Source: a bacterium
GTDB taxonomy: Bacteria; Patescibacteriota; UBA1384; 2-12-FULL-50-11
Length of the DNA stretch: 64,000 nucleotides
Direction: 5' to 3'
Assembly (NCBI GenBank): GCA_021463485.1
Contig: JAJTYJ010000002.1
Coordinates: 32,673-96,672, forward strand
The translations under genes and the position numbers were made by a program. The notes beneath the pieces were generated by a model that was not told where the DNA came from, searched no databases, and worked only from the letters and a program-made list of their open reading frames with translations. Shown one piece after another: positions 1 to 64,000 of this stretch. Numbering within the stretch: position 1 is the first letter of the stretch; each line of letters starts with the position of its first letter.

Positions 1-56
1 AAGAGCGGAAACTCGACCTAGATATCTCAGATCGTCAGGACAGGATCGTACCGCTC

Positions 57-398
57 ATGCTCTCGACGCTCGGGGCGCTGATCGGCGGGTATTTAGTTAG
101 TGCCAGACTTGAGAACGCGAATTTGTTATTTATGAGTAACGTTTTGGTAGCGTATCTAATCTGTTTGACGATCATTACGCTCATCTGGAAAATTAGTCTT
201 CATGCAGCGACTATGACGGCAATGGTAACTATTTTGGTACTGTTTTCCGGTTCGATTTTCCTTTGGTTTTACGCGTTCTTAATCCCAATTATTTGGGCTA
301 GGTTAGTTTTAAAGCAACATACTCCAGCGCAACTCGGCGCAGGAATAGCGCTCGGCGTTTCGGTGACGCTGGTGGCTTATAAAGTGTTTGGCGGCTAG
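57..398 (+). CDS. hypothetical integral membrane protein (may continue upstream of the window; no in-frame stop in nt 1-56)
   Basis: ORF of 113 aa with 3-4 hydrophobic helices. No recognisable catalytic motif. Confidence 0.4.
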   Translation: MLSTLGALIGGYLVSARLENANLLFMSNVLVAYLICLTIITLIWKISLHAATMTAMVTILVLFSGSIFLWFYAFLIPIIWARLVLKQHTPAQLGAGIALGVSVTLVAYKVFGG

Positions 399-418
399 AT
401 TTACGACGGATTCAGGTA

Positions 419-1309
419 TCAAATATCAATATCTTGAACGCTACTAGCGTTCTGTGCCGGTGCTGTTGGCGGCGGTGGGGACGACTGCGCGATTGTAGGA
501 GTAGGCTTGTCTGGCTGCGGTTGGCTAAGCGAAGGCGCTGGTGAGATCGGCTCTTCACCTGGTTCTAACATCGTTTTCGGCGCCTCGTCAAACGGAATTG
601 TTGTCGGATTATTTGGTGGTGGTGGCAGATCGGGCGTTGTTTTTACGGCAACGGTAATAGGCGTATTTACCGGATTTGGTGGCGGTGGCGGAGGCGGCGG
701 GGGTGGTGGAACTACGGGTTTTGGTGGCTCTGGCTGCACGGGCGCAGCTGGCGGTACAACTGCTTTTGGTGGGGTTACTACTGGCGCATCGATTGGTGGC
801 TTCGGAGCGGCGAGCGGCTGAGCTGGTTGGGGCGTTGGCTGAATCGGCCACGGGCTAACAGGCTTGGTTGAAGGAGTTGCTGCTGGTTGTTGTCCGGTCC
901 AGGTCGGGTTAATTGGATTTGCTGTCGGGGCTGCTGGCGGCGTAACTGGCTTTGGTGGCGGCGGTGGGGATTTCGGCTCCTCTGGTTTTGGCGTCTCGGT
1001 CTTTGGCTTATCAACTGGCTCGATTGGCTTTTTGTCCGTTGGTGGTGTTACCGGTTCATCTGCTTGATCGATTTTGGTCTCTCTCGGCGCTTGTGGGGCG
1101 CTTGGCTGACTATGTGTCTGTGGTAAGACAGCGGTACCGTTCATTAGATCTGAGAGATAACTAATATTTATTAGTGCTATAGCGGGCTTGCCACCCTTGG
1201 TTAAAACATACAAGCCATCTTTTTGGTTTTCGATATCGGCAACAATACGCGAAAAATTATCTCTGGCGTCGGTAAGCGGCACGATTCTGTCGATTGGTAC
1301 GTTTAACAT
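419..1309 (-). CDS. protein with Phd/YefM-like antitoxin-fold N-terminal domain followed by ~230-aa proline-rich low-complexity region
   Basis: The N-terminus VPLTDARDNFSRIVADIENQKDGLYVLTKGGKPAIALINISYLSDL fits the YefM/Phd pattern (xEARxNLSxxx...PVxITRxGxxxAVLxSxExY). The rest is PPPPPPPPPPP/PxxP repeats. ATG at 1309 with GAGGGG RBS upstream on the minus strand. Confidence 0.55.
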   Translation of the reverse strand: MLNVPIDRIVPLTDARDNFSRIVADIENQKDGLYVLTKGGKPAIALINISYLSDLMNGTAVLPQTHSQPSAPQAPRETKIDQADEPVTPPTDKKPIEPVDKPKTETPKPEEPKSPPPPPKPVTPPAAPTANPINPTWTGQQPAATPSTKPVSPWPIQPTPQPAQPLAAPKPPIDAPVVTPPKAVVPPAAPVQPEPPKPVVPPPPPPPPPPPNPVNTPITVAVKTTPDLPPPPNNPTTIPFDEAPKTMLEPGEEPISPAPSLSQPQPDKPTPTIAQSSPPPPTAPAQNASSVQDIDI

Positions 1310-1403
1310 TTTCCCCTCTTTATATTATTAGCCTAATGGCGTGTTGAGTTAGTGTCAAATATAACGCGTTGATACTTTGACCGGTTGCCGATACACTGGC
1401 TCC

Positions 1404-2681
1404 ATGCATAAAACCTACCCAACTCACACGTTCGAAAACGGAATGAAACTGGTCGAGATACATATTCCGTCTTTTCACACAGTCACAAACTTTTTAGTAA
1501 TTCGAAGCGGTTCACGCTACGAAACAGCCGCAAATAACGGCATCGCCCACTTTCTTGAACACATGGTTTTTAAAGGAACTAAGTCGTTCCATTCTTCAAA
1601 AGAAATTGCCGAGGCGATCGAGGGAATCGGCGGCTACTTCAACGCTTGGACCTCCAACGACCACACCGCCTACTGGAACGTTGTGCCGCACGATCAATAT
1701 CAACGGGGCATCAAAGTAGCATGTGAGTTGGCGTTTACGCCTCAGCTTAATTCAGACGATTTAGAGCGAGAGCGCGGTGTGATTATCGAGGAGATTCGTC
1801 GGATGCAAGACGACCCTGCTAGCTTAGTCGACGATCTGCTCGGTGGCGTGGTCTTTCAAAATCACAGCCTCGGTCAATCCGTAATTGGAACAGAAGAGAC
1901 AATCCGAGCGATGACGATCGAGCAGTTTCGAGAGTATCACAGCGATCACTACGCGCCGAGCCAGGCGTACTTTGTCTGTGTCGGAAACCTCGAAGGTAAG
2001 GACGTTAAAAGCGCCGTTTGGGAACAGATTCAAGAGTTAAAACCAACAACGGTCAGTCAGCCAGAGCTATTCACCGGTAACAGCACAAAAGCGGTGAAGG
2101 TTTTAACAAAAAACACCGACCAGACGCACTTTATGCTCGCTACCGCGACAAGCTCATTTGGGCTGGGATCAAAAGATCGATTTGTCGGCACCGTTTTAAA
2201 CGCCGTTTTGGGACGCGGAATGAGTTCACGCCTCTTTTTGAATATCCGCGAGAAGAAAGGGCTGGCTTACGCCATCAACTCCTCGTTCTATCCGTTCGAG
2301 GATACCGGGTTAATCTCGATTTACGGCGGTGTAAACACTGAAAAGGTTAATCAAACGCTCGATGCACTTACTGAAGAATTTGAAAAGTTAATAAACGAGC
2401 CGGTCGGTTCTGATGAGTTAAGCAAGGCCAAAGCCCAACTCGTTGGATCGTACGATCTCTCCGCCGATCGACCGGTTGATTTAGCTACTTGGTACGGAAC
2501 CAGCGCACTACTTGGGGCAAAAGAAAGTTTCGAAGAAGCGAAGTCTTTAGTCCAGGCCGTTACTGCTTCACAAATTCAAGAGCTGGCGAGTAATGTTTTC
2601 AGTAAAGAGCGTTTAGCGATGGCGGTAGTCGGCCCGTACGACAGCGATCAGATCTTTGCGGATTTCCTCTCGAAGCAGTAA
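1404..2681 (+). CDS. M16 family zinc metallopeptidase (insulinase/pitrilysin-like)
   Basis: Inverted zincin motif GIAHFLEHMVFKGT (HxxEH) near the N-terminus; size about 425 aa. The track ORF begins at TTG 1377; the first ATG is at 1404. Confidence 0.8.
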   Translation: MHKTYPTHTFENGMKLVEIHIPSFHTVTNFLVIRSGSRYETAANNGIAHFLEHMVFKGTKSFHSSKEIAEAIEGIGGYFNAWTSNDHTAYWNVVPHDQYQRGIKVACELAFTPQLNSDDLERERGVIIEEIRRMQDDPASLVDDLLGGVVFQNHSLGQSVIGTEETIRAMTIEQFREYHSDHYAPSQAYFVCVGNLEGKDVKSAVWEQIQELKPTTVSQPELFTGNSTKAVKVLTKNTDQTHFMLATATSSFGLGSKDRFVGTVLNAVLGRGMSSRLFLNIREKKGLAYAINSSFYPFEDTGLISIYGGVNTEKVNQTLDALTEEFEKLINEPVGSDELSKAKAQLVGSYDLSADRPVDLATWYGTSALLGAKESFEEAKSLVQAVTASQIQELASNVFSKERLAMAVVGPYDSDQIFADFLSKQ

Positions 2682-2690
2682 ACTATAGGT

Positions 2691-3206
2691 ATGAAAATCG
2701 ATACCACGTTAGTACTACTTAAACCTGATGCCGTTGAACGGGGATTGGTAGGACGAGTAATTAGTCGTTTCGAAGAACGCGGCTTGAAAATTGTCGGGCT
2801 CAAATTACTAGTCGCTTCAGCCGAGCTAGCGACCAAACATTACGGCGATTTTATCGAGCGTTACACCGAGAAACTCGGCAAGGAAAAAGCGACAAAAATT
2901 ATGGACGAGATGGTCGGGTTTTTGACGTCTGGACCGATTGTGGCGATGGCAGTCGAAGGGATCGACGCTTGTCCGGTTGTACGGAAAATCGTCGGCTCGA
3001 CGTACCCGAACGAAGCGCCAGCCGGAACAATCCGCGGCGATTTCGCGCACGTCTCTCAAGACTACGCCAACACTGTTGGCATCACTGTTAAGAACTTAGT
3101 TCACGCATCCGGCAGTGCCGAAGAAGCAAAAATCGAGTTATCGCTCTGGTTTGATCCGAAAGAGTTAACAACGTACTCAGCGGTTCACGAAAAACACACC
3201 CGCTAA
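2691..3206 (+). CDS. ndk: nucleoside diphosphate kinase
   Basis: LLKPDAVERGLVGRVISRFE, GTIRGDF and NLVHASGS (catalytic His) align with the NDK family. Carries a short insertion. Confidence 0.85.
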   Translation: MKIDTTLVLLKPDAVERGLVGRVISRFEERGLKIVGLKLLVASAELATKHYGDFIERYTEKLGKEKATKIMDEMVGFLTSGPIVAMAVEGIDACPVVRKIVGSTYPNEAPAGTIRGDFAHVSQDYANTVGITVKNLVHASGSAEEAKIELSLWFDPKELTTYSAVHEKHTR

Positions 3207-3241
3207 CAAACGATGGTTGAGTACGGTACGATTCGGATGTG

Positions 3242-4321
3242 ATGTCGAATCTCTATCTGATAGCCTTTATCGGTTCAGCTCTGCTATCAGCATTGCTGGT
3301 GAAGTTTCTTATCGGCTACGCACATCGACACCAAGTTTTTTTACCGCCGATTCGGTCCAGAGACACACATAAACAACCAGTTCCCCGTATCGGTGGTATC
3401 GCGATTGTCGCGTCATTTATTATAACGACGGTGCTCTTTGCTTCAATTTTTCCTGAAAAACTTTTGTTTAGCGGTGAGCTGCTGCTCGGTCTCGATCGAA
3501 ACCTGTTAGGGGTGTTGTTAGCAGTCCTACTACTCTCAGCGGTTAATATTTATGACGACTTTCGAGGGGTGCGATGGCAAATTCGACTACTTACTCAAAT
3601 CGCAGCGGCGTTAATCGTGTTCTGGTGCGGAATTCGAATAGAATGGCTGACGAATCCGTTTGGAGATCAAATCGTTCTTGAGGGTTTTGCCTGGGCGTTC
3701 ATCGCGCTTTGGCTGGTTGGGCTCTCGAATGTTGTGAATATGCTCGATGGCGTTGATGGTTTGGCTGGTAGCGTCTCCTCGATCTCACTATTAATTCTCT
3801 TTTTCCTCTCAATCCGTCCGGACGTGGCGCAAGACTCAAACGCGCTGCTTTCGATGATCGCTCTTGGGTCGGTTGTCGGATTTCTCCCGTTTAATCTTAA
3901 TTCGGCGAAAGCGTTCCTAGGTGACACCGGATCGGTTTTTATCGGCTTTATTATCGGAGTGTTGGCGGTAATCTCGGGCGGGAAAGTGGCAACGGCGTTT
4001 TTGGTGCTAGCGATACCGTTTATCGACGCATTGAGCGTTGTTGTTACTCGCATCGTTACCGGCCGATCGCCTTTTTTAGCGGATCGGATTCATCTTCATC
4101 ACCGACTACTAGAGCTCGGCCTAAAGCCGTACCAGATTACAATGCTATTCTCAGCGATTAGTTTAGCTTTTGGATTAGTCGCTTTAAATACTCAGACGTT
4201 CGGCAAGCTGCAAGCGGCCGCAGTAGCGCTCGCGTTGGTTGTGTTATTTATAGTTATTAGCGTATCAGTACAGCGCTCGAGAAACGCAAAAAACGCTATA
4301 CTCAAACAAGTAGATGAGTGA
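3242..4321 (+). CDS. glycosyltransferase family 4 polyprenyl-phosphate HexNAc-1-phosphate transferase (WecA/TagO/MraY family)
   Basis: PRIGGIAI, DDFRG, NMLDGVDGLAG and GDTGS motifs; about 10 TM helices. GTG at 3239, ATG at 3242. Confidence 0.8.
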   Translation: MSNLYLIAFIGSALLSALLVKFLIGYAHRHQVFLPPIRSRDTHKQPVPRIGGIAIVASFIITTVLFASIFPEKLLFSGELLLGLDRNLLGVLLAVLLLSAVNIYDDFRGVRWQIRLLTQIAAALIVFWCGIRIEWLTNPFGDQIVLEGFAWAFIALWLVGLSNVVNMLDGVDGLAGSVSSISLLILFFLSIRPDVAQDSNALLSMIALGSVVGFLPFNLNSAKAFLGDTGSVFIGFIIGVLAVISGGKVATAFLVLAIPFIDALSVVVTRIVTGRSPFLADRIHLHHRLLELGLKPYQITMLFSAISLAFGLVALNTQTFGKLQAAAVALALVVLFIVISVSVQRSRNAKNAILKQVDE

Positions 4322-4838
4322 GGATTATAGTTTTCGAGGCAAGCGAAGTAACGAGCAGGTACTACTAGTCGTAAAACAGCATCCGTGGGTATTAATGCCG
4401 ATCGTTTGGGTTTGGTTAGTACTGACTGCGATTGTAGTTTTACTTGTCTGGAAGCTCGGGCTCTCAACGATAAGTTCGTATGCGATCTTTGGCGTACTTG
4501 GCTTTGGGCTGCTGTATAGTTTGTATCAGTGGTTTATCTGGAACAACAGCGACTATATTATTACGAACCAACGAGTTATTAAAATTGATCAAAACGGCTT
4601 GTTTAATCGCGAAATTTCCGAGGCCGAGATCGAACGAATTCAAGAGATATCAACAGAAATCAAAGGGCCGATCCGGACAATATTTAACTTCGGTCGAGTT
4701 AAAATCCAGACGGCTTCTAGTTACGGAAGAGTTGATCTAGAAGACGTAGTAGATCCATACGATATTCAACAGGAAATTGTACGGGTACAACGCTCGGTGA
4801 GCGAGTCGTCTTCTGACTCTCGAGTGACACTTCGCTAA
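4314..4838 (+). CDS. membrane protein with bacterial PH (YdbS/YdbT-like) domain
   Basis: Two N-terminal TM helices, then DYIITNQRVIKIDQNGLFNREISEAEIERIQEIS typical of the bPH_2 fold. Start overlaps the upstream stop by 8 nt. Confidence 0.5.
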   Translation: MSEDYSFRGKRSNEQVLLVVKQHPWVLMPIVWVWLVLTAIVVLLVWKLGLSTISSYAIFGVLGFGLLYSLYQWFIWNNSDYIITNQRVIKIDQNGLFNREISEAEIERIQEISTEIKGPIRTIFNFGRVKIQTASSYGRVDLEDVVDPYDIQQEIVRVQRSVSESSSDSRVTLR

Positions 4839-7800
4839 ACGCGCATCAATAACTGCTGGACTTCTTCTTCCAATTCTTCGGAGCGCTTAACTTTTAAGCT
4901 CGTTTGAACAATTTTAGTGCTGCCGCCGTGTGGTATCCGGAGCTCGACGGTCGCTTCGCCCGGGTGATCTAGCAAAATGGTTTTAAGCTGTTCGATGACC
5001 GTTTTCGTTGTGCGTTGCGGCAACTCGATTGTAAACTGCCGAGAGGTTGGTTTGGTGGTTGTGGGAGCGTTGTTCGACCAGTTACCGCGACTGAAATTTG
5101 GCTTTATTGGCTGGTCGAGCGGTGAGAGAATCGCTGGTGTCACAGAATCGAGCGGCCAAACTTTATCGACCAAAACTTTTGCCGAGCCGTCCTTGTCGTT
5201 AATCTTTCCTTCAACCAAAACCATCGCGTCGGGTTCCCAAAACTTTTGGTTGTCTTTGAAAATGGTCGGGAAAACGACTAACTCCACAACGGCGTTAAAG
5301 TCTTCTAGCTGGACGAACGCCATCATCTGATTTGATTTAGTAGTAATTTTTTTAACCTCGTGAACTATCCCACCGACGCGCACGGTTTTGCCGGCATCTT
5401 CTAGTTTAATTTCGTGCAACGGGGTCGCAACTTTAGCCAACAGCTCGGAGTACTCTTTAATTGGATGATCCGACAGATACAGCCCGAGCAACTCTTTCTC
5501 CCAGACGAGGTTAAGCTTTTTATCCAGAGTGCCGGCTGGCAGATTTAATTTAGCGATCGTTGTTTTCTGCTCTTCCTCGCCGAAGATCATCATTTGGTTA
5601 GCGGCGTGGCTCTTATTTCCACCGGCTGCGGTCTTAACCAGGAGCTCAATGCCAGCGTAAAGACTTTCGCGCGCGGCAAACCGATCGAGCGCGCCAGCTT
5701 TGACGAGACTCTCGAGAACTTTTTTATTCAGGGTTGTACTGCAACGGCTGAGAAACTCCTCGAGCGACTGGAACGGTCCGTTGGCTTTACGCTCGCGAAC
5801 GATCGCTTTCGCCACACTTAAACCGACGTTTTTTATCGCGGCAAGGCCAAAGCGGATAGACCTTGCGTCTTTAACTACCGCGAAATCGGCGAACGACTCG
5901 TTAACGTCGGGTGGCATGACGGTTAGTTTCATCCGCTCGCACTCGCTGATCTCGATCGAGAGGCGGTCGATATTGTCGAGGTCGCTTGTCATCAACGCTG
6001 CCATGAAACAATCCGGGTAATGCGCCTTTAAGTAAGCGGTTTGGTAGGCGATGAGCGCGTAGCAAGTAGCGTGGCTTTTATTAAAACAATACGCAGCGAA
6101 ATCTTCTAGCTGCTTCCAGATCTCGTCGGCTCGGTCGGCCTTAACTCCATTTTTGACAGCGCCGTTGATGAACTTTTCTTTCATCTCTGCCATCAATTTC
6201 GGGATTTTTTTACCGATCGCTTTGCGCAGCGTGTCAGCCTCTGAGCCGGTGAAGCCGCACATATCCTTGCTTAGCCGCATTACCTGTTCCTGGTAAACCG
6301 GAATACCGTACGTTTCTTTAAGTGCTTCTTTTGCCAATGGATGGAGGTAGGTAATCTCCTCCTTGCCGTTTTTACGGTCAATAAAGCTTTGAATCCACTG
6401 CATCGGTCCCGGGCGATACAATGAGACCATCGCAATAATATCTTCAAAGAGATTCGGTTTTAGCTCTTTGATGTATCGCTTCATTCCAGCCGATTCCAGC
6501 TGAAACACGCCCGTCGTCTCGCCGCGCCCGAGTAGGGCAAAGGTCCTCTTGTCGTCCAGCGGCAAGTTATAAATATCGATTTTTTTACCGTAGGTTGCTT
6601 CGATAATCTCGCAAGCTTGTCGCATGATTGTTAAGTTGGAGAGTCCTAAAAAGTCCATCTTCAGCAGCCCGATTTTTTCGATCGGTTCCATCGAGTACTG
6701 AGTTACCTGGTGGACGTCGCCGCCTTGTGCCTGCTGGACCGGCACGTATTCGTCGAGTGGGTCCTTGGAGATTACGATTGCGCACGCGTGTTGTGAGGCG
6801 TGTCGGATCGTTCCCTCTAATTTCATCGCCGAATCAAGTAACTGCTTAGCTTCGGGGTCGTTATCGTAAAGCTCCTTTAACTCGGGTGCTTCTTTAACCG
6901 ACTTTGAGAGCGGGATGTGGCGACCCTGAATTGGTGCGGGTACGGCTTTGGCGATCGTGTCAACCTGAGCGTAGCTCATACCAAGAACACGACCGACGTC
7001 GCGAACCGCCGCCCGTGCCATAATTGTTCCGAACGTAATAATGCCCGCGACGTGATCGTCGCCGTATTTTTCTCTGACGTAGTCGATTACTTCTTTTCGC
7101 CTGACGTCTTCGAAGTCCATATCGATATCTGGCATCGAGATACGGTTAACGTCTAAAAATCGCTCAAACAGAAGACCGTACCGAAGCGGATCGACTTTGG
7201 TGATGCCGGCGCAGTACGCCATTAGCGAACCAGCGGCCGAGCCGCGACCAGGGCCGACGAAGATATTTCTAGATTTGGCGAAGTTAACGAAGTCAGCGAC
7301 GATTAGGAAATATCCTGGGAAGCCCATCTTAATTACCATATCGAGTTCGTAATTTAGTCGTTCACGTATTTCCGGCGTAACGGTTGGGTAGCGTTCGTGT
7401 AAACCTTTCTCGCACCATTTGCGTAGCAGTGACTCTTCGGTTTCTCCTTCTGGCAGTGGGAAGTTCGGTAGCAAATTTTTGCCAAGCTCGATATCGACAT
7501 TAACCATTTCGGCGACTTTGACTGTGTTTTCGATCGCATTTGGCGTGTCGCTAAACGCCTGCGCCATCTCGTCCGGAGTTTTTAGAGAGAAATCACCGGT
7601 ATAAAGCATACGGTTAGTGTCGGAAACTAATTTGCCGGTCTGGATACAGACCAGTTGGTCGTGCGAGACGTGGTCGTCTGAATTGACGTAGTGAGTGTCG
7701 TTAGTGGCAACGAGCGGTAATTTTAGCTTTCGCGAGAGCTCTTTAATCGCTCGGTTAACCACCTCTTGCTCCTGAATAGCGGGGTGGTGCTGAAGCTCCA

Positions 7801-8323
7801 AATAGTAGTTATCTTTCCCAAAAATCTCGGCGTACTCACCGATTGTTTCGAGAACTTCCTTCTCTTTGTTATCGAGAATAAGTCGCGAAGTCTCGGAGGC
7901 TAAACAGGCAGAGGTAGCGATTAACCCCTTACTGTGTCGTGACAGCAAGTCTCGATCGACTCTTGGTTTGTAATAATAGCCTTCCAAATGGGCAACGGTT
8001 GTAAGTTTAATCAGGTTTTTATAGCCCTCGTAGTCCTTCGCCAGCAGCACCATGTGATACGGGCGGGTGTCGATGCCGCTCGATTTGTCGGTTAGCTTTC
8101 TTGGGGCGACGTAAATTTCTTGTCCGATAATCGGTTTAATTCCAGCTTTCTGACAGACCGTAAAAAACTCGATCGCACCGTGCAGTACGCCGTGGTCGGT
8201 TAAGGCAAGTGCTGGCATTTCTAACTCTACGGCTCGATTTACTAGTTCGGGAATTTTCCCGAGACCGTCAAGCAACGAGTAGTGCGAGTGCACATGAAGA
8301 TGGACGAATTGGTTCTTCGACAT
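4835..8323 (-). CDS. dnaE: DNA polymerase III alpha subunit
   Basis: 1162 aa; N-terminal PHP domain FVHLHVHSHYSLLDGLGKIPELV...LALTDHGVLHGAIEF; full-length match to DnaE architecture including the C-terminal OB fold. Confidence 0.95.
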   Translation of the reverse strand: MSKNQFVHLHVHSHYSLLDGLGKIPELVNRAVELEMPALALTDHGVLHGAIEFFTVCQKAGIKPIIGQEIYVAPRKLTDKSSGIDTRPYHMVLLAKDYEGYKNLIKLTTVAHLEGYYYKPRVDRDLLSRHSKGLIATSACLASETSRLILDNKEKEVLETIGEYAEIFGKDNYYLELQHHPAIQEQEVVNRAIKELSRKLKLPLVATNDTHYVNSDDHVSHDQLVCIQTGKLVSDTNRMLYTGDFSLKTPDEMAQAFSDTPNAIENTVKVAEMVNVDIELGKNLLPNFPLPEGETEESLLRKWCEKGLHERYPTVTPEIRERLNYELDMVIKMGFPGYFLIVADFVNFAKSRNIFVGPGRGSAAGSLMAYCAGITKVDPLRYGLLFERFLDVNRISMPDIDMDFEDVRRKEVIDYVREKYGDDHVAGIITFGTIMARAAVRDVGRVLGMSYAQVDTIAKAVPAPIQGRHIPLSKSVKEAPELKELYDNDPEAKQLLDSAMKLEGTIRHASQHACAIVISKDPLDEYVPVQQAQGGDVHQVTQYSMEPIEKIGLLKMDFLGLSNLTIMRQACEIIEATYGKKIDIYNLPLDDKRTFALLGRGETTGVFQLESAGMKRYIKELKPNLFEDIIAMVSLYRPGPMQWIQSFIDRKNGKEEITYLHPLAKEALKETYGIPVYQEQVMRLSKDMCGFTGSEADTLRKAIGKKIPKLMAEMKEKFINGAVKNGVKADRADEIWKQLEDFAAYCFNKSHATCYALIAYQTAYLKAHYPDCFMAALMTSDLDNIDRLSIEISECERMKLTVMPPDVNESFADFAVVKDARSIRFGLAAIKNVGLSVAKAIVRERKANGPFQSLEEFLSRCSTTLNKKVLESLVKAGALDRFAARESLYAGIELLVKTAAGGNKSHAANQMMIFGEEEQKTTIAKLNLPAGTLDKKLNLVWEKELLGLYLSDHPIKEYSELLAKVATPLHEIKLEDAGKTVRVGGIVHEVKKITTKSNQMMAFVQLEDFNAVVELVVFPTIFKDNQKFWEPDAMVLVEGKINDKDGSAKVLVDKVWPLDSVTPAILSPLDQPIKPNFSRGNWSNNAPTTTKPTSRQFTIELPQRTTKTVIEQLKTILLDHPGEATVELRIPHGGSTKIVQTSLKVKRSEELEEEVQQLLMRV

Positions 8324-8369
8324 ACACTTTTTGTAGCAGACTGGGCTCGCTTAGCAATGACAAACTTAC

Positions 8370-8398
8370 TTGACTCTCTCGAAGTTTTCCCATAAAAT
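8370..8398 (+). promoter_or_regulatory. putative sigma70-type promoter for rpmA (TTGACT-N17-TAAAAT)
   Basis: TTGACT at 8370-8375, 17-nt spacer, TAAAAT at 8393-8398, about 12 nt upstream of the rpmA ATG (8411). Confidence 0.35.
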
Positions 8399-8410
8399 TG
8401 GACGTACATT

Positions 8411-8683
8411 ATGGCATCAACAAAGGCAAAAGGATCATCAAAGAACGGTCGAGACTCTCAGAGTAAGCGACTTGGGGTTAAAGTTTACGGAGCGCAGCCG
8501 ATTAAACGCGGCGGCATTATCGTGCGACAACGCGGTTCAAAGTTCTTTGCTGGTCAGAATGTGATGATGGGCGGTGACGACACTATCTTTGCCACCAAAG
8601 ACGGCGTAGTCACTTTTCACCAGCGAAAAGTTCAGAGTCACACTGGCCGACGTTCTCTCAAGACCGTCGTCAGCGTTCTCTGA
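8411..8683 (+). CDS. rpmA: 50S ribosomal protein L27
   Basis: [29 protein letters not shown]...[18 protein letters not shown] matches L27 throughout. Confidence 0.95.
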
Positions 8684-8746
8684 GTTCGCACCTCGACAAT
8701 CGTAGGCGGTTTCTAGGACCGCTGAACACGTTACGAAAAACTGATC

Positions 8747-8977
8747 ATGGATGACAATCAGAGAAACAACCCGGGTCCGCTTCGGCGGTTACCCAATTGC
8801 AGTCCGTTCTCCGCGTACTACCAAGAGCTGGAGGGGGAACCCAATCGAGATGAGGCGCTGATGAGAATCAGGCCCCTAGGTGGGGAGCTTCGGCTTGACT
8901 CGATTGATCCCCTGGCTGAGGTGGACGAAGAGGACGCGATCGCTGACGCGATCAGACGACTCACTGAGCGCTGGTAA
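8747..8977 (+). CDS. hypothetical small acidic protein (uncertain; lies in an unassigned region)
   Basis: 76-aa ORF with no recognisable motif. Its use of GGG/CCC/AGG codons differs slightly from neighbours. Region flagged in findings. Confidence 0.25.
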   Translation: MDDNQRNNPGPLRRLPNCSPFSAYYQELEGEPNRDEALMRIRPLGGELRLDSIDPLAEVDEEDAIADAIRRLTERW

Positions 8978-9039
8978 CAGCGTTCCCGACCATTGGCTGC
9001 CCGAAGCGTTGCGGAGGGCGGCCACATTTATGGAGTGAA

Positions 9040-9585
9040 ATGAACTTTTCTGTTGTTCGTCACAGACGTAACTCGACAGCGTTCTTGCAGATTCTTTCTC
9101 GACTGAAGTGCCTGCCGGAAGAGCCAAACGGTCTCACTGAGGTTCGTATCAAAATCCCGACCGACCGGTACTACACCGCCGCTCAAATTGCCAAAATCGA
9201 AGAGCAGCTCTTGCCGTTTGTGGAGACACAAGAGTGCTTGCAGTTTGGCAAGCTTACGACGCTACGCGACTTTTGGCACGACGACGGTCGTTTGAGCGGA
9301 CTCGGTGCGATCCACCTCTTCGCTCATTTGTTGCTCGGTCATATCGCTCGGAATCGTTCTCTGCTGGACGATAAGAACTGCACGGTGATACGAGAGCGAA
9401 TCTACCGACCCAACCCCTCTCAATCGTCTGTCGTTTCGATCGTCTTCACCGCAAATCTTCGGATTAAGTCGATGCGGTTTAGAACCAGGGACGTCTGGAT
9501 AGCGTTCGAAAAGCTGCTCGAACTCGGGTCGCTCGAGCAGCTCGACGAGGAGGGCGTGTCGAAACCACTTGTCGCTGCCGGATAG
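9040..9585 (+). CDS. hypothetical protein (uncertain)
   Basis: 181-aa ORF with native-like CpG-rich codon usage but no recognisable domain. Overlapped by antisense ORFs of similar length. Confidence 0.3.
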   Translation: MNFSVVRHRRNSTAFLQILSRLKCLPEEPNGLTEVRIKIPTDRYYTAAQIAKIEEQLLPFVETQECLQFGKLTTLRDFWHDDGRLSGLGAIHLFAHLLLGHIARNRSLLDDKNCTVIRERIYRPNPSQSSVVSIVFTANLRIKSMRFRTRDVWIAFEKLLELGSLEQLDEEGVSKPLVAAG

Positions 9586-9660
9586 GACCACTGTCACGGC
9601 AGCTTTTTAGTAAGCCCCTTGCTTCACTCGAGGCGTTTCAGTATAATTATGAGGCTAATT

Positions 9661-10239
9661 ATGGATTCACAGGCTCTGATTAATAAACTTAACTCTAAAC
9701 AAATTAAAAATAACGTCGCCGACGTTCGTGTTGGCGATACCGTTCGCGTTCACTATAAAATCCGCGAGGGTAACAAAGAACGCGTCCAGATTTTTGAAGG
9801 CCTGGTAATCGGCACTAAAAGCGGCACATCCTTACAGGGAAGTTTTGTCGTTCGTAAGGTTGTAACTGGTGTTGGCGTAGAACGAACGTTCCCGCTGCAC
9901 TCGCCGTGGATTATCAAAATCGAACGCACGAAAACCGGTAAAGTTCGCCGTGCAAAACTCGGTTTTGTCCGACGCTACGCGATGAGTAGCCGCTTTAAAT
10001 TGAAAGATAAAGGCGTTGCCGGCACAGTTTGGGAAGAAGTAGCCAAGCAGCAAGAAGAGATCGCTGAGGCAGCCGAAGAAACCCCACAAGCCGAAGAAGT
10101 TGCAGAAGCGCCCGTGAGCGAAGAGAATGCGGTTGATGAGCAACCACAACAAGACGCTGGGGAGTCGGGGGGAGACACTAGCGAGCCAGTTTCTTCAGAA
10201 GAAGAAGCTGACGATACTGAGTCGAAACCTTCAAACTAA
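9661..10239 (+). CDS. rplS: 50S ribosomal protein L19 with ~75-aa acidic C-terminal extension
   Basis: VRVGDTVRVHYKIREGNKERVQIFEGLVIG...VRKVVTGVGVERTFPLHSP...VRRAKL aligns to L19. GAGG RBS 6 nt upstream of ATG 9661; the track ORF starts at TTG 9619. The tail EEVAKQQEEIAEAAEE...SEEEADDTESKPSN is not typical of L19. Confidence 0.85.
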   Translation: MDSQALINKLNSKQIKNNVADVRVGDTVRVHYKIREGNKERVQIFEGLVIGTKSGTSLQGSFVVRKVVTGVGVERTFPLHSPWIIKIERTKTGKVRRAKLGFVRRYAMSSRFKLKDKGVAGTVWEEVAKQQEEIAEAAEETPQAEEVAEAPVSEENAVDEQPQQDAGESGGDTSEPVSSEEEADDTESKPSN

Positions 10240-10501
10240 ATTCGGCGAGATCGATATTCTAGCTAAAGATCGAGACACGCTCGTTTTGGTTGAAGTAAAG
10301 ACGAAAACTGGCGATCGATTCGGCTCGGCGATCGAGATGATTACTCCAGTTAAACAGCGTAAACTCGTGCTACTTGCTTGTGAACTTCAGATGAAATATC
10401 AGAGCGAATCTGTCAGAATTGACGTTATAACGGTGGACAACGCTAATACTATGCCTCAACTCAAACATTACCCAGGAGTAATCGAATACCATGCCAGATA
10501 A
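10127..10501 (+). CDS. yraN: YraN/UPF0102 family predicted endonuclease
   Basis: LGSRGETLASQFLQKKKLTILSRNLQTKFGEIDILAKDRDTLVLVEVKTKTG matches the YraN signature (GE..A..YL...G..IL.RN.R...GEIDLIA.D...LVFVEVK.R). The 5' end overlaps the rplS tail in a different frame. Confidence 0.75.
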   Translation: MRLMSNHNKTLGSRGETLASQFLQKKKLTILSRNLQTKFGEIDILAKDRDTLVLVEVKTKTGDRFGSAIEMITPVKQRKLVLLACELQMKYQSESVRIDVITVDNANTMPQLKHYPGVIEYHAR

Positions 10502-11960
10502 TATCCGCGTCCGTATCGCGCCGTCACCGACCGGTAAATTTCATCTTGGCACCGCCAGGACGGCGTTGTTTAATTATTTGTTTGCCAAGCGAAATAACGG
10601 CTCGTTTATTCTTCGGATGGAAGATACCGATGCCGAGCGTTCGCAAGACCAGTTCGCCAAGGATATTATCGACGGTTTACTGTGGTTAGGCATCGGTTGG
10701 GACGAGGGCCCAGAAGTCGGCGGCGAGTTCGGTCCGTACTACCAGAAGGAACGACTCGATAAATACCAGGTTTATATCAATCAGCTCCTAGAGAGCGGTG
10801 CCGCTTATAAATGTTACTGCACGCCGGAAGAGCTCTCGGTTGAACGCGAAAAACAGCAAAAACAAGGGCTGGCGCCGAAGTATTCAGGTAAATGCCGCAA
10901 TCTTAGCGACGAACAACACCAACAGTACGAACGCGATGGTCGTACATTTGTTATTCGTTTTAAGGTCGATCCTCAAAAGGTTGTTATCGACGATCTAATC
11001 CGCGGCAAAGTGGAGTACGACGCTGGCCTCATGGGAGATTTTGTGATCGTTCGTACGGACGGTATGCCGTTATTCGTTTTTACTAATACAATTGACGATT
11101 ACTTAATGAAAATCAGCCACGTTCTACGCGGCGAAGAGCACTTACCAAACGCTGCGAAACAGATACTCCTAGCAGAAGCGCTCAACTTTATGAACCCGCA
11201 ATTCGGGCATCTGCCGCTAATTCTCAACGCCGATCGATCAAAAATGAGTAAGCGCAAAAATCCGGTCTCAGTTACTGATGATTACCGCGCGAAAGGATAC
11301 TTACCTGAGGCGCTGATTAACTTTTTGGTTCTACTTGGCTGGTCAAGCGGTACCGATCAAGAGATTTTCTCGATGCAAGAGTTAATCCAAGAATTTCAGA
11401 TCGACCGCGTCGGTAAAAGTCCGTCGATATTTGATCCGGAGAAACTACTTTGGATGAACGGCTATTATATTCGTAACTCGGATCTCGGCAAAATCGCGCA
11501 CTTAACGCAAGAATTTATTACCGACAAAGAATTACAAAAAGAAATAGAAAGTGACGTGCAGCGCTATTTACAAGTGATCGCCTTAGTTCAGGATCGGTTA
11601 AAAACGCTGGCAGATGTGGAATCGCTCATTACTTTTTTCTACCGTAAGCCAGAGTACCCGGCTTCGCTACTAATCGCTCGTAAGTCCGATAAGCAGCGAA
11701 CGGAGAAGGCGCTAACTGTTGCCGAGCGAACACTACGAGAGATCGATCAGTACTCAGTTGATGTAACAGAAGTCTCGCTTCGGAAAGCAGCGCAAGCCGC
11801 CGAGTTGAAAGACGGCGAGCTACTGTGGTCGGTTCGAGTGGCGTTAAGCGGGAGCGAGGCATCGCCAGGAGTTTTTGAGTTGTTGGAGATATTTGGTAAA
11901 GATGAATCGCTGCAACGAATCGAGACAGCCTTAAAAAAAATTAAATCGCTGCGCGAGTAG
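10491..11960 (+). CDS. gltX: glutamyl-tRNA synthetase
   Basis: IAPSPTGKFHLGTARTALFNYLFAKRNNGSFILRMEDTD and KMSKR motifs; collinear with bacterial GluRS. Confidence 0.95.
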   Translation: MPDNIRVRIAPSPTGKFHLGTARTALFNYLFAKRNNGSFILRMEDTDAERSQDQFAKDIIDGLLWLGIGWDEGPEVGGEFGPYYQKERLDKYQVYINQLLESGAAYKCYCTPEELSVEREKQQKQGLAPKYSGKCRNLSDEQHQQYERDGRTFVIRFKVDPQKVVIDDLIRGKVEYDAGLMGDFVIVRTDGMPLFVFTNTIDDYLMKISHVLRGEEHLPNAAKQILLAEALNFMNPQFGHLPLILNADRSKMSKRKNPVSVTDDYRAKGYLPEALINFLVLLGWSSGTDQEIFSMQELIQEFQIDRVGKSPSIFDPEKLLWMNGYYIRNSDLGKIAHLTQEFITDKELQKEIESDVQRYLQVIALVQDRLKTLADVESLITFFYRKPEYPASLLIARKSDKQRTEKALTVAERTLREIDQYSVDVTEVSLRKAAQAAELKDGELLWSVRVALSGSEASPGVFELLEIFGKDESLQRIETALKKIKSLRE

Positions 11961-11998
11961 CTATTGTCTTCGGTGCTTTTTTGTTACGCTTTCTGTAA

Positions 11999-12508
11999 AT
12001 GGAAGAACAAACAAGTAACCAAACACCGAGTCCCGAACCAACACCAGCCCCAGCGCCGCAGCCCGCACCACAAGCGCCGGCTGGTACGACCCACACTGTT
12101 TCGAATCCAACGCACGGTATGAACGGCCCGATGCCCGACGAGCTTAAACGCTGGAGTTGGGCAGCCTTTCTTATGAACTGGTTGTGGGGGATCTCCCACA
12201 ACGTCTGGATCGCGCTACTTTGTTTCGTACCGTTTCTGAATATCGTTATGCCGTTCTATCTCGGTGTGAAAGGGAACGAATTAGCTTGGGAGCACCGCAA
12301 GTTTGAAAGCGTTGAGCAATTTAAAGAAGTACAGAGGAAGTGGATGTATTGGGGAATCGGAGTATTTGTGGCCAGTATCGTCTTTTTCATGATGATGTGG
12401 TCATTTATCTTCGCGTTTTTAGTTGGCAGCAGCCTTAACGGCGTTGATGGCGTCCCAAATTTCTACGAGGATAACACGTACGAGTACGATCCGTCACACT
12501 TTCAATAA
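11999..12508 (+). CDS. hypothetical membrane protein (Pro-rich N-terminus; DUF2628-like W-rich helix)
   Basis: PEPTPAPAPQPAPQAP, then WSWAAFLMNWLWGISHNVW and a second TM helix. Confidence 0.5.
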   Translation: MEEQTSNQTPSPEPTPAPAPQPAPQAPAGTTHTVSNPTHGMNGPMPDELKRWSWAAFLMNWLWGISHNVWIALLCFVPFLNIVMPFYLGVKGNELAWEHRKFESVEQFKEVQRKWMYWGIGVFVASIVFFMMMWSFIFAFLVGSSLNGVDGVPNFYEDNTYEYDPSHFQ

Positions 12509-12516
12509 GCTAAACA

Positions 12517-13905
12517 ATGAACGACCAACTTCGAGAGTATATCGCTAAAGAGCGAGCACGCGGCGTTGATGACGAGCAGCTGCGGCAAGAGCTACTCTCA
12601 AAAGGGTGGGATCCGATCGCTGTCCATCGATTAGTAGCTGGGGAGGCGTCGGTAAAAACAGAGAGTCAGCTTCATCTCAGCGGTACAAACGTCCTACTTA
12701 TCACTGGATTAAGTCTCATTTTTATCGCAGCGGTTACATTCATCGGCTACAGCTGGCCGCAACTTTCACCGCTTAGTCGATTTTTACTAATTGCGATCCC
12801 GAACTTCTTTTTATTTGCGATCGGTAGTTTCCTGGCTAAAGGCGACGAGCTAAAGACAGTTAAGGAGACAACGCACATGGCCGCGCACCTTATGCTGCCA
12901 ATTACCGCCGGCGTGTTTCTGTATCAGTTTGGTTACTACGAGAAAGCAGACGCGTTGCTTATGGCCTACAGCGTATTACTGGCCCTACCGCTTAGCTTGT
13001 ACGCGGCGCTAGTTAAACAGCGCAGTTACGGCGCGTTGCTTGTTACGCTTAATTTAATTGCGCTCGCTATCTTTTTACTAACAGATCAAGATTTGAACGG
13101 TTGGAGAAGCTCGCTGATCCTAACAGTGGTATCGCTCTTGGGCTTAATTACTGCCTGGGTTTACAAAAAACGAGGCCAGGAAGAGTCGATCCCAGCTTTG
13201 GTCTCGGCCGGAACGATACTTTATATCATTAGTTTCTCCTCGCTTGTCAGTGACGTAACGAGACAAGTTACAAGCGACAGAACAGCAATTATCGGTTTTG
13301 CAGCTATCATCACAGGAGTAGGACTTCTTAAAACCGCTGCGTTGTTTGGCCATCTCTTTAAACCATGGACAAGACTCGAGTTTTTCCATCAACGACTACT
13401 AATTGCAGCGGCTATGCTTATTACGTTTATTACACTAATCGGTGCCGAAGGCGGTGAGACGATCTTAACCGTAATCTCGGTCGTTTTCTCAGCAATAGTG
13501 GTAATTATTGGCATGGAAACCAGAGTAAAATTTATGACCGTGCTTGGTTTGGTCGGCGGCAGTATTAGTTTGCTCAGCTTGCTGTTTAGCAATATCGATC
13601 GGGTGATGGTGGTGGTGTTGATGTTTATCGTCGGCTTTGCAGCGATACTATTAAGTATTTTCCTCGCGAAACGAGGCAGCGTCTCAACTATCGAAGCGGC
13701 ACCGACTTGGAACGTCGGGTTTATTGACGACAAAACCGCGGCGACGTTAACGGTTAAAACCGGTGAGGCACCGACGTTCTTCACAGTTCTCGTAAGGATT
13801 TTGTTGGCGTTCCTGCTTTACGCCTTAATTCAGTTTATTTTTATGAACTCCGTTCGATACGACGAAACGCCGGTGCCGTACGGTGACACAGCTGAATTGA
13901 TCTAG
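12517..13905 (+). CDS. polytopic integral membrane protein, unknown function
   Basis: 462 aa. Soluble N-terminal 40 aa, then more than 10 hydrophobic helices. Native codon usage. Confidence 0.55.
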   Translation: MNDQLREYIAKERARGVDDEQLRQELLSKGWDPIAVHRLVAGEASVKTESQLHLSGTNVLLITGLSLIFIAAVTFIGYSWPQLSPLSRFLLIAIPNFFLFAIGSFLAKGDELKTVKETTHMAAHLMLPITAGVFLYQFGYYEKADALLMAYSVLLALPLSLYAALVKQRSYGALLVTLNLIALAIFLLTDQDLNGWRSSLILTVVSLLGLITAWVYKKRGQEESIPALVSAGTILYIISFSSLVSDVTRQVTSDRTAIIGFAAIITGVGLLKTAALFGHLFKPWTRLEFFHQRLLIAAAMLITFITLIGAEGGETILTVISVVFSAIVVIIGMETRVKFMTVLGLVGGSISLLSLLFSNIDRVMVVVLMFIVGFAAILLSIFLAKRGSVSTIEAAPTWNVGFIDDKTAATLTVKTGEAPTFFTVLVRILLAFLLYALIQFIFMNSVRYDETPVPYGDTAELI

Positions 13906-13965
13906 CCGCCTCTCGAACACTTGCCCCAATTCTGATAAACTCTTCAGAGTATTCTTCATATACAT

Positions 13966-14036
13966 TCCCGAGTCGTCTAGTGGTAGGACGCTAGATTCTG
14001 GCTCTAGTAACCGGGGTTCGAATCCCTGCTCGGGAG
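13966..14036 (+). tRNA. tRNA-Gln (anticodon CTG)
   Basis: Acceptor TCCCGAG/CTCGGGA, D-arm TAGTGGTAG, anticodon stem CTAGA/TCTAG with loop TTCTGGC, and T-arm GGGGTTCGAATCCCTG. CCA is not encoded. Confidence 0.8.
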
Positions 14037-14069
14037 CACAGCGTGAAACGAGTGTGTTAGTATGGACGT

Positions 14070-14360
14070 ATGCTTTTAAGCCTGCATATTTTCGGCGCGG
14101 TTTGCACGGGAATCCTAGCCCTACTCTCAATTGTTGCTATACGCAGCCGATCTAAATATCTTTCGGGGCTCCGGTTGGGGATTATAGCAATTGGGCTGGT
14201 TCAAGTAATTAGCGGAACGTTTCTAGTAATCGGTTCGCCAGAAGTCTCAGTTGCTCGAATCTGTTTGGCATCGATGCTGTATTTGGGTGTACTAATCGGG
14301 GTTGAGGCAGCGTTACGAAAAGCGATAAAGGCCGAAGCTACGACGTTAATACGTAAGTAG
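14070..14360 (+). CDS. small membrane protein, unknown function
   Basis: 96 aa with three hydrophobic helices. Confidence 0.4.
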   Translation: MLLSLHIFGAVCTGILALLSIVAIRSRSKYLSGLRLGIIAIGLVQVISGTFLVIGSPEVSVARICLASMLYLGVLIGVEAALRKAIKAEATTLIRK

Positions 14361-14793
14361 CGATCCCGTAGGCGACCGCAACGTTCATCGACTGGCCTAC
14401 CCCCTGCATAGGTATCTCCATTATCTGATCTACTTGCTCAAGAATTTTAGCACTAGTGCCGCTGCGCTCGTGGCCAACGATTATTGCTAACGGCCTATTT
14501 TTAACTGGTTCGACTCGTTGGCTTCCGGCAGTACGCTCGAGCGCAACTATGTAATAGCCATGTTTCTTAAGTTGTTTAACGGTTTGTAACGCACTTTTCT
14601 TATACTCCCATTTGACTGCATTTAACGCGGCAAGCGCAGTTTTGGCTAATCTCGGGTGCTCGGGCGTACCGGTAATCCCGCACAAGTAAAGTTTCTGAAC
14701 ACCTAAGGCGTCGCTTGTTCGAAAGATGCTGCCGACGTTGTAGAGCGAACGAACGTTATCTAGGACGGCGACGATAGGCTCGGCTTGCTTCAT
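14338..14793 (-). CDS. SpoU/TrmH-family RNA 2'-O-methyltransferase (TrmL-like, ~151 aa)
   Basis: SPOUT motifs LYNVGSIFRTSDALG, IVGHERSGTS and MNVAVAYGIATY. True ATG at 14793 (MKQAEPIVAVLDN). The longer track ORF extending to 15264 is the antisense shadow of the SDR gene. Confidence 0.8.
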   Translation of the reverse strand: MKQAEPIVAVLDNVRSLYNVGSIFRTSDALGVQKLYLCGITGTPEHPRLAKTALAALNAVKWEYKKSALQTVKQLKKHGYYIVALERTAGSQRVEPVKNRPLAIIVGHERSGTSAKILEQVDQIMEIPMQGVGQSMNVAVAYGIATYVLTS

Positions 14794-14866
14794 TGAGATA
14801 TCTAACCTCAGCAGACCCTGGAAAACAAGCAACGCTCTGTTATGCTGCAAATTATCACGGTGAATT

Positions 14867-15601
14867 ATGGATAAAAGAGTAGTAATAGTGATCGGTGGGA
14901 GTAAGGGAATCGGCCGCGCCACAGCGGAACTTTTCCATAAACAAGGCGACCAAGTAATGGTGGCTGCTCGAGATACTGCGAAGCTCGCAGAGCTTGAGCG
15001 TGAGCTGCCAGGGCTGGTCAGCTTTGCTGGTGATATGACGGCTTCAAAGAACCTTGAGTCTCTCTTCGACAAGACCGTGAAACGGTTTGGTAAGATCGAC
15101 GTGGTCGTACTATCGGCGGCGCCGTTTATGTCTAAGCCGTTGTGTGAAGTCAGCGACGACGAGTGGCAACAGAGTCTCAAGTACGTCGATATGATTTTTC
15201 GGGTCAACCGCGCTGCTGCTCGACAGATGTCGAAGCAAGCTCGCGGCGGCACAGTTGTAAACATCAGCTCGCGTGCGGGTCTGCGCGAGGACGTTCTGCC
15301 AAATAGTAGCGTCTACGCCTTAATTAAAGGCGGCATGACGCACTTGGTGATGGCAGCTAATCAGGAGATGCGAAACGTGCAATTCATCTCGCTTTGCCCG
15401 GGTTTGGTTGGTGATACTGAGATGGGGCAGCGCGCGGTCGCTGAGCGACCAGGCATCGACAACGGCGAGAGCTTGTCGGCTGCAGAAGTAGCACAAACGA
15501 TCAGCGCTCTCGTTGAGGGCGCCGGTCCGAAGACTCCGCACGTCTATCGGCTCACTAGAGAGTTGGGGCTTGAGGCGATCGAGTCGCCAGCGCAAGATTG
15601 A
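14867..15601 (+). CDS. short-chain dehydrogenase/reductase (SDR) family oxidoreductase
   Basis: Rossmann motif IGGSKGIGRA, NISS, and the YALIK catalytic Tyr-x3-Lys. Confidence 0.85.
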   Translation: MDKRVVIVIGGSKGIGRATAELFHKQGDQVMVAARDTAKLAELERELPGLVSFAGDMTASKNLESLFDKTVKRFGKIDVVVLSAAPFMSKPLCEVSDDEWQQSLKYVDMIFRVNRAAARQMSKQARGGTVVNISSRAGLREDVLPNSSVYALIKGGMTHLVMAANQEMRNVQFISLCPGLVGDTEMGQRAVAERPGIDNGESLSAAEVAQTISALVEGAGPKTPHVYRLTRELGLEAIESPAQD

Positions 15602-15605
15602 ATCC

Positions 15606-15630
15606 GCGGCCGGCAACGGCCGCTTTTCTG
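15606..15630 (+). terminator. rho-independent terminator after the SDR gene
   Basis: GCGGCCG-GCAA-CGGCCGC perfect 7-bp stem followed by TTTTCTG. Confidence 0.5.
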
Positions 15631-15653
15631 TAAAAATCCCGCCGGTTGGCGGG
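15631..15653 (-). terminator. rho-independent terminator for the convergent M48-CHAP gene
   Basis: CCCGCC-GGTT-GGCGGG stem; on the minus strand it is followed by ATTTTTA. Confidence 0.45.
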
Positions 15654-15660
15654 AGTGTAG

Positions 15661-17265
15661 TCAGAGCAACAGCTCGACCTGCTTGATCTCACAGTCGTCA
15701 TAACCCTCACCGATCGAAGGGATAAGCGTCTCGATATCGAGCAGATTGTGCGTTCGAAGTAAACCCGGCGGTATATTTAGAACATACGTCTGCCAGTCGC
15801 TGGTTTTGGCGACGATGCGTCCGATCTCAACCCGGTTAATGGAGAAAATCGGATCTTTCGCGGGTAGAGCGCGAACTTTCAGCCGTAGCTTTGCGTTCGT
15901 TGAGCGCTCGAGTTCCCTTAGCGTTAGATTGAAGGGTTTTAGCCGGATCATCTCCATACCCTGCTCGTCGCCAAGCGTAAACGGTGGCTCAATCAGCATG
16001 ATCGACGCTCTTGGTTCGGCATCTTCATGACCAGGATACCCGACGGGCGCATCCGACTGATCGTTTTGCCAGTAGATGTAGCCCTTGATCCCTTTCGTCG
16101 AGCAGATCCGGTGCCGAACACGACCGTTAGTGGTGTTGCTATCTCTGGCCTCTGAGCCCCAATTGCTGTCCCAAACGCGAATGGTGTTATTTGAGAGGGA
16201 TTCGATCACCAGCGCAACGTGACCAGCACCGCCGCCGACGCTCTCGTCCCAGACTGCGATCGCGCCTGGTTTCGGCGTTGCACCAACGGCGTAGCCGTTC
16301 TCTCGACAACGATCCAACCACGTGAACGCGTTATTACCGCCGCGTGGGTTGAGCGGGATTGTGTCTCGGCGTAGCGCGTACACGAGCCAAGTACATTCGC
16401 CTCTGTATCGGTTCGAAAAGTAGTTCGGCAGGTTGTAGACCGGCCAACCGGTAGTGGCGGTGTAGGCTATTTGCCAGGCCGGGTCATCGTTAGCAAATTC
16501 AGCGATAATTTGGTTCTCGGCCGCTTGGGCTCGCCCAACAAACGCAAAATCCCATCCGCTATTTGCTTCGATTAGCCAATTTTTTAAATGTGCGGCCCTT
16601 GTAGCAACCGGCGGGTGAGTTGCAAATAGCTGTTCCAGTAGATCGGGAGTTTTGGTTTGCAGCGTCTCAAACCGGCGAAACAGTGCGATCGCCGCCGACG
16701 GTTTGATCGAACTCTTTTGTAATATCGCCCAGGCGTCTCGATCGGCCTGTAGTTCGTCTTCTCTCGACTTGGCGCTAGTGAGCGCTTGCCAAATTAGAGA
16801 AGTAATCTTTGCCTGATCTTTAGTTAACAGTGGCGCGACAATGTTAGCCAAAACAGCTTTACGAGCGAGCTCGTTTGCGTGTCCTCGGGCGCTATGACCA
16901 AGTTCGTGTGCTAGTGCTGTTGCCACTTCGTGACGGTTGGTACCGGTCATACCGCATAATCCGGTTGTGACGTAGACGTCGCCACCCGGGATGGTGTAAG
17001 CGTTTATCTCGTTAGACACAATCACCGTTACCCTTGGTTGCCGCTGTAATTTCGGTAGGGTTGTGACTTTTGAGCTGGCTGTTACCAGCTCGGCAAAGAG
17101 CTGCTCCACAGCCGCAACTAGTTGAGCGTCAACGGTCTTAGAGAATCGCTCTTCCATCAGTTGGATCGAATACTTCTCTATAAGCTTATCGAGATCGTCC
17201 GCCTTCGCCGTTGCTGCAAACGATACAGAGAGTAGAACAACGATAATCCTTAGAACGAATTTCAT
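15661..17265 (-). CDS. secreted M48-family metallopeptidase fused to a CHAP (amidase/peptidase) domain
   Basis: Signal peptide MKFVLRIIVVLLSVSFAATAKA. M48 block NAYTIPGGDVYVTTGL...ALAHELGHSARGH (HExxH). CHAP block RGECTWLVYALRRD...GHVALVIES...VWDSNW. An extra C-terminal domain of about 130 aa follows. Confidence 0.7.
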   Translation of the reverse strand: MKFVLRIIVVLLSVSFAATAKADDLDKLIEKYSIQLMEERFSKTVDAQLVAAVEQLFAELVTASSKVTTLPKLQRQPRVTVIVSNEINAYTIPGGDVYVTTGLCGMTGTNRHEVATALAHELGHSARGHANELARKAVLANIVAPLLTKDQAKITSLIWQALTSAKSREDELQADRDAWAILQKSSIKPSAAIALFRRFETLQTKTPDLLEQLFATHPPVATRAAHLKNWLIEANSGWDFAFVGRAQAAENQIIAEFANDDPAWQIAYTATTGWPVYNLPNYFSNRYRGECTWLVYALRRDTIPLNPRGGNNAFTWLDRCRENGYAVGATPKPGAIAVWDESVGGGAGHVALVIESLSNNTIRVWDSNWGSEARDSNTTNGRVRHRICSTKGIKGYIYWQNDQSDAPVGYPGHEDAEPRASIMLIEPPFTLGDEQGMEMIRLKPFNLTLRELERSTNAKLRLKVRALPAKDPIFSINRVEIGRIVAKTSDWQTYVLNIPPGLLRTHNLLDIETLIPSIGEGYDDCEIKQVELLL

Positions 17266-17328
17266 ATCTCACCGTTTTGTTAGGGTGCGTTACTGCTAGT
17301 TTAGCAGCGGGTGCGGTATGCTGGAATT

Positions 17329-20040
17329 ATGACGAGTCGTTTTTGGTCTGTACCTAGCGAGCGATTACTGCACGAATTAGAAACAGATGTTAATCGGGGG
17401 CTACTTTCTACTGAGGCAAGGCGTCGTCTCTACCGTCACGGACCGAACGAGCTTACGGGTAAAGAGGGTCCGAGCGCTTTTGAGATTTACTTCCGGCAGT
17501 TTAAGAGTCCGTTGCTTTATATCCTACTATTTGCTGCTGCTTTCTCTGCCTGGGAGCGCGAGTGGAGCGAGGTTGTAGTAATTCTCTCGGTCGTCGTCCT
17601 CAACTCACTCATTGGCTTTTTCCAGGAGCGCAAGGCGGAGCAGACGATGTCTAAGCTCAGACAGATACTCTCGCCAAAGGCTAGGGTATTGCGAAGTGGG
17701 ATCGAGCAGAAAATCGACGCCGCCGAAGTCGTTGTTGGTGACCTATTGTTAGTGGAAGCCGGCGATCGAGTTGCCGCTGACGCCCGTATTATTGAAAGCC
17801 AGGGGCTTCGAGTTAACCAAGCGTCTTTAACTGGGGAATCAGTTCCGGCTCATAAAAAAGTTGGCGTAGTTGCAGCCGATGCGGCGCTCATCGACCGGAA
17901 GAATATGCTCTATATGTCGACGCTCGTTGTTACCGGTCAAGCCGTTGCGGTGGTAACTGGTACCGGCATGAAAACCGAGATCGGGTCGATCGCCAAAGAA
18001 GTTTCAGAAGTAGAAGAGCTGCCGGAGAACCTACAGCGACAGCTAACGATTCTTGGAAGATCGTTGTTGGGCGTCGCAGCGGTCGCAGCGATTATTAGCT
18101 ACACGATCGGAGCGATGTCCGGGATCAGCGCGTCGGATATGTTGAAGGTTGCGATCACCCTGATGGTTTCGATTATTCCCGAAGGGCTGCCGATCGCTAT
18201 CACCGTTACGCTTTCGATCGGTTTGTTACGGGTTTATAGGCGCGGCGCAATTATTCGGAAACTCTCCGCAACCGAGACGCTCGGCTCAACCACTGTTATT
18301 TGTGTCGATAAGACAGGGACTCTAACGGAAGGGAAGATGATGGTAGAGCGTCTGTACGTCGGGCTCCAAGACTACGAGGTAACGGGGGAAGGCTACCAAT
18401 TGAGCGGCTCGTTCCGTCTCGACAAAAAAACCGTTGATCCGCACAAGCAGAAAGCACTTAACGAGCTACTGGAGCTTTCTAGCTTAGCGACGATGTCGAC
18501 AATTACCGAGAAAGATCTTCGCGACGATCAAGCTCGCGAGCTGACCGATCCAACAGAAACAGCGTTAGCAGTGCTCGCTGCCAAGGCCGGTTACTACGCG
18601 TTTGCTCAAGAAAAGAAGTATCCGGAAGTGTTAGAGGTGCCGTTTAACCAAGATCTTCGGTATTCAACATCAGTTCACGATTACGGTAAGTTTCATCGTT
18701 ACATTGTGAAAGGCGCTCCGGAAAAGATCTTGTCGCTCTCGCAATCGTTTCTCAGTCAAGCCGGTGCCTCGAAACGATTATTGTCATCAACAAAAAGCGC
18801 GCTTGAGGATTACGCGCACGAGTTGGCGCGCAGCGGTTACCGCATTATCGCGTTAGCGTACGTTGACTATCCAAAATCGGTTCCAGTTGAGGAGAAACAG
18901 GTTAAAAATATCACCTTTGTCGGCTACATCGCGATGACCGACCCGATCCGACACGAAGCGGCGCCGTCGATCCAAAAGGCGATCGCTGCTGGCATGAAGG
19001 TAGTAATGATTACCGGCGATCACCTACTGACTGCAACTTCGATCGGACAAAAACTTGGCTTATTAGACGAAAAACGCAAAGCGATCCATGCCGACGAGTT
19101 TTTACATCACGATCGCGATCAAATCGGTGTTATCGCCCGCTCAACCCCAACGCAAAAACTTCAGATTGTTGAGCGGTTTCAGAAGAACGGCGACGTTGTG
19201 GCGATGACTGGCGACGGCGTCAACGACGCTCCTGCTTTGAAAAAGGCCGATATCGGGATTGCGATGGGTCGAGCCGGAACTGATGTGGCGATTGAAACTT
19301 CGGATATGGTTCTACTCAAAGATAACTTTAACTCGATCGTCGACGCGATCGAGCAGGGCCGGCTAATTTGGGAGAATACTAAAAAAGTTGTCTTTCTGCT
19401 GGTTTCTACCAGTATCGCGGACGCAACTTTGGTTGTCAGTGCTCTACTACTTGGTTTACCGTTGCCGTTATTGCCGGTGCAAATTTTATGGCTGAATTTA
19501 GTTACCGATGGGGTTAACTCGATGGCTCTGACAGTCGAGCCGGAGGAGCGTGACTTAATGCGGATGCGCCCCCGAAAGATGAGCGACAAGCTAATTACGC
19601 GCGCGACGCTCGGGCGAATGTTGCTACTGTCGCTGGTAATGGCAGTTGTGACGATCTCGCTATATCGATACTCGCTAACATTCGGCGAGGCGTACGCAAG
19701 AACGATGGCGTTAACTACGATGGTCTTCTTTCAATTGTTTAATGTGTTTAACAGCCGCTCAGCCACCCAATCGATTACGCAGATCCCGTTCTTTACTAAC
19801 CGACTCATACTTATTACCGTACCGATCTCGATCATCCTCCAGCTGGCTGCTCTGCGGATTCCATTTTTACAGCAGATGCTTGGCACGGTCGCACTGGATA
19901 CGAGCGGCATTATTGTTGCCTTTATGGCCGCCAGCAGCATTTTATTTGCCGACGAATTACGTAAATGGGTGCTCTGGTTACTACGTCGATGGGCGATATC
20001 GCAAATCGAGAGTAAAGAAGAGTATACTAGCGTCAAATGA
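17329..20040 (+). CDS. P-type cation-transporting ATPase (Ca2+/Mg2+-type, P2/P3-like)
   Basis: DKTGTLT phosphorylation site, TGDGVNDAPAL hinge, and 10 predicted TM helices. In-frame ATG at 17329; the track starts at GTG 17311. Confidence 0.9.
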   Translation: MTSRFWSVPSERLLHELETDVNRGLLSTEARRRLYRHGPNELTGKEGPSAFEIYFRQFKSPLLYILLFAAAFSAWEREWSEVVVILSVVVLNSLIGFFQERKAEQTMSKLRQILSPKARVLRSGIEQKIDAAEVVVGDLLLVEAGDRVAADARIIESQGLRVNQASLTGESVPAHKKVGVVAADAALIDRKNMLYMSTLVVTGQAVAVVTGTGMKTEIGSIAKEVSEVEELPENLQRQLTILGRSLLGVAAVAAIISYTIGAMSGISASDMLKVAITLMVSIIPEGLPIAITVTLSIGLLRVYRRGAIIRKLSATETLGSTTVICVDKTGTLTEGKMMVERLYVGLQDYEVTGEGYQLSGSFRLDKKTVDPHKQKALNELLELSSLATMSTITEKDLRDDQARELTDPTETALAVLAAKAGYYAFAQEKKYPEVLEVPFNQDLRYSTSVHDYGKFHRYIVKGAPEKILSLSQSFLSQAGASKRLLSSTKSALEDYAHELARSGYRIIALAYVDYPKSVPVEEKQVKNITFVGYIAMTDPIRHEAAPSIQKAIAAGMKVVMITGDHLLTATSIGQKLGLLDEKRKAIHADEFLHHDRDQIGVIARSTPTQKLQIVERFQKNGDVVAMTGDGVNDAPALKKADIGIAMGRAGTDVAIETSDMVLLKDNFNSIVDAIEQGRLIWENTKKVVFLLVSTSIADATLVVSALLLGLPLPLLPVQILWLNLVTDGVNSMALTVEPEERDLMRMRPRKMSDKLITRATLGRMLLLSLVMAVVTISLYRYSLTFGEAYARTMALTTMVFFQLFNVFNSRSATQSITQIPFFTNRLILITVPISIILQLAALRIPFLQQMLGTVALDTSGIIVAFMAASSILFADELRKWVLWLLRRWAISQIESKEEYTSVK

Positions 20041-20408
20041 GCGCTCGGAAGGTGTTACTAATTGAGGACAACGAAGAGTTACGAAGACTATATTCGGAAG
20101 TGTTTAAACGGCACGACTTCACTGTTTACGAAGCAGGAGATGGCCAAACCGGAGTTGATTACGCACTAATGTACCGTCCGGACGCGATTATTCTCGATTT
20201 AATGTTGCCGCGCCAAGGTGGATTAGGGGCGCTGCGAGTGTTTCGTTCGCACCCGGAGTCGAAACACGTGCCGATTTTTATCTTAACGGCTCTACCAAAC
20301 CCCGAGTACCAGCAGATGGCTGAGGGGCGAGTACAAGGATATTTTCTAAAAACCCAAATAAAGCCAAAAGAACTCGTTGACGCTGTCTCAAAAGCGCTTA
20401 CGGCTTAG
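20037..20408 (+). CDS. stand-alone response regulator receiver (CheY-like) protein
   Basis: KVLLIEDNEELRRLY...DAIILDLMLPRQGG...PIFILTA...K. No output domain. ATGA overlap with the ATPase stop. Confidence 0.85.
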   Translation: MSARKVLLIEDNEELRRLYSEVFKRHDFTVYEAGDGQTGVDYALMYRPDAIILDLMLPRQGGLGALRVFRSHPESKHVPIFILTALPNPEYQQMAEGRVQGYFLKTQIKPKELVDAVSKALTA

Positions 20409-20468
20409 GCGATACTCTCGACCAGAAGTGAATTTTTCTATAGAATTATTTTGTTACAACAGGTTACT

Positions 20469-20542
20469 GGTCCCGTCGTCTAGTGGCCTAGGATATCTGG
20501 TTCTCATCCAGAAGATCACGGGTTCGAATCCCGTCGGGACCG
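20469..20542 (+). tRNA. tRNA-Glu (anticodon CTC)
   Basis: Acceptor GGTCCCG/CGGGACC, anticodon stem TCTGG/CCAGA with loop TTCTCAT, and T-arm ACGGGTTCGAATCCCGT. Confidence 0.85.
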
Positions 20543-20566
20543 CAATTTTCTGTTAGGATTGAGCTG

Positions 20567-22309
20567 ATGAAACGCTTAGCGCTCGTTATTGGGTTAATTG
20601 TTTTACTAATATCGCCGATCGCGCACGCTGAGGAGAATTGGCGGATCGCGTCGTTCAATTCAGCGATCGTTATCGAAAAAGACGGTAAAGTGACGATCAC
20701 AGAAACGATCGCTGCTGATTTCGGTAGCGAATTTAAACACGGGATCTTTCGGGACATTCCCGAGATTTATACTAACCAGGACGGTAAGACCTACACGAAT
20801 ATCTCAGTTATAGCTATTAAACAGGATAGTCAGGAAGCGGTATATTCTTTAACTCGTGATAATGGGTATCTGCGGATTAAAATCGGTGATCCCAATAGAA
20901 CAGTAACGGGCGTAATTACCTACGTGATCACCTACAGCGTTGTCGGGGTTTTACGATCGTTCGATTCGTTCGACGAGCTCTACTGGAACGTAACCGGCAC
21001 GGATTGGCCGGTGCCGATCGGGACAGTTAACGCCACCGTTACTCTACCGAGCGAGAAAATTATACAGGTTGCGTGTTATAGCGGTAGTAGCGGCAGTACC
21101 GATCGCTGTAACGAGAACCAGACAGATAGACAAGCACAATTTAACGGCGGACCGCTCTTGGCCAACCAGGGCTTAACCCTAGCCGTCGGTTACACAAAAG
21201 GCCTGGTTCCGATTCTTCAAGGAGTGAAACCGCCAGTACCGTATCTTTGGCTTAGTGTTATCCTGCTAGTTTTAGGTCTAATCCTAATGCCGATCTATTA
21301 TCTGCGTCGCTGGTACAAACACGGTCGCGACGAATGGTACGCTCGTAAGAATTTGCACGATCCCAACACAACAATTAAGACGGTGCCGTTTTTTGCAAAA
21401 GAAACGATCGTACCTGAGTACGCCGCGCCGAATCAGCTCCGACCGGCTGAAATCGGGGTCTTAGTAGACGAGCGGGCAGATACGCTGGATGTCTCGGCCA
21501 CAATTGTGGATTTAGCGATTCGCGGACACCTAACTATCACTGAGAAACCGAAAAAATGGGTATTTGGAGCCAGCGACTACACTCTTACTCGAGTCCCCAA
21601 TAGCAAAGATCAACTGCACGGATACGAGCAGAAGTTGTTGTCGTTGCTTTTTCAAGACGGCGACAGCGTCGATCTTTCGTCGTTAAAAAATACGTTTCAC
21701 GCCTCGCTTAAGAGCGTCCAAGACGACCTCTACGCTCAAGTTACCGATCGGAAGCTTTTCGTCGAGAATCCTCAGTCGGTTCGTGCCACCGCCTTAACAA
21801 TCCCAATTATTCAGCTGATACTTGCCGGCGTTGCCCTTGGTTTTAGCGCTGATTCCCAAAATGTTTGGCTGATCGTAGCCTTAGTGTCTCTGTTACTAAG
21901 CGCGATTCTCGGCGTTGCGTTATCAACTAAGATGCCGCGACGGAGCGCCGAGGGTCGCGAGGCGCTTCGAAAGACGCTCGGTTATAAGCTGTTTCTCTCT
22001 CAAACTGAAAAGTACCGTCAACCGTTTTTAGAGAATCATAATTTATTTATGGACGTTTTGCCGTACGCCATGGTATTTGGTGTAACTAAAAAACTGGCTG
22101 AGTCAATGGAAAGAATCGGTGCCCATCCAGCGCAGCCGAGTTGGTATTACGGCGTGACGCCGTGGAACCCAGTATTATTTACGCAAAATATCGGCACCGT
22201 TTCGGCAGCGATGAATACGGCGATGGCTTCGACCCCGGGCAGCTCGGGCTCAGGCGGCGGCGGATTTTCCGGCGGCGGATTCGGAGGCGGTGGCGGCGGA
22301 AGTTGGTAA
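20567..22309 (+). CDS. DUF2207-like membrane protein with Gly-rich C-terminal tail
   Basis: Signal peptide, large extracytoplasmic domain, TM segments, and a C-terminus SGSGGGGFSGGGFGGGGGGSW characteristic of DUF2207-type proteins. Confidence 0.6.
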   Translation: MKRLALVIGLIVLLISPIAHAEENWRIASFNSAIVIEKDGKVTITETIAADFGSEFKHGIFRDIPEIYTNQDGKTYTNISVIAIKQDSQEAVYSLTRDNGYLRIKIGDPNRTVTGVITYVITYSVVGVLRSFDSFDELYWNVTGTDWPVPIGTVNATVTLPSEKIIQVACYSGSSGSTDRCNENQTDRQAQFNGGPLLANQGLTLAVGYTKGLVPILQGVKPPVPYLWLSVILLVLGLILMPIYYLRRWYKHGRDEWYARKNLHDPNTTIKTVPFFAKETIVPEYAAPNQLRPAEIGVLVDERADTLDVSATIVDLAIRGHLTITEKPKKWVFGASDYTLTRVPNSKDQLHGYEQKLLSLLFQDGDSVDLSSLKNTFHASLKSVQDDLYAQVTDRKLFVENPQSVRATALTIPIIQLILAGVALGFSADSQNVWLIVALVSLLLSAILGVALSTKMPRRSAEGREALRKTLGYKLFLSQTEKYRQPFLENHNLFMDVLPYAMVFGVTKKLAESMERIGAHPAQPSWYYGVTPWNPVLFTQNIGTVSAAMNTAMASTPGSSGSGGGGFSGGGFGGGGGGSW

Positions 22310-22330
22310 CGATTTGGTATACTGCCAGGG

Positions 22331-23473
22331 ATGAAAGACACTCTTGCTGCTCGTTTACTTCTCCTGGCGGTTTTAATCGGATTTTTTACATTTGGCTACG
22401 TCGCGCTCTACAAAAAATCAGATCCAACCGCTAGTAAAACGGATACGCCGTATTCTAAAGAGACTTCGTATACCTGGGAGACAGAAGTTCTGCTAACCGG
22501 GCTTGAGATCCCGTGGGATGTGGCGGTGTTGCCAGACGAAACTCTACTAATTACTGAACGAACCGGCAAGGTTAAACACTGGGACAAGAAAAATCAGCCA
22601 ACAACCGTTGCCGAGATCCCCGTAGCGATCGTCTCCGAGTCGGGGTTAACCGGTGTGGCGATTCACCCGAAATTTGAGAGTAACTCCTACGTTTATTTGT
22701 ACTATACGTATCGATCGGGGGGAGAGCTTAAGAACAAAGTCGTTCGCTACGTGTTTAAAAACGGCGCACTAGCCGAAGATAAAACGATTCTAAATAACTT
22801 AACTGGTGGCCAAATTCATAACGGCGGCCGTTTACGATTCGGACCCGACGAGAAGCTATACGTGTTAACTGGCGATGCTGCACGTCCAGAATTGGCGCAG
22901 CGATCGGATCGACTTGAAGGAAAGGTCCTGAGGATGAACGACGACGGTACTATTCCGGACGACAACCCAACGAAGGGTTCGCTCGTTTACTCGCTTGGTC
23001 ATCGTAATCCCCAGGGCATAACCTGGCACACTTTGACTGAGGAGCTAATTGAAACCGAGCACGGCGAGAGCGCGTACGACGAAGTAAATATTATCGAGCC
23101 AACCAAAAACTACGGCTGGCCGACAGCTCGCAAAGGCGATTTGGATCATCAAAATTTCGTGGCGCCGCTACTTTCAAGCAATACGGAAACTTGGGCGCCT
23201 TCGGGAATCGATTTTGCCGGATTAAAAATTTGGGATCTGCGCAACGTCGCCATGTTTGCTGGTTTGCGTGGCCAAAAGCTACAGCTAATTGAGATACAGG
23301 ATAAAAAAATTCTCCGGCACGAAACAATTATCGACGGTACCTACGGGCGCTTACGAGCAGTTACGGCGCGCGGCGACGGCGCCTTTTACGTCACAACTAG
23401 TAATCGCGACGGTAGGACCAAACCGACCGAGCAAGACGATCGGCTACTTCTAGTAAAGCCAATTGCAAAATGA
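22331..23473 (+). CDS. PQQ-dependent sugar dehydrogenase-like beta-propeller protein (soluble aldose sugar dehydrogenase/YliI family), membrane-anchored
   Basis: LEIPWDVAVLPDETLLITERTGKVKHW, GLTGVAIHPKF, HNGGRLRFGPD and LGHRNPQG are blocks typical of the GSDH family. N-terminal TM anchor. Confidence 0.75.
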   Translation: MKDTLAARLLLLAVLIGFFTFGYVALYKKSDPTASKTDTPYSKETSYTWETEVLLTGLEIPWDVAVLPDETLLITERTGKVKHWDKKNQPTTVAEIPVAIVSESGLTGVAIHPKFESNSYVYLYYTYRSGGELKNKVVRYVFKNGALAEDKTILNNLTGGQIHNGGRLRFGPDEKLYVLTGDAARPELAQRSDRLEGKVLRMNDDGTIPDDNPTKGSLVYSLGHRNPQGITWHTLTEELIETEHGESAYDEVNIIEPTKNYGWPTARKGDLDHQNFVAPLLSSNTETWAPSGIDFAGLKIWDLRNVAMFAGLRGQKLQLIEIQDKKILRHETIIDGTYGRLRAVTARGDGAFYVTTSNRDGRTKPTEQDDRLLLVKPIAK

Positions 23474-23478
23474 ATCTC

Positions 23479-23518
23479 CCCGGGCTTTCGCCCAGGGTAT
23501 CTTCTTGCTTTTTTGAAA
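23479..23518 (+). terminator. putative rho-independent terminator
   Basis: CCCCGGGC-TTTC-GCCCAGGG stem with one mismatch, followed by the T-rich TATCTTCTTGCTTTTTTG. Confidence 0.4.
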
Positions 23519-23605
23519 AAACATTTCGTTTTCTGAACCTACGAAGCGGAAGCTCTCCATCCCGGCAGCCGATCACGGTTTTTCGGAGGAATAATAAAGC
23601 CGCCC

Positions 23606-23836
23606 TTACGGGCGGATGTTGACGAGGTAGACCTTCTCCAGATCTTTTTTGTAGCGGCGCAGCGCGGGATGATTCACAATCTTCCGAGGGCTGACTCGAT
23701 CAAATAGAATCTGCCCGAGATGGTAGTACATCCGTTCCTGATCACGGCGTTGAGCTGCTTTGATCGCCTGCTCGAAGTGAAAGTTATCACTCGCGATCTG
23801 CTCGCGTTTGCTGATGTGCGTCGATGTTCGTGCCAT
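23606..23836 (-). CDS. hypothetical small basic protein (76 aa)
   Basis: MARTSTHISKREQIASDNFHFEQAIKAAQRRDQ... No known motif. A hairpin CCGCCC-GTAA-GGGCGG overlaps the stop and is followed by a U-rich tract on the sense strand. Confidence 0.4.
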   Translation of the reverse strand: MARTSTHISKREQIASDNFHFEQAIKAAQRRDQERMYYHLGQILFDRVSPRKIVNHPALRRYKKDLEKVYLVNIRP

Positions 23837-23909
23837 GTTCCCTCCACGGACACGAAAAATTATACGCTTGAAACAGGTTTTAAACAAGAATCTTTGCTAC
23901 GATAATGCT

Positions 23910-24785
23910 ATGCCGATCGTACTATTTTGGCTGACACCAGTCTTTCTTTTGATCGTTGTGATACTGCTTTTTTTACAAGAAAAACAGAAGGATAAACCGA
24001 AACTCATTTTGATCGATCCGCTGTTAACCGTCGAATCGCTGCAAATCGCGCGAGTAGTTGGTGATGAAAAGAGTTTGAACCAAGAGTTAGCGATGATTCG
24101 TCGGATACTACCGAACAATCAAACGCATCTTGAGCAAGTTATCCGACTACTAAATCCGGTCGTCCCGTCACGGAACTCGAAACCAACACTTTTAAAACAC
24201 GTTCAACACTCAGAATTTTTAGCCGAGTATCGGTACGAGTACGCCGGCCGAGTTACCTCAATATTATTTGGTCGCTTAGACGAAGTATCTGAGACAGCTC
24301 AGGACTACGGTAATCTCGAGCAGCTGCGAACTCACCAGGAGCGAGCCGATCACGACGGCTTCGCCTCATTCGTTTTAGCCAGACGCGTCGACGCAAAGTT
24401 GATCGAAGGCAGACAGACCTACCGAATACTTGGGCAGCTTATCGTCGAGCCGGAGTTAAATTCTAGCCGCGTTAGCAAAATTCGTTTCGCCGTTGGCGGC
24501 AGTAAGTACGTTTTTCTTTCTTGGCTCGGTTTGGGCGTGAGCACAAAAATCGCCGAAACGATATTCCCTGCTGCTCAGTTTATTAGCGCTTCTGCGATCG
24601 CGACGCGCCAGCTCCAACCAAAAAACCGCGAGGCGATATTGGAACGAGCAACGATCTACGCTAACACCACGCTCAACGATCGTTACGAGGCTGTTCAGTT
24701 CTGGCGACACAAAACTGAACCAATCTTCCTTGGGACTAACGCTGATGATCGCGATCATCTTCCGTGCCATCATGTCGCTCTGTAA
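23910..24785 (+). CDS. hypothetical membrane-anchored protein
   Basis: MPIVLFWLTPVFLLIVVILLFL TM anchor, then a soluble domain of about 260 aa. An upstream GTG/TTG extension would overlap the minus-strand gene. Confidence 0.45.
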   Translation: MPIVLFWLTPVFLLIVVILLFLQEKQKDKPKLILIDPLLTVESLQIARVVGDEKSLNQELAMIRRILPNNQTHLEQVIRLLNPVVPSRNSKPTLLKHVQHSEFLAEYRYEYAGRVTSILFGRLDEVSETAQDYGNLEQLRTHQERADHDGFASFVLARRVDAKLIEGRQTYRILGQLIVEPELNSSRVSKIRFAVGGSKYVFLSWLGLGVSTKIAETIFPAAQFISASAIATRQLQPKNREAILERATIYANTTLNDRYEAVQFWRHKTEPIFLGTNADDRDHLPCHHVAL

Positions 24786-24814
24786 ACTTAACCAATTCAG
24801 GGTAAAATACGAGC

Positions 24815-26056
24815 ATGAACAAAGAAGTTCTCCAACCACTTTCAGGGTTCAGAGATTACAGCGGTCCGACCAAGGACTGGCTGATTGCTGGATTGCGCAA
24901 GGTTTTTCTCCAGTACGGCTATCAACCACTTGAAACCCCGGCGATCGAACGACAAGAACTTCTCCTCAAAGATTACGGTGAAGAGGCGCAGAAGTTGCTG
25001 TATTTATTTGAAGATAACGGCAAACGTAAAGTTGGTTTACGTTACGATTTAACGCTGCCGCTGGCACGATTCTACGCGGCCAACTATCAATCGTTACCGA
25101 CGCCGTATAAGCGATTCGAGATCGGTCCGGTTTGGCGGGCGGAACGCGCCCAAAAAGGCCGCCTACGCCAATTTACGCAAGCTGACATCGATATTGTTGG
25201 CGCACCCGGCCTGGCTGCCGAAAAAGAGATACTTTCAATCGTCGCTGGGGTAGAGCGTACGGTTGGTTTAACGTTTGAAGTACAACTAAACGATCGGGCG
25301 GTAGTAGCGGCCGTCTTTAATAAACTTAAAATTGTCGAAGGCTCACGCCAGAAGCTGCTACAAACGCTAGATAAAAAAGACAAAATTTCCGAAGAAGCGC
25401 TAGTTGAAGAGCTCTTAAAGCTTGGCGTCACCGATGTTCAACTTCGCCAAATACGATCGCTATTTCTTGAAAATGAAACGCTCGAAGACGTTGCTCGATT
25501 AGTTGGCGAAGAAGTAATAGCGCCGATTGTTGAGCTAATGGAAACAGCTCGACGGATCGGTGTAAACGCAGCATTTATTCCAAGCATGGTTCGCGGGCTC
25601 GATTATTACACTGGTACGATTATCGAATGTCGGGTTGAGGGTTACCCGTCGAGCGTTGCCGGCGGCGGTCGGTACGATAATCTCGTTGAGGGCTTAATCG
25701 GTCAAAGAGTACCAGCTGTGGGCGTGTCGTTTGGTGTTGATCGCTTAGTCGATATTCTAGATCAGCAGGGCCAAACGAACGACTCCGCGATGTTCATCGC
25801 CCGATTACCTGAAACGAGTTCAGAACTCGATCCTTGGGTTGAAAACTTACGGCAAGCTGGCTGTAACATTGAAGTCTTTTTGGATGAGGCTGTTGAGCTT
25901 GGTAAGCAAATAAAATACGCCGACAAACGCGGCTATCAAGAGATGCTAATCCCACTATTAGAAGATTGGAAGCAGGGAAAGATCGTACGAAAAAACCTGC
26001 AAAGCGGGGCACAAGAATCGATTCCAAGGGAACGGATTACGAATGCCGGAGCGTAA
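24815..26056 (+). CDS. hisS: histidyl-tRNA synthetase
   Basis: Class II motifs: motif 2 KRFEIGPVWRAERAQKGRLRQFTQADIDIVG and motif 3 GGGRYDNLVE. A C-terminal anticodon-binding domain is present. Confidence 0.9.
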   Translation: MNKEVLQPLSGFRDYSGPTKDWLIAGLRKVFLQYGYQPLETPAIERQELLLKDYGEEAQKLLYLFEDNGKRKVGLRYDLTLPLARFYAANYQSLPTPYKRFEIGPVWRAERAQKGRLRQFTQADIDIVGAPGLAAEKEILSIVAGVERTVGLTFEVQLNDRAVVAAVFNKLKIVEGSRQKLLQTLDKKDKISEEALVEELLKLGVTDVQLRQIRSLFLENETLEDVARLVGEEVIAPIVELMETARRIGVNAAFIPSMVRGLDYYTGTIIECRVEGYPSSVAGGGRYDNLVEGLIGQRVPAVGVSFGVDRLVDILDQQGQTNDSAMFIARLPETSSELDPWVENLRQAGCNIEVFLDEAVELGKQIKYADKRGYQEMLIPLLEDWKQGKIVRKNLQSGAQESIPRERITNAGA

Positions 26057-28919
26057 GTTTGTTGGTAAAAAATTTCCGTCGTTATTTGCGATGGAAGAGT
26101 CGGTGCTCGATTTTTGGCAACGAGACAAAACCTACGAAAAGTCGTTAGAGCAAACTAAAAATGGCGAGGTTTTCTCGTTCTACGACGGCCCGCCGTTTAT
26201 TACCGGCATTCCACACTACGCGACGCTGTTGCCAAGTATCGCCAAAGACGTCGTGCCGAGGTTCCAAACGATGAAAGGGCGTTTTGTACGTAGAACTTGG
26301 GGTTGGGATGTTCACGGATTGCCTGCTGAGAATCAGGTCGAGAAAAAACTCGGGCTGAAATCAAAAAAAGATATACAGACACTGGGTCTGGATAAGTTTA
26401 TCGAGGAGTGCCGTCAGTACGTTTCGGAAGTATCGGGTGCCTGGCGCTGGTATATCGACCATATCGGTCGATGGGCGGATATCGACAACGCGTATCGAAC
26501 CGACAATCTCAACTATATGGAGTCGGTGATGGCGATGTTTAAGCAACTGTACGAACAGGAATTAATTTACCGAGGCCGTCGGGTGTCGTTGTACTGTCCG
26601 CGCTGCGCTACGCCGCTGTCGAAATTTGAGATTACGATGGACGACGGGAACTACAAAGACGTCGAGGATCCAGCCGTTACGGTTTCGTTCCGACTTTTAA
26701 ACGACGATGTGTACCTACTTGCTTGGACAACGACGCCGTGGACGCTACCAGCCAACCTAGCGTTGGCAGTGGACGAGAACGCTGAGTACGTTAAGGTTTC
26801 AGACGGTACTAAACAGTACATTTTGGCGCACCAAGCGCTCGAGCGCTACCAGGACGGATCGCTCGAGGTGATAGAGTACCTCAAAGGTAGCTCGCTCGTA
26901 GGTGAGTCTTACGAGCCGCTTTACACTTTTTTGCCGATCAATGCGGACAAAGATTACAAAGTTCTGCCGGGAACATTTGTTTCGATGGACGAAGGTACCG
27001 GCATTGTTCATATCGCGCCAGGTTTTGGCGAGGACGATACCAAATTAGGCGAAGCGAACGGTTTATCGATGCACGAAACGCTCGACGCGGAGGGCCACTT
27101 TGTAACCGAGGTGAAGCCGTGGGCGGGGATGTATTACAAAAAAGCTAACGATCCGATCACGGAAGATCTTCGTTCGAGAAACCACCTGTTTAAAGAAGAG
27201 CGAATTACGCACTCATATCCGCATTGTTATCGTTGTCAGACGCCGCTTATCTACAAAGCTCAAGTTTCTTGGTATCTGCGTCTGGACCCAATTCGAGATC
27301 AGCTAATTGCGACCAATAAAGACATTAACTGGGTGCCGAAACACTTCGGACCCGGCCGGTTCTTGCACAATTTAGAGAATGCGCCCGATTGGTCGCTGTC
27401 GCGAACCCGTTACTGGGGCTCGCCGATTCCGGTGTGGCAGACCGAAGACGGTGAAATGTTTGTGGCGGGTTCGATCGCTGAGCTCGAGAAGCTCTCCGGT
27501 CAAAAAATTACCGATTTACACCGACCAGCCATCGATAATGTGGTTTTAACACTGCCCTCCGGCAAAAAGGCGACGCGCGTTGAAGAAGTACTAGACTGTT
27601 GGTTCGAGTCTGGCGCTATGCCGTACGCACAGGATCACTATCCGTTTGAAAATAAGCAGTTGTTCGAACGCCACTTTCCGGCGGATTTCATTATCGAGTA
27701 TACCGGGCAGTTGCGCGGCTGGTTTTACTACTTACACGTGCTCTCAAACGCCTTTCGAAAAAGCGTGGCTTTCAAAAACGTCGTCGTTACTGGGGTGCTT
27801 ATGGGCAACGACGGTCGCAAGATGAGCAAATCGTACGGTAACTATCCGGATCCGAAAGCGACAATCGAGAAATACGGCGCCGAGGCGATTCGACTGTATT
27901 TTATGGGCAGTAAAATTATGAGCGGCGAAGACGTAGCGATTACGGAAGACGAGATCCGTGAGCAATCGCGCTTACTGAATGTGTTACACAACAGTTATCA
28001 CTATTTTCTTACCTACGCAGCGCTTCACAGTTGGGAGCCAACTTCATTAGATAAAAGCAATTTACTCGATCGCTGGATTAGTACGCGGGCTGAACAGTTG
28101 GTTGACGAAATTAATAGCAATTTAAGCTCGCTTAGCCTTCAAGCCGCCACGAAAGCGATTCGGCCGTTTATCGAGGATTTGTCTACTTGGTATATCCGTC
28201 GCAATCGAGATCGTTTTGTTGCTGGCGACAAGGCCGCGCTCCAAACCCTCTACGAAGTAATGCATCTATTCAGTCGGGCGATCGCCCCGATTCTACCGTT
28301 CTCGGCCGAGGTAATCTTCCAAGGTCTCGAGCGCGCCGAACAATCTGTTCACCTCCAGTCGTTCCCTGAACCAAACGTCGTTGGCGTAGAGGAGAATCAA
28401 GAGCTACTAGAAAAAATGGAGCTGGTTCGTTCGATCTGCTCAAACGGTAATATGCTGCGAAGCCAAGCCGGTGTGTCGCTTCGCCAGCCGCTCGCCGCTG
28501 TCCGCCTTTTTGGCTACAAGGAACTTGAAAACGAACCAGAGTACCAAGCGATCATTACAGACGAGCTCAACGTTAAAGCCATCGAGTTTGGCCCGGTTAA
28601 AAAAAGTTGGGTTAAGTTGGAAGACCGCGGCAAAGAGATCGGACTTGATACTACAGTTACTGCCGAACTTGCTGCTGAAGGAAGATATCGTGAATTGCTC
28701 CGCAAGCTTCAAGATGCCCGCAAGAAGGCTGGTTTGAACGTCGGAGAGAGGGTCTCGGCTAAAATCTTTGCAGAAGGAAATGCTCTAGAAATTATAAAGC
28801 AGTTTTCTACTGATCTTACCAAGGCTGCTTCGCTCCAGAACCTTGAGCTACTCCCCGATAATTCTGAAGAATTAACCCAGCTTCCAGACGAAGACATCTG
28901 GTACAAATTCGGCAACTAA
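26043..28919 (+). CDS. ileS: isoleucyl-tRNA synthetase (type 2)
   Basis: FYDGPPFITGIPHYATLL aligns to the type-2 IleRS HIGH region. Also WGWDVHGLP, the editing domain, and KMSKSYGN. 958 aa. Confidence 0.9.
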   Translation: MPERKFVGKKFPSLFAMEESVLDFWQRDKTYEKSLEQTKNGEVFSFYDGPPFITGIPHYATLLPSIAKDVVPRFQTMKGRFVRRTWGWDVHGLPAENQVEKKLGLKSKKDIQTLGLDKFIEECRQYVSEVSGAWRWYIDHIGRWADIDNAYRTDNLNYMESVMAMFKQLYEQELIYRGRRVSLYCPRCATPLSKFEITMDDGNYKDVEDPAVTVSFRLLNDDVYLLAWTTTPWTLPANLALAVDENAEYVKVSDGTKQYILAHQALERYQDGSLEVIEYLKGSSLVGESYEPLYTFLPINADKDYKVLPGTFVSMDEGTGIVHIAPGFGEDDTKLGEANGLSMHETLDAEGHFVTEVKPWAGMYYKKANDPITEDLRSRNHLFKEERITHSYPHCYRCQTPLIYKAQVSWYLRLDPIRDQLIATNKDINWVPKHFGPGRFLHNLENAPDWSLSRTRYWGSPIPVWQTEDGEMFVAGSIAELEKLSGQKITDLHRPAIDNVVLTLPSGKKATRVEEVLDCWFESGAMPYAQDHYPFENKQLFERHFPADFIIEYTGQLRGWFYYLHVLSNAFRKSVAFKNVVVTGVLMGNDGRKMSKSYGNYPDPKATIEKYGAEAIRLYFMGSKIMSGEDVAITEDEIREQSRLLNVLHNSYHYFLTYAALHSWEPTSLDKSNLLDRWISTRAEQLVDEINSNLSSLSLQAATKAIRPFIEDLSTWYIRRNRDRFVAGDKAALQTLYEVMHLFSRAIAPILPFSAEVIFQGLERAEQSVHLQSFPEPNVVGVEENQELLEKMELVRSICSNGNMLRSQAGVSLRQPLAAVRLFGYKELENEPEYQAIITDELNVKAIEFGPVKKSWVKLEDRGKEIGLDTTVTAELAAEGRYRELLRKLQDARKKAGLNVGERVSAKIFAEGNALEIIKQFSTDLTKAASLQNLELLPDNSEELTQLPDEDIWYKFGN

Positions 28920-28963
28920 GTACCGCTTTCGCTCGAGGTAAGTTCGGTTACAATAAGGACGGA

Positions 28964-29635
28964 ATGATGACTACGGCGCAGTACGTCGCTGCGTTTATTT
29001 CTTGGGTACTCTTAAAGACTTTTACACGTTTTGAAATTCTAGGTAGAGAAAATCTTAAAGAGGTGTCGCGCCCATTTATTGTTGTATCTAATCACGAGAG
29101 CCATCTAGATCCGCAGTTAACAGGAGTAGCGTTACTGTATCGACCGTCGTTATATCCACTAAGGTTTATGGCGAAAAACGAGCTGTTCCGAATCCCGTTA
29201 TTAAATGTAGTTATTTGGTTGTTAGGGGCGTTCAAAGCGCATCGCAAACAAGGAATAGGTAAGTCGCTTCTAACCCCAACTAAAATCCTAGAAAAAGGCG
29301 GCTCCGTTATTCTGTTCCCAGAAGGAAAAATTATTCCTGAGCGACCAAAGCTTGGTGAGGGGCGACGCGGCGCAGCGATTTTGGCGCTAACTACCCGGGC
29401 AGCGCTTTTGCCAATCTCGCTTCATACACCGCACGGCTTAACGCCGTGGCGATTTATTGCGACTCGCCCAAAGATTGTTATTCGTATTGGCACACCGTTT
29501 TACCTGAACAACTTAGATTACCCAGATTTCTCCGATGAAAATACGTACAGAGCTACCCAAGAAATAATGCAAAAAATCGCGGATTTATACTACGAACACG
29601 ATTATTTACCCGTAAATAAAAAAAGCCCCAAATAG
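28964..29635 (+). CDS. plsC: 1-acyl-sn-glycerol-3-phosphate acyltransferase-like (PlsC family)
   Basis: HX4D motif VVSNHESHLDP and the FPEGK motif. Confidence 0.8.
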   Translation: MMTTAQYVAAFISWVLLKTFTRFEILGRENLKEVSRPFIVVSNHESHLDPQLTGVALLYRPSLYPLRFMAKNELFRIPLLNVVIWLLGAFKAHRKQGIGKSLLTPTKILEKGGSVILFPEGKIIPERPKLGEGRRGAAILALTTRAALLPISLHTPHGLTPWRFIATRPKIVIRIGTPFYLNNLDYPDFSDENTYRATQEIMQKIADLYYEHDYLPVNKKSPK

Positions 29636-29639
29636 GGGC
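29616..29639 (-). terminator. rho-independent terminator for the minus-strand three-gene operon (hairpin shared with plsC 3' end)
   Basis: GCCCC-AAATA-GGGGC hairpin at 29625-29639. An A7 run on the plus strand becomes a U7 run after the hairpin on the minus strand. Confidence 0.55.
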
Positions 29640-29643
29640 GGGG

Positions 29644-30255
29644 TTACTGGTCGAGTAGCCTTAAAACTTGTCGAACATTCTTACGAACGCTCAACTGGCC
29701 GTTGATGTGATGAAGAGTTGGGAAGTGTTTGCACACTTTACGGTATTGCTCATAGGAGCGAAGGATACTCTCATAGTCCTCAATAGTTGCTGGCAGTCCA
29801 TATGTGCTTCTTCTTTTTGCTCGTTCTATTACTCGACGAGCACATAGCACTGGGTCAGCCATAAATAAGAATATCTCTGAGGGGACAATAGCGCCCGCGC
29901 ACTCGTTCGCTGATAGTATTGCCTCCGGCTGTTGACCATCAAACGACTGGTAAACCATGCTAGTCCAAACAGATCGATCAAAGATGACTATGTTACTTGC
30001 AGAAATTTTGTCTGCTAGGCTAGCGTGAACCTCGGCTCTACATTCAGCAATCTCCTTCACCTTCCTAGCTGTGAATAGCTTTTCTTCGTGCGGAAGATTG
30101 TGCCAAGCAGAGATGTACGAGCGAAGAGGTTCGTGCTCTTTCTCGTTAATTCGTAGGATGTTCAAGCCCCTTTTGTCTAGTATTGATGATACTATCCTGC
30201 AACACGTGGTCTTCCCGGCGCCACTGACGCCCTCAAATGCGATTATTCTCGGCAT
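29644..30255 (-). CDS. thymidylate kinase-like P-loop nucleotide kinase
   Basis: Walker A IAFEGVSGAGKTT. Tmk-like blocks LFTARKVKEIAECRAEVHASL, IVIFDRSVWTSMVYQ and ADPVLCARRVIERAKR. Island-type codon usage (AGA/AGG/ATA/CTA). Confidence 0.7.
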   Translation of the reverse strand: MPRIIAFEGVSGAGKTTCCRIVSSILDKRGLNILRINEKEHEPLRSYISAWHNLPHEEKLFTARKVKEIAECRAEVHASLADKISASNIVIFDRSVWTSMVYQSFDGQQPEAILSANECAGAIVPSEIFLFMADPVLCARRVIERAKRRSTYGLPATIEDYESILRSYEQYRKVCKHFPTLHHINGQLSVRKNVRQVLRLLDQ

Positions 30256-30258
30256 ATA

Positions 30259-30849
30259 TTACCTCTTAAGGTGCAGAGTGTCGTTTTGAGTTATTACGTC
30301 AAAGCGACCATCGCTCAATAATATTTCTGTAATTGAGCAATGGTCGATTTGATTAGAGAAAATTGCATCTTGTGCGCTTTGCCCACGCAGCTGCCCAATT
30401 AGCAATTTAATAAATGCGCCGTGACCAACGACAAGTAAATCTCTAGCGTTCTCACTGGTTAAAATTGCTAAGAACTCTCTTATTCTTTGCTGAACATCAC
30501 TAATACTCTCCCCACCTGGGGGCTTTCTCGTCTCAAAGTCTCCAGCAAGTTTGTCCCATACTACTTCCCCAAACTTCTTTCCTTTAAATTCTCCAGCGTC
30601 TTTTTCTCTGAGGAGCTTTAAATACCGAATTATGTGCGTTCTTCCAGAAAGAAGGTATTTAGCTGTTTCCCTAGTTCTTGCCAGATCACTTACCAGTGCC
30701 TTATCAAACCGATACTTGTCAAGGCGTCTTCTCAACATCCTTACTTGCTCTTTGCCTTCAGCAGTAAAGCCGCCGTAGCTATGTCCGTGAAAGACTCGAT
30801 CTCTGTTTTCAACAGTTTCTGCGTGACGAACAATTATTATCCGCATCAT
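30259..30849 (-). CDS. histidine phosphatase superfamily (phosphoglycerate mutase-like) protein
   Basis: N-terminal RHAET catalytic motif (IIIVRHAETVENRDRVFHGHSYGGFTAEGKEQ) and a distal VVGHGAFI His. Confidence 0.8.
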   Translation of the reverse strand: MMRIIIVRHAETVENRDRVFHGHSYGGFTAEGKEQVRMLRRRLDKYRFDKALVSDLARTRETAKYLLSGRTHIIRYLKLLREKDAGEFKGKKFGEVVWDKLAGDFETRKPPGGESISDVQQRIREFLAILTSENARDLLVVGHGAFIKLLIGQLRGQSAQDAIFSNQIDHCSITEILLSDGRFDVITQNDTLHLKR

Positions 30850-32240
30850 ACTTGGAAATTGGTTTGAGAGTTACCAGCGCTCTTCGCTATCCTAGCCAAC
30901 TGTTTGTAGCGCTCATCTATTTTTGAATTCAATATCAAGCGCAAGGTTTGTTTTGAGGTGTGTGGGTGCTGAGCGACTAGCTTAAGTATGTAGCCGTACT
31001 CCATTTTCCCAAGAACGAATTCAGTAATGCTATGAATAATTGACTGTGGAAGATCATTCAAGCTCAACATACTTGCCATGAATTCCCAGCTCCACTGTTT
31101 TTGTTTACTAATAGACTGTAGTAACTTTTGCGAGTCAATCTTTTCTCCGATCAGCCATAAATTGGCCAGAATAATTTCTGGGCGGTTGTCGGTAAGCGGT
31201 TTAAGAAGTTTGTTCTTTGCAGCTTGCTGCCTTGCTCGTATTATCAGCTTTCCTCTATAGCCAAAGTTTTCAGTAATAAAACCATTCACCAACTTTTCCT
31301 TTATTTTTGCGATTGTACGCATTGAATCGGTAAATTTGTAGAAAGAGCTGTCTGGGAAAAGGTGCCGAATTGTTGTCGATTTTTGTAGTGATTGTAAGTT
31401 AGTTTCTATAAGCGATAGCCCATTATAATCAGTACCTTTATTAATTTTGAGCGCTTCAGAACGCAGCAACATTACGTTTGAAATTGAGCGTAACAGTTTT
31501 TCATACTCTGATCTGTTTACACTTCCATGTTCAAAAAGTAGGGATAGTGAGTTTGTGATACTAATCGGGGGTTGTATCCCTACACTGGTTGCAGTGTGCC
31601 GTGCGATCCAAATAAAAAATAATATGTCCCTCGTTCCGCCAGCCGAGTATTTAACATTAATATAACCGTTTTTTCTTCTCTTTGAGTAGTAATAGTCATA
31701 GCAAAACAGCTGAAAAAGAATGTTTCGCTTGGACCGTTCTAGTGTATTTTGCTTCTTCACCATAGCCCTAAAACTCTTAATCAAGCTTGGATCACCGCAC
31801 ACAATTTTAGACTCGAGTATTTGGTTGCCTTCGACAATGTTGGTTGAGCAAATCTTTGACAGCAGCCTGATTGTCCCCCAATCTGGTATATCAACCTTCG
31901 AATAGCCGAACTTGGCCATCTCGATAGAGAACTGCTTCCTAAACTCTCTTTCTTGTGTCGATTCGCTTCCTGTAATAATTAGGACATCTGCGTCCGAATA
32001 TGCTGCCATTTCCTGACGACCCGCAGAGCCATATATACCTACAGCGACCCTACACTCTGGGAATTTGGCGTAAAGCGAGTAGTAAATGTGTTCAACAGTC
32101 AAGCGGAAGTTTAATGAGTAGTATTTTGCTAATTCGAGACCAACGTATTGGCTCTGAGGAATGATATCCGAGTCTCTCAGAAAAACCGACTGTAATATAT
32201 GGCCGTCTATTCTTTTTTTGGAATCAAATTTCTGTTTCAT
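30846..32240 (-). CDS. GlnD/GlnE-type nucleotidyltransferase domain protein (DUF294-like NTase + substrate-binding region) with C-terminal unknown region
   Basis: Pol-beta NTase signature VAVGIYGSAGRQEMAAYSDADVLII (hG[GS]...D.D). Downstream KYSAGGTRDILFFIWIARH matches the conserved GlnD/GlnE K..GGxRDIEF block. 464 aa. Confidence 0.65.
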   Translation of the reverse strand: MKQKFDSKKRIDGHILQSVFLRDSDIIPQSQYVGLELAKYYSLNFRLTVEHIYYSLYAKFPECRVAVGIYGSAGRQEMAAYSDADVLIITGSESTQEREFRKQFSIEMAKFGYSKVDIPDWGTIRLLSKICSTNIVEGNQILESKIVCGDPSLIKSFRAMVKKQNTLERSKRNILFQLFCYDYYYSKRRKNGYINVKYSAGGTRDILFFIWIARHTATSVGIQPPISITNSLSLLFEHGSVNRSEYEKLLRSISNVMLLRSEALKINKGTDYNGLSLIETNLQSLQKSTTIRHLFPDSSFYKFTDSMRTIAKIKEKLVNGFITENFGYRGKLIIRARQQAAKNKLLKPLTDNRPEIILANLWLIGEKIDSQKLLQSISKQKQWSWEFMASMLSLNDLPQSIIHSITEFVLGKMEYGYILKLVAQHPHTSKQTLRLILNSKIDERYKQLARIAKSAGNSQTNFQV

Positions 32241-32375
32241 CTAGGACATTTTCGAGTGTAAGATGCAACTGGATCCATACTCTTGCGGTACTGTTCCGGT
32301 ATAGATTTAGTTGGGCGAACTCCTGGATGATCGTGCTGCCAGGAAGGAAACTTCCTGAGTACCTTACAGGAGACT

Positions 32376-32459
32376 ATGATGAATTGCCCGAATTGCGATG
32401 AAGAGATGATAGAGGATGACGACGGTTGGGTTTGCCCAAACTGTGGCTACGAAGAGTAA
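32376..32459 (+). CDS. 27-aa zinc-ribbon micro-ORF (MMNCPNCDEEMIEDDDGWVCPNCGYEE)
   Basis: ATG 32376 is preceded by GGAG at a spacing of about 8 nt. Two CPNC (CxxC) motifs 16 residues apart; highly acidic. Below the ORF-track size cut-off. Confidence 0.4.
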   Translation: MMNCPNCDEEMIEDDDGWVCPNCGYEE

Positions 32460-32504
32460 CCAGCTTGGTCGCTGGTGGATACGGCGACCAAGTATAATTA
32501 TTAT

Positions 32505-32897
32505 ATGCAACCTATAAGATATAAATATGGAGAACATAGGCAGGCTTTTTTGGCCGGGCAGCTGGTTGTATATGCGTTATTAATTAGAAACAGAACAAGA
32601 GACATCGCATGTCTAGACACTGGACTTAATAGAAACGATATTAGTAACGGAGGCTTTGTAGAGCTAAAGCAACTTGCTAAGGGGTATGGCTGTGAAGTTG
32701 CATTGAGTAAGCATGGCGAAGACAGATACTTACTACATGTCTACAGGAAAGACGCCGCAGAAAAGATGCGGGAAATGGATAGGGTTATACAGAGTTATCG
32801 CAGCGGGAAATTGTCCCGAGAAAGTTACGTCTGCCGCACTGGGGAAATATACGGCTATCCAGGTGAATCGATTAAATGGTTTCTCAAGAAAAAGTAA
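32505..32897 (+). CDS. hypothetical protein (~130 aa)
   Basis: ORF with island-type codon usage and no recognisable motif. An alternative GTG start is at 32475. Confidence 0.35.
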   Translation: MQPIRYKYGEHRQAFLAGQLVVYALLIRNRTRDIACLDTGLNRNDISNGGFVELKQLAKGYGCEVALSKHGEDRYLLHVYRKDAAEKMREMDRVIQSYRSGKLSRESYVCRTGEIYGYPGESIKWFLKKK

Positions 32898-32919
32898 TGA
32901 TTTCTATTTTTCCTAATTA

Positions 32920-34089
32920 ATGACTGAAATTCATTTTGTAAGGCTACCTCGAAAAAGCAATGAAGTATTTATTCGCGTTTTTACCAATGCGGGCCGGGAT
33001 AGCGAGAATAGGGATAATCAAGGGATTGGTCACCTACTTGACCACTATATAAACGGCGGGATTTTTCAGAAACATTACAATCTGGATACTAACGCATACA
33101 TCGATAGGGACTTTCTGTGGTTCTCGCTGAATACGACAAAGAAAAAACTTTTTAAGCAGTTGGAAAATTTTTTGCTATATGTCACTAAGCCAGATTTTAC
33201 TCAAGAGGAATTGCTGAATTTCGAGAAGCAGGCGTTAATCAACGAAATGAAATCCAGTGAAGCGGTGTTATACAACAAGCTATTTCAAGGTGTGGTCACG
33301 AAAACGCTCGCACATTATAGTAGTGTTTATAGGGAGATCGAGAATGTGCCTAGGTTTCAGCTTGGTGAGCTTGCACAGTACCATCGGGGGATAATAAATC
33401 AAGGCCCAGTCACGGTTATAGTCGGATATAACGGTTTGTCAAAAAAAGATCGACACCACATCTCTTCTTTGGTTAGCAGTAACTTTCCAGATAATTCTAA
33501 AAGTGTCATTCCTAGTTTCGTGACAGTTGGACCTCGCATTGAAAGTGTTGAGGAATTACCAAGTGATGCTAAGGGACAAGTACTAATTTACTTGGCGATG
33601 AAAACGTTTGGGTACTGCGATGAAAGAGAGAAGAGAATAGCCGTAAACCTTGCACTGCGTGAGCTGCGTGGACATTCAAAACACAGTCCGTTCCTTATGT
33701 TACGAAAGTTAGGTGTCTACTCGTTGGATTACAATCACTGGATAGGCCTTAGTTATGGGCAAGCCGTTATATCAATTGTATGTATGCCTCATGTGGTTGA
33801 TGAAGCGACAAATATACTAATGAGCTCGCTGAAGCATTTATCAGAGATGGGGTTGTCTAAGGCTGTAATAGAAAAGCATAAGAGAAGAAATAGTGAATAT
33901 TTTAAACAAATACAACAGAACAATGGTGAGTACTTCAGTAACGCACTAGACGATATTTTATACGAAGGCAAAGAGTTGAATTACAAGGAACATATGATTA
34001 GTTTCAAAAATATCACGCCAGAGATGACCAGAAGGATATATTCTGAGATATTCGCACCAAGCAACCTTTCAAAAATTATTTATAAGTAA
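32920..34089 (+). CDS. M16-family peptidase homolog with variant zinc motif (HxxDH)
   Basis: GIGHLLDHYINGG aligns with the GIAHFLEHMVFKGT of the canonical M16 gene at 1404, but the Glu is replaced by Asp. 389 aa, matching the single-domain M16 size. Confidence 0.55.
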   Translation: MTEIHFVRLPRKSNEVFIRVFTNAGRDSENRDNQGIGHLLDHYINGGIFQKHYNLDTNAYIDRDFLWFSLNTTKKKLFKQLENFLLYVTKPDFTQEELLNFEKQALINEMKSSEAVLYNKLFQGVVTKTLAHYSSVYREIENVPRFQLGELAQYHRGIINQGPVTVIVGYNGLSKKDRHHISSLVSSNFPDNSKSVIPSFVTVGPRIESVEELPSDAKGQVLIYLAMKTFGYCDEREKRIAVNLALRELRGHSKHSPFLMLRKLGVYSLDYNHWIGLSYGQAVISIVCMPHVVDEATNILMSSLKHLSEMGLSKAVIEKHKRRNSEYFKQIQQNNGEYFSNALDDILYEGKELNYKEHMISFKNITPEMTRRIYSEIFAPSNLSKIIYK

Positions 34090-34094
34090 TTGTA

Positions 34095-35474
34095 CTAATT
34101 GGAGTGTCTTTCCAGGTAGCTTAGCCTCCATGCTAAGTCGTGGATTGCTTCTTTCTTTAACGCAATGAAAGCGTTTCTGGATGTAGCTGTATAGTCGCTC
34201 ATCGACTCAATTCTAAATAACGGCTTTCGTGTTTGGTTCTCGCCGGCGAGTATCTTCATCGGGTACCCGTCGAACCCCAACTCCCAAAGAATCTGACCCT
34301 CCTCAGCACTGTCGAGCGCCAACATCTTAAGCATTTGATACTTCAGATTCTGCTTCGTGCGCCTTGGGTAATCTGACTGTTTAAAGTATTCGATCGCTTC
34401 ACGAACAATAGCCTGGGCTGCGTCTACTAATTTTCCATTATTGGCAGCTTGTTTCGTCATTTTAAATTTAGTTAGAGGATTTACTTCTAGCTTTTCTGGT
34501 ACATGAAAATCTTTTATTAAGTTGCTGACGTCCGAATCTGTAATTAGTGAGAATCCTTTTCCGGTGTTATATAGTAAGTCCCTTAAGAAAGTTGTGAACC
34601 AATCATAGAAGCTGTGAGAGAAGATATAAAAGAACACAAATGCACCAAGTATTGCTTGAGCGTTTCGACCCATTTCAGGAATAATATGTTGGCTGAAAAC
34701 CATAGCTGGTAATAATGTTATTAAGGCAATCGCGCAAGACAAGTAGATAAACTCTTTAATTTCAAACAACCCCTCAATGTCGGAGATTAGGCCATAGTAG
34801 AAAATCGACACTGCAATAAAAAATACAGGCACAATAAGCAGGGGTGAGGTTGAGTAGACGGCGAGGAAGTAGTTGTCGGTTTGATATACATAGACTAAAA
34901 ACAACCCTGAAATAATGTAGAGCACAGAGGCAATGATGGGTAATAAAAACTTAGTTCTCCTTCGACTATCATTCTCTTTACTGCGCGCAGTTATGTAGGT
35001 GTAGAGTGATACAGACATAGCCCACACCACGATTAGCGCTATTGCATTAAACAACGGACCCCTCTTGTAAAACTCACCAAAACTCTCGTCTGAAATTAAT
35101 AGGGAGCTGTAGTCTATAACTAGATTTGAAGTACTGGAGAGTATTATGAGCAGAATAGCGATGGAATATATAAACCATAATTGTATCCAAATGGATTTTT
35201 TGTAATTCTGTGTTACTAGTAAAGCAAAATGGAGCAGCAGGGGGATGGGCAAGATGTATGACCAATTCGTAAGATGGTACAGGAATATTGAGGTGAGCTG
35301 GTCATCTGTGAAAAGAGGGGTAATCGCATCCACGACGAGTATGTACCAACTCAAACTAAAAAGAAAAAAGAAAATCACCCAAGCAGTTTTGCTCCGTATA
35401 TTCCTACTAACCAAGTAAACACCAACCCAAAACAAAAAAGCACTAACGATAAACTGGAACCAGAATAGAGACAT
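34095..35474 (-). CDS. 7TM receptor-like membrane protein (HisKA_7TM-like N-terminal domain) with ~170-aa cytoplasmic C-terminal domain of unknown function
   Basis: About 7-8 TM helices. The N-terminal LVSRNIRSKTAWVIFF resembles the FSNPIAAVNRVFGLL of the adjacent kinase's sensor. The C-terminal soluble domain has no kinase motifs. Confidence 0.55.
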   Translation of the reverse strand: MSLFWFQFIVSAFLFWVGVYLVSRNIRSKTAWVIFFFLFSLSWYILVVDAITPLFTDDQLTSIFLYHLTNWSYILPIPLLLHFALLVTQNYKKSIWIQLWFIYSIAILLIILSSTSNLVIDYSSLLISDESFGEFYKRGPLFNAIALIVVWAMSVSLYTYITARSKENDSRRRTKFLLPIIASVLYIISGLFLVYVYQTDNYFLAVYSTSPLLIVPVFFIAVSIFYYGLISDIEGLFEIKEFIYLSCAIALITLLPAMVFSQHIIPEMGRNAQAILGAFVFFYIFSHSFYDWFTTFLRDLLYNTGKGFSLITDSDVSNLIKDFHVPEKLEVNPLTKFKMTKQAANNGKLVDAAQAIVREAIEYFKQSDYPRRTKQNLKYQMLKMLALDSAEEGQILWELGFDGYPMKILAGENQTRKPLFRIESMSDYTATSRNAFIALKKEAIHDLAWRLSYLERHSN

Positions 35475-35497
35475 TTCTTATATAACTTATAGTAATT

Positions 35498-36508
35498 ATG
35501 TTACTTTTATATCATATGGCAGAAAGAATTAACGAAAATACCGCTGGTGAGGCAGTTTTTAATCCTATAGACCAGGATTTCTTAGGAGAGTCATACCCGG
35601 AGATTTTAAAGGATAAAAACTCAGCTACACGTGTAGGAGGTGATGAATTTGAGAAGCCAGCCTCGATCTTTGGACTCCGGATTCTATTTATTTGGATAAT
35701 TACAGTGATCACAGCAACCAAGAAAGGTTTTTTGGGAAAGAATTTAAAGACCAACAGTTTTTGGTTTGACGGTATTAGCCAAATTTGTCGTGACGTTAAA
35801 GATAATGCTTATAGCTGGAGGGCACTAGAGATAATATACAACCTGCCTAACTACCTCTCTAAAAAAATGTCACTTGATAGAATCGCTCTTTATTGGAATG
35901 GTCTTGAAAATGCTAAGGCTGTTAGAAACAGGTTAAGATTAACAAAAGAAATCCTCAGTAGAGAAATTGTAAAAAGAAAATCACAAGATACGATACGATT
36001 ACTATCGATAGCCAGCGGATCTGCCCGTGCGGTATTAGAAACACTGGCTGAGGTCGTTGATAAACATCAGGTTAGTTTCGAGTTTAGACTCCTTGATCTC
36101 GATCCTACTGCGTCCGTTTATGCACAAAACTTAGCAACCGAGCTAGGCGTTGCTAATCGCTGCAAAATGATAGTGGGGAGTACGACTGATATGAAAAAAC
36201 TTCTAGGCAACTATAGACCAGATATTATCGAGATGGTAGGGTTTCTTGAATATAGAAATAGAGAGAAGGCAGTTAACCTACTAAAGAAGATAAAAGAATT
36301 ACTTGCACCAGGCGGGAGTATTATTTTTAGTCAGGTTAAACCAAATAGAGAAATGTATTTTCTAAGATTCGTAATGAATTGGCCGATGATTTACAGAACT
36401 GAGGAGGAGTTCAGGAAGATCCTTGTTGAGAGCGGCTATTATGATTACGAATTAGTGTCTGAGCCAATAGGAATACATATGGTTTGCAGCTTTCGTAAAG
36501 AAGGTTAA
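35498..36508 (+). CDS. class I SAM-dependent methyltransferase
   Basis: LLSIASGSARAVLE (motif I-like) and LAPGGSIIFSQV (post-I/II). Stop TAA overlaps the ATG of the kinase (TAATG). A possible alternative start is at 35516. Confidence 0.65.
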   Translation: MLLLYHMAERINENTAGEAVFNPIDQDFLGESYPEILKDKNSATRVGGDEFEKPASIFGLRILFIWIITVITATKKGFLGKNLKTNSFWFDGISQICRDVKDNAYSWRALEIIYNLPNYLSKKMSLDRIALYWNGLENAKAVRNRLRLTKEILSREIVKRKSQDTIRLLSIASGSARAVLETLAEVVDKHQVSFEFRLLDLDPTASVYAQNLATELGVANRCKMIVGSTTDMKKLLGNYRPDIIEMVGFLEYRNREKAVNLLKKIKELLAPGGSIIFSQVKPNREMYFLRFVMNWPMIYRTEEEFRKILVESGYYDYELVSEPIGIHMVCSFRKEG

Positions 36509-38781
36509 TGCAACAACTCATCGCGTTTACAGGGTTGATTATAGCAGTTGCAAGCCTAGCCCTAGGAGGACTAGTAGTATTCAGTAACCCAATCGCTGCT
36601 GTGAATAGGGTGTTTGGTCTTTTGGGTCTCTCACTTGCAGTGTGGGGATTCGGTTACTATAACTCCTTCTCGGCCACCGACCCGATCGCTGCACTTTTTT
36701 GGGCAAAAGTATTCATGTTGGGGGCTGCGTTCATTCCAGTCTTCTACTTGCATTTTGTTGTACTATTTATAAATAGATATCCAAAGTTTAAATTTTCGAT
36801 TGTATCTGGTTATATTCTTTCTACAACATTTGCCTATGCAAGCCTGGTTTCCGAAAACTTTATATCTCGAGTCGCCCCAAATAGGTGGTTCACTTTCTGG
36901 CCAATAGCTGGTGATTTTTATATATATTTTCTTGTTTTCTTCTTTGCTGCCCTTGTTTTCTCCATTTACTTATTATCAAGAAAGTCGGGGTTAAAAGCGG
37001 TAGATTTACTGCAGGAAAAGTATCTAATTATTGGGGCGACCGTAGGGTTGTTGGGCGGGGCAACAAACTATCCTCAGTGGTATGGCATCGATATACCACC
37101 AGTTGGTAACATACTTGTTCTTGCTTTTCCGGTTTCTATTACATATGCGATCTTAAAAACCAGATTATTCAACATAAAGGTATTGCTAACAGAAGTTGCA
37201 GTTGGCGCTGTGGTTTCTATTGCCTTGGTCCAGACTATTGCGCTTTCAGGTAGCCAATTAGTCACAGGGGGCCTCCTGACTTTATCACTTGCGGTCGGCG
37301 GAATTGTTCTAATTAAATCGGTTCGGACGGAAGTTGATAAAAGGGAAGAAATAGAGAAGTTAGCGAAGGAAAAAATCGAAACTCTTAAAGAGCTTGAGCA
37401 ACGCAATAAAAGCTTAGCAGCGTTGCAGCGCGTATCTGATATCGTCCTGAATGAGATGGATATGAAGGCGATGTCGCAGAAAATTCTCGACGAAATCCCT
37501 GTTCAACTAGAAAACTGCGTTGGCGCCTTCCTTTCGATCGTCCGCGGCGGTCACCTTGTCGCCTATACCGTCTCGACCAACACCTTTACCCGCAAAGTTT
37601 ACTCACTGGTAGGCGAAGATTTAGAGAAATATAGCTACCCAATAAAGAAGGAGTTTAACGGTCTACACGAGGTGCTCATCGAAAAAAGGATGGTCGAGGG
37701 TGACAGTCTGGATGCGTTTATCTGCCCGCCGATTAGTCGTCCGGTGGCGAAAACGCTACAGCGCTTGATCGGAGCCAAACATTTAGTAGCGCTGCCGCTC
37801 TATGCCAGCGGCGAGCCGCTTGGGGTAATGATGTTTGTTTATAAGGTCGAGAAAAGTCGGCTCCACGGGAAAGACGTGGAGATCGCTAAGGCGATCGCCG
37901 ACGACATGAGCTTGGCGATTCAACGCGCTCAGGCGTTCCAAAAGCTTAAAGACGCTAACGAATACCTTAGCCAATTAGACAAGATGAAGGACGAGTTTAT
38001 CTCGATGGCTTCGCACGAGCTCAATACGCCGTTAGCAGCGATCGAAGGCTATCTTTCGATGGTTCTCGACGAGGGGATGGGGAAAGTCGACGCTAAAAGC
38101 AAAGAGTATCTATCTCGGGCGTACGCCAGTAGTAAGCGTCTGGCTGAGCTGATTCTCGACCTTTTGAACGTCTCCCGAATCGAGCAGGGTCGTTTGAAGA
38201 TGAAGTTTTCCCAGGTAAGTATGGTTGAGCTAGCGGAGAGCGTAGTACATGAGTTACAGATTAAAGCTGATAGTAAAAAGATTTATTTGAAGATCGAAGC
38301 GGAAAAAGGCTTGCCAAAACTCTGGTGCGATCCCGACCGCATCCGTGAAGTAATCGTTAATCTAACCGGTAACGCGTTAAAATTCACCGACAAAGGCGGA
38401 GTTACAATCAGCATCGGTAAATCCGAGGGCGGTTTTATCCGGGTAACAGTTGTCGACACCGGTCGCGGTATCGCCAAGGAAGATCAAAAGAAGCTTTTCC
38501 AGAAGTTCTCTCAGGTTAAGCGTGAGATCGACGAACACCAGGGAACCGGACTCGGTCTGTATATCAGCAAGAACTTCGTGGAGTTGCACAAGGGTAAGAT
38601 TTGGGTCGAGAGCGAAGCGGGCAAGGGCTCGAAGTTTATCTTTGAGATTCCGCTATTGAAAGAAGCGCCGAAACAGCTTGAAGGGGCAATCTTAGAGAAG
38701 CCAATTACCGAAGCGCAAATTGAAGTCGGCACCAAAGACGTACCGACAATTATCGCCGAATCAGTAGACGGTAAAATTTAA
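36508..38781 (+). CDS. sensor histidine kinase (7TM sensor + GAF-like + HisKA + HATPase_c)
   Basis: N-terminal 7 TM helices. H-box ISMASHELNTPL, N-box NLTGNALKFT, G1 DTGRGI, G2 GTGLGL. Confidence 0.85.
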   Translation: MQQLIAFTGLIIAVASLALGGLVVFSNPIAAVNRVFGLLGLSLAVWGFGYYNSFSATDPIAALFWAKVFMLGAAFIPVFYLHFVVLFINRYPKFKFSIVSGYILSTTFAYASLVSENFISRVAPNRWFTFWPIAGDFYIYFLVFFFAALVFSIYLLSRKSGLKAVDLLQEKYLIIGATVGLLGGATNYPQWYGIDIPPVGNILVLAFPVSITYAILKTRLFNIKVLLTEVAVGAVVSIALVQTIALSGSQLVTGGLLTLSLAVGGIVLIKSVRTEVDKREEIEKLAKEKIETLKELEQRNKSLAALQRVSDIVLNEMDMKAMSQKILDEIPVQLENCVGAFLSIVRGGHLVAYTVSTNTFTRKVYSLVGEDLEKYSYPIKKEFNGLHEVLIEKRMVEGDSLDAFICPPISRPVAKTLQRLIGAKHLVALPLYASGEPLGVMMFVYKVEKSRLHGKDVEIAKAIADDMSLAIQRAQAFQKLKDANEYLSQLDKMKDEFISMASHELNTPLAAIEGYLSMVLDEGMGKVDAKSKEYLSRAYASSKRLAELILDLLNVSRIEQGRLKMKFSQVSMVELAESVVHELQIKADSKKIYLKIEAEKGLPKLWCDPDRIREVIVNLTGNALKFTDKGGVTISIGKSEGGFIRVTVVDTGRGIAKEDQKKLFQKFSQVKREIDEHQGTGLGLYISKNFVELHKGKIWVESEAGKGSKFIFEIPLLKEAPKQLEGAILEKPITEAQIEVGTKDVPTIIAESVDGKI

Positions 38782-38852
38782 ATAACGCCGATTGCCCCAC
38801 CCAATTTGCAAAGTCAATCATATTTGTTAGGGTAGAAACAGAAAGGGAACTA

Positions 38853-39287
38853 ATGGCAGATACATACAAAAGCATACTACTTGTTGATGACGACCTGACG
38901 CTTCGAGAGATGTACGCCGAGCGTCTCAAAGCTGAGGGCTTTAGTGTTGAGATGGCAAAAGACGGCGAAGAAGCAATTAGAAAAGCAACCGATTTACGGC
39001 CGAATCTAATTTTGCTTGACGTGATGATGCCGAAAATTAACGGTCTCGATGTATTAAAGCGGTTGAAAGAGCAAGAGGGAACGGGTGAGATCCCCGTTAT
39101 CGTCTTAACAGCACTTATCCAGGATCGTGAAAAGATGGAGAGCATTACTCGCGGCGCGGACGATTACATCGTTAAATCTGAGACGATGCCAGGTGACGTT
39201 ATCCAAAAAATCCACGCGGTACTTGAGAAGAAAGCGGCTGGCGAGGCTAAACCATCTGGTGAGACTCCTGCGGCGCCGGCACAGTAG
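38853..39287 (+). CDS. stand-alone response regulator receiver protein
   Basis: SILLVDDDLTLREMY...PNLILLDVMMPKINGLDV...PVIVLTA...K. No output domain. AAGGG RBS. Confidence 0.85.
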   Translation: MADTYKSILLVDDDLTLREMYAERLKAEGFSVEMAKDGEEAIRKATDLRPNLILLDVMMPKINGLDVLKRLKEQEGTGEIPVIVLTALIQDREKMESITRGADDYIVKSETMPGDVIQKIHAVLEKKAAGEAKPSGETPAAPAQ

Positions 39288-39293
39288 TGTCGG

Positions 39294-40622
39294 ATGAGCG
39301 CGTCCGATTATATTAAACTTCGAGGTGGCAAACCGTTAATCGGTGAGATTGTTCTGCGTGGCGGTAAAAACGTCGTACCAAAGTTGATGGTAGCAGCGCT
39401 ATTAACCGACGAACCGGTGATCATTCGGGATGTGCCCAAGATTGAGGACGTCGAGATAATGTCGACAATCTTTCGAAGGCTTGGTGTTGAAATCGAGGAG
39501 ATTCGTCCCGGCACCTTACAAATTACCGCAAAAAATATTCGCGAGATGAAGCCGAACGATCTTAAGGGCATCTCTGGCCGGAGTCGTATCCCAATTTTAA
39601 TGTGTGGCCCACTATTGCATCGTTTCGGTCGCACAGTGGTGCCGCACTCAGGCGGTTGCAATATCGGTCCAAGACCAGTCGACTTTCACGTTAAAGCGTT
39701 GCGTGAGTTGGGCGCAATTTACAACGAAAACGACGATAGCGGTTACTTTGTAACGAAAGGTCTGCGTGGAACGACAATTACCCTGGAATACCCGAGCGTC
39801 GGGACAACCGAGCAAGTGATCCTCTCGACAGTTCTGGCTGACGGATTAACTGAGCTTCATAACGCCGCTGTCGAGCCAGAAATAATGGATTTGATCTCCA
39901 TGCTTCAGAAAATGGGCGCGATAATTTCAGTCGACACCGACCGAACAATTTACGTGGAAGGCGTCGATTCGCTCTCGGGAACGGTTCACACCGGTATGCC
40001 GGATCGCAACGAAACCGCTTCCTGGGCGTGTGCGGCGATTGGGACCAACGGCCGTATTTTTGTCCGTGGCGCTCAGCAGCTGCCGATGATGACATTTTTG
40101 AACAAGTTTCGACAGATCGGCGGCGGTTTTGACGTTAACCGAGATGGGATAACTTTTTACCGAGAGAATGGGCACATCACCCCAATCACCCTCGAAACCG
40201 ATGTCCACCCGGGTTTTATGACCGACTGGCAACAGCCGTTCGTGGTGGCACTAACGCAAGCCAAGGGGCAGTCGGTGGTTCACGAAACAGTTTACGAAAA
40301 CAGGTTTGGATACACCGAGTCGCTGAATGATATGGGAGCAAAAATTAAAATTTTCGAAGAGTCTCCAGATCAAATTAAATCGCGGTTCGGCAAGCGTAAC
40401 TATCGTCAAAGCGTCACTATTGAAGGCCCAACCAAGCTTCATGGCGCCCAGATTGAGGTGCCAGACTTGCGGGCTGGGTTCTCGTACGTCGTAGCGGCGT
40501 TAATCGCTGAAGGTGATACGACGATAAGTAATTTCAAAGTATTACAGCGTGGCTACGAACACCTGGTGGCAAAACTTCAGAGTCTCGAAGCCGAGATACT
40601 CGAGATTAAAACGAGCTTGTAG
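39294..40622 (+). CDS. murA: UDP-N-acetylglucosamine 1-carboxyvinyltransferase
   Basis: EPSP-synthase fold. N-terminus LRGGKPLIGEIVLRGGKNVVPKLMVAALLTDEPVIIRDVPKIEDV and active-site region HSGGCNIGPRPVDFHVKAL are collinear with MurA. Confidence 0.9.
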   Translation: MSASDYIKLRGGKPLIGEIVLRGGKNVVPKLMVAALLTDEPVIIRDVPKIEDVEIMSTIFRRLGVEIEEIRPGTLQITAKNIREMKPNDLKGISGRSRIPILMCGPLLHRFGRTVVPHSGGCNIGPRPVDFHVKALRELGAIYNENDDSGYFVTKGLRGTTITLEYPSVGTTEQVILSTVLADGLTELHNAAVEPEIMDLISMLQKMGAIISVDTDRTIYVEGVDSLSGTVHTGMPDRNETASWACAAIGTNGRIFVRGAQQLPMMTFLNKFRQIGGGFDVNRDGITFYRENGHITPITLETDVHPGFMTDWQQPFVVALTQAKGQSVVHETVYENRFGYTESLNDMGAKIKIFEESPDQIKSRFGKRNYRQSVTIEGPTKLHGAQIEVPDLRAGFSYVVAALIAEGDTTISNFKVLQRGYEHLVAKLQSLEAEILEIKTSL

Positions 40623-41360
40623 CTACTCGAACGGATTTCCCTTACCGTACGAACCCTCTTTGGTAGCGTCTGGCTTAGTTGTGTAAACGCGAAGACCGCC
40701 GAAAATCGTTTTAGCTTGCTCAAGAATCTTTGCTGAAGTAATGCTTGTCTCCTGAGTTGGGGCTGGCTTTGTAAAGAACTCGGCCGTGACAGTTGTAGTG
40801 TACTTGTCGGCCGCTTTAGCGATATCGATTGAAGTAATTTTGTTCCAGCGTGAGAACGTTCGCAATCTAGCCAAGAGAGTCTTAAGCTGAGTGTAAGTGA
40901 TCTCTCCGTTGAGGGTAAATGTGGTTGTCGCGCTCGAGCCTTTTACGACCGGCTTGGTAGTGGTCGCTGCTCCTCCTGGTCGCTCTGCGCCGTCGGCGCT
41001 CGAGGTGCTAGAAACGGGTGTTGTGTTTTGGAACGGCACGGTAATCTTTACGCTTCCTAATCCCAGATCGTTCAAAAGACCCTCCAACTCCAGTAATAAT
41101 AAGTCGGTCTGGGCACTAACAGGTAGGGCGCGCTCGGCTAATTGATACGCATCATCCAATTGATCTGTCTCATCTTTTAGCGCTGCAATACTCTTGCTGT
41201 ACGCCTCGGCCGCTTCTAAATCGGCGTCTAACTGCTTAGATTTCTCGTTATTTTCCTTCAGCTGGGACAAAATCGGCGGGTAGAGTCGCCAAAGTGCGCC
41301 GAGCGCAACTACAAGAAAGATAATCGTTGTAACCCAAAAGAATTTACTTTTTAACAGCAT
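40623..41360 (-). CDS. pilO: type IV pilus assembly protein PilO-like
   Basis: N-terminal TM helix, coiled-coil (LDADLEAAEAYSKSIAALKDE), then a periplasmic domain. Position after pilN in a pilMNO operon. Confidence 0.6.
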   Translation of the reverse strand: MLLKSKFFWVTTIIFLVVALGALWRLYPPILSQLKENNEKSKQLDADLEAAEAYSKSIAALKDETDQLDDAYQLAERALPVSAQTDLLLLELEGLLNDLGLGSVKITVPFQNTTPVSSTSSADGAERPGGAATTTKPVVKGSSATTTFTLNGEITYTQLKTLLARLRTFSRWNKITSIDIAKAADKYTTTVTAEFFTKPAPTQETSITSAKILEQAKTIFGGLRVYTTKPDATKEGSYGKGNPFE

Positions 41361-41904
41361 CGGTTTGTACTCCTAGTTCAATTGTGAAATCAAACTCTTT
41401 ATTGTTGTTGGTGGCTACTTCGTTGAGTTGTTGGATAAATGGTGCGCTAAACGTCTTTTCTTCAGCAAGTTTACTTCTAAACAGTAGTACTGAGCGTCGA
41501 TCTGAGGAGATACCCTGAAGAATAATTGCTACTTTTTTAGTTTTCGAGTCGACGGTGCTTTTAATGCTCTTTAGTCGTACCTCGCTCGGGGTGGCTTTTG
41601 CGATACTATCGAGCGTTTCTTCCCATGCGAACGATTCTTGATACGTCCCCCGACTACTAATGCGATCGCTAATAAAGTTAGCTTTAGTAGCGATTTCGTC
41701 ATCTTTGTTCTTTTGTTCTGAAAGTGCGGCGATCCGATCTTCCTTGCCGGTGATATCAGCCGAAGCAGTTAAGTTATACGTTGCGAGTGCCGCCGCGCCA
41801 ACGAAGACAACGACGCCGACGATGATGTAAACCAACGCAATTAAGTATGATAAAGAAGCGATCCGGTTGCGCTGTTTATGCTCTGGCGGTAAAAGATTAA
41901 TCAT
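41344..41904 (-). CDS. pilN: type IV pilus assembly protein PilN-like
   Basis: MINLLPPEHKQRNRIAS plus a TM helix is the typical PilN start. Overlaps the pilM stop. Confidence 0.65.
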   Translation of the reverse strand: MINLLPPEHKQRNRIASLSYLIALVYIIVGVVVFVGAAALATYNLTASADITGKEDRIAALSEQKNKDDEIATKANFISDRISSRGTYQESFAWEETLDSIAKATPSEVRLKSIKSTVDSKTKKVAIILQGISSDRRSVLLFRSKLAEEKTFSAPFIQQLNEVATNNNKEFDFTIELGVQTDAVKK

Positions 41905-42950
41905 TTCGTCAGTTCTCGCATCGATAACCCAAAGCTATCAGCAAACGATGCGGCTATATCTTTTGGTACTGGGTAGTGCGGACTACTGATGTGCTGCATT
42001 GGGTTACCAATAATTACAGGTAAACCGGTTTCCTGCTGGACGTACCCAGCTACGTTTTGAATATTTGAGCCGCCGCCAGTTATTAGTATCTCCTCAATCT
42101 TGGCAGTCGGACAGATTCGGTTCTCAAAAAATTTGGTTACGTGAACTAACTCGTCAAAGATCGGCCCAGATTTCTTCTTGAAATTCTCTAGGTCGTTTTC
42201 GGGGTTGTTCGCCTCAACTTTTGTGCCAAGCGGAACCGAAGAAACGAGTCGTGGCGAGAGACCTTCAACGACGTTTACACCCGTTGCGCTGGCGCCCAAA
42301 TCTAGGATTAACCGAATTTTCTTTTCATCTGGCACCACGGCTCGAGCGATGGCCCCGGCTTTAATATCAACGCCGGCTAAGTGCAGCCCAGCAAGTTCCG
42401 CAAACTCTATTAACGACTCGATCAGCGACTTTTTCGCCGCCGCGGCAAATACAACGGCGCCGATAATGGTCGTGTCTTCAGGTTCGTTGCTGGTTGGTTT
42501 TTCAGGCGCTTTTGTTTCGGGCTTCTCTTTTGATTCTTGTGGCGTTGGGATATCAACGAGCGGGCGACAGAGGCTCGGGCTAATCTCGTAATCAATATAA
42601 TACTCGTCGAGATTAATAGATAATCGTTCCGCGATCTCGTACGGCAGTGCTTGTTCGAGATCTTTTTTGCTTAGCGCTGGAATGGCAACAGTAGTAGAGA
42701 ACACAACCAACTCAGGTAGTGCGATCATCAGTTCTTTACCGTTAATTGCGCCAGGTTTGGCGTTAGCGAGAGCGTCTTTGAGAATTTTAGCTATCTCTTC
42801 GCGTTGCTGGAGCTCTTCTGCCTTCCAGGGATCAGCCGGGGTGTTGGCGACGTTCATCCCAACGAGCCGGTACTGCTTGCCCTGTTTATTGAGGCCACAG
42901 ACCTTTAAAGAGTTGTACGCAATGTCGAGCCCGATTATTGTTTTTGCCAC
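41901..42950 (-). CDS. pilM: type IV pilus assembly protein PilM (actin-like ATPase fold)
   Basis: IIGLDIAYNSLKV..., actin/FtsA-like fold motifs (ILDLGASATGV, ITGGGS). GTG start preceded by a GGAGGG RBS. Confidence 0.8.
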   Translation of the reverse strand: MAKTIIGLDIAYNSLKVCGLNKQGKQYRLVGMNVANTPADPWKAEELQQREEIAKILKDALANAKPGAINGKELMIALPELVVFSTTVAIPALSKKDLEQALPYEIAERLSINLDEYYIDYEISPSLCRPLVDIPTPQESKEKPETKAPEKPTSNEPEDTTIIGAVVFAAAAKKSLIESLIEFAELAGLHLAGVDIKAGAIARAVVPDEKKIRLILDLGASATGVNVVEGLSPRLVSSVPLGTKVEANNPENDLENFKKKSGPIFDELVHVTKFFENRICPTAKIEEILITGGGSNIQNVAGYVQQETGLPVIIGNPMQHISSPHYPVPKDIAASFADSFGLSMRELTK

Positions 42951-42987
42951 GTTCCCTCCGTTATTACCATACCAAATTCACCAGTTA

Positions 42988-44202
42988 TTACCCACCAAAG
43001 TTTTGAACTAAGCCGTAAATCGGCCCAAGCACGGCTGCTACTACAAACGCGACACCGACACCCATAATAATCAGTAGCAACGGCTCCAGTAACGTTGACA
43101 GATTTTTTGAGGTCGTATCGACCTCCTTGTCGTAGAATGTGGCAATTTCAAGCAAAACTCCTTCCAACGTTCCCGACTCCTCACCAAGACTTGTTAGCTG
43201 TGAAACCATTGGGGGGAACAGCGGTTCACGATCAATCGCTGCTGAGAGCGACTTACCGCTTTCAACAAGCTTGTCGATTCGCTGGAAGGCAGCGTCGTAG
43301 TGAACGTTGCTAATTGTTTTGCGAATAATGCGGATCGACAGCAGTATCGGCAAACTTGCTTTAATTAACATCGCTAAGGTTCGAGAGAAGCGCGCCATAT
43401 AGACTTTTTTGGTTAGCGAACCGAATACCGGCACAGAGATCTTTAACCGATCGTAAAACGCCTGACCGGTTTTCGTTTTAAACCACAGCCGCATACCGTA
43501 AAAGGCGGCGATCACTATCGGCAAAATTACTAGAAAGTACTCTCGAATTGCCGTACTAGTGCCAAGCAAGATCCTGGTTAGTATCGGCAGCTCTTGCCCG
43601 GAATCGGCGAAAATACCTTCGAGACTCGGTAATACAAAGAAAACAATTAGCCCGGCGACACCGACTAACGAAAGAAGAATGATAATCGGGTAGATCATCG
43701 CTCCTTTAATTTTCCCAATCAAGTCAGCTTCCTTTTCCTGTTGATCGGCAAGATTGAGCAGTACATCCGAGAGTTGCCCAGTTTCTTCGCCGGCCTTAAC
43801 AACAGCGGTGTAAATTTCGGAGAAGACTTTTGGATATTTCATCATCGCTTTTGAAAGCGTTTGGCCGCCTTTGAGTTGTGTCGAAAGCGATTCTATTACT
43901 TCTTTAAAGTACTTCTGTTGAGTTTGACGCTTGAGCGCGTCGAGCGATTTAACGATTGGTAGCCCGGCCTTAATCATGACCGACAGTTGCCGAGTAAAGA
44001 TTATCTTTTCTTTAAGCGAAACCCGCTTCGTTAGAAAACCGATATTTAGCTTATGTCCTTGCGCGACCCCTTCGTTTAATTCGAGTACCAAGAAACCTTC
44101 GGCTCGTAGTTTCTTGGTCGCCTCGGTCACGCTCTCAGACTCGATCTGACCTTTTTGAGGCTTACCGCCAGACTTTTTGACCGTGTAACTGTAGATCGGC
44201 AT
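42988..44202 (-). CDS. pilC: type IV pilus platform protein PilC (GspF family)
   Basis: Two GspF repeats (FTRQLSVMIKAGLPIVKSL... and ARFSRTLAMLIKASLPIL) and three TM helices. Confidence 0.9.
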   Translation of the reverse strand: MPIYSYTVKKSGGKPQKGQIESESVTEATKKLRAEGFLVLELNEGVAQGHKLNIGFLTKRVSLKEKIIFTRQLSVMIKAGLPIVKSLDALKRQTQQKYFKEVIESLSTQLKGGQTLSKAMMKYPKVFSEIYTAVVKAGEETGQLSDVLLNLADQQEKEADLIGKIKGAMIYPIIILLSLVGVAGLIVFFVLPSLEGIFADSGQELPILTRILLGTSTAIREYFLVILPIVIAAFYGMRLWFKTKTGQAFYDRLKISVPVFGSLTKKVYMARFSRTLAMLIKASLPILLSIRIIRKTISNVHYDAAFQRIDKLVESGKSLSAAIDREPLFPPMVSQLTSLGEESGTLEGVLLEIATFYDKEVDTTSKNLSTLLEPLLLIIMGVGVAFVVAAVLGPIYGLVQNFGG

Positions 44203-46097
44203 TATTCTTTTGTAACTCGCCAGATCTCCTCGATCGTTGTTAACCCGTCGAGCGCTTTAAGGATACCGTCTTGGCGCATCGTAATTAAACCGTCTTGCTT
44301 TGCCTGAGCCAGGATGTCGCTATTTGACGCTCGTTTTAAGGTTAATGTTTTAACGCCTTCGGTTACTGTTAGTATTTCAAAGATACCGATACGGCCTTTG
44401 TAACCAGTTTTACCGCAAGCCGCGCAGCCAGCGCCCTTGTAAAAGGCTTTTTTCTTTGAAGCTTCGCCGCGCTCCAGCTCCGGAAGACTTTCGATCTCTT
44501 TTTTAATAAGCTCGACGTCTTCTGGTTTAACCATATCCTCCTGGCGGCATTTTTCGCAGATCTTTCGGCATAACCTTTGAGCGATGATGGCGTTTGTCGA
44601 AGAGGTGATCAAAAACGGCTCGATTCCCATATCTAACAGACGTGGCAGCGCACCGGCTGAGTCGTTGGTGTGTAGACTCGAAAGCACGATGTGACCTGTA
44701 AGCGCAGCGTTAATCGAGATGTCGGCAGTTTCCTTGTCGCGAATTTCACCAACCATTACGACGTCTGGGTCTTGTCGCAAAATTGAGCGTAAACCGCTCG
44801 CGAACGTGAAACCAATTTTAGAGTTTACCTGGCTTTGGTTGACGCCTGGCATTCGATATTCGACCGGATCTTCCATTGTTACGATATTGACGCCGTCGTC
44901 TTTAATTTGGCTAACGATAGCGTAAAGCGTCGTCGATTTACCGGAACCGGTCGGTCCGGTTACTAACGTCATACCGTGCGCTTTTTTAATATTTTCTTGT
45001 AATACGGTTAGCGACCGGCCGCGGACACCGAGCTGATCGAACGTTAACGTTCCTTTCGAGTGGTCAAGAATTCGAGCCACAATCTTCTCGCCGTTTACGG
45101 TGGGAATCGTTGAGATACGGAAATCTATTTTGTTAGCGTCGAGTAAGATCTGAATACGACCGTCTTGCGGTAGGCGAGTTTCATCGATCTTTAAATTCGA
45201 CAGAATTTTTATCCGTGAGATAAGCGCTGGCTGAACTTCTTTTGGTAGAGCCAGGACTTTGCGCAAAACGCCGTCGACACGAAACCGCACCTGTACGTCG
45301 TCTTCGCTTGGCTCGATATGGATATCTGAAGCTTTCTCGCGCACGCCGCGCTTAAGCAGTGAGCTAACTATTTTTGCGGCGGGGGACGTTTCGGTTATAT
45401 CCTCGTCGCTAACCTTTTCTTCTTGCTCTTCGATAGTCGAGATATCGTCGGTCTCAGAGTTTTCGACTAGTTCGTTTAGCTCTGATTGTAGTGCCGAATA
45501 CTGATCGAGAATATAATTAATATCTTCTTGAGTAGTTAAAAACGGTTTGAGAATTTTTCCAGAGGTTTTTCTGATGGCGTTGAACGCCTCTTCGTTCTCC
45601 GGATCGGTCATCGCGATCGAGAGTACTTTCTCTTCTAGGGCAAACGGCACAGCCTGGTATTTTTTAGCTAGATTCTCCGGAACTAGCGCCAAAATCGTTT
45701 TCGGGATAACCTTACCGTTTAATTCGATAAACTGAACGCTACTTTCACGATTGTGTAGCGGGCTGATACGAAAGTTATCTTCAACCGGCTGCTGCGGTGC
45801 TTGCGACGGCGGAGTAGAGCGAACCAGCGGCTTCAGCGTCTCACTGATGTCGAAATCCGGTGTTGTCGTTGCGGCTAGTTTAAGTACTTGTTTTTTACCG
45901 CCGAAATTTGTCTCAACTTTTCGGATCGGCAATCGGAGAAGTTTAAATGTGCCGAGTTCTGGCAGCTCAACTTTCTCACCTTCTTGAAGAGCAGCGCCAA
46001 TTACATCTGTCGCGCCGCGCAAATACGCTCGGACCTTAAAGGTCGGCATCGACGTTTTCTGACTAATTTTTTTAATAATGTCGTTAGTTACGGCCAA
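44202..46097 (-). CDS. pilB: type IV pilus assembly ATPase PilB (GspE family) with extra N-terminal HU/IHF-like domain
   Basis: T2SSE_N domain, Walker A VTGPTGSGKST, Asp and His boxes, and the C-terminal tetracysteine CRKICEKC...CAACGKTG. The N-terminal ~95 aa resemble the HU fold. TTG start preceded by a GGAGGGG RBS. Confidence 0.9.
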   Translation of the reverse strand: MAVTNDIIKKISQKTSMPTFKVRAYLRGATDVIGAALQEGEKVELPELGTFKLLRLPIRKVETNFGGKKQVLKLAATTTPDFDISETLKPLVRSTPPSQAPQQPVEDNFRISPLHNRESSVQFIELNGKVIPKTILALVPENLAKKYQAVPFALEEKVLSIAMTDPENEEAFNAIRKTSGKILKPFLTTQEDINYILDQYSALQSELNELVENSETDDISTIEEQEEKVSDEDITETSPAAKIVSSLLKRGVREKASDIHIEPSEDDVQVRFRVDGVLRKVLALPKEVQPALISRIKILSNLKIDETRLPQDGRIQILLDANKIDFRISTIPTVNGEKIVARILDHSKGTLTFDQLGVRGRSLTVLQENIKKAHGMTLVTGPTGSGKSTTLYAIVSQIKDDGVNIVTMEDPVEYRMPGVNQSQVNSKIGFTFASGLRSILRQDPDVVMVGEIRDKETADISINAALTGHIVLSSLHTNDSAGALPRLLDMGIEPFLITSSTNAIIAQRLCRKICEKCRQEDMVKPEDVELIKKEIESLPELERGEASKKKAFYKGAGCAACGKTGYKGRIGIFEILTVTEGVKTLTLKRASNSDILAQAKQDGLITMRQDGILKALDGLTTIEEIWRVTKE

Positions 46098-46169
46098 TTT
46101 CCCCTCCGTATGTATCCTAGCAAATTATGGCGTGACTTTTGAGGCGTTTCGTGGCAGTATCGTTTCAGT

Positions 46170-47654
46170 ATGTCCGCCATCTATCGACGCTACCGACCGA
46201 CCCAATTTACAGAAGTAATTGGGCAGGATCACATTACTAAAAGTCTCCAAAGCGCCCTTCAAAAGGAGATGATCGCTCATGCCTATCTATTTTCTGGTCC
46301 GCGCGGAACCGGTAAAACAACGATGGCGCGTCTCTTTGCTAAAGCGCTTAACTGTCCCAAGCGAACAAGCTCAGCTGAAGCCTGCGATAAATGTACGATC
46401 TGCCAAGAGATAAAAAACGGTAGCGCTGTCGATATTATCGAAATCGACGCCGCCTCAAATCGCGGGATCGATGAGATGCGTGAGCTGCGCGAGCGAATTC
46501 TATTTAGCCCAACCAGTCTGAAGTATAAGGTTTACATCATTGACGAAGTTCATATGTTAACCAAAGAAGCCTTTAACGCGCTGTTAAAGACGTTAGAGGA
46601 GCCGCCAGCTCACGCGATCTTTATCTTGGCGACAACCGAGCTACACAAAGTCCCTGACACGATTATCTCTCGTTGTCAGCGATTCCAGTTTCACCGCGCT
46701 TCTATCGAGTCGCTTCACAGTGTTTTAATAGACATCGCAAAAAAGGAGAAGATTACTCTAACCAACGACGCGATCGAGCTGATCGCTGAGCGCGCCGACG
46801 GCTCATTTCGGGATGCGCTGACAATTCTCGGTAGCGTCTCGGCTCACGGTAGTAACCTCGGCGCCGAACAGCTTCGGGAGATTCTCGGTTTGCCGAGTGA
46901 GCAAGTTATTGCCAAACTTTTAGAGCTCGTCATAGGTCAGGATCCGTTGGCGTTGGCGACATTTTTACAAAAACAGCTACGGGATGGTCAGGATCTGTCG
47001 GTGATGGTTCGGCAGTTGTGCGATCGATTAAAAGCAACAATTTTTGACGAGAAAGACCCGGCCGTTATCCAGAAGAACGCAACGTTACTCGAGCAGTGTT
47101 TGCTTGTCTTAGCACGCATTCGCGTCGCCACTGATCCAAACGGAATTATCGTTACCCGATTGTTGGCGCTTGTGAAATCTGGCGCTGTTCCCGGGCCGGT
47201 ACCGGTAGTACAGACCAACACTCCCACGCCGAAAGTAACAGACTTAACCAAGAAAGAGAACGAATTCGTAAACGATCAGAGCTCGACACAGTCGGTTGAT
47301 TCTGTCAGCTCTCAAGAGTCACAGCCGCTTGAGTCTAAAGATTTTTGGGGCGCGTTTCTTCTAGAGATCAAGCAACACAACCACGCACTTTACATGTTAG
47401 TTCGCTCGGCCAAGCTGTTAGAGCTCACTGATAGTAAGCTGGTGCTGGCGGTTAAGTTTCGTTTCTACTCCGAGCGTTTGTTTGAAACTAAGAACCGTAA
47501 ACTCGTTGAAGAAGCGGCCAGTAAAATTCACGGCAAGCGGCTTATTCTCGAGTGCCAAGTAAAAAGCGATATCGAAGAGGCTAAGCCGGCAAGCGGTGAG
47601 GACGTGATGAATACCGTCGTTGACGTTTTCGAGCTAGAAGAGGTAGCATCCTAG
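46170..47654 (+). CDS. dnaX: DNA polymerase III subunit gamma/tau
   Basis: RYRPTQFTEVIGQDHI...AHAYLFSGPRGTGKTT (Walker A), zinc module CPKRTSSAEACDKCTICQE, and the SRC sensor motif. Confidence 0.9.
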   Translation: MSAIYRRYRPTQFTEVIGQDHITKSLQSALQKEMIAHAYLFSGPRGTGKTTMARLFAKALNCPKRTSSAEACDKCTICQEIKNGSAVDIIEIDAASNRGIDEMRELRERILFSPTSLKYKVYIIDEVHMLTKEAFNALLKTLEEPPAHAIFILATTELHKVPDTIISRCQRFQFHRASIESLHSVLIDIAKKEKITLTNDAIELIAERADGSFRDALTILGSVSAHGSNLGAEQLREILGLPSEQVIAKLLELVIGQDPLALATFLQKQLRDGQDLSVMVRQLCDRLKATIFDEKDPAVIQKNATLLEQCLLVLARIRVATDPNGIIVTRLLALVKSGAVPGPVPVVQTNTPTPKVTDLTKKENEFVNDQSSTQSVDSVSSQESQPLESKDFWGAFLLEIKQHNHALYMLVRSAKLLELTDSKLVLAVKFRFYSERLFETKNRKLVEEAASKIHGKRLILECQVKSDIEEAKPASGEDVMNTVVDVFELEEVAS

Positions 47655-47655
47655 C

Positions 47656-49017
47656 ATGAAGAAAGATCTGATCGGCAGTAAGCTACCGCCGCAGAATATC
47701 GAGGCCGAAGCGGCGGTGCTCGGGGCGATCTTAGTTAATAAAGATGCGATGGATAAAATCGCCGATATCGTTACTGATGCCGACTTCTACCGACCCGACC
47801 ACCAGGCGATCTTCCGAGCGATTAACCGTCTTTACGAGAAGCGCTCACCGATCGATCTTGTGACATTGACGAACGAGCTCGAGTCGCTCCAACAATTCGA
47901 CGAAATTGGCGGGGCTGCCTACTTAGCGCAGTTGGTTAACGCCGTTCCGACGGCCATTCACGTCGCTCACTACGCCGAGATCGTCCGCCAGAAAGCCGTG
48001 CTCCGAAGAATACTCCAAGCCGGCTCTCGAATCTCCGAGCTTGGTTACGACGAAGAAAAGGAAATTAGTGAAATCTTGGACGAAGCCGAGAAGGCGTTGT
48101 TTAATGTGAGCCACCAATTAGTTAAAGACAATTTTATGCCGATCGCCGATATCTTGGCGAGCAGTTTCGATCGTATCGATCGTCTGCATCGCGAGAAAGG
48201 ATTGCTCCGGGGCGTCACCACTGGTTTTCGCGATCTCGACAACAAGCTCTCCGGGTTACAACCATCCGATCTCATTATCTTAGCTGCTCGTCCGAGCATG
48301 GGTAAGACAACATTTGCGCTTAATATCGCCTTAAACGCCGCCGTAAAAGGTAAAACGACGGTCGGCTTTTTCTCGCTCGAGCAAAGTAAGGAGCAGATCG
48401 TCGATCGCTTAATCTGTGCTCAAGCGATGGTTGACGGCTGGAAGCTTAGAACGGGTAATTTACACGAAGACGACTTCCCGGCGATCGGTATGGCGATGGG
48501 GACGCTGGCGGAAGCGCCGATCTTTATCGACGATACGCCGATGATGACTACGATCGACATCCGAACTCGCGCCCGTCGGCTTAAAGCTGACCATAATTTA
48601 GGTTTAGTTGTCGTTGATTACTTACAGCTGATCGATGGCGGCGCTGGCGGCAACATCGACAACCGGGTTCAGCAGGTGTCCAATATCTCTCGATCGCTTA
48701 AAGCGATCGCGCGTGAGCTCGATGTTCCGGTTGTGGCGCTCTCGCAGCTGTCGCGTGCTGTTGAATCTAGAGATAAAAAAATGCCGCAACTCTCAGATCT
48801 TCGTGATTCCGGCTCGATCGAGCAAGACGCCGACGTAGTGATGTTTTTGTATCGTGAAGACTATTACGATCGCGAAACTGAGCGTAAAGGTATTACCGAT
48901 GTGCTTATTCGCAAACATCGAAACGGTCCGATCGGAGAAGCTGAGCTTCATTTTCGAGCCGAGCAATCGCGATTCTTTGACGTCGAGCGGAAAGCCAAGA
49001 TTAACCCCAAGGCCTAA
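47656..49017 (+). CDS. dnaB: replicative DNA helicase
   Basis: PPQNIEAEAAVLGAIL at the N-terminus, Walker A ARPSMGKTT, and the RecA-like C-terminal domain. Confidence 0.95.
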   Translation: MKKDLIGSKLPPQNIEAEAAVLGAILVNKDAMDKIADIVTDADFYRPDHQAIFRAINRLYEKRSPIDLVTLTNELESLQQFDEIGGAAYLAQLVNAVPTAIHVAHYAEIVRQKAVLRRILQAGSRISELGYDEEKEISEILDEAEKALFNVSHQLVKDNFMPIADILASSFDRIDRLHREKGLLRGVTTGFRDLDNKLSGLQPSDLIILAARPSMGKTTFALNIALNAAVKGKTTVGFFSLEQSKEQIVDRLICAQAMVDGWKLRTGNLHEDDFPAIGMAMGTLAEAPIFIDDTPMMTTIDIRTRARRLKADHNLGLVVVDYLQLIDGGAGGNIDNRVQQVSNISRSLKAIARELDVPVVALSQLSRAVESRDKKMPQLSDLRDSGSIEQDADVVMFLYREDYYDRETERKGITDVLIRKHRNGPIGEAELHFRAEQSRFFDVERKAKINPKA

Positions 49018-49022
49018 AGAGC

Positions 49023-50888
49023 ATGGCTGAGAAGGACATTATTTTTGACGGTCTTAACGCTGCCCAAGCAGAGGCGGTTCGCGCAACGGAGGGGCCAGTT
49101 TTGATTTTGGCCGGCGCCGGTTCGGGTAAAACGAAGTGTCTGACCCATCGATTAGCGTATGTCGTGACCGAGAAAAAAGCCGAACTCAATCAGATCTTGG
49201 CGATCACTTTTACCAACAAAGCAGCCGGGGAGTTGGCGACACGAATCCTCGATATTCTCGGAATAACCGTCCATCACGGCAAGACGACACAATTTCAGAT
49301 TAGGCGCTACTTACCTTGGGTCGGAACGTTCCACTCGATCTGCGTGCGGCTTCTGCGCAACGAAGCGACTGAGCTCGGACTCTCACCGACATTCACTATC
49401 CTTGATTCGGACGACACGATTTCGCTGATTAAGCAAATCTGCAAAAAGAAAAATCTCGATCCGAAACAGTACTCTGCTCAAGCGATCCGCTCGATTATTA
49501 GCAACGCCAAAAACGAGTTGATGACGCCGGACGAGTTCGAGCCGTTTGCACAAGGTCACTTTCAAGAAATCGCGCACGAAGTATATGTTGAGTACCAGAA
49601 AGAACTCGGTAAGCTCTCGGCGCTGGACTTTGACGATCTAATTTTTACAACGGTCAGGCTTTTAGAGAAACATCCCCACATCGCCAAAAAGTACCAACAG
49701 CAATTTAAGTACGTGATGGTTGACGAGTACCAAGATACCAACAAGGCGCAGTACAAGCTTACTAGGCTACTAACCAATCCACAGACCAACAATCTTTGTG
49801 TCGTTGGTGACGATTTTCAGTCTATCTACGGATGGCGCGGCGCTAACTTCCATAATATTTTAAATTTTAATCGAGATTTTCCCAACACCACGGTTGTAAA
49901 ACTTGAGCAGAATTATCGTTCTACCCAAACGATCATCGACGGCGCGGCCGATATTATCGCCAAAGTTAAGCGACGTTCTGATAAAAAAATTTGGACAGAA
50001 AACACCGGTGGCGCCCCGATTACTGTTTACGAAGCGAACAACGCGTACGCCGAAGCCGACTTTATCGTCACCGAGTCGCGTTCGCTTAGAGCGATGGGAT
50101 CAAGCTGGTCGGACGTGGCGATTTTGTACCGAACCAACGCCCAATCTCGTGTCATCGAAGAAGTATTACTCGCTGAAGGCGTGCCGTATCGGTTGGTCGG
50201 AGCGCTTAGATTCTACGAACGCAAAGAAGTAAAAGATATCTTGGCGTATTTACGATATTTACGAAACGAGAACGATACACACTCGTTGGCTCGGATCGTT
50301 AACGTTCCGCCGCGCGGTATCGGCCCAAAGACGTTCGAGAAGGGTGGCGAGAAAGTGCAACAATTTCTATCCGAGATGCAGCTGCTTCGTGAATTCGTGT
50401 CGCAAAACACGCCGACTGCCAGTCTAGAGCGTTTGTTGCAGGTAACACGTTATAAGGAGTTCTTAAACGACGGAACGCCGGAAGGTGAGGCTCGGATGGA
50501 AAACGTGGAAGAGCTGCAAAATCTCAGTGCTGAATTCGAGACCGTTGAAGACTTTTTGGAGCACGTCGCACTCGTTTCCGACGTCGATAACTTCGATCCA
50601 AACGCCGACGCCGTTACTTTAATGACTCTCCACTCTTCGAAGGGTCTCGAATTTACGACAGTATTTCTAACTGGTTTAGAAGAAGGGCTCTTCCCGCATA
50701 TGCGAGCGCTTGAAGACGATTCGGAAATGGACGAAGAGCGCCGTCTTTGTTACGTCGGCATGACTCGAGCGCGCAAACGACTTTATTTAACTTGGGCGCG
50801 AACCAGAATGATTCACGGCGGCATGACTTCAACTGTACCGAGTCGGTTTCTCTCTGAAATAAGACCGGGGTTAGTCGATCGTATTTAA
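49023..50888 (+). CDS. pcrA: ATP-dependent DNA helicase PcrA/UvrD (SF1)
   Basis: LNAAQAEAV, Walker A AGAGSGKTKCLTHR, DEYQDTN, and the QNYRST motifs. Confidence 0.9.
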   Translation: MAEKDIIFDGLNAAQAEAVRATEGPVLILAGAGSGKTKCLTHRLAYVVTEKKAELNQILAITFTNKAAGELATRILDILGITVHHGKTTQFQIRRYLPWVGTFHSICVRLLRNEATELGLSPTFTILDSDDTISLIKQICKKKNLDPKQYSAQAIRSIISNAKNELMTPDEFEPFAQGHFQEIAHEVYVEYQKELGKLSALDFDDLIFTTVRLLEKHPHIAKKYQQQFKYVMVDEYQDTNKAQYKLTRLLTNPQTNNLCVVGDDFQSIYGWRGANFHNILNFNRDFPNTTVVKLEQNYRSTQTIIDGAADIIAKVKRRSDKKIWTENTGGAPITVYEANNAYAEADFIVTESRSLRAMGSSWSDVAILYRTNAQSRVIEEVLLAEGVPYRLVGALRFYERKEVKDILAYLRYLRNENDTHSLARIVNVPPRGIGPKTFEKGGEKVQQFLSEMQLLREFVSQNTPTASLERLLQVTRYKEFLNDGTPEGEARMENVEELQNLSAEFETVEDFLEHVALVSDVDNFDPNADAVTLMTLHSSKGLEFTTVFLTGLEEGLFPHMRALEDDSEMDEERRLCYVGMTRARKRLYLTWARTRMIHGGMTSTVPSRFLSEIRPGLVDRI

Positions 50889-50926
50889 TTACCGATACAC
50901 CACCAAGTTAGTGCTACAATTTAGTT

Positions 50927-51379
50927 ATGGATCAAGCCGGTATGCGACAAGAAATAACCGAACGAGTTAAGCTGTTACACCAACTCATTTATGACTCAAC
51001 TCTACTGTCAGCTTTCTTCGTAGCCTTTGGGAGTTGGTTGTATATGAACGTCCCACAAGAGGTGTTCAATTGGTATCTTTTGCTTATCCCTGTGGTGATC
51101 GCCGGCCTTGTATTTAATTACCAATCAAATCAAATGACGATGGAGGCGGTGGCCGGTTATCTGAAAAGCGCCGACGACGGCTGGGAGAAACACTACGGCA
51201 GCCACAAACAAGGCGTCCAACTGACGAGCTTTTTAAAGGTTGCGCCGCTGTTATTTCCGCTGCTACTACCGTTTTTTATAGAGCCGCTTACCGATTATCA
51301 AATGTATCTTCGTTACTTTGACTTCGCCCTTCTGTTATTTGTGATCGCTAACTTCCGCTACAAACTACTTGGTCGTTGA
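50927..51379 (+). CDS. hypothetical membrane protein
   Basis: 150 aa with four hydrophobic helices. Confidence 0.4.
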   Translation: MDQAGMRQEITERVKLLHQLIYDSTLLSAFFVAFGSWLYMNVPQEVFNWYLLLIPVVIAGLVFNYQSNQMTMEAVAGYLKSADDGWEKHYGSHKQGVQLTSFLKVAPLLFPLLLPFFIEPLTDYQMYLRYFDFALLLFVIANFRYKLLGR

Positions 51380-51415
51380 CTTTAACGCTCAAAAAAACTA
51401 CGGTGAGAACACCGC

Positions 51416-52402
51416 ATGAAACCGTCCATCGGACGCGTCGTAGTAGGAATTGGGTTAATATTATTACTCTCTGTCTTACTCGTACTCTCGTCTAGAAAAG
51501 TTACAAGAGTTGAGGCGCAAGGGTCGCCCGATCCGCTCCACCCCGTCGAAGTCTTTACGGCCGATTCGAGCGCCAAATCGTTAATTGCGGCTTTTACGCA
51601 AGCCGGTGTTACCTACTATCCAGAAGATATCGTCCAAGCGTTCCCTGATCCAGCGCTCGGTCTTGGAACGGTAGTTCGAGTCGAGCGAGCGACGCCGATT
51701 ACGATTCGAGACGGCAAGAAAACAATCCAGGTGAGGACATGGAAAAAAACAGTCGGTGAAGTACTCTCTGAGAAACGTCTAGATCTCGGTAACGAAGATC
51801 GCGTCGGACCGACTCCGATAACCCTACTACAGTCGAACATGACAGTTACAATTACCCGGGTAGCACGGACAGAAGTAGTCGAAAAAGAGATCGTTCCGTA
51901 TGAGACAGTTATTGAGAAAGACTACACCCAGTTCGTTGGTACAGATGTCGTTCTGGAGCAGGGAAAGAACGGCGAACGTGAGAAAAGGTACTTGCTCATC
52001 CGAGAAGACGGAGAGCTGGTTAGTAAAACGCTCCTACAGACAACGATAACTTTGGCTGCTCAGAAGAAGAAAGTTCGCCAAGGCTCGCTGAAACCGGTAT
52101 CGAGCCGCTGCTTGCAGTACAAAGACTGGGTCGTTGATGCTAGTAAGAAAAATGGCATCGATCCGAACGCGCTTTATTATCGAATGCAAAAGGAAAGTAG
52201 CTGTAACCCTAACTCCGTTGGTTACGGACCGGCCGGCCAAATTTACGAAGGTATGTTCCAGTACGAAAAAGGCGGTCTTTGGAATACGCTTAGCACGAAA
52301 GCTGGTTTTAGCGGCACCAGTGTCTGGGACGCCAAAGCTCAAATTTACACTACCGCTTGGGCGTGGGCGAACGGGCACCGTTCACGATGGCCTAATCCGT
52401 AG
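51416..52402 (+). CDS. RpfB-like cell-wall protein (DUF348/G5 domains + C-terminal transglycosylase-like domain)
   Basis: TM anchor; repeats of the DUF348 type (VTYYPEDIV...TVVRVERATPIT); a G5-like segment; and a C-terminal Cys-containing lysozyme-like domain (MQKESSCNPNSVGYGPAGQIYEGMFQY). Confidence 0.6.
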   Translation: MKPSIGRVVVGIGLILLLSVLLVLSSRKVTRVEAQGSPDPLHPVEVFTADSSAKSLIAAFTQAGVTYYPEDIVQAFPDPALGLGTVVRVERATPITIRDGKKTIQVRTWKKTVGEVLSEKRLDLGNEDRVGPTPITLLQSNMTVTITRVARTEVVEKEIVPYETVIEKDYTQFVGTDVVLEQGKNGEREKRYLLIREDGELVSKTLLQTTITLAAQKKKVRQGSLKPVSSRCLQYKDWVVDASKKNGIDPNALYYRMQKESSCNPNSVGYGPAGQIYEGMFQYEKGGLWNTLSTKAGFSGTSVWDAKAQIYTTAWAWANGHRSRWPNP

Positions 52403-52423
52403 TGCTTCAGGTATAATTAACCA

Positions 52424-53239
52424 GTGAAACAGAGCGAAATTCTTCGCGGATTGGCAAAATTTCCGCAAAAAAAATTAGGTCAGAATTTTTTACAGGATGA
52501 ACGAGTACTTGGCGATATTTGCGAAGCAGCAGCACTGTCTAAAGACGACACTGTTGTTGAGATCGGTCCTGGACTCGGTGTTTTAACTAGGGAACTCAGC
52601 CAACGGGCTGGTCGCGTACTGGCGATCGAACTTGATCGAGACCTAGCCGAGTACGTCCGAAATTTATCGTTACCAAATGTTACAGTCGTGACTGGTAACG
52701 CGCTCGATATCGATTGGACGATCACACTCGAAGATGAGTATAAAGTCGTCGCTAATATCCCGTACTCAATCACTTCGCCGCTACTTCGTAAAATTTTTCA
52801 TTTACCAAAACGCCCGAATAGCATTGTCTTACTCATTCAAAAAGAGGTAGCTGAGCGTATTACAGCCAAACCAGGTGATCGCAACCGCGGCTATCTGACG
52901 ATGCTCACAGAAACTAACGGTGTAGCTGAGATAGTACGGGTGGTGAAACCCGGAAGCTTTTATCCGCAACCAAAAGTTGACTCGGCGGTAGTACGGGTTA
53001 CGCCCCACGAAAATTCTAGTGAGGCTGAGTTATTTTGGCCTCCGGTCGAAGCGGCGTTTCGTCACCCACGGCAGACGGCCGTTAACGGTATAGCTAACAC
53101 ACTACATTTACCTAAGGGTACGGTTGAGCGAGTATTTGAAGAGCACGGTCTTGATCGATTAGTTCGACCAGCAGTACTAACGCTTGAACAGTGGAGAAAC
53201 GTCGCTAAATCTATTCAAAACGAGTTAAAAAAGGACTAA
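52424..53239 (+). CDS. rsmA: 16S rRNA (adenine1518/1519-N6)-dimethyltransferase
   Basis: LGQNFLQDERVL, SAM motif VVEIGPGLGVLT, and NIPY. GTG start. Confidence 0.9.
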   Translation: MKQSEILRGLAKFPQKKLGQNFLQDERVLGDICEAAALSKDDTVVEIGPGLGVLTRELSQRAGRVLAIELDRDLAEYVRNLSLPNVTVVTGNALDIDWTITLEDEYKVVANIPYSITSPLLRKIFHLPKRPNSIVLLIQKEVAERITAKPGDRNRGYLTMLTETNGVAEIVRVVKPGSFYPQPKVDSAVVRVTPHENSSEAELFWPPVEAAFRHPRQTAVNGIANTLHLPKGTVERVFEEHGLDRLVRPAVLTLEQWRNVAKSIQNELKKD

Positions 53240-53269
53240 AATTTCTCTACCTTTCCATGGAGGTGAGGT

Positions 53270-53563
53270 ATGCTCTTTAGTCAACGGAATAAAGACTGTC
53301 GAGGAACGATCCTGTCCGGCTGTGTTGCGGCAGGTGCGGTGATGGCGATCCTAATCACTTTCATCGCCAGCTTCTGGTTCGGGTGGTTCACACCGGAATC
53401 GTTGGCGCTGCTCTGGCAATCGTTCCTTAGCTTGACCAGCCTTTTCGTCCTTCTTACTATCGTCGGCTGCTCGGATTTCTTTGAGGGCGTTGCGATGGTT
53501 CCGCTGGTGATACTAGCGTGTGCTCTTGCGGGGACCGACGAAGAGCGAGAGGAGGCTTACTGA
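53270..53563 (+). CDS. small membrane protein, unknown function
   Basis: 97 aa with three hydrophobic helices; preceded by a GGAGGTGAGG RBS. Confidence 0.35.
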   Translation: MLFSQRNKDCRGTILSGCVAAGAVMAILITFIASFWFGWFTPESLALLWQSFLSLTSLFVLLTIVGCSDFFEGVAMVPLVILACALAGTDEEREEAY

Positions 53564-53572
53564 TGATGGTCT

Positions 53573-53606
53573 GGCGGCCTGGGTGTACCCGGCCGCCATT
53601 TTTTAT
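53573..53606 (+). terminator. rho-independent terminator
   Basis: GGCGGCC ... GGCCGCC perfect 7-bp GC stem, followed by ATTTTTTATT. Confidence 0.55.
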
Positions 53607-53620
53607 TAGAATAACCTGAA

Positions 53621-54283
53621 ATGTTATATATCGTTGCGACCCCGATCGGTAACTTAAAAGACATTACATTTCGAGCGATCGAGACGCTTCAAAGTGTCGA
53701 CAAAATTTATTGCGAAGATACCCGACAAACCCGAAAACTTCTTAGCGCTTACTCGATCTCTAAGCCAATCGACAGCTATCATCACCATTCTGCGCCACAT
53801 AAACTTGAAACGATTCTCCGTGAGCTCAAAAATGGTACGGAATTGGTGTACGTCACCGACGCCGGTACGCCCGGTATCGCCGATCCAGGTGGTAAATTGG
53901 TTGAGGCGTGTCGCACCGAAGGTATCACAGTCGTACCGATTCCAGGCGCCTCGGCAGTTACGACCTTACTATCCGTCGCTGGATTACCAGCAAATTCGTA
54001 CGTATTTGCTGGTTACGTCCCCACAAAGAAGGGCAGGCAAACATTTATAAAAAGAATTCTAGCCACAGACGAACCGGTGGTACTATTTGAGACTGCGCCG
54101 CGTATTCGTAAGCTACTGAGCGAACTTGAGACATTGGGAGCGACTGAACGTAAAATCATTCTTGGCCGAGAGCTCACAAAACAGTTTGAACAAATCGTAA
54201 GCGGTACGCCGCGAGAGGTTTCTGCCGAATTACCGACCCAAGTTAAAGGTGAACTTGTAATTGTTCTAGCGCCGGCAAACTAA
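53621..54283 (+). CDS. rsmI: 16S rRNA (cytidine1402-2'-O)-methyltransferase RsmI (short form)
   Basis: LYIVATPIGNLKDITFRAIETLQSVDKIYCEDTRQTRKLL and VTDAGTPGIADPG match the tetrapyrrole-methylase-fold RsmI. Confidence 0.8.
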   Translation: MLYIVATPIGNLKDITFRAIETLQSVDKIYCEDTRQTRKLLSAYSISKPIDSYHHHSAPHKLETILRELKNGTELVYVTDAGTPGIADPGGKLVEACRTEGITVVPIPGASAVTTLLSVAGLPANSYVFAGYVPTKKGRQTFIKRILATDEPVVLFETAPRIRKLLSELETLGATERKIILGRELTKQFEQIVSGTPREVSAELPTQVKGELVIVLAPAN

Positions 54284-54441
54284 AATTCTGCTAGAGTGTC
54301 GCTTAAGGTCGGAGATAATCGCACTATACAGCTGTCAACGACGACGGCTGGCGGATACCGATTCCAGGGGCAGCTAGCGTACGCGTAGCCAGTTGCTCCT
54401 TTTTCTTTACCTGTTAACTCGCTTCCGTTACCATAGCAGTG

Positions 54442-55836
54442 ATGGCAAAAACAACAGTCACCACATCAATCGCTTATATCAATGCCGAGCCCCATATCGG
54501 TTTTTTGCTCGAGTTGGTTGCGGCTGACGTATTGGCCAGGTATTACCGACTGCAGGGCGACGACGTTTTCTTTTTAACTGGTACTGACGAGCACGGCGTA
54601 AAAGTCCAACGAGCAGCCGAGGCGCTCAAACAAAAACCCCAACAGTACGCCGACGCCGTTGCTGCAAAATTCCAGAAGGTAACGAAAGACTTTTCAATCA
54701 GCAACGATTACTTCGTACGAACAACAGACGCAAAACATGTCGAGTTCGTTCAGAAGTCTTGGAAAAAAATAACAGAAGCCGGTGTAATCTCAAAAAGAAA
54801 ATATGAGGGGCTATACTGCGCCGGTTGCGAGGCATTTAAAACCGAAAGAGAAATCGATAACGGAAAGTGCGTTATTCACGAAGTTGAGCTGGAGAAAGTG
54901 GCGGAAGAGAACTATTTTCTTGAGCTTAGCGATCAAACCAAAACCGCGATCCGATCCTGGATCGAGTCGATTGAGCCCGAGACGAAAAGGGCAGAAGTAC
55001 TAAATATTCTCGAAGATTTTGAGGGCGTTAGCGTTTCTAGGCCAAAAGACAAGCTGTCCTGGGGTATTCCAGTTCCAGGCGACCCCGATCAGGTGATGTA
55101 TGTTTGGGTCGATGCGTTGTTAAACTATCTGTCTGCTTTGGTCGCCGCTGACAAATCTGTCGCGGAGTACTGGCCCGCGATCCAAGTTATCGGTAAAGAC
55201 ATCGTCAAGTTCCATGCGGTGATCTGGCCAACGATCCTTCTTGCGCTCGATTTACCGTTACCGAAGAAGCTACTGGTACACGGGTTTATAACGGTAGACG
55301 GCAAGAAGATGTCGAAGTCGCTTGGGAACGTCGTCTCGCCAAACGAGCTTGAAACCCGGTACGGCGTTGAGGCAACTAGATATCTACTACTTCGGCAACT
55401 CAATTTTTACAGCGACTCAAATTTTGTCTGGAAAGAGTTCGATGCGTTATACGAGGGCGAGCTAGCCAACGGCTTAGGCAACCTAGTGAACCGAACGATC
55501 AACCTGTTGGCAAAGTGTCGAGAAAAAGGCGTTGATGTCACACAATACGAACCGAAAATCGATTCGGCGCTAATTTCAGCAGATTTCTCCGGTGAATTGC
55601 AGCGAGTTAACGAACTAATCAGCGCCGCCGATCAGTGGATTAGCGAAGTGAAGCCATGGGAGTGGCTAAAGTCCGGTAAAGTTAGCGCCGATCAAGCGGA
55701 AAATTTACTGCGACAGTCTTCGATTATTGAGATCGCGTCACGACTCGAGCCGTTTATGCCCGAGACGGCAAAAAACATTCGAGCACAGTTGAAATCTCTC
55801 AAACCGCAACCACTTTTTCCGCGCTTGCCGGTATAA
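54442..55836 (+). CDS. metG: methionyl-tRNA synthetase (minimal form)
   Basis: AYINAEPHIGF (HIGH region), zinc knuckle CAGCEAFKTEREIDNGKCVIH, SWGIPVP, YVWVDAL, KMSKS, and anticodon-binding LGNLVNRT. Confidence 0.85.
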   Translation: MAKTTVTTSIAYINAEPHIGFLLELVAADVLARYYRLQGDDVFFLTGTDEHGVKVQRAAEALKQKPQQYADAVAAKFQKVTKDFSISNDYFVRTTDAKHVEFVQKSWKKITEAGVISKRKYEGLYCAGCEAFKTEREIDNGKCVIHEVELEKVAEENYFLELSDQTKTAIRSWIESIEPETKRAEVLNILEDFEGVSVSRPKDKLSWGIPVPGDPDQVMYVWVDALLNYLSALVAADKSVAEYWPAIQVIGKDIVKFHAVIWPTILLALDLPLPKKLLVHGFITVDGKKMSKSLGNVVSPNELETRYGVEATRYLLLRQLNFYSDSNFVWKEFDALYEGELANGLGNLVNRTINLLAKCREKGVDVTQYEPKIDSALISADFSGELQRVNELISAADQWISEVKPWEWLKSGKVSADQAENLLRQSSIIEIASRLEPFMPETAKNIRAQLKSLKPQPLFPRLPV

Positions 55837-55872
55837 CTTGCCAAGACACCTAAAATTGCCCAACATGGATAT

Positions 55873-56724
55873 ATGTGGGCGGCGTTAATTTCAGCGCTAT
55901 CCGGCGCTAGCGGTACTATTCTTGATAAGGTTATCTTGTCGCGTGAGCGAGTAAAGCTCAACGTCTTTTTGCCGCTCTTATTTCTACTATTGTTTGGGTT
56001 CAACTTAATTCTTGTGCCGTTCTTAGGCAAGATTGAGTGGCAGATCGTCCTGCTGCCAAACACGCTATTTTTGGTCTTCTTAATGGTTGTAATTGCGGTT
56101 GCGCATAACGTCTTGTTCTATCAGAGTATTCAGCGCGAGAAGGTGTACCAGCACGAGCTGGTAATGATGATGGGTCCGTTTATTACAATTATTCTCGGTG
56201 CAGCGTTCTTCCCAGAAGAACTCCAAGGAAAGGGGATAATTCTTTTACTATCACTTGTTGCCAGCGTCGCGCTTATTTGGTCGAAAGGAAGTAAAGAACA
56301 TTTTCTTAAAGACGCGACGTCGTATAACGCGCTTCTTGGAGTAGTACTGATGTCAACAGAGAGTATTATTATTCGGGATCTGCTCTACTCAATGACGCCG
56401 GTTGCGCTATACGGAATCCGAACGTTTGTTATCGCGTTGTTTTTCTTCGCTTATTACCGGCCAAGATACGGTCGGGTGAGCGTCCGACACTGGTGGTTAA
56501 TCGCTGCGAGCGCTCTACTCGGACTTGGTTTGATGATCGCTCGTTTCTATGCGTACGCTGATCTCGGTATTGTCTTTACGACGCTGGTCTCGATTTTGGC
56601 GCCGGTTATCGTTTTCTTTGCTTCTTGGGAAATTCTTCACGAAAAGATTCGTCCGCGGATGGTTGTCGCTTCGGTGGTGATTCTAGCCTGTGTTACCTGG
56701 GCGACGGTGCTGACGTTTCGCTAA
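55873..56724 (+). CDS. polytopic membrane protein (EamA/DMT-like transporter fold, tentative)
   Basis: 283 aa with about 10 TM helices in two similar halves. Confidence 0.45.
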   Translation: MWAALISALSGASGTILDKVILSRERVKLNVFLPLLFLLLFGFNLILVPFLGKIEWQIVLLPNTLFLVFLMVVIAVAHNVLFYQSIQREKVYQHELVMMMGPFITIILGAAFFPEELQGKGIILLLSLVASVALIWSKGSKEHFLKDATSYNALLGVVLMSTESIIIRDLLYSMTPVALYGIRTFVIALFFFAYYRPRYGRVSVRHWWLIAASALLGLGLMIARFYAYADLGIVFTTLVSILAPVIVFFASWEILHEKIRPRMVVASVVILACVTWATVLTFR

Positions 56725-57512
56725 TGCGCGCTATCGATACGCACGCACACCTCGATTTCCCGCAGTTTGATCACGACCGTGAACAATTGATCGCTGAATT
56801 GTCTAAGCAAGAGATCGGCGTCATTACTATCGCCACATCGAAGGAATCGAATAACGAAACAGACAGGCTAACAAAGCGTCATCCGCTGGTTTGGGGGACG
56901 CTCGGGATACACCCAACCGATATCAATTCGAAATTAGTTACAGATTTACCAAGGCTATTAGACCGTTTCTCTGAGCAGCTTTCGGCCAACACTAAATTAG
57001 TCGCGATCGGGGAGATCGGTCTCGACTATTTCCGTGAAAAAGACGCGGCAAACATTCAAGAGCAAAAAGTAGTTTTAAGGGCGCTGCTGCAATTTGCGCA
57101 GGAGAAGGATCTACCGATTATCGTCCACTGCCGCGAAGCGTACGGCGATATTCTAACAATCTTATCTGATTACCCGAAAGTGAGAGGCGTTATCCACTGT
57201 TTTAACGGCAACCGCGAACAGCTTCAGAAATTTTTAGCGCTTGGCTACTTCATCTCATACACTGGAATGTTGACGTATCCTGCGAACGAACAGCTGCGCG
57301 CCGATAGTATCTTAGTCCCACTTGATAAGTTACTACTGGAAACCGATGCGCCGTTTCTTTCACCTCAAGCGAAACGCGGTGAACGTAACGATCCGCGCTC
57401 GATCGAAGATATCGCTGACGCCCACGCCAAGTTGCGAGACGTCTCCTCAGATGAAATTTTAACAAAAACAACCGAGAACGCAGTTCGACTATTCACCTTA
57501 GAGGAGCGCTGA
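56724..57512 (+). CDS. tatD: TatD-family metal-dependent deoxyribonuclease
   Basis: IDTHAHLDF, EIGLDY, VIHCRE, and the ETDAPFL motifs. TAATG overlap with the upstream gene. Confidence 0.85.
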   Translation: MRAIDTHAHLDFPQFDHDREQLIAELSKQEIGVITIATSKESNNETDRLTKRHPLVWGTLGIHPTDINSKLVTDLPRLLDRFSEQLSANTKLVAIGEIGLDYFREKDAANIQEQKVVLRALLQFAQEKDLPIIVHCREAYGDILTILSDYPKVRGVIHCFNGNREQLQKFLALGYFISYTGMLTYPANEQLRADSILVPLDKLLLETDAPFLSPQAKRGERNDPRSIEDIADAHAKLRDVSSDEILTKTTENAVRLFTLEER

Positions 57513-57524
57513 TAGTGTAGAGAT

Positions 57525-58499
57525 ATGAACTGGGTAGACGGCGTTATAATTGTGACCTTTCTTATTTACCTGGCCGAAGGGCTACGTCGCGGCTTTATCG
57601 AACAGCTCCTGGAGCTGATCGGATTTTTTATTACCATCTTTGTTGCGCTGTGGACGTACCAGCCGTTAGGTGTTTGGCTGGTCGATAACGTTGGTGTACA
57701 ACAAACAGCAGCGGAGCCGTTAGCATTTTTGTTAGACTGGGTATTCTTACAAGTACTCTATTCGATCGCGCTGCGTTACGCTTACCCACTAGTGCCAGAG
57801 AAGATCCGAACCGCAGTGACGAATCGCGTCGCCGGAGCTGTTCCGGCGCTGTTAAAGGCGACGATTATCGTCGCGGTGCTGTTAACAGTTATCGCGATCT
57901 TACCAGTACCAGAGCGATTAAAAAATGCGGTTAACAACTCGACGCTTGGGAGCGGTTTTGTTGCTCGAAGCGGCGAGGTTGAGTCGCTTCTTAATCGAGT
58001 TTTCGGTCGTGATATCAAGCAAAGCTTAACGTTTTTAACAGTACCGGCGCAAAACGAGGAGATTATCGCCCCCGATGAACGGGTTGATCTAAAATTTACT
58101 ACCGATGACGTTAAGATCGATACGACTTCCGAGCAAACGATGTTGCGGTTAATCAACCAAGAGCGACTTAAGGAGGGGTTGCCAGCGCTAGTATGGGACG
58201 AGGCAGCAGCTAAAGTTGCTCGGGCGCATTCGGTTGATATGTTTAAGCGCGGTTACTTCTCTCATGAAAATCCCGATGGCTTATCGCCGTTTGATCGAAT
58301 GGAGAAGGCCGGCATAACCTACAGCGCTGCTGGGGAAAATCTGGCGTACGCTGCAACTGTCGAACTGGCTCACGCCGGGCTGATGCGCTCGCCTGGACAC
58401 CGAGCAAATATTCTTGAGAAAGACTTCGGTCGAGTAGGGATCGGTGTGATCGACGGCGGAATCTACGGCAAAATGTTTACTCAGAACTTCCGTGACTGA
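57525..58499 (+). CDS. CvpA-family membrane domain fused to CAP/SCP (YkwD-like) extracellular domain
   Basis: N-terminal CvpA-like 4-TM region. C-terminal CAP domain LVWDEAAAKVARAHSVDMFKRGYFSHENPDG ... GENLAYA ... HRANIL. Confidence 0.7.
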   Translation: MNWVDGVIIVTFLIYLAEGLRRGFIEQLLELIGFFITIFVALWTYQPLGVWLVDNVGVQQTAAEPLAFLLDWVFLQVLYSIALRYAYPLVPEKIRTAVTNRVAGAVPALLKATIIVAVLLTVIAILPVPERLKNAVNNSTLGSGFVARSGEVESLLNRVFGRDIKQSLTFLTVPAQNEEIIAPDERVDLKFTTDDVKIDTTSEQTMLRLINQERLKEGLPALVWDEAAAKVARAHSVDMFKRGYFSHENPDGLSPFDRMEKAGITYSAAGENLAYAATVELAHAGLMRSPGHRANILEKDFGRVGIGVIDGGIYGKMFTQNFRD

Positions 58500-58548
58500 T
58501 TTTTCTCCGGAAATTTGCTAGAATTATCGAACTCAAACGGAGTAGATT

Positions 58549-59646
58549 ATGAAAAGTAAAAAACGTGTTGTAGTTGGGCTAAGCGGCGGCGTTGATTCCT
58601 CGGTTGCCGCGGCTCTTTTATTGGAACAAGGGTACGATGTTGTCGGAGTTTTTGCTTTAGGCTGGACGGGAACGAAAGATTTTCCGTGCAACTGGCAGTC
58701 TGAAGAGCGCGACGCTAGAGCGGCAGCCGATACGCTCGGCATTCCTTTTCATACGATTAATCTCTCTGAGGAATACGAGAAACTTGTAATCGATGAGTTT
58801 CTTGCAGCGTATCAACATAACGAGACCCCTAATCCGGACGTGTTATGTAATAGCGAGATAAAGTTTAAAGCGCTCTGGGAGGCGTTGCGACAGTTCGAGC
58901 CAGATTACTTTGCAACTGGTCATTACGCCAAAATTGAAAAAAGTAACGGTAACTACGAGATTCTGAAAGGTAGCGACAACAACAAGGATCAAAGCTATTT
59001 CTTATGGCGAGTCGACAAGAAGATGCTGCCAAAAATTCTGTTTCCGCTCGGTGGCTTAGAGAAGCCAAAAGTACGAGAACTAGCCAAGAAGTTTGGCTTA
59101 CCGACGGCGCTTAAGAAAGATAGCCAAGGGGTTTGTTTTATCGGTCCACTTAAAGTCCGAGCTTTTCTCGAGTCTCGTCTCCAAGTTAGACCTGGCGAAG
59201 TAGTGCTGACCGACGGCCGTGTAGTTGCTCGCCACGAGGGCACGCCGCTGTACACAATCGGTCAGCGTTTGGGCGCAGGTTCGGTTAGTTGGACAGGAGA
59301 TGTGCCGCCACTGTTCGTACTAGCTAAGGATCAAAAGAATAATCGGTTAATTGTTGGTAGTGATGAGCAGCTATTTAGTACGACGTTTACGATCGGCCGC
59401 TGTAACTGGTTGGTGGATGAGAATCAGCTGCCAGCTCGTGCCCTGGTTAAGATTAGATATCGATCAGAAGATATCGCCGCAACCGTTCACCGGAGCGATC
59501 AGGATTTTCAGGTGGAGCTACTTGAGAAGGCTCGAGCGATTACGCCTGGACAATCTGCTGTATTTTACGACGAACACGGCGTATTACTTGGGGGCGGAGT
59601 AATTAAAGACGTCGCTACAATTACTGAGCTACTTGCGAGTTTCTAA
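58549..59646 (+). CDS. mnmA: tRNA-specific 2-thiouridylase
   Basis: PP-loop VVVGLSGGVDSSVAA, catalytic Cys region, and the C-terminal barrel. Confidence 0.9.
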   Translation: MKSKKRVVVGLSGGVDSSVAAALLLEQGYDVVGVFALGWTGTKDFPCNWQSEERDARAAADTLGIPFHTINLSEEYEKLVIDEFLAAYQHNETPNPDVLCNSEIKFKALWEALRQFEPDYFATGHYAKIEKSNGNYEILKGSDNNKDQSYFLWRVDKKMLPKILFPLGGLEKPKVRELAKKFGLPTALKKDSQGVCFIGPLKVRAFLESRLQVRPGEVVLTDGRVVARHEGTPLYTIGQRLGAGSVSWTGDVPPLFVLAKDQKNNRLIVGSDEQLFSTTFTIGRCNWLVDENQLPARALVKIRYRSEDIAATVHRSDQDFQVELLEKARAITPGQSAVFYDEHGVLLGGGVIKDVATITELLASF

Positions 59647-59683
59647 CTGGCAAGATACCGTAAGCAAGTACAACGCTATACGG

Positions 59684-60841
59684 ATGCAAGAACTATCGCC
59701 TCAGCAAAAGCGACAACTCTTTTCTAGGTTACTAGTTACTTTTGCTGTGCTATTGGTGTTCGCGGCGGGGATGGTAGCCGGAACCTCGATGGAGCGTCGC
59801 AAAAGCGCGCTCGATTTAACACAGTTTTGGAACGTTTACGGCTTACTCCAGAAGGAATACATCGGTACTCTCGACAAAGAAAAAGCAGTCGAAGGAGCAA
59901 CAAAGGGGTTGGTTGAGAGCCTCGACGACCCGTACTCGAGCTACCTCCCGGCCGACGAGCGCAAGCGACTCGACGAAGAGTTAAGCGGTCAATTTGACGG
60001 GATCGGTGCGATACTTTCTGAAAAAGATAGAAGAACTGAAATCGTCGAGCTTATCCCAGGTTCTCCGGCGGAGAAAGCTGGCCTAAAAGCAAATGATTTA
60101 ATCCTCGCGGTAGACGATCAGCCGACCGAAGGCTTGGTACTGGACGAAGTAGTTTCTAAGATCCGTGGTCCGAAAGATACGACCGTAACGTTATTAGTTG
60201 AGCGCTCTGGTACCGACGATCCGATTGTTTTCAAGATCACTCGGGCAATAATCCAAGTAAAGAGCGTTAAGTCTGAGATGAAGGGTCAAGTCGGGTATAT
60301 CGACATCTCTCAGTTCGGTGACGACACTGTTGAGGGTGTAACGGAAGCGGTGAAGTCTCTGAAGGACAAAAAAGCCAAAGCGATCATCTTAGATTTACGT
60401 AATAATCCTGGTGGCTATCTTAACTCGGTGCCACCGATCGCCGGACTCTTCTTGCCGCCGTCGGTGATCGTGAAGGAAAAATATAAGAGTGGGAAGACCG
60501 ACTCGCTACGCTCAACGAGTGTACCGATTCTGCCCGACACGCCGCTCTTTATTCTCGTTAACGACAGCTCTGCCTCAGCTTCAGAGATTTTAGCTGGCGC
60601 GCTACAGGACTACGACCGGGCGACCTTGATCGGTGAGAAAACGTACGGCAAAGGCTCGGTCCAGGATATTATTCCGCTCTACGGCAGCGCTGCACTTCGC
60701 TTAACGATCGCCGAGTGGTTAACCCCGAAAGATCGAGCGATTAATAAGATGGGGATAGAGCCAGACGTCGTTATCGAAGACAAGATCGAGGGGACCTCAG
60801 ACGCTGTATTAGAAAAAGCGCTTGAGTTAGCTAATAAATAG
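59684..60841 (+). CDS. ctpA: carboxyl-terminal processing protease (S41 family) with PDZ domain
   Basis: TM anchor, PDZ (GSPAEKAGLKANDLILAVDD), and S41 catalytic region (ILDLRNNPGGYL; SASASEILAGALQD...GEKTYGKGSVQ). The track ORF starts at TTG 59633; the first ATG is at 59684. Confidence 0.85.
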   Translation: MQELSPQQKRQLFSRLLVTFAVLLVFAAGMVAGTSMERRKSALDLTQFWNVYGLLQKEYIGTLDKEKAVEGATKGLVESLDDPYSSYLPADERKRLDEELSGQFDGIGAILSEKDRRTEIVELIPGSPAEKAGLKANDLILAVDDQPTEGLVLDEVVSKIRGPKDTTVTLLVERSGTDDPIVFKITRAIIQVKSVKSEMKGQVGYIDISQFGDDTVEGVTEAVKSLKDKKAKAIILDLRNNPGGYLNSVPPIAGLFLPPSVIVKEKYKSGKTDSLRSTSVPILPDTPLFILVNDSSASASEILAGALQDYDRATLIGEKTYGKGSVQDIIPLYGSAALRLTIAEWLTPKDRAINKMGIEPDVVIEDKIEGTSDAVLEKALELANK

Positions 60842-60878
60842 CTAGTCGAACAACGAACTAACGCGATATAGTAGAGTT

Positions 60879-61112
60879 ATGGCAGAGGAAGCGTTGATTA
60901 CCGTTGGTGAGGCGCAAGAAGTTATTACTCATGCTGGCTTCCCGGGTGGACGTCGGACGTTAATGATGATTGTTGTTGGTACAATCAGCGTTACCTGCGC
61001 AGTACTATTTGTTATGCTTTTACTTTCGTTCCGAGGCGCCAAGACAGGGTTATCGGCGATATTCCCGTTTCTAGAGAAACCAGAAAATCAAACCCTACAG
61101 ATCGAACCGTAG
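60879..61112 (+). CDS. small membrane protein, unknown function
   Basis: 77 aa with one long hydrophobic helix. Confidence 0.35.
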   Translation: MAEEALITVGEAQEVITHAGFPGGRRTLMMIVVGTISVTCAVLFVMLLLSFRGAKTGLSAIFPFLEKPENQTLQIEP

Positions 61113-61151
61113 TCTTGCAAAGACTCAGCGTTGCTCGTATCATTAGCTCAA

Positions 61152-61706
61152 ATGGCATTATGGATTTGGATACTTATCGGTGCGGTCGTTCTCTTTCTGT
61201 TGTGGCTTATTGCTACTTACAACAGTTTAGTAGCGCTAAAAAATAGAACCGATGAGGCGTGGAGCGATATCGATGTCCAGTTAAAACGTCGTTACGATCT
61301 TATCCCGAATTTAGTTGAGACCGTTAAGGGTATCGCTAAGCAAGAACAAACAGTTTTTACCAAAGTAACCGAAGCGCGTGCTGCTGCGATGAACGCACAA
61401 GGGCCGGCCGCCAAAGGAAAGGCCGAGAATATGCTTTCCGAAACGTTGAAGTCGCTATTCGCTGTCTCAGAAGCGTATCCAGATATCAAATCTTCGCAAA
61501 ATTTCCTTCAGCTTCAAACTGAACTGACGGATACGGAAGATAAGATTCAGGCGTCACGCCGCTTCTACAACGCCAACGTTCGGGATCTAAACATTAAGAT
61601 CGAGCAATTTCCAACTTCGCTGTTTGCCGGTATGCTCGGCTACTCACAACGTGAGTTCTTTGAAGCCGCTGAGGGTGAAAAAGAGCCGGTTAAAGTTCAG
61701 TTCTAA
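61152..61706 (+). CDS. lemA: LemA family protein
   Basis: N-terminal TM helix, then ATYNSLVALKNRTDEAWSDIDVQLKRRYDLIPNLV. ATG at 61152; the track starts at TTG 61131. Confidence 0.85.
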   Translation: MALWIWILIGAVVLFLLWLIATYNSLVALKNRTDEAWSDIDVQLKRRYDLIPNLVETVKGIAKQEQTVFTKVTEARAAAMNAQGPAAKGKAENMLSETLKSLFAVSEAYPDIKSSQNFLQLQTELTDTEDKIQASRRFYNANVRDLNIKIEQFPTSLFAGMLGYSQREFFEAAEGEKEPVKVQF

Positions 61707-61746
61707 TACTTTTACCCGCGACTAAACGGGTATAATTACAGCAGAA

Positions 61747-64000
<2,254 letters not shown>

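Follow-up and report, generated by a model that had tools for sequence, protein, structure and literature searches.

A low-GC accessory locus of hypervariable, mosaic structure between plsC and a histidine kinase core in a Patescibacteria bacterium, with candidate synthase and receptor cassettes

In a 64,000-nucleotide stretch of DNA (the window) from the Patescibacteria (CPR) bacterium BroJett034, the low-GC block between a plsC-like gene and the core of a sensor histidine kinase (HK) is largely shown to be a hypervariable mosaic accessory locus. We estimate a probability of roughly 60% for the reading that this mosaic is a polymorphic locus for a small-molecule synthase and its cognate receptors, exchanged by homologous recombination; a signalling function is suggested by gene linkage, co-variation and analogy. 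A sequence-only reading had described positions 29640–37400 as a horizontally acquired accessory island. The gene content matches that description and the block is indeed distinct, accessory and made of exchanged parts, but the idea of one island acquired once did not hold.

Alternative cassettes that split two receptor genes

The core of the variation is an allelic cassette (34612–37347) made up of an enzyme gene flanked by the 7TM halves of two others, a 459-aa gene (TM459) and the HK. TM459, on the reverse strand, has a variable 5′ part (34612–35474) encoding a GPCR-like 7TM domain and a conserved 3′ part (34095–34611) encoding a sigma-70-region-4-like output domain, an assignment that derives from a modest structural match; a sequence-family search with this tail gave no match. 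The enzyme gene (35498–36508, forward strand) encodes a 336-aa class I SAM methyltransferase of the Methyltransf_20 family (PF12147), for which we found 417 homologs, the few named ones coming from CPR MAGs or unclassified bacteria. Its stop codon overlaps the start of the HK, whose variable 5′ part (36508–37347, forward strand) encodes a HisKA_7TM sensor of ~280 aa (PF16927) and whose conserved 3′ part (37348–38781, forward strand) encodes GAF, HisKA and HATPase_c domains (Pfam). Next comes the gene for a 144-aa single-domain response regulator (38853–39287, forward strand; PF00072), which is invariant across haplotypes.

The exact response-regulator sequence is indexed in 52 collection blocks, and 23 contigs were read. 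Strains with flanks that are 99.9–100% identical hold either the Methyltransf_20 gene or genes for a FeeM-like acyltransferase and a ThiF protein, the latter as a 3071-bp cassette that replaces positions 34612–37347 in L007, L090–L093, L095 and L103. Between the window and L091, identity is 100.00% across 3185 bp of left flank and 99.90% across 11940 bp of right flank, and blastn yields no alignment of the two cassettes. Each cassette type brings its own HK and TM459 7TM halves, joined to identical output domains. Between haplotypes all HK residues from ~281 onward are identical (100%); residues 1–280 are ~25–30% identical in global alignment, and the first 270 residues give only a 21-bit local match to the alternative allele (BLASTP). 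In TM459 the C-terminal ~140 residues (from ~320) are identical and the 7TM domain is ~35% identical. Each cassette type occurs in numerous independent samples and in backgrounds that have diverged, and the right flanks of strains with the methyltransferase-type cassette differ by ~3–4%. The top NCBIfam match of the FeeM-like enzyme is TIGR03694, at 85.5 bits and under the cutoff of 111.95, and the accompanying ThiF protein is short (249 aa).

Segments, edges and composition of the block

The remainder of the block is no more uniform in its history. Its left neighbor is the plsC-like acyltransferase gene (28964–29635, forward strand; PF01553 at 74.6 bits), followed by the hairpin that the sequence-only reading had put at the left edge and that we place at 29625–29639 (GCCCC-AAATA-GGGGC, with an A/T run), a bidirectional terminator between plsC and the convergent Tmk-like gene. 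This Tmk-like P-loop kinase of 203 aa (29644–30255; PF02223 at 62.8 bits; TIGR00041 at 62.5, under its cutoff of 83.25) is the last gene of a reverse-strand trio operon. Ahead of it are a 196-aa branch 1 histidine phosphatase (HisPhos; 30259–30849; PF00300 at 127.6 bits), for which the top NCBIfam match is CobC-like and under cutoff, and, as first gene of the operon, a 464-aa GlnD/DUF294-like nucleotidyltransferase (NTase; 30846–32240; weak PF08335 and PF03445). The NTase is rare: only five clusters were found among 5.8e9 sequences, of which the closest shares 39% identity and one belongs to Nanoarchaeota. The trio is kept together in L112 and L114; the genomes in which it recurs are the MAG L112 and a Nanoarchaeota MAG. 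It is a separate, rare module, probably horizontally mobile, with products that probably act on nucleotides.

A middle module (32373–34110, forward strand; breakpoints 32372/3 and 34110/1) is a third, optional unit: L092 and L094 carry instead 528 bp with 66-aa and 88-aa ORFs, and a common AGGAG ribosome-binding site is retained immediately left of the junction. In the window this module begins, downstream of the AGGAG, with a predicted 27-aa zinc-ribbon micro-ORF (MMNCPNCDEEMIEDDDGWVCPNCGYEE; 32378–32459, forward strand) that matches zinc-ribbon Pfam families, all under the gathering score. Directly 3′ of it is a hairpin with a 12-bp stem (32463–32493, forward strand), a possible terminator or attenuator. 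Two further forward-strand genes follow: orf140 (32475–32897), called as 115–140 aa depending on the assembly and without a match in a family search, and a gene for a 389-aa M16-like protein (32920–34089; PF00675 at 28.2 bits) with HLLDH in place of HxxEH. The M16-like subfamily is small (85 representatives among 1.84e9); HxxDH is conserved in its closest clade, and H38, H42 and E109 are invariant.

These units assort independently. Either the M16-like module or the 66/88-aa module combines with either cassette, and therefore all four combinations exist. Compared with the window, L092 is 99.75% identical on the right, ~91% identical in the trio and only 72–79% identical in plsC (over ~28578–29577), so that plsC itself is polymorphic and the variable zone extends leftward into it. 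L094 carries the same methyltransferase and HK sensor (98%) with a TM459 7TM domain only 59% identical, indicating that the TM459 receptor can vary independently of the enzyme. By these comparisons the block consists of at least four segments with separate histories within one species, and not of one island. Its accessory nature was borne out by the syntenic relative L012, which has the gene order hisS-ileS-plsC...HK-RR-murA-pilN-pilM and so keeps the plsC and HK/murA synteny with none of the seven block genes (0/7).

Compositionally the block is anomalous, as had been claimed. GC is ~0.40 against 0.49, and in 1-kb windows it is 0.369–0.438 across 30001–37000 and ~0.44–0.55 elsewhere. A comparison of the seven ORFs of the block, together with HK codons 1–280, against the 43 other genes of the window gave these differences: AGR made up 87/147 arginine codons (0.59) against 114/883 (0.13; Fisher p = 7e-32) and ATA 75/213 isoleucine codons (0.35) against 120/1148 (0.10; p = 1e-17), 3.5–4.5-fold increases in synonymous usage. 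Of the codon switches proposed earlier, AGA/AGG and ATA thus stood, but CTA did not, since its share of leucine codons is 0.19 in the block and 0.15 in the other window genes (p = 0.11). GC at codon positions 1/2/3 is 0.455/0.352/0.417 in the block and 0.559/0.383/0.525 in the other genes, and the synonymous chi-square values sum to 497 (41 df). A codon log-ratio of island versus background, descriptive only because it was trained on those same genes, is positive for 7/7 block genes and negative for every other gene; the Tmk-like gene is the weakest compositional case (GC 0.466, AGR 8/18). The block has raised proportions of Phe, Ile, Tyr and Asn, and the soluble enzymes are shifted as much or more (methyltransferase GC 0.381, HisPhos 0.423). 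The codon signature reverses within the HK at about codon 280 (~37348), which fits the earlier right edge of "about 37,400"; this edge (37347/37348) falls inside the kinase gene because the sensor domain belongs to the swapped cassette.

The low GC and the AGR/ATA usage belong to the locus, whichever allele is present, and likewise in L012 and L104. GC of all alternative segments is 0.39–0.42, and AGR/Arg is 0.57 vs. 0.10 for the FeeM cassette, 0.74 vs. 0.07 for the L012 module and 0.58 vs. 0.31 for L104. Most lineages examined show a GC dip over the module, and in all six other lineages GC is lower in the sensor-coding part than in the kinase core; part of the dip over 7TM-coding DNA is expected as an effect of amino-acid composition.

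Our searches agreed with the sequence-only reading that no tRNA, integrase or direct-repeat boundary is visible: there is no tRNA within ~9 kb of the block, no Rfam match, no bracketing repeat other than chance-level 14–27-mers, no integrase or transposase among the Pfam, NCBIfam and PHROG families matched by block proteins, and no phage or plasmid link for the block. That reading left the mobilization mechanism as unknown; most simply, exchange occurs through homologous recombination between conserved coding sequences in the flanks, with no mobile element involved.

Related loci and a possible signalling role

The right part of the block, formerly taken for an insertion, is instead a locus type of several Patescibacteria lineages in which content is exchanged. 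The arrangement recurs at 10 other Patescibacteria loci, where a different accessory enzyme immediately precedes a multi-TM kinase and, in most cases, a 7TM-sigma4-like gene is transcribed divergently. Of nine distinct loci whose upstream sequence extends for at least 5.5 kb, eight have the kinase divergent from a TM459-family gene with varied enzymes between them, including Methyltransf_20, UbiA, PaaK-like ligase, ThiF, ELFV dehydrogenase, FabA/FabZ-like and other methyltransferases. L012 has an enzyme and the kinase and no TM459 homolog; L119 has a TM459 homolog and no kinase within 5.5 kb. In L104, L110 and L111 a Methyltransf_20 homolog immediately precedes a HisKA_7TM kinase, two of these homologs having been picked independently. 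Discordant relatives, to be looked for in a horizontally acquired block, were also found: the nearest relatives of the cassette are in distant CPR lineages, and the trio is also in the Nanoarchaeota MAG.

Sequence identities among four Methyltransf_20–kinase pairs and two ThiF-type TM459 pairs suggest that the kinase sensor domains cluster by partner enzyme and not by phylogeny. The window HK sensor is 40–45% identical (149–177 bits) to the other Methyltransf_20-paired sensors, despite kinase cores only 36–43% identical, while it is 26% identical to that of L012 (core 75%) and scores 21 bits against the alternative allele of its own species. Similarly, the TM459 7TM domain is 48% identical between the window and L104 and 47% between L007 and L106, against 35% within the species. 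The L007 HK sensor has no clean partner class, and no second FeeM-type locus was found among the loci compared.

In the reading we prefer, the core cassette pairs an enzyme gene with the ligand-facing 7TM halves of two receptors, which join in frame to identical output domains: the 7TM-GAF histidine kinase with its single-domain response regulator, and a divergently transcribed 7TM protein with a putative DNA-binding tail resembling sigma-70 region 4. The enzyme(s) would make or modify a small molecule, probably lipid-like or amino-acid-derived; the co-inherited 7TM domains would recognize the product, and the kinase and the membrane-tethered regulator would turn recognition into phosphorylation and transcription. 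If so, the cassettes would be specificity types of a self-produced signal, comparable to pherotypes, and the swapping of enzyme and sensor halves as a unit would resemble pheromone-type swaps in other bacteria.

Several known systems share parts of this design. In comQXPA the kinase's N-terminal membrane domain is signal-binding and variable and its cytoplasmic domain is conserved (PMC4008528). Like our locus, comQXPA of Bacillus subtilis has a modification enzyme gene followed by those for a multi-TM histidine kinase and a response regulator, with strong within-species polymorphism giving distinct specificity groups; UbiA prenyltransferases at the equivalent position in L117 and L121 are reminiscent in function of ComQ, an isoprenyl transferase. 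In contrast, our cassette has no ComX-like precursor peptide, its enzymes have no polyprenyl-synthetase (ComQ-type) Pfam match, its sensor is HisKA_7TM and not of ComP type, its response regulator lacks a DNA-binding domain, a second divergent 7TM-sigma4-like receptor co-varies with the cassette, and the host is a CPR bacterium. In Ralstonia phc, the SAM-dependent methyltransferase PhcB makes methyl 3-hydroxymyristate or methyl 3-hydroxypalmitate, sensed by the histidine kinase PhcS (PMC8578825, PMC9197120). The phcBSR system is the closest functional precedent for pairing a methyltransferase with a membrane kinase, although it has no 7TM-sigma4 partner and our Methyltransf_20 enzyme and PhcB may have no more than the class I SAM fold in common.

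In Staphylococcus aureus agr, the hypervariable segment runs from within AgrB through AgrD to the sensor half of AgrC; its breakpoints are intragenic, and the kinase core is conserved. A breakpoint within the kinase gene is common to both loci, but agr is peptide-based (AgrD/AgrB) whereas the variable unit here carries small-molecule enzymes, and block proteins have no AgrB or AgrD Pfam match. O-antigen and capsule loci are low-GC, rare-codon gene sets between conserved housekeeping genes, with alternative cassettes within species that replace one another through homologous recombination in flanking DNA and with raised diversity spilling into flanking genes, as the divergent L092 plsC allele would fit. 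They differ from this locus, which encodes regulators and enzymes (two receptors with one or two enzymes) and not glycan synthesis, and whose breakpoints fall at domain boundaries within receptor genes. TIGR03694, the top match of the FeeM-like enzyme, is a PEP-CTERM/exosortase-associated acyltransferase family that we take to be related to N-acyl amino acid/autoinducer synthases and linked to a two-component system; the locus, unlike that setting, has no exosortase system.

Alternative explanations

The same cassette could serve cell-intrinsic chemistry, with enzymes that modify an envelope or membrane lipid by methylation, N-acylation or prenylation, 7TM proteins as intramembrane feedback sensors, and strain variation driven by phage or host-surface pressure instead of communication. 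The position between plsC (a lipid acyltransferase) and murA, the UbiA, FabA/FabZ-like and Acetyltransf_5/FeeM-type N-acyltransferase genes of related loci, the nearly wholly membrane-embedded 7TM sensors, a visually noted hydrophobic stretch at the N terminus of the window methyltransferase, and the separate variation of TM459 in L094, as for a surface-exposed target of diversifying selection, are consistent with this. Little argues directly against it, since it explains the enzyme–sensor co-variation equally well; still, the PaaK-like ligase, ThiF, amino-acid dehydrogenase and epimerase of other loci suggest synthesis of small metabolites more than lipid remodelling, a pair of dedicated receptors for each enzyme seems to fit signalling better than housekeeping feedback, and we regard it as possible but rather improbable. 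Antagonism is unlikely: here the cassettes would encode a small metabolite or modified peptide (bacteriocin- or microcin-C-like), the kinase and TM459 would sense it for autoinduction or immunity, and the variants would represent types of antagonism and immunity. Polymorphic bacteriocin loci under two-component control are well known, ThiF, GNAT, methyltransferase, M16 peptidase and MFS transporter genes occur across related loci, and the Cys-rich micro-ORF with its own hairpin and the M16-like protein adjoin the cassette. That module, however, assorts apart from the cassette, the swapped unit has no precursor peptide, the ThiF protein, judged from its length only, appears to lack a peptide-clamp extension, and the window locus has no exporter.

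We consider it very unlikely that a single 7–8 kb island was acquired once from a lower-GC donor and placed between plsC and the kinase core by an unspecified mobile mechanism. The strong, sharply bounded compositional shift, the absence of all seven genes from L012 and the rare, patchy NTase would fit such an event, but it is largely refuted by the segment histories, with every module combination in one species, and by allelic cassettes between near-identical flanks. The right boundary lies within a gene that is intact and for whose 5′ part an alternative allele exists in frame, the TM459/enzyme/HK architecture and its composition recur in other lineages and in alternative alleles, and the searches for integrase, tRNA, repeat, phage and plasmid signatures found none. 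Least credible is an explanation with no horizontal exchange, in which the signal comes from the amino-acid make-up of membrane proteins together with weak expression of, or relaxed selection on, genes that are not essential. The enriched Phe, Ile, Tyr and Asn and the depressed GC of 7TM-coding DNA relative to the kinase core in every lineage examined speak for it; as a sole cause it is contradicted by the synonymous codon shift, the drop in GC3 and the shifted soluble enzymes, by alleles that cannot be aligned between strains with 99.9–100% identical flanks, and by the sensor's closest relatives in distant lineages. Amino-acid composition may nevertheless contribute to the 7TM portions.

Gene content and composition of the AT-rich block

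The AT-rich block (29644–37347) lies between plsC and the core of a histidine kinase gene, HK. It was proposed to be AT-rich on the sequence-only reading, and the composition supports this with sharp bounds: GC in the 1-kb windows from 30001 to 37000 is 0.369–0.438 as against ~0.44–0.55 elsewhere, and the block as a whole stands at ~0.40 against 0.49. Taking the block's seven ORFs together with HK up to codon 280, and setting them against the 43 other genes of the window, we found GC3 of 0.417 versus 0.525. The predicted shift to AGA/AGG and ATA codons is real (AGR/Arg 0.59 versus 0.13, p = 7e-32; ATA/Ile 0.35 versus 0.10, p = 1e-17) but the same claim for CTA fails (share 0.19 versus 0.15, p = 0.11). 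The right edge also stands, since the codon signature switches within HK at about codon 280. Elsewhere in the window, the strong GC/AT skew of the first kilobase is due to the very long proline-rich tail, with an 11-proline run, of a 296-aa minus-strand protein (419–1309) whose N-terminus by eye resembles Phd/YefM antitoxins.

On the minus strand, a GlnD/DUF294-like nucleotidyltransferase (NTase, 464 aa), a histidine phosphatase (HisPhos, 196 aa) and a Tmk-like P-loop kinase (203 aa) form an overlapping three-gene operon, hereafter the trio. The hairpin at 29625–29639, between the convergent plsC and Tmk-like genes, is an ordinary bidirectional terminator. The NTase does not reach the level of a GlnD PII uridylyltransferase, scoring 32–34 bits against equivalog cutoffs of 519–1299 with the alignment confined to the NTase region, and the Tmk-like kinase falls short of the dTMP-kinase equivalog (TIGR00041, 62.5 bits versus a cutoff of 83.25) while belonging to PF02223 at the family level (62.8 versus 27). 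Divergent from the trio, a plus-strand group (within 32373–34110) starts with a 27-aa zinc-ribbon micro-ORF that has an AGGAG ribosome-binding site and is followed by a 12-bp hairpin, and continues with orf140, which matches no family, and a 389-aa M16-like protein in which HLLDH replaces HxxEH. A 459-aa minus-strand multi-TM protein (TM459) lies between the M16-like gene and the plus-strand Methyltransf_20 gene, the stop codon of which overlaps the HK start at 36508. HK, directly downstream on the same strand, has the architecture HisKA_7TM-GAF-HisKA-HATPase; its N-terminal 7TM region belongs to HisKA_7TM (PF16927, 43.1 bits, cutoff 28.6) and its core matches HisKA (64.8 bits, cutoff 26.9) and HATPase_c (104 bits, cutoff 26.4). 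A plus-strand single-domain response regulator (RR) gene follows 72 bp downstream, and then murA. The Methyltransf_20, HK and RR genes are thus adjacent and co-oriented, and the methyltransferase-kinase pairing is found in three other loci as well (L104, L110 and L111). TM459 and the methyltransferase start divergently only 23 bp apart (35475–35497), which means that the promoters of both have to fall within neighbouring coding sequences.

An allelic cassette with breakpoints inside two genes

By its IleRS, the window is 99% identical to ‘Patescibacteria group bacterium BroJett034’, with the next species representatives at 61–65%. Same-species metagenome contigs present two haplotypes that both agree with the window as far as 34611 and resume the match at 37348. 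What differs between them is a cassette comprising the 7TM half of TM459, the enzyme gene or genes and the 7TM half of HK. The Methyltransf_20 cassette (2736 bp, 34612–37347) is carried by the window, BroJett034 and contig L094, and an alternative of 3071 bp, unalignable to it and encoding a FeeM/Acetyltransf_5-type acyltransferase and a ThiF-family enzyme, by L007, L090–L093, L095 and L103. From about residue 281 onward HK does not differ between haplotypes (100% identity), while its 7TM sensor is ~25–30% identical in global alignment and its first 270 residues give only a 21-bit local BLASTP match; likewise, the C-terminal ~140 residues of TM459 (from about residue 320) are identical and its 7TM domain is ~35% identical. 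These natural allele swaps are cut exactly at the boundary between sensor and output domains, and the block's right edge falls inside HK because the sensor half of that gene belongs to the swapped cassette. The two 7TM domains of one cassette are not recent paralogs of each other, as their mutual BLASTP comparison is non-significant.

Each haplotype is present, its genes intact and in frame, in numerous independent assemblies, which rejects an assembly artefact. Despite their different cassettes, the window and L091 share flanks that are 100.00% identical on the left (3185 bp) and 99.90% identical on the right (11940 bp); the right flanks of methyltransferase-cassette strains are ~3–4% apart. 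Cassette type is thus independent of strain background, a mismatch that is the mark of recombinational replacement. An exact-anchor scan of JGI metagenomes for further haplotypes of this species gave no match. The kinase cores of L094 and L009, both methyltransferase-type (window-equivalent 37348–38916), are 85.7% identical to each other and each ~96–97% identical to the window, which suggests a further mosaic tract within the 3′ half of HK.

The low GC and rare codons belong to the locus, whatever allele is present. Every alternative segment found there has a GC content of 0.39–0.42, and AGR/Arg is raised in the FeeM/ThiF cassette (0.57 versus 0.10), in L104 (0.58 versus 0.31) and in the corresponding module of L012 (0.74 versus 0.07). 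L012 is a relative with an IleRS just 64% identical that shares hisS-ileS-plsC and HK-RR-murA-g245-pilN-pilM on either side of the site; it is without all seven block genes and has instead a 601-aa ORF, a 161-aa ORF and a GNAT acetyltransferase, the last directly upstream of HK. Its GC dip (0.37–0.45 versus 0.52–0.57) runs across the GNAT gene into the 5′ portion of HK. In all six other lineages examined the HK sensor region is lower in GC than the kinase core, and in five of the six the enzymes adjoining HK are below their flanks. Such a dip is partly expected in 7TM-coding DNA, but it includes soluble enzymes and a shift in synonymous codons and so reflects more than amino-acid composition; a purely compositional explanation is contradicted by the data. 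For genome scans the lesson is that a low-GC ‘island’ with sharp bounds, one of which falls within a gene, can turn out to be an allelic cassette that recombination maintains and not a mobile insertion.

Recurrence of the locus and co-variation of enzyme with sensor

Homologs of TM459 are 445–480 aa long and unannotated, and the named ones all come from Patescibacteria MAGs or unclassified bacteria. Its tail shows a modest structural match to sigma-70 region 4 and matches no Pfam family; on this structural comparison TM459 looks like a membrane-tethered one-component regulator, with a 7TM sensor joined to a putative sigma4-like helix-turn-helix. Of the nine distinct TM459 loci whose available upstream sequence reaches 5.5 kb or more, eight have an HK divergent from the TM459-family gene with varied enzymes between the two. 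These include Methyltransf_20 in L104; a UbiA prenyltransferase in L117 and L121; a PaaK-like ligase with a methyltransferase in L122, with ThiF and a Glu/Leu/Phe/Val dehydrogenase in L137, and with ThiF and an epimerase in L106; and a FabA/FabZ-like protein with Methyltransf_23 in L108. The exception is L119. Approached from the enzyme, two independently chosen Methyltransf_20 homologs (39–41% identity) lie directly upstream of HisKA_7TM kinases. Two or three tandem TM459-family paralogs stand beside one kinase at L117:5568–9705, L122:5538–8341 and L137:6956–9751, and an 85-aa GIY-YIG ORF sits between HK and RR at L104:4355–4612. At L123:1989–2663, in a locus with no kinase nearby, a 224-aa ORF situated ~1.4 kb upstream of the TM459 homolog resembles an IS-type transposase by eye only.

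We compared kinases with the window HK separately over the sensor (first 270 aa) and the core (last 260 aa). Sensors of kinases paired with Methyltransf_20 resemble that of the window in L104 (45%, 177 bits; core 73%), L110 (41%, 161 bits; core 43%) and L111 (40%, 149 bits; core 36%). The GNAT-paired kinase of L012 matches at 26% and 45 bits in the sensor and 75% in the core, and the FeeM/ThiF kinase of L007, from the same species, at 21 bits (E = 0.02) in the sensor and 100% in the core. The 7TM domain of TM459 behaves similarly: it is 48% identical between the window and L104 (both Methyltransf_20) and 47% between L007 and L106 (both ThiF-containing), compared with 35% within the species. 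Over this small sample of four Methyltransf_20 pairs and two ThiF-type TM459 pairs, the sensors appear to follow the enzyme and not the organism. No second FeeM-type locus was found among the loci compared, and in L094 TM459 varies without a change of enzyme.

CPR/Patescibacteria make up a large share of bacterial diversity and have tiny genomes and obligate partner-dependent lifestyles; to our knowledge, almost nothing is known of their sensing and signalling. The agr specificity groups are a pherotype locus of geometry comparable to that described here. As in pherotype loci generally, alleles within the species replace the putative synthase and the kinase sensor while the kinase core is conserved, allele type is at odds with strain background, and sensor subtype co-varies with synthase type, in our case over a small sample. 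In B. subtilis comQXPA is highly polymorphic, the ComP membrane domain being variable and the cytoplasmic domain conserved (PMC4008528). The closest functional precedent for pairing a methyltransferase with a sensor kinase is phcBSR (PMC8578825), with PhcB compared by function alone. The cassette proteins have no ComX, AgrB, AgrD or polyprenyl-synthetase Pfam match, and the likeness to the comQXPA, agr and phcBSR systems is therefore one of functional analogy and not of membership. In our literature searches, which covered PF12147, quorum sensing in Patescibacteria and hypervariable kinase loci of CPR bacteria, neither this locus type nor TM459 was described; HisKA_7TM came up in just two papers, both about two-component systems.

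Cassette structure, in-gene breakpoints, independent assortment, recurrence of the locus and enzyme-sensor co-variation are all direct observations. Beyond them, we infer that the enzyme product would be the ligand of the co-inherited 7TM domains, and with such a match the cassettes would be specificity types of a self-produced signal. We give roughly one chance in three to the full proposal, that Patescibacteria possess an undescribed modular family of self-produced small-molecule signalling in which a variable synthase cassette is read by two GPCR-like 7TM receptors, HK and a membrane-tethered sigma4-type regulator, and populations swap the synthase and both ligand-binding domains as specificity types. 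The main rival, a plausible one, makes the product an envelope lipid that is intrinsic to the cell and sensed within the membrane, and it draws on the neighbouring plsC and murA and on the lipid-type character of the enzymes; less likely is a bacteriocin-like metabolite with autoinduction. If the signalling proposal is right, it would represent pheromone-type diversification in ultra-small, host-dependent bacteria. The recurring operon of an accessory enzyme, its cognate 7TM kinase and a new family of apparent 7TM-sigma4-like regulators is a concrete candidate for a communication or recognition system in CPR bacteria; its natural chimeras can define which residues carry specificity, and its enzyme-sensor pairs can be tested in heterologous hosts with no need to culture the bacteria themselves.

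Mosaic history of the remaining block

The sequence-only reading had treated the block as a single acquired island and had seen no tRNA, integrase or direct repeat at its boundaries. The latter part holds: a tRNA scan finds none within ~9 kb of the block, direct repeats occur at chance level only, and the Pfam, NCBIfam and PHROG matches of the block proteins include no integrase or transposase. An Rfam scan gave no match in or beside the block, phage, viral and plasmid searches none apart from a generic glnD match, and PDB sequence searches with the methyltransferase, NTase and M16-like proteins either nothing or a kanamycin-NTase motif only. PADLOC models match weakly (VakA, PDC-M51B, mad2 and mad8, all ≤27 bits), which lends no support to a known defence system.

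The single island is contradicted by the data. In L092 and L094 a 528-bp segment with ORFs of 66 and 88 aa takes the place of the middle module (32373–34110), with the ribosome-binding site common to both modules retained at the junction; the replacement is found with either cassette, so that all four combinations exist. Identity of L092 to the window grades from 99.75% on the right through ~91% in the trio to 72–79% (nucleotide) at the ileS 3′ end and plsC (28578–29577 versus L092:600–1600), and L094 has an additional divergent stretch within TM459. Taken together, these imply at least four segments with separate histories, assorting independently with breaks at ~28600/29600, 32372/3, 34110/1, 34611/2 and 37347/8. 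The variable zone therefore goes beyond the left boundary of the sequence-only reading and takes in the housekeeping-looking plsC, which has a second allele in L092.

The trio is the part of the block that best fits a horizontally mobile module. Its NTase is rare, with 5 clusters among 5.8e9 sequences at the sensitivity of the search used. The three genes are kept together in MAG assembly GCA_964368935.1 (L112), where a TM459 homolog (C-terminus 79% identical) lies right next to them in convergent orientation, and in Nanoarchaeota MAG GCA_030018575.1 (L114:1170–3785), where they lie beside a thermosome gene (trio GC 0.349 versus 0.489 for that neighbour). The trio is thus common to two domains, in two groups of ultra-small symbionts; as a guess, its enzymes act on nucleotides.

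In the middle module, the micro-ORF and orf140, like the alternative 66-aa and 88-aa ORFs, have no homolog among the other loci compared. The M16-like protein comes from a small subfamily, with 85 representatives among 1.84e9. Its N-domain scores above the family cutoff (28.2 versus 22.3) and its C-domain below (20.2 versus 23); it is a divergent M16 relative and not a canonical member. The nearest clade keeps the Glu-to-Asp change of its HLLDH motif; H38, H42 and E109, which we read as the zinc ligands, are invariant. The protein is a specialised enzyme and not a decayed one. The window has a canonical M16 peptidase elsewhere (1377–2681, plus strand, 434 aa, HFLEH motif), making the HxxDH protein of the block an extra, specialised paralog; it also weakly resembles the canonical M16 of L119 (E = 0.007). 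To the right of the block, a minus-strand type IV pilus ATPase (MshEN/T2SSE, 44202–46097) is called as 631 aa or 615 aa depending on the assembly. The 631-aa calls have an N-terminal HU/Bac_DNA_binding Pfam match and the 615-aa calls do not, L090 and L093 differing from L089 and L091 in this respect; the cause may be a differently placed start or a genuine HU-like extension of the N-terminus.

What the first reader, a model, noticed from the sequence alone, without database searches (positions are those of the whole stretch)
29644..32240. Three-gene operon: GlnD/GlnE-type nucleotidyltransferase – histidine phosphatase – Tmk-like kinase (candidate nucleotide-modifying/signalling or defence module)
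Three minus-strand genes are tightly packed. The 30846..32240 stop overlaps the 30259..30849 start by 4 nt, there is a 3-nt gap to 29644..30255, and the set ends in a clean intrinsic terminator. The genes encode a Pol-beta-superfamily NTase with the GlnD/GlnE motifs (YGSAGRQEMAAYSDADVLII and KYSAGGTRDILFF), an RHAET histidine phosphatase, and a P-loop kinase whose blocks match thymidylate kinase (LFxARxxEI...H, FDRSxxxSxxYQ, ADPxxxxRRxxxRxKR). Together this gives a nucleotidyl-transfer, phosphate-removal and phosphate-addition toolkit. That combination is reminiscent of polynucleotide end-healing and sealing cassettes, or of nucleotide-second-messenger or nucleotide-depletion defence operons, but it matches no named system I recognise. 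Its location in a foreign-composition island argues against it being the housekeeping tmk.
Basis: partly seen in the sequence, partly recalled or inferred. Interest (0 to 1): 0.7.

Follow-up and report, generated by a model that had tools for sequence, protein, structure and literature searches.

The report
Conserved nucleotidyltransferase, phosphatase, kinase gene module
Three tightly packed genes in this ultra-small bacterium (a GlnE/DrrA-like nucleotidyltransferase, a histidine phosphatase and a thymidylate-kinase-like kinase) form a rare, undescribed module that travels as a unit among DPANN archaea and CPR bacteria, and its biochemical product is still unknown.

Summary
Three minus-strand genes (30846..32240, 30259..30849, 29644..30255) are joined by an ATGA overlap and a 3-nt gap and end in a clean terminator. 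All quoted motifs are present.

In 36 of 37 related loci with enough flanking DNA, this NTase sits next to both a kinase and a phosphohydrolase. The gene order occurs in three circular permutations. Both partner roles are filled by unrelated families: the kinase is Tmk-like, PfkB or APH/adenylate-kinase-like, and the phosphohydrolase is His-phosphatase, EEP, HD or HAD. No fourth gene is conserved.

Hosts are mostly DPANN archaea plus a few CPR bacteria, which implies inter-domain transfer. The kinase is not a canonical tmk. I found no phage, plasmid, PADLOC or clear defence-island signal, and no published description.

Best reading (inferred, ~0.4): a phosphorylate, nucleotidylate, dephosphorylate pathway on a nucleoside- or nucleotide-like small molecule. 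Main rival (~0.25): a protein NMPylation switch.

The parts
30846..32240 (-). GlnE/GlnD/DrrA-class nucleotidyltransferase, 464 aa; the invariant core gene of the module
31341..32153 (-). NTase catalytic domain plus HEPN-like helical 'substrate-binding' domain (about aa 30-300)
30849..31340 (-). C-terminal alpha-helical repeat (LRV/HEAT-like) domain, about aa 301-464, with the conserved tail motif GYGYILR..RN.NT...TL..I....RY..A..AL
30259..30849 (-). Branch-1 histidine phosphatase, 196 aa, CobC/PhoE/PspA-like
   Evidence: His_Phos_1 6e-37. The best NCBIfam hit is cobC at 112.8 bits, below the 162.9 cut-off. A profile search of PDB puts CobC first at 4e-25. Catalytic residues R8 H9 R58 E82 H143 are invariant.
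29644..30255 (-). Thymidylate-kinase-like P-loop kinase, 203 aa; not a canonical Tmk
29618..29639 (-). Intrinsic terminator closing the operon (GCCCC-TATTT-GGGGC plus T7). It overlaps the 3' end of the convergent acyltransferase gene.
30262..30267 (-). AAGAGG Shine-Dalgarno site for the kinase, inside the 3' end of the phosphatase gene (translational coupling)
   Evidence: Read directly from the sequence.
32241..32474 (.). 234-nt divergent intergenic or leader region upstream of the NTase, with no recognised RNA element
   Evidence: Rfam E-value scan of 29000-33500 returned no hit at E<=1. Only weak promoter-like matches were found.

Best explanation
The three genes form a self-contained enzymatic module that acts on a nucleoside-, nucleotide- or sugar-phosphate-like small molecule in three steps.

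Proposed steps:
1. A kinase (here Tmk-like) installs a phosphate.
2. The GlnE/DrrA-class nucleotidyltransferase joins an NMP from an NTP to the molecule.
3. A phosphomonoesterase (here a CobC-like histidine phosphatase) removes a phosphate 'handle'.

The product would be a nucleotidylated metabolite: dinucleotide-like or cofactor-like, or possibly a signal or an antimetabolite. This logic resembles the ADP-heptose pathway (kinase, phosphatase, adenylyltransferase) and cobamide nucleotide-loop assembly (CobU, CobS, then CobC).

What is shown:
- It is an operon.
- All three enzymes keep intact catalytic residues.
- An NTase, a kinase and a phosphohydrolase co-occur obligatorily.
- The module occurs in DPANN and CPR organisms, and the window's copy is plausibly horizontally acquired.

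What is inferred:
- The substrate class.
- The order of the steps.
- The nature of the product.
For: 1. Co-occurrence. In 36 of 37 loci with at least 1.5 kb on both sides of the NTase, a kinase and a phosphohydrolase both lie within 3.5 kb. Three circular permutations of the gene order occur, and no fourth gene is conserved.

2. Non-orthologous displacement in both partner slots.
- Kinase: Tmk-like, PfkB, or APH plus an adenylate-kinase-like P-loop protein.
- Phosphohydrolase: His_Phos, EEP, HD or HAD.
A shared small-molecule intermediate tolerates such swaps much more easily than specific protein-protein recognition would.

3. Every partner family is typically a small-molecule or nucleotide enzyme.
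- The phosphatase is closest to CobC, PspA and PhoE.
- The kinase model is closest to dTMP, deoxynucleoside and adenylate kinases.
- PfkB and APH phosphorylate small-molecule hydroxyls (established knowledge of these families).

4. NUDIX hydrolases and a SAM methyltransferase recur as optional extras.

5. Giant proteins fuse this NTase type to an APH kinase, an ARMT1 phosphatase, an HD domain, radical-SAM domains and glycosyltransferases.

6. The module crosses the archaea/bacteria boundary. That favours a universal target.

7. Catalytic residues are conserved in all three proteins.
Against: - All characterised enzymes of the closest structural class (GlnE, GlnD, DrrA) nucleotidylate protein tyrosines, not small molecules (plus established knowledge).
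- The highly conserved helical-repeat tail looks like a macromolecule-binding surface.
- No substrate, riboswitch or transporter gives a direct chemical clue.
- The order of the steps is not determined by any data.
- RtcB lies within 5 kb in five loci, from three lineages. This hints at RNA.
- The rarity, patchy distribution and partner turnover look more like an accessory or conflict system than like core metabolism.
Confidence: 0.4

Rival explanations
1. A reversible protein-nucleotidylation switch. The NTase would AMPylate or UMPylate a tyrosine (or Ser/Thr) of a housekeeping protein encoded elsewhere, recruited through the helical-repeat tail. The kinase/phosphatase pair would set the level of a small-molecule effector, or supply or clear the nucleotide, to control the NTase. 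This would parallel GlnD/PII, GlnE/GS and DrrA/SidD.
For: - The best sequence matches are to GlnD.
- In the Paceibacterota form an HD-domain gene sits beside the NTase, recalling the NT+HD arrangement of GlnD.
- EEP enzymes include tyrosyl-nucleotide phosphodiesterases such as TDP2 (own knowledge).
- The conserved solenoid tail suits protein binding.
Against: - No candidate target gene is conserved next to the module.
- The partner enzymes are swapped for unrelated folds. That is hard to reconcile with their being targets or direct protein partners.
- His_Phos and HAD enzymes are phosphomonoesterases, not de-NMPylases.
- The module moves between archaea and bacteria, so any protein target would have to be universal.
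Confidence: 0.25
2. An RNA (tRNA) end-healing or remodelling cassette. The kinase would phosphorylate 5'-OH ends, the phosphatase would remove 2',3'-cyclic or 3'-phosphates, and the NTase would extend or tag the healed 3' end. It might work together with RtcB.
For: - RtcB lies within 5 kb of the module in L034, L035, L036, L074 and L111, which belong to three NTase lineages.
- RNase HII is nearby in three lineages.
- The phosphatase also resembles the CobC-like domain of the RNase H/acid phosphatase fusion, NF005567 at 2.6e-21.
- A kinase, phosphatase and NTase trio is formally similar to Pnkp-type healing enzymes.
Against: - PfkB and APH kinases, which replace it elsewhere, are not known as polynucleotide kinases.
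- There is no ligase, RNA-binding domain or Hen1-type methyltransferase in the core.
- RtcB adjacency is present in only one or a few loci of each lineage, so it is not conserved.
- The NTase is not CCA-adding-like or poly(A)-polymerase-like.
Confidence: 0.1
3. An accessory conflict or defence module. It would make or destroy a nucleotide-derived molecule to block viruses or to manipulate the host cell of these episymbionts. This concerns the biological role and is compatible with either mechanism above.
For: - The family is rare and patchy: 20 hits among 185,579 species genomes, and about 52 clusters at E<=1e-30.
- Inter-domain transfers are implied by the tree.
- Module GC is often below flank GC.
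- In the window it sits beside a strain-variable region.
- Partners turn over rapidly.
- MNT-HEPN toxin-antitoxin pairs sit next to it in L036, L041, L073 and L084.
- There is an analogy to viperin + CMPK2-type kinase clusters (own knowledge).
Against: - There is no meaningful PADLOC hit for any of the three proteins.
- The flanks are dominated by housekeeping genes, with only scattered generic PADLOC hits among 105 neighbours.
- It is absent from viral contigs, phage and plasmid records, and BFVD.
- No effector-like toxin domain is present.
Confidence: 0.15
4. An ordinary housekeeping tmk that merely happens to lie beside two unrelated genes.
For: Pfam Thymidylate_kin scores above its gathering threshold (62.8 vs 27). 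No second tmk is present in the 64-kb window. The rest of the genome could not be searched.
Against: - The score is below the TIGR00041 equivalog cut-off (62.5 vs 83.25).
- The P-loop acidic residue, the REPGG segment and the aromatic residue of DR[Y/F] are missing in the window protein and in most family members, and the base-stacking Phe position is variable.
- The gene is co-inherited with the NTase in 69 loci, and other kinase folds replace it in other loci.
Confidence: 0.03

Closest known systems
GlnE (glutamine synthetase adenylyltransferase), GlnD (PII uridylyltransferase) and Legionella DrrA/SidM AMPylase domain
   Same: - It shares the GS...DxD motif and the GGxRD motif typical of GlnD, GlnE and DUF294.
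- The best sequence hits are GlnD models.
   Different: - It is a single 464-aa NTase unit.
- It has no HD or ACT domains (GlnD), no second NTase domain (GlnE), and no GEF or P4M domains (DrrA).
- It has a unique, conserved C-terminal LRV/HEAT-like tail.
- It is always paired with a kinase and a phosphohydrolase.
- It is found in DPANN archaea and CPR bacteria.
- Its target is unknown. It scores far below every GlnD equivalog cut-off (33.9 vs 890 bits).
Thymidylate kinase (Tmk, PF02223/TIGR00041)
   Same: - The P-loop GxxGxGKTT, the DR motif, the acceptor-phosphate Arg (R73) and the LID arginines are conserved.
   Different: - It lacks the P-loop Asp/Glu.
- It lacks the REPGG segment.
- The aromatic residue of DR[Y/F] is replaced by S, G, T or C in most members.
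- The position of the base-stacking Phe is variable.
- It has an extra insert and an extended LID.
- It scores below the equivalog cut-off.
- It is replaceable by PfkB or APH kinases.
CobC / PhoE / PspA-type branch-1 histidine phosphatases
   Same: The catalytic set (RHxE, R, E, H) is intact. CobC is the best match in both PDB and NCBIfam.
   Different: - It scores below the CobC equivalog cut-off (112.8 vs 162.9).
- No cobamide genes lie nearby.
- EEP, HD or HAD hydrolases replace it in other loci.
ADP-heptose pathway (HldE/HldA kinase, GmhB phosphatase, HldC adenylyltransferase) and cobamide nucleotide-loop assembly (CobU, CobS, CobC)
   Same: The logic is the same: a kinase, a nucleotidyltransferase and a phosphatase act in sequence on one small molecule. 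PfkB kinases and HAD or His phosphatases occur in both. This comparison rests on my own knowledge of those pathways and is an analogy only.
   Different: - The NTase fold differs entirely: Pol-beta/GlnE-like here, cytidylyltransferase-like or P-loop there.
- There is no sugar-isomerase, CobS or CobT context.
- The substrate is unknown.
Pnkp/Hen1 and Trl1-type RNA end-healing and sealing systems
   Same: Both combine kinase, phosphatase and nucleotidyl-transfer activities. RtcB is occasionally nearby.
   Different: The kinase is not polynucleotide-kinase-like. The NTase is not a ligase. There is no Hen1-type methyltransferase.
MNT-HEPN (MntA/HepT) type VII toxin-antitoxin and PDC-M05
   Same: Both have an NTase core followed by a HEPN-like domain. 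There are weak PADLOC and NCBIfam hits to the NTase core only.
   Different: The HEPN-like domain is fused and lacks the Rx4-6H RNase motif; the conserved residues are R260 and N267 instead. The protein is much larger, and it has enzyme partners rather than a toxin.

Membership tests
GlnD ([protein-PII] uridylyltransferase) | N-terminal Pol-beta NTase domain with GS..DxD, followed by the GlnD_UR_UTase helical domain | tested here: met
   [not shown]
GlnD ([protein-PII] uridylyltransferase) | HD uridylyl-removing domain and two C-terminal ACT domains; length about 850-900 aa; equivalog score | tested here: not met
   The protein is 464 aa with no HD or ACT hit. The best GlnD equivalog scores 33.9 bits against a cut-off of 890.
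GlnE (GS adenylyltransferase) | Two tandem NTase+helical modules (AT-N and AT-C), about 950 aa | tested here: not met
   There is one NTase module only. It aligns equally well to either GlnE half.
GlnE/GlnD/DrrA functional class (protein-tyrosine NMP transferases) | Transfers AMP or UMP to a tyrosine of a defined protein target | not testable with these tools
   This needs biochemistry. No conserved target gene lies nearby.
dTMP kinase (Tmk, TIGR00041) | Equivalog-level sequence score | tested here: not met
   62.5 bits against a cut-off of 83.25. The Pfam family-level threshold is met: 62.8 vs 27.
dTMP kinase (Tmk, TIGR00041) | Substrate-site signature: P-loop acidic residue (EGxDGxGK), REPGG segment, DR[Y/F] aromatic, stacking Phe before the acceptor Arg | tested here: not met
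   Twenty-three module kinases were aligned with A. aeolicus and T. thermophilus Tmk. The P-loop position is S/A/C/V/T/R. REPGG is deleted. DR is followed by S/G/T/C in most members. The Phe position is I/F/V/L. Which residues contact dTMP is from my own knowledge.
dTMP kinase (Tmk, TIGR00041) | Tmk-type fold with P-loop, DR motif and LID arginines | tested here: met
   [not shown]
Alpha-ribazole phosphatase CobC (TIGR03162) | Equivalog score and cobamide gene context | tested here: not met
   112.8 bits against a cut-off of 162.9. No cob genes occur among the neighbours.
Histidine phosphatase superfamily branch 1 | Catalytic RHxE..R..E..H residues | tested here: met
   PF00300 at 6e-37 covers the full length. 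R8 H9 R58 E82 H143 are invariant.
Known anti-phage defence systems (PADLOC-DB 2.0) | Significant match of the components to a defence-system model | tested here: not met
   There are only weak, generic NTase-core and P-loop hits, with the best at 1.3e-5 and 8.8e-5.
Known anti-phage defence systems (PADLOC-DB 2.0) | Residence in defence islands or on mobile elements | tested here: inconclusive
   Generic PADLOC hits are scattered among the 105 neighbours, and MNT-HEPN pairs occur in 4 loci. Most neighbours are housekeeping genes. There are no viral, phage or plasmid copies. No background rate was computed.
Pnkp-type RNA end-healing/sealing cassette | Polynucleotide 5'-kinase of the T4 Pnk/Clp1 type plus an RNA ligase | tested here: not met
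   [not shown]

The most novel reading that the evidence does not exclude
The GlnE/DrrA-class NTase has been recruited away from protein tyrosines to build a previously unknown nucleotide-containing small molecule: a dinucleotide-like cofactor, signal or antimetabolite. It would do this together with an interchangeable kinase and phosphatase. The pathway would be specific to the ultra-small, host-dependent DPANN archaea and CPR bacteria, and it would be exchanged between the two domains. That would amount to a new metabolic or signalling pathway of episymbionts and a new reaction type for this enzyme class.
Probability: 0.3. Interest if true: 0.8.

Novelty: new variant of a known kind. Interest (0 to 1): 0.62.

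Why it matters
DPANN archaea and CPR bacteria make up a large share of microbial diversity. They live as tiny, metabolically dependent symbionts, and most of their accessory genes have no known function.

This is a compact three-enzyme module with intact active sites. It has been kept together through three gene-order permutations and through replacement of both partner enzymes by unrelated folds, and it is shared across the archaea/bacteria divide. Conservation of that kind is strong comparative evidence that a specific biochemical function exists. No publication or database names it.

The core enzyme belongs to the GlnE/GlnD/DrrA class, whose known members all regulate proteins by AMPylation or UMPylation. 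There are two possible outcomes:
- It makes a small molecule, which would be new chemistry for this fold.
- It modifies a protein, which would be a new nucleotidylation switch in organisms where none is known.

All three proteins are small and soluble-looking, so the question can be tested directly in vitro.

Tried and rejected
- Riboswitch or leader RNA upstream of the operon: the Rfam E-value scan of 29000-33500 gave nothing.
- Phage or plasmid origin: the viral-contig scan, phage and plasmid tblastn (only weak true-glnD matches), PHROGs (the NTase has no family) and the BFVD fold search were all negative.
- Defence system: PADLOC on the three proteins and on 105 neighbours gave only generic hits. 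A 'pVip' hit proved to be a generic 536-aa double radical-SAM protein two genes away in one lineage.
- Rosetta-stone fusions of the NTase to the Tmk-like kinase or the His phosphatase: none among 152 deep-search proteins. Fusions to other kinase and phosphatase types do exist in giant proteins.
- A conserved fourth gene or target: none.
- A second tmk in the window: none.
- The metagenome scan with the 63-sequence alignment failed because no stretch was conserved enough. It was repeated with 20 sequences.
- The afdb50 fold library was unavailable.
- Complex prediction was not possible with the tools.
- Literature searches found no description of the module.
- Cobamide, NAD, FAD or CoA salvage were considered as specific identities of the pathway. 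They were not adopted because no supporting context genes exist.
Full report
**1. The observation**

I read the junctions directly.
- The NTase stop and the phosphatase start share ATGA.
- The phosphatase TAA is followed by TAT and then the kinase ATG. An AAGAGG ribosome-binding site lies inside the end of the phosphatase gene.
- The operon ends in GCCCC-TATTT-GGGGC plus T7.

All the quoted peptide motifs are present. Pfam and NCBIfam confirm the three domain calls:
- NTase: GlnD_UR_UTase and DUF294, with the best NCBIfam hits to GlnD at 1e-8.
- Phosphatase: His_Phos_1 at 6e-37, with cobC the best equivalog but below its cut-off.
- Kinase: Thymidylate_kin at 4e-17, below the TIGR00041 cut-off.

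GC falls to 0.37-0.45 between about 29 and 37 kb, against about 0.49 elsewhere.

**2. Source and rarity**

- The window is from Patescibacteria group bacterium BroJett034, contig BOKZ01000001.1, 685 kb.
- The identical NTase occurs on 12 assembled contigs. In some strain variants the region beyond the neighbouring M16 peptidase differs.
- The word-indexed search of 5.8 billion proteins found only four relatives.
- An exhaustive profile search of 1.84 billion representatives found 263 at E<=1e-3 and 52 at E<=1e-30.
- The species-genome scan found 20 loci. Most are Nanoarchaeota, Woesearchaeota or Pacearchaeota (DPANN). One each is Paceibacterota and Saccharibacteria, plus the window itself.
- The metagenome scan added 80 loci, many from groundwater 0.1-µm filter fractions.

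**3. The NTase**

- The first ~300 residues are therefore a GlnE/GlnD/DrrA-class NTase with its HEPN-like helical domain. The 2013 HEPN survey treats this class the same way (PMC3710099).
- Across 63 diverse members R75, D83, D85 and K197 are invariant. G71, S72, E77, S82, K115, N195, Y198, G201 and R204 are nearly so. The enzyme is presumably active.
- It fails the membership tests for GlnD (no HD or ACT; 33.9 vs 890 bits) and for GlnE (a single module).

**4. The partners in the window**

Phosphatase:
- It keeps R8, H9, R58, E82 and H143.
- As a profile it is closest to CobC, PspA and PhoE in the PDB.

Kinase:
- It keeps the P-loop, R73, D93-R94 and the LID arginines.
- Aligned with two canonical Tmks, the family lacks the P-loop acidic residue and the REPGG segment. 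It usually has S, G, T or C in place of the aromatic residue of DR[Y/F], and the stacking-Phe position varies.
- It is Tmk-like but not a canonical dTMP kinase. No other tmk lies in the window.

**5. Neighbourhood census, the key result**

I called ORFs in 102 NTase loci, searched them with profiles of the three proteins and clustered all neighbours.
- The His phosphatase is present in 70 loci and the Tmk-like kinase in 69.
- The triad occurs in three circular permutations: PHOS-KIN-NT (20 loci), KIN-NT-PHOS (about 25) and NT-PHOS-KIN (the window's form, 4 loci).

Where one partner seemed absent, an unrelated enzyme of the same activity was present.
- An APH-family kinase plus an adenylate-kinase-like P-loop protein, with two His phosphatases, in 16 loci. 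In L022 and L108 the phosphatase and the P-loop kinase are fused.
- An EEP-family hydrolase instead of the His phosphatase, in 12 loci and three arrangements.
- A PfkB kinase instead of the Tmk-like kinase, together with EEP, in L043, L057, L069 and L071.
- An HD-domain protein in the Paceibacterota loci, and a HAD hydrolase in L056 and L061.
- One clade inserts a second Tmk-like kinase, a SAM methyltransferase and a NUDIX hydrolase. NUDIX recurs elsewhere too.

Counting only loci with at least 1.5 kb on both sides of the NTase, 36 of 37 have both a kinase and a phosphohydrolase within 3.5 kb. The exception, L109, has a C-terminally truncated NTase. The loci span 29 NTase lineages at 60% identity. 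No other gene is conserved. Giant multidomain proteins fuse the same NTase type to an APH kinase, an ARMT1 phosphatase, an HD domain, B12-radical-SAM domains and glycosyltransferases.

**6. Evolution**

- In a crude NJ tree the window's NTase groups with the three other NT-PHOS-KIN loci.
- The Paceibacterota copy nests among DPANN clades, and the Saccharibacteria copy is a separate long branch.
- Module GC is below flank GC in the window and in several other loci.
- This fits repeated horizontal transfer, including transfer between domains.

**7. What it is not**

- No Rfam element lies in the leader.
- There are no relatives in viral contigs, phage or plasmid records, PHROGs (for the NTase) or BFVD.
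- PADLOC gives only generic similarity.
- The 105 non-redundant flanking genes are mostly housekeeping, with scattered generic PADLOC hits.
- MNT-HEPN toxin-antitoxin pairs flank the module in four loci, and RtcB lies within 5 kb in five loci from three lineages. I regard both as suggestive only.
- No paper in the library describes the module.

**8. Interpretation**

The invariant element is the NTase. The kinase and phosphohydrolase roles are conserved as activities, not as protein families. Such non-orthologous displacement is expected when enzymes are linked through a shared small-molecule intermediate. It is hard to explain if they were specific protein partners or targets of the NTase.

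All partner families are typical small-molecule or nucleotide enzymes, and HAD and His phosphatases are monoesterases. NUDIX and methyltransferase add-ons also point to nucleotide-derived small molecules. I therefore favour a phosphorylate, nucleotidylate, dephosphorylate pathway on a nucleoside- or nucleotide-like substrate (confidence about 0.4). This is analogous in logic, but not homologous, to the ADP-heptose pathway and to cobamide nucleotide-loop assembly.

The main counter-argument is that every characterised enzyme of the closest structural class modifies protein tyrosines, and that the conserved helical tail looks like a macromolecule-binding surface. The rivals rank as follows:
- A protein NMPylation switch, about 0.25.
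- An RNA end-healing role, about 0.1. The kinase fold neighbours and the lack of a ligase weaken it.
- A conflict or defence role, about 0.15. This is a role-level reading compatible with either mechanism. The module's rarity, mobility and modularity suggest it, but no defence database, island or virus evidence supports it.
- A plain housekeeping tmk, very unlikely.

**9. Verdict**

The operon is real, conserved, nucleotide-centred and unnamed, but the defence and end-healing readings are not supported.
- Novelty: a new family and a new gene-module variant built from known enzyme superfamilies. The biochemical function is unknown and directly testable.

Noticed in passing
window 34095-38781 (compare L001 with L002/L005): Just beyond the module and the M16-like peptidase, strain variants of the same genome differ. 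The window and L001 carry a Methyltransf_20 gene. L002 and L005 instead carry a ThiF/E1-like gene plus a FeeM/acyl-transferase-like gene, next to a 7TM histidine kinase and response regulator. This looks like a variable signalling or peptide-modification locus.
   Followed up: no
window 30000-37000: A low-GC tract (0.37-0.44 against about 0.49) covers the module, a 140-aa orphan ORF, an M16-like peptidase, a 7TM protein and a methyltransferase. It may be one acquired island.
   Followed up: partly
window 32475-32897 (+), hairpin 32463-32493: A divergently transcribed 140-aa ORF has no Pfam, NCBIfam, PADLOC or PHROG match. A strong 12-bp hairpin overlaps its start. The ORF is present only in close strain variants and is called as 115-140 aa.
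   Followed up: no
L034, L035, L036, L074, L111: An RtcB RNA ligase gene (PF01139, 4e-77) lies within 5 kb of the module in five loci from three NTase lineages. RNase HII is nearby in L019/L066/L067, L094 and L097. This may be a weak link to RNA metabolism, or it may be chance in small genomes.
   Followed up: partly
L036, L041 (two copies), L073, L084: HTH-MNT nucleotidyltransferase plus HEPN-like gene pairs (toxin-antitoxin type, PDC-M05/S09-like) sit next to the module in several lineages.
   Followed up: partly
P0113 (4223 aa), P0127 (2924 aa), P0135 (5747 aa): Giant proteins embed the same NTase type among HD, ARMT1 phosphatase, B12-binding radical-SAM, APH kinase, sugar-transferase and GT4 domains. 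Their organisms and functions are unknown. P0135 was too long to scan.
   Followed up: partly
L019 (CAYSDY010000001.1), L026, L027: MAGs labelled 'uncultured Methanosarcinales archaeon' carry the DPANN-type module. In L019 the flanks are very AT-rich (GC 0.26) and its NTase groups with Nanoarchaeota and Pacearchaeota copies. The taxonomic labels look doubtful.
   Followed up: no
L031 1468-2576; L109 5423-6640: These are decaying copies. In L031 the NTase is split into three fragments. In L109 a C-terminally truncated NTase stands alone, without a kinase or phosphatase. This is consistent with loss of the whole module once one part is lost.
   Followed up: partly
L015, L025, L047, L085, L089, L098: One clade carries an expanded module: Tmk-like kinase, SAM methyltransferase, NUDIX hydrolase, a second and shorter Tmk-like kinase (with DRY restored), then NTase and His phosphatase.
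   Followed up: partly
window 24815-28919: The HisRS and IleRS genes overlap by 14 nt (24815..26056 and 26043..28919). They lie directly upstream of the convergent PlsC-like acyltransferase that shares the module's terminator region.
   Followed up: no

Follow-up and report, generated by a model that had tools for sequence, protein, structure and literature searches.

The analyzed stretch of Patescibacteria DNA (64,000 nucleotides, hereafter the window) carries on its forward strand a conserved non-coding leader, a 27-codon zinc-ribbon micro-ORF, a terminator-like hairpin, an orphan ORF (ORF130) and a gene encoding an M16-like zinc peptidase. These may represent an undescribed module, in which an abundant, swappable small protein, driven by the leader, is paired with a probably active M16B chamber peptidase; to this reading we assign a probability of about 0.45. 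The genomes of Patescibacteria are tiny and contain many unannotated genes, and a conserved non-coding element accompanied by a persistent gene pair offers rare handles on them. So far the module has been seen in a single named Patescibacteria genome and in a few metagenome contigs of uncultured organisms, and most of the compared loci are Logan or ENA contigs. The micro-ORF, the 130-140-aa ORF and the M16-like gene were found at the positions at which an earlier note, made from the sequence alone, had placed them.

A conserved non-coding leader

The leader, a candidate promoter/5'-UTR, occupies positions 32271-32375 of the forward strand. Searches with nhmmer and a covariance model recovered it at loci L001, L002, L003, L005, L130 and L133 (E-values of 1e-22 to 1e-29 and 87-115 bits, respectively), with a length of about 110 nt and a mean column identity of about 66%. 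Its 5' half contains a palindromic box, the P1 hairpin (TACTG-TTC-CGGTA; 32289-32301, forward strand), followed on the 3' side by -35-like and -10-like hexamers (GATGAT at 32326-32331). The motif TAC..GGTAT.GAT is present in all full-length leaders except the first L002 copy (GGTGTAGAT) and occurs twice more in L002, ahead of other genes. A consensus scan of the leader returned no strong sigma-70 promoter. The helix of P1 (helix 2) was 95% paired and showed one double change. This half of the leader would be a promoter or an operator.

The second hairpin, P2 (CAGGAAG-GAAA-CTTCCTG; 32340-32357, forward strand), forms a helix of 7-10 bp in all eight leaders (8/8), with one mismatch overall and covarying stem positions 3 and 5-9, and its stem lies at a constant 21-26 nt from the start codon. 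As helix 3 of the model it was 100% paired, with four pairs changed on both sides (slid controls were 31-45% paired), this covariation being based on 7-8 independent leaders in an alignment fitted to the model. Next comes an invariant box, TGAGTACCTTACAGGAG (32356-32372, forward strand), which includes the Shine-Dalgarno (SD) sequence GGAG (32369-32372), has a single match in the window (0.01 expected by chance) and is kept in 7 leaders. The invariant SD box of the leader reads GAGTACYTTAYAGGAG, and the module consensus is GAGUACYUUAYAGGAG(G). That the box encodes a conserved N-terminal peptide (LEYFTGG) was ruled out, as it stands in frame 0, 1 or 2 to the small ORF depending on the locus; since all three frames occur, the conserved box is non-coding.

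P2 would act as a 5'-terminal stabilizer or a translation element, and together with the 5' half of the leader it would give a high output of the small protein. The leaders of ompA, ermC and aprE carry 5'-terminal stem-loops that stabilize mRNA, and the epsilon element of T7 gene 10 combines ACUUUA with an SD sequence. The leader described here resembles these stabilizers and enhancing leaders in its stable hairpin, A/U-rich unpaired box and perfect SD, but the conservation of its box goes far beyond the requirements of an SD, and a palindromic box upstream is conserved as well.

Partial copies of the leader were found in L002, ahead of a glycosyltransferase region as well as of an unrelated ORF of 87 aa, and a second copy in L130 precedes a zinc-ribbon cassette. 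This occurrence ahead of other genes may mean that the leader marks a regulon rather than a substrate-enzyme pair. In Rfam 15, the leaders of the window and of L001 had nothing better than E=0.5, and no known family emerged at E-values up to 10; in the scan of the window only two tRNAs reached the gathering score. The strict pattern GCCARG-N8-30-YTGAGTACYTTAYAGGAG, searched in 185,579 genomes, matched only L008, the source genome (Patescibacteria group bacterium BroJett034), and two further sites, L007 (inside an ORF) and L009 (Belliella), both apparent chance matches. Without its leading Y, a nearly identical pattern had no match in the metagenome collection. A loose 17-mer pattern matched 120 loci; neither nhmmer nor the covariance model detected the full leader in any of them, L038 giving a weak score of 24 bits.

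An interchangeable small-ORF slot

The leader, a small ORF and a hairpin stand directly 5' of the M16-like gene in 8 of the 12 lineages with readable context, these loci being the window (with its relatives L006 and L008), L001, L002, L003, L005, L130, L133 and L136; in the other four (L004, L134, L137 and L138) leader and small ORF are absent. In most relatives the small ORF is 45-70 aa long, hydrophilic and of low complexity. Type A combines a helical character with a Ser-rich tail, type B is rich in Gly, Ser, Asn and Gln, and the zinc ribbon constitutes the third type. L001 and L003 are alike in their DLH-type upstream neighbour, leader, hairpin and M16 protein (visibly similar, with no pairwise scoring), and the slot is occupied by type A in L001 and by type B in L003. 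Judged from such sequence comparisons, the small gene in the leader slot is interchangeable between lineages, and the slot would thus display an exchange of micro-proteins among lineages at a conserved regulatory element. The suggestion of the earlier note that a small peptide encoded upstream is a companion of the M16 protein therefore stands as far as the presence of a small ORF is concerned (8/12), while the zinc ribbon is not the conserved partner.

Pfam contained no family for either type A or type B, nor for the 87-aa ORF; a collection of 15 billion proteins included none of the small ORFs, and type A had no sequence match in the PDB. For the most part, gene callers overlooked or mis-called the micro-ORF, the type A and B ORFs and a 36-aa ORF described below. 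P0004 (469 aa) is one Gly-rich ORF fused in frame to the peptidase.

In the window, a terminator-like GC hairpin of 12 bp (32463-32493, forward strand) follows directly 3' of the micro-ORF, and counterparts follow the small ORF in L001, L002, L003, L005, L130, L133 and L136. A terminator scan reported the hairpins at 32463-32493 of the window and at 5948-5970 of L001 as terminator-like, with A/T-mixed tails (ATAATTATTA) and not clean T-runs; the tails in L005 and L133 are weaker still. Beyond the hairpin, TATAAT (32494-32499) and the 5-nt TATTA (32500-32504) lead to the ATG of ORF130 at 32505. The M16-like gene has no Shine-Dalgarno sequence, and the peptidase would be made at a low level, via read-through or a leaderless mRNA.

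The zinc-ribbon micro-ORF and ORF130 as a portable cassette

The micro-ORF (32376-32459, forward strand) comprises 27 codons (MMNCPNCDEEMIEDDDGWVCPNCGYEE), or 26 aa if read from the second ATG; the first ATG lies 3 nt and the second 6 nt past the GGAG at 32369-32372. Its product contains two CPNC knuckles separated by 14 residues and is strongly acidic, Asp and Glu making up 9 of its 27 residues. Among ATG-started ORFs of 20-60 aa in the window it is the sole instance of the pattern CxxC-N8-25-CxxC. In shuffles that preserved composition, such ORFs averaged 0.11 per window and at least one arose in 21 of 200 shuffles, and since about 10% of shuffled windows yield one, the pattern by itself is merely mildly unusual. 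The best Pfam scores, with Zn_Ribbon_YjdM (E=1.9e-5, 25 bits, cutoff 30.8) and Zn_ribbon_3 (23.8 bits, cutoff 27), were sub-threshold, which is expected because the query has 27 aa, and the best PDB sequence matches, HVO_2753-like and eS31 chains, likewise remained under the family thresholds. Zinc-finger micro-proteins and ribbons of this kind (HVO_2753-like, eS31/S27ae, L32) likewise have two CxxC knuckles within fewer than 30 aa; in contrast to them, the micro-ORF product is strongly acidic and partnered with an orphan 130-aa protein, and it matches all of them below threshold. Given the conserved leader and the SD box immediately 5' of its start, the sub-threshold zinc-ribbon matches and a second, nearly unchanged copy in another genome (described below), the micro-ORF is credible as a genuine gene.

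ORF130 extends from an ATG at 32505 to 32897 on the forward strand (130 aa), or from a GTG at 32475, 15 nt past the micro-ORF stop (140 aa). No homologs were found outside its own 90% cluster, and there was no significant match in Pfam, NCBIfam or PHROGs. An AF2 model built from the single sequence had a pLDDT of 75.8, its top Foldseek match being 2guk (E=0.055). The check for an RRE or PqqD-like domain that the earlier note had proposed for this protein gave no signal in any of these sources. A phage origin was also considered; the PHROGs matches amounted only to sub-threshold zinc-ribbon noise and therefore give no hint of it.

By blastn, the 3' part of the leader, the micro-ORF, the hairpin and ORF130 form a contiguous segment (32337-32903, forward strand), which is 95.4% identical across 567 bp to L130 (7382-7947) and L132. 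It is the sole blastn similarity of the window to the L130 and L132 contigs, and in L130 the match ends at the contig end. The micro-ORF copy is 96% identical (one synonymous change and one I12V), and ORF130 differs from its L130 copy by 5 synonymous and 7 non-synonymous codon changes over 122 codons. In L130 the cassette is arranged differently from the window: it adjoins an M16-like gene whose product is 35% identical to that of the window, and is convergent to this gene at a distance of 170 nt. The GC content is 0.38 in L130 and 0.48 in the window. As far as can be read from these alignments, the zinc ribbon and ORF130 move as one separable two-gene cassette, and the zinc-ribbon micro-protein would act with ORF130 and not as a RiPP precursor.

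The earlier note had made its reading depend on amino-acid conservation of the micro-ORF beyond the strain, and on M16-like homologs not keeping HxxEH while lacking neighbouring small ORFs. About half of what it named as refuting was observed. Apart from this strain and L006, a 98% relative, the micro-ORF was found only in the L130/L132 cassette copy; the sister homolog P0011 (locus L133), which has HxxEH, is also accompanied by the leader and a small ORF.

The M16-like protein is a two-domain M16B subunit

The gene at 32920-34089 (forward strand) encodes an M16B-family zinc peptidase of 389 aa, in which the key residues are H38, D41 and H42, the distal E102/E109 and the pair R262/Y267. Its motif, GIGHLLDHYINGG at residues 35-47, departs from HxxEH: it contains HLLDH, with both His kept and Glu replaced by Asp, whereas the canonical M16 protein of the window (1377-2681) has GIAHFLEHMVFKGT. 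This replacement, already pointed out in the earlier note, is fixed across the clade (the window protein and P0001-6, 8, 9, 10, 12 and 14), which is small and nested among relatives with HLLEH, the closest ones outside it. H38, H42 and E109 are invariant across 58 family members, and E102 and Y267 nearly so. E102 and E109, in an E-x6-E helix about 70 residues past the motif, line up with their counterparts in the window's canonical M16 and supply the distal Glu, and R262 and Y267, the R/Y pair, are invariant both in the close clade and against that canonical protein. The roles of the motif Glu (general base), of the distal Glu and of the R/Y pair, as well as the homodimerization of BHP, are described elsewhere (PMC12731061).

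An AF2 model, a structural prediction of the kind that the earlier note had called for, had a pLDDT of 95.3 and a pTM of 0.92. Foldseek matched it (E=1e-21 to 1e-18, TM 0.75-0.83) to 3hdi, 5hxk, 7v4y, 1hr6 and the bc1 core proteins, i.e. with a TM of about 0.8 to homodimeric BHP (3hdi), TTHA1264/1265 and MPP, the fold being one half of a two-domain clamshell. In Pfam, the M16 score was 28.2 bits (cutoff 22.3) and that of M16_C 20.2 bits, just below its cutoff of 23; no NCBIfam model matched. The description of this protein as single-domain must therefore be abandoned, and, going by the predicted fold, it is a complete two-domain M16B subunit. Such a subunit, in which both the zinc site and the R/Y pair are intact, speaks against the role of a degenerate non-catalytic partner. 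The protein is probably a catalytically competent chamber peptidase, as judged from its residues and predicted fold, and it would work as a homodimer on short unstructured polypeptides.

With BHP (PDB 3HDI), TTHA1264/1265 and Sph2681/2682 the protein has in common the two-domain subunit fold (TM 0.8). As in BHP, a self-sufficient homodimer, the His-His-distal-Glu site in domain 1 and the R/Y pair in domain 2 belong to one chain, and, as for BHP-type M16B peptidases, no signal peptide is evident (judged by eye). It differs from the homodimeric M16B peptidases in that it is only 10-16% identical to them and about 30 residues shorter, has HLLDH throughout its clade and is linked to a leader-driven small ORF. 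The literature search yielded no report of HxxDH variants of M16, of BroJett034 or of Gly-rich small proteins from Patescibacteria. Whether Asp can stand in for the general-base Glu of an inverted-zincin active site is a question that the Asp clade puts to a natural test.

What the pairing may mean

From conserved adjacency alone, the neighbouring small protein would be the most likely substrate or client of the peptidase. A serious competitor, to which we nevertheless give less than an even chance, is that the two genes are merely co-regulated: the leader would be the promoter/5'-UTR of a small local regulon (of small proteins induced by stress or host contact), and the M16-like protein a housekeeping oligopeptide peptidase for which the small proteins are not substrates. 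The additional leaders before the 87-aa ORF and glycosyltransferase region of L002 and before the zinc-ribbon cassette of L130 are in line with this, as are the lack of homology among small ORFs from lineage to lineage, their absence in four lineages, and the terminator-like hairpin and -10-like hexamers just 5' of the M16 start, which suggest separate transcription units. Mere co-regulation accounts less well for the fact that the order and orientation of small ORF and M16-like gene are kept while the other neighbours change and the peptidases at the module loci share only 25-45% identity with one another, and for the end of even the relocated L130 cassette 170 nt from an M16-like gene. A more specific form of the preferred pairing, which is on balance doubtful, is a dedicated substrate and chamber-peptidase system of episymbiotic Patescibacteria, in which the cognate Asp-type M16 protein would process or clear abundant disordered mini-proteins (here the zinc ribbon), and the leader and hairpin would serve as recombination handles for swapping the cargo. 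Were this to hold, it would amount to a novel type of modular small-protein system and, along with it, a novel cis-regulatory RNA or promoter element.

A RiPP-like pathway, the direction in which the earlier note had leaned, would cast the micro-ORF as precursor, the M16 homolog as maturation protease and ORF130 as a protein for recognition or modification. Hairpins between precursor and enzyme genes are present in the PQQ and subtilosin operons, and a small ORF with a strong SD, an attenuating hairpin and then enzymes would resemble such control of precursor/enzyme stoichiometry; M16 proteins do mature peptide products (PqqF, AlbE/AlbF, class III lanthipeptide M16B proteases), and the close relative L006 has ThiF-like and FeeM-like genes 1.4 kb downstream. 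The likeness to PqqA/PqqF, SboA with AlbE/AlbF and the lanthipeptide systems ends with a small, strongly translated ORF near an M16 gene, as neighbouring genes differ at every locus and no radical-SAM enzyme, lanthionine synthetase or other tailoring enzyme is conserved across the loci. There is a single M16 subunit instead of an AlbE/AlbF-type pair, the slot holds three unrelated peptide types without a common leader/core motif, the conserved upstream element is non-coding, ORF130 is an orphan lacking an RRE or PqqD signal, the cassette in L130 is convergent to the M16 gene and not 5' of it, and the micro-ORF peptide is a generic four-Cys zinc ribbon. Such a pathway is consequently very improbable. 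Better placed, yet still unlikely, is a reading of the leader as a cis-regulatory RNA that senses a ligand or temperature (a riboswitch or thermometer) and gates translation of the small ORF. Its nucleotides are conserved despite the divergence of the adjacent M16 proteins, its helices covary, the SD box has a complement 5' of the hairpin both in the window and in L001 (CTCCTG/CAGGAG, CCTGTAA/TTACAGG), and the L001 leader folds with z=-5.2. However, P2 alone is robust, the folds of the remaining leaders do not stand out from those of shuffled sequences (z=-0.6 to -2.0), little or no anti-SD complementarity is seen in L002, L003 and L005, L002 has the 5' half of the leader without the 3' half, as a promoter or operator might, and no Rfam family matches. 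A sensing leader would fit with either function of the module, substrate pair or co-regulation. That the micro-ORF arose by chance and that nothing but the leader and ORF130 matters seems a most remote prospect: the frequency of CxxC...CxxC in shuffled windows speaks for it, and the two known copies, with only 2 nt of difference between them, offer too little for a test of selection, but the start lies 3 nt/6 nt past the conserved SD, at the start site of the small ORF in all other lineages, the stop falls just 5' of the hairpin that trails small ORFs elsewhere, and zinc-ribbon profiles match down to an E-value of about 1e-5.

A convergent gene with a conserved tail module

Downstream of the M16-like gene and convergent to it, a multi-TM protein of 459 aa is encoded (34095-35474, reverse strand), with a 47% identical homolog in L138. 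Its C-terminal module of about 40 aa (34110-34229, reverse strand) is highly conserved and also lies 3' of the M16-like gene at other loci, in L001, L003 and L136 as stand-alone versions of 36-54 aa. The convergent 561-aa gene of L003 was ruled out as a homolog of the 459-aa protein; what the two loci have in common is only the short tail region, which in L003 lies between that gene and the M16 gene. The differences between tail modules cluster at third codon positions (e.g. 6, 2 and 24).

Genes of the module in the window

Re-reading of the window confirmed the coordinates and sequences proposed in the earlier note for three consecutive forward-strand ORFs. These are: (i) a micro-ORF (32376-32459, with GGAG in front at 32369-32372) encoding MMNCPNCDEEMIEDDDGWVCPNCGYEE, (ii) a second ORF, ORF130, reading from GTG 32475 (140 aa) or ATG 32505 (130 aa) to 32897, and (iii) an M16-like gene (32920-34089; 389 aa) carrying GIGHLLDHYINGG. 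At this motif the window's canonical M16 gene (1377-2681) reads GIAHFLEHMVFKGT. Over the part that was compared, the window matched contig BOKZ01000001.1 ('Patescibacteria group bacterium BroJett034'). One short ORF with a CxxC...CxxC pattern was found in the window versus 0.11 expected from shuffles, and the pattern by itself is only mildly improbable. The module lies entirely inside a low-GC island (30000-37000; 38-41% versus 48% for the whole window). Its divergent upstream neighbour (30846-32240, reverse strand) encodes a 464-aa GlnD/DUF294-like nucleotidyltransferase (weak Pfam matches) and is followed by a histidine phosphatase gene and a thymidylate-kinase-like gene; this trio is also present in L006, the locus of a 98.7% identical relative.

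A two-domain M16B-type peptidase with an HxxDH motif

The M16-like protein had been taken for a single-domain form, but it proved to be a full two-domain M16B-type subunit, since it passed the Pfam M16 cutoff (28.2 versus 22.3 bits) and fell just under that of M16_C (20.2 versus 23 bits), its AlphaFold model (58-sequence alignment as input) reached a pLDDT of 95.3, and Foldseek placed this model at a TM of ~0.8 to complete M16B subunits (BHP 3hdi, TTHA1264/1265, Sph2681/2682, MPP and bc1 core proteins). A word-indexed search of 5.8 billion proteins returned only 6 relatives, and an exhaustive profile search 44 at E < 1e-30.

In M16 peptidases the motif Glu serves as general base, a distal Glu provides the third zinc ligand and an R/Y pair completes the active site; BHP acts as a homodimer, with the motif Glu, distal Glu and R/Y pair all in one chain (PMC12731061). 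The only invariant columns in the 58 members were the three zinc ligands H38, H42 and E109, while E102 and Y267 were nearly invariant and R262 was invariant among the closer relatives. Asp occupies position 41 in relatives P0001-6, 8, 9, 10, 12 and 14, whereas the other relatives have Glu there. Neighbour joining grouped the Asp forms into one cluster, to which P0011 (with Glu) is sister; the exception is P0010, which stands apart beside a Glu form. Because everything is retained but for a conservative Glu-to-Asp change, itself fixed across sequences only 31-45% identical, the evidence points to a probably functional HLLDH site with altered chemistry in the window's clade. With the zinc ligands and R/Y pair in place, the protein does not look like a decayed, non-catalytic subunit; the HxxDH enzyme is a new variant of the known M16 family. 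P0004 (469 aa; L003 1605-3071) is an over-extended gene call, in which a Gly-rich small-ORF region in another frame is fused to the peptidase.

A conserved leader and an exchangeable small ORF

Genomic surroundings were read for twelve lineages, eight of which carry a leader and a small ORF directly upstream of the M16-like gene, on the same strand. Both are absent from the other four (L004, L134, L137 and L138); in L004 the upstream gene (2205-2681) encodes a 158-aa, Ser/Gly/Ala-rich signal-peptide protein with a C-terminal hydrophobic anchor. The small ORFs are of three types: A (L001, L002 and L133), with ..DKxDAAxDTxSxxKDVxxAWHxARDDAQxxGxLPER.. followed by a Ser-rich or acidic tail and a KK end; B (L003, L005, L130 and L136), Gly/Ser/Asn/Gln-rich with ..GGNYGGGQSGGNQGGQ.. 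and a KK end in three of four; and C, the putative Zn-ribbon, carried by the window and by L006, its 98% relative. L001 and L003 share a DLH-type upstream neighbour, leader, hairpin and visibly similar peptidases (judged by eye, no pairwise score), yet differ in slot content (A and B, respectively), so the small ORF has been exchanged inside an otherwise conserved frame. The association of small ORF and M16-like gene appears older than the Glu-to-Asp change, since L133, with leader and type A ORF, is the locus of the HLLEH sister P0011.

All leader-bearing loci can be aligned over approximately 110 nt 5' of the small ORF (nhmmer E=1e-22 to 1e-29; covariance model 87-115 bits), a remarkable conservation given that the adjacent proteins are just 25-45% identical. 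The 3' portion is a 7-10 bp hairpin in 8/8 leaders (one mismatch overall); its distance to the start codon stays constant at 21-26 nt, and stem positions 3 and 5-9 show compensatory changes. In seven leaders, a small sample whose alignment was fitted to the structure, 97% of alignment cells formed pairs versus 31-45% with partners slid, both sides changed in six pairs, and none of 500 shuffles reached the observed covariation score. An invariant box, GAGTACYTTAYAGGAG(G), comes next after the hairpin; a conserved peptide was rejected, as its frame relative to the small ORF takes all three values. In the window, a palindromic leader box GTACTAACGTGGTATCGAT with one mismatch just past the canonical M16 gene (2697-2715, reverse strand) is probably a chance match (0.7 expected at ≤2 mismatches).

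The 5' half of the leader (TAC-N6-GGTAT.GAT ... GACAAT) recurs two further times in L002 before other genes, which fits a promoter or operator. Of these partial copies (3281-3405 and 3788-3853), one has its own hairpin and precedes an unannotated 87-aa ORF, and the other is the 5' box alone, before a glycosyltransferase operon. With TGGATA as a -35-like and GACAAT as a -10-like element, the transcript would start at the hairpin foot. A GC-rich terminator-like hairpin lies 3' of every small ORF; the peptidase genes lack a Shine-Dalgarno (SD) sequence, and in several loci a TATAAT-like hexamer lies 5-8 nt before their ATG. TATAAT 5-9 nt before an SD-less start codon, at ORF130 (window 32494-32504) and the M16-like genes of L005 (~700-715) and L133 (~1541-1550), suggests leaderless mRNAs for these genes. 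No Rfam family matched the leader, and neither it nor the swappable slot has a description in Rfam, Pfam, NCBIfam or the literature that could be searched.

The putative Zn-ribbon micro-ORF and ORF130 as a portable cassette

Contigs L130/L132 encode P0008, an M16-like protein 35% identical to that of the window, with its own leader and type B ORF upstream. Convergent to this gene are 567 bp that match window 32337-32903 at 95.4% identity, the only DNA similarity of these contigs to the window (GC 38% in L130 versus 48% in the window). This segment comes closest to the M16 gene at the stop of its ORF130 homolog, 170 nt beyond the M16 stop, and comprises the 3' leader, the micro-ORF (with I12V and a single synonymous substitution), the hairpin and ORF130. 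Micro-ORF and ORF130 thus form a portable cassette, which in the window lineage seems to have displaced the usual A/B-type gene at the shared leader. The micro-ORF is thus conserved beyond the strain at the amino-acid level, but as partner of ORF130 rather than of the M16-like gene. ORF130 had no homologs other than the cassette copy, from which it differs by 5 synonymous and 7 non-synonymous changes over 122 codons; its single-sequence fold is plausible (pLDDT 75.8), and Pfam, NCBIfam, PHROGs and Foldseek gave neither significant matches nor an RRE-like signal.

Possible role of the module

The RiPP-like reading, with the micro-ORF product as precursor peptide, fails its defining tests: neither a precursor family with leader/core layout, nor a recognition element, nor, in the lineages whose surroundings were read, a conserved tailoring enzyme was found. 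In the picture with most support, an expression slot would give high output of a small protein, an adjoining M16B peptidase of predicted homodimer type is probably active, and the short, disordered neighbour products are natural candidates for the M16 chamber. Small protein and peptidase are linked here by conserved adjacency only, and plain co-regulation of the two genes is the main rival, as leader copies are found before other genes too. While the specific RiPP idea is weakened, what the locus offers is a module that is reproducible and open to testing, from a phylum about which little is understood.

The convergent membrane protein and its tail

A 459-aa multi-TM protein is encoded convergently to the M16-like gene (34095-35474, reverse strand) and has a 47% identical homolog at the same position in L138 (1555-2940). 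L006 (5222-8294) differs from the window over 34611-37348, where most of the membrane protein, a methyltransferase and a kinase N-terminus give way to an acyltransferase (FeeM-like), an enzyme resembling ThiF and another sensor N-terminus. The last ~40 aa of the 459-aa protein (KPLFRIESMSDYTATSRNAFIALKKEAIHDLAWRLSYLE; 34110-34229) are also found as separate ORFs of 36-54 aa that directly follow the M16 stop in L001 (7167-7301), L003 (3086-3205) and L136 (1674-1794). These are ~90% identical in amino acids, with changes mostly at third codon positions; the tail matched no family and, by eye, looks HTH-like. In L136 it is frameshifted in a seven-A run (~1717-1725), where six A would restore ..KKEAIHDLAWRLSYL; misassembly, decay to a pseudogene and a slippery site are all possible explanations.
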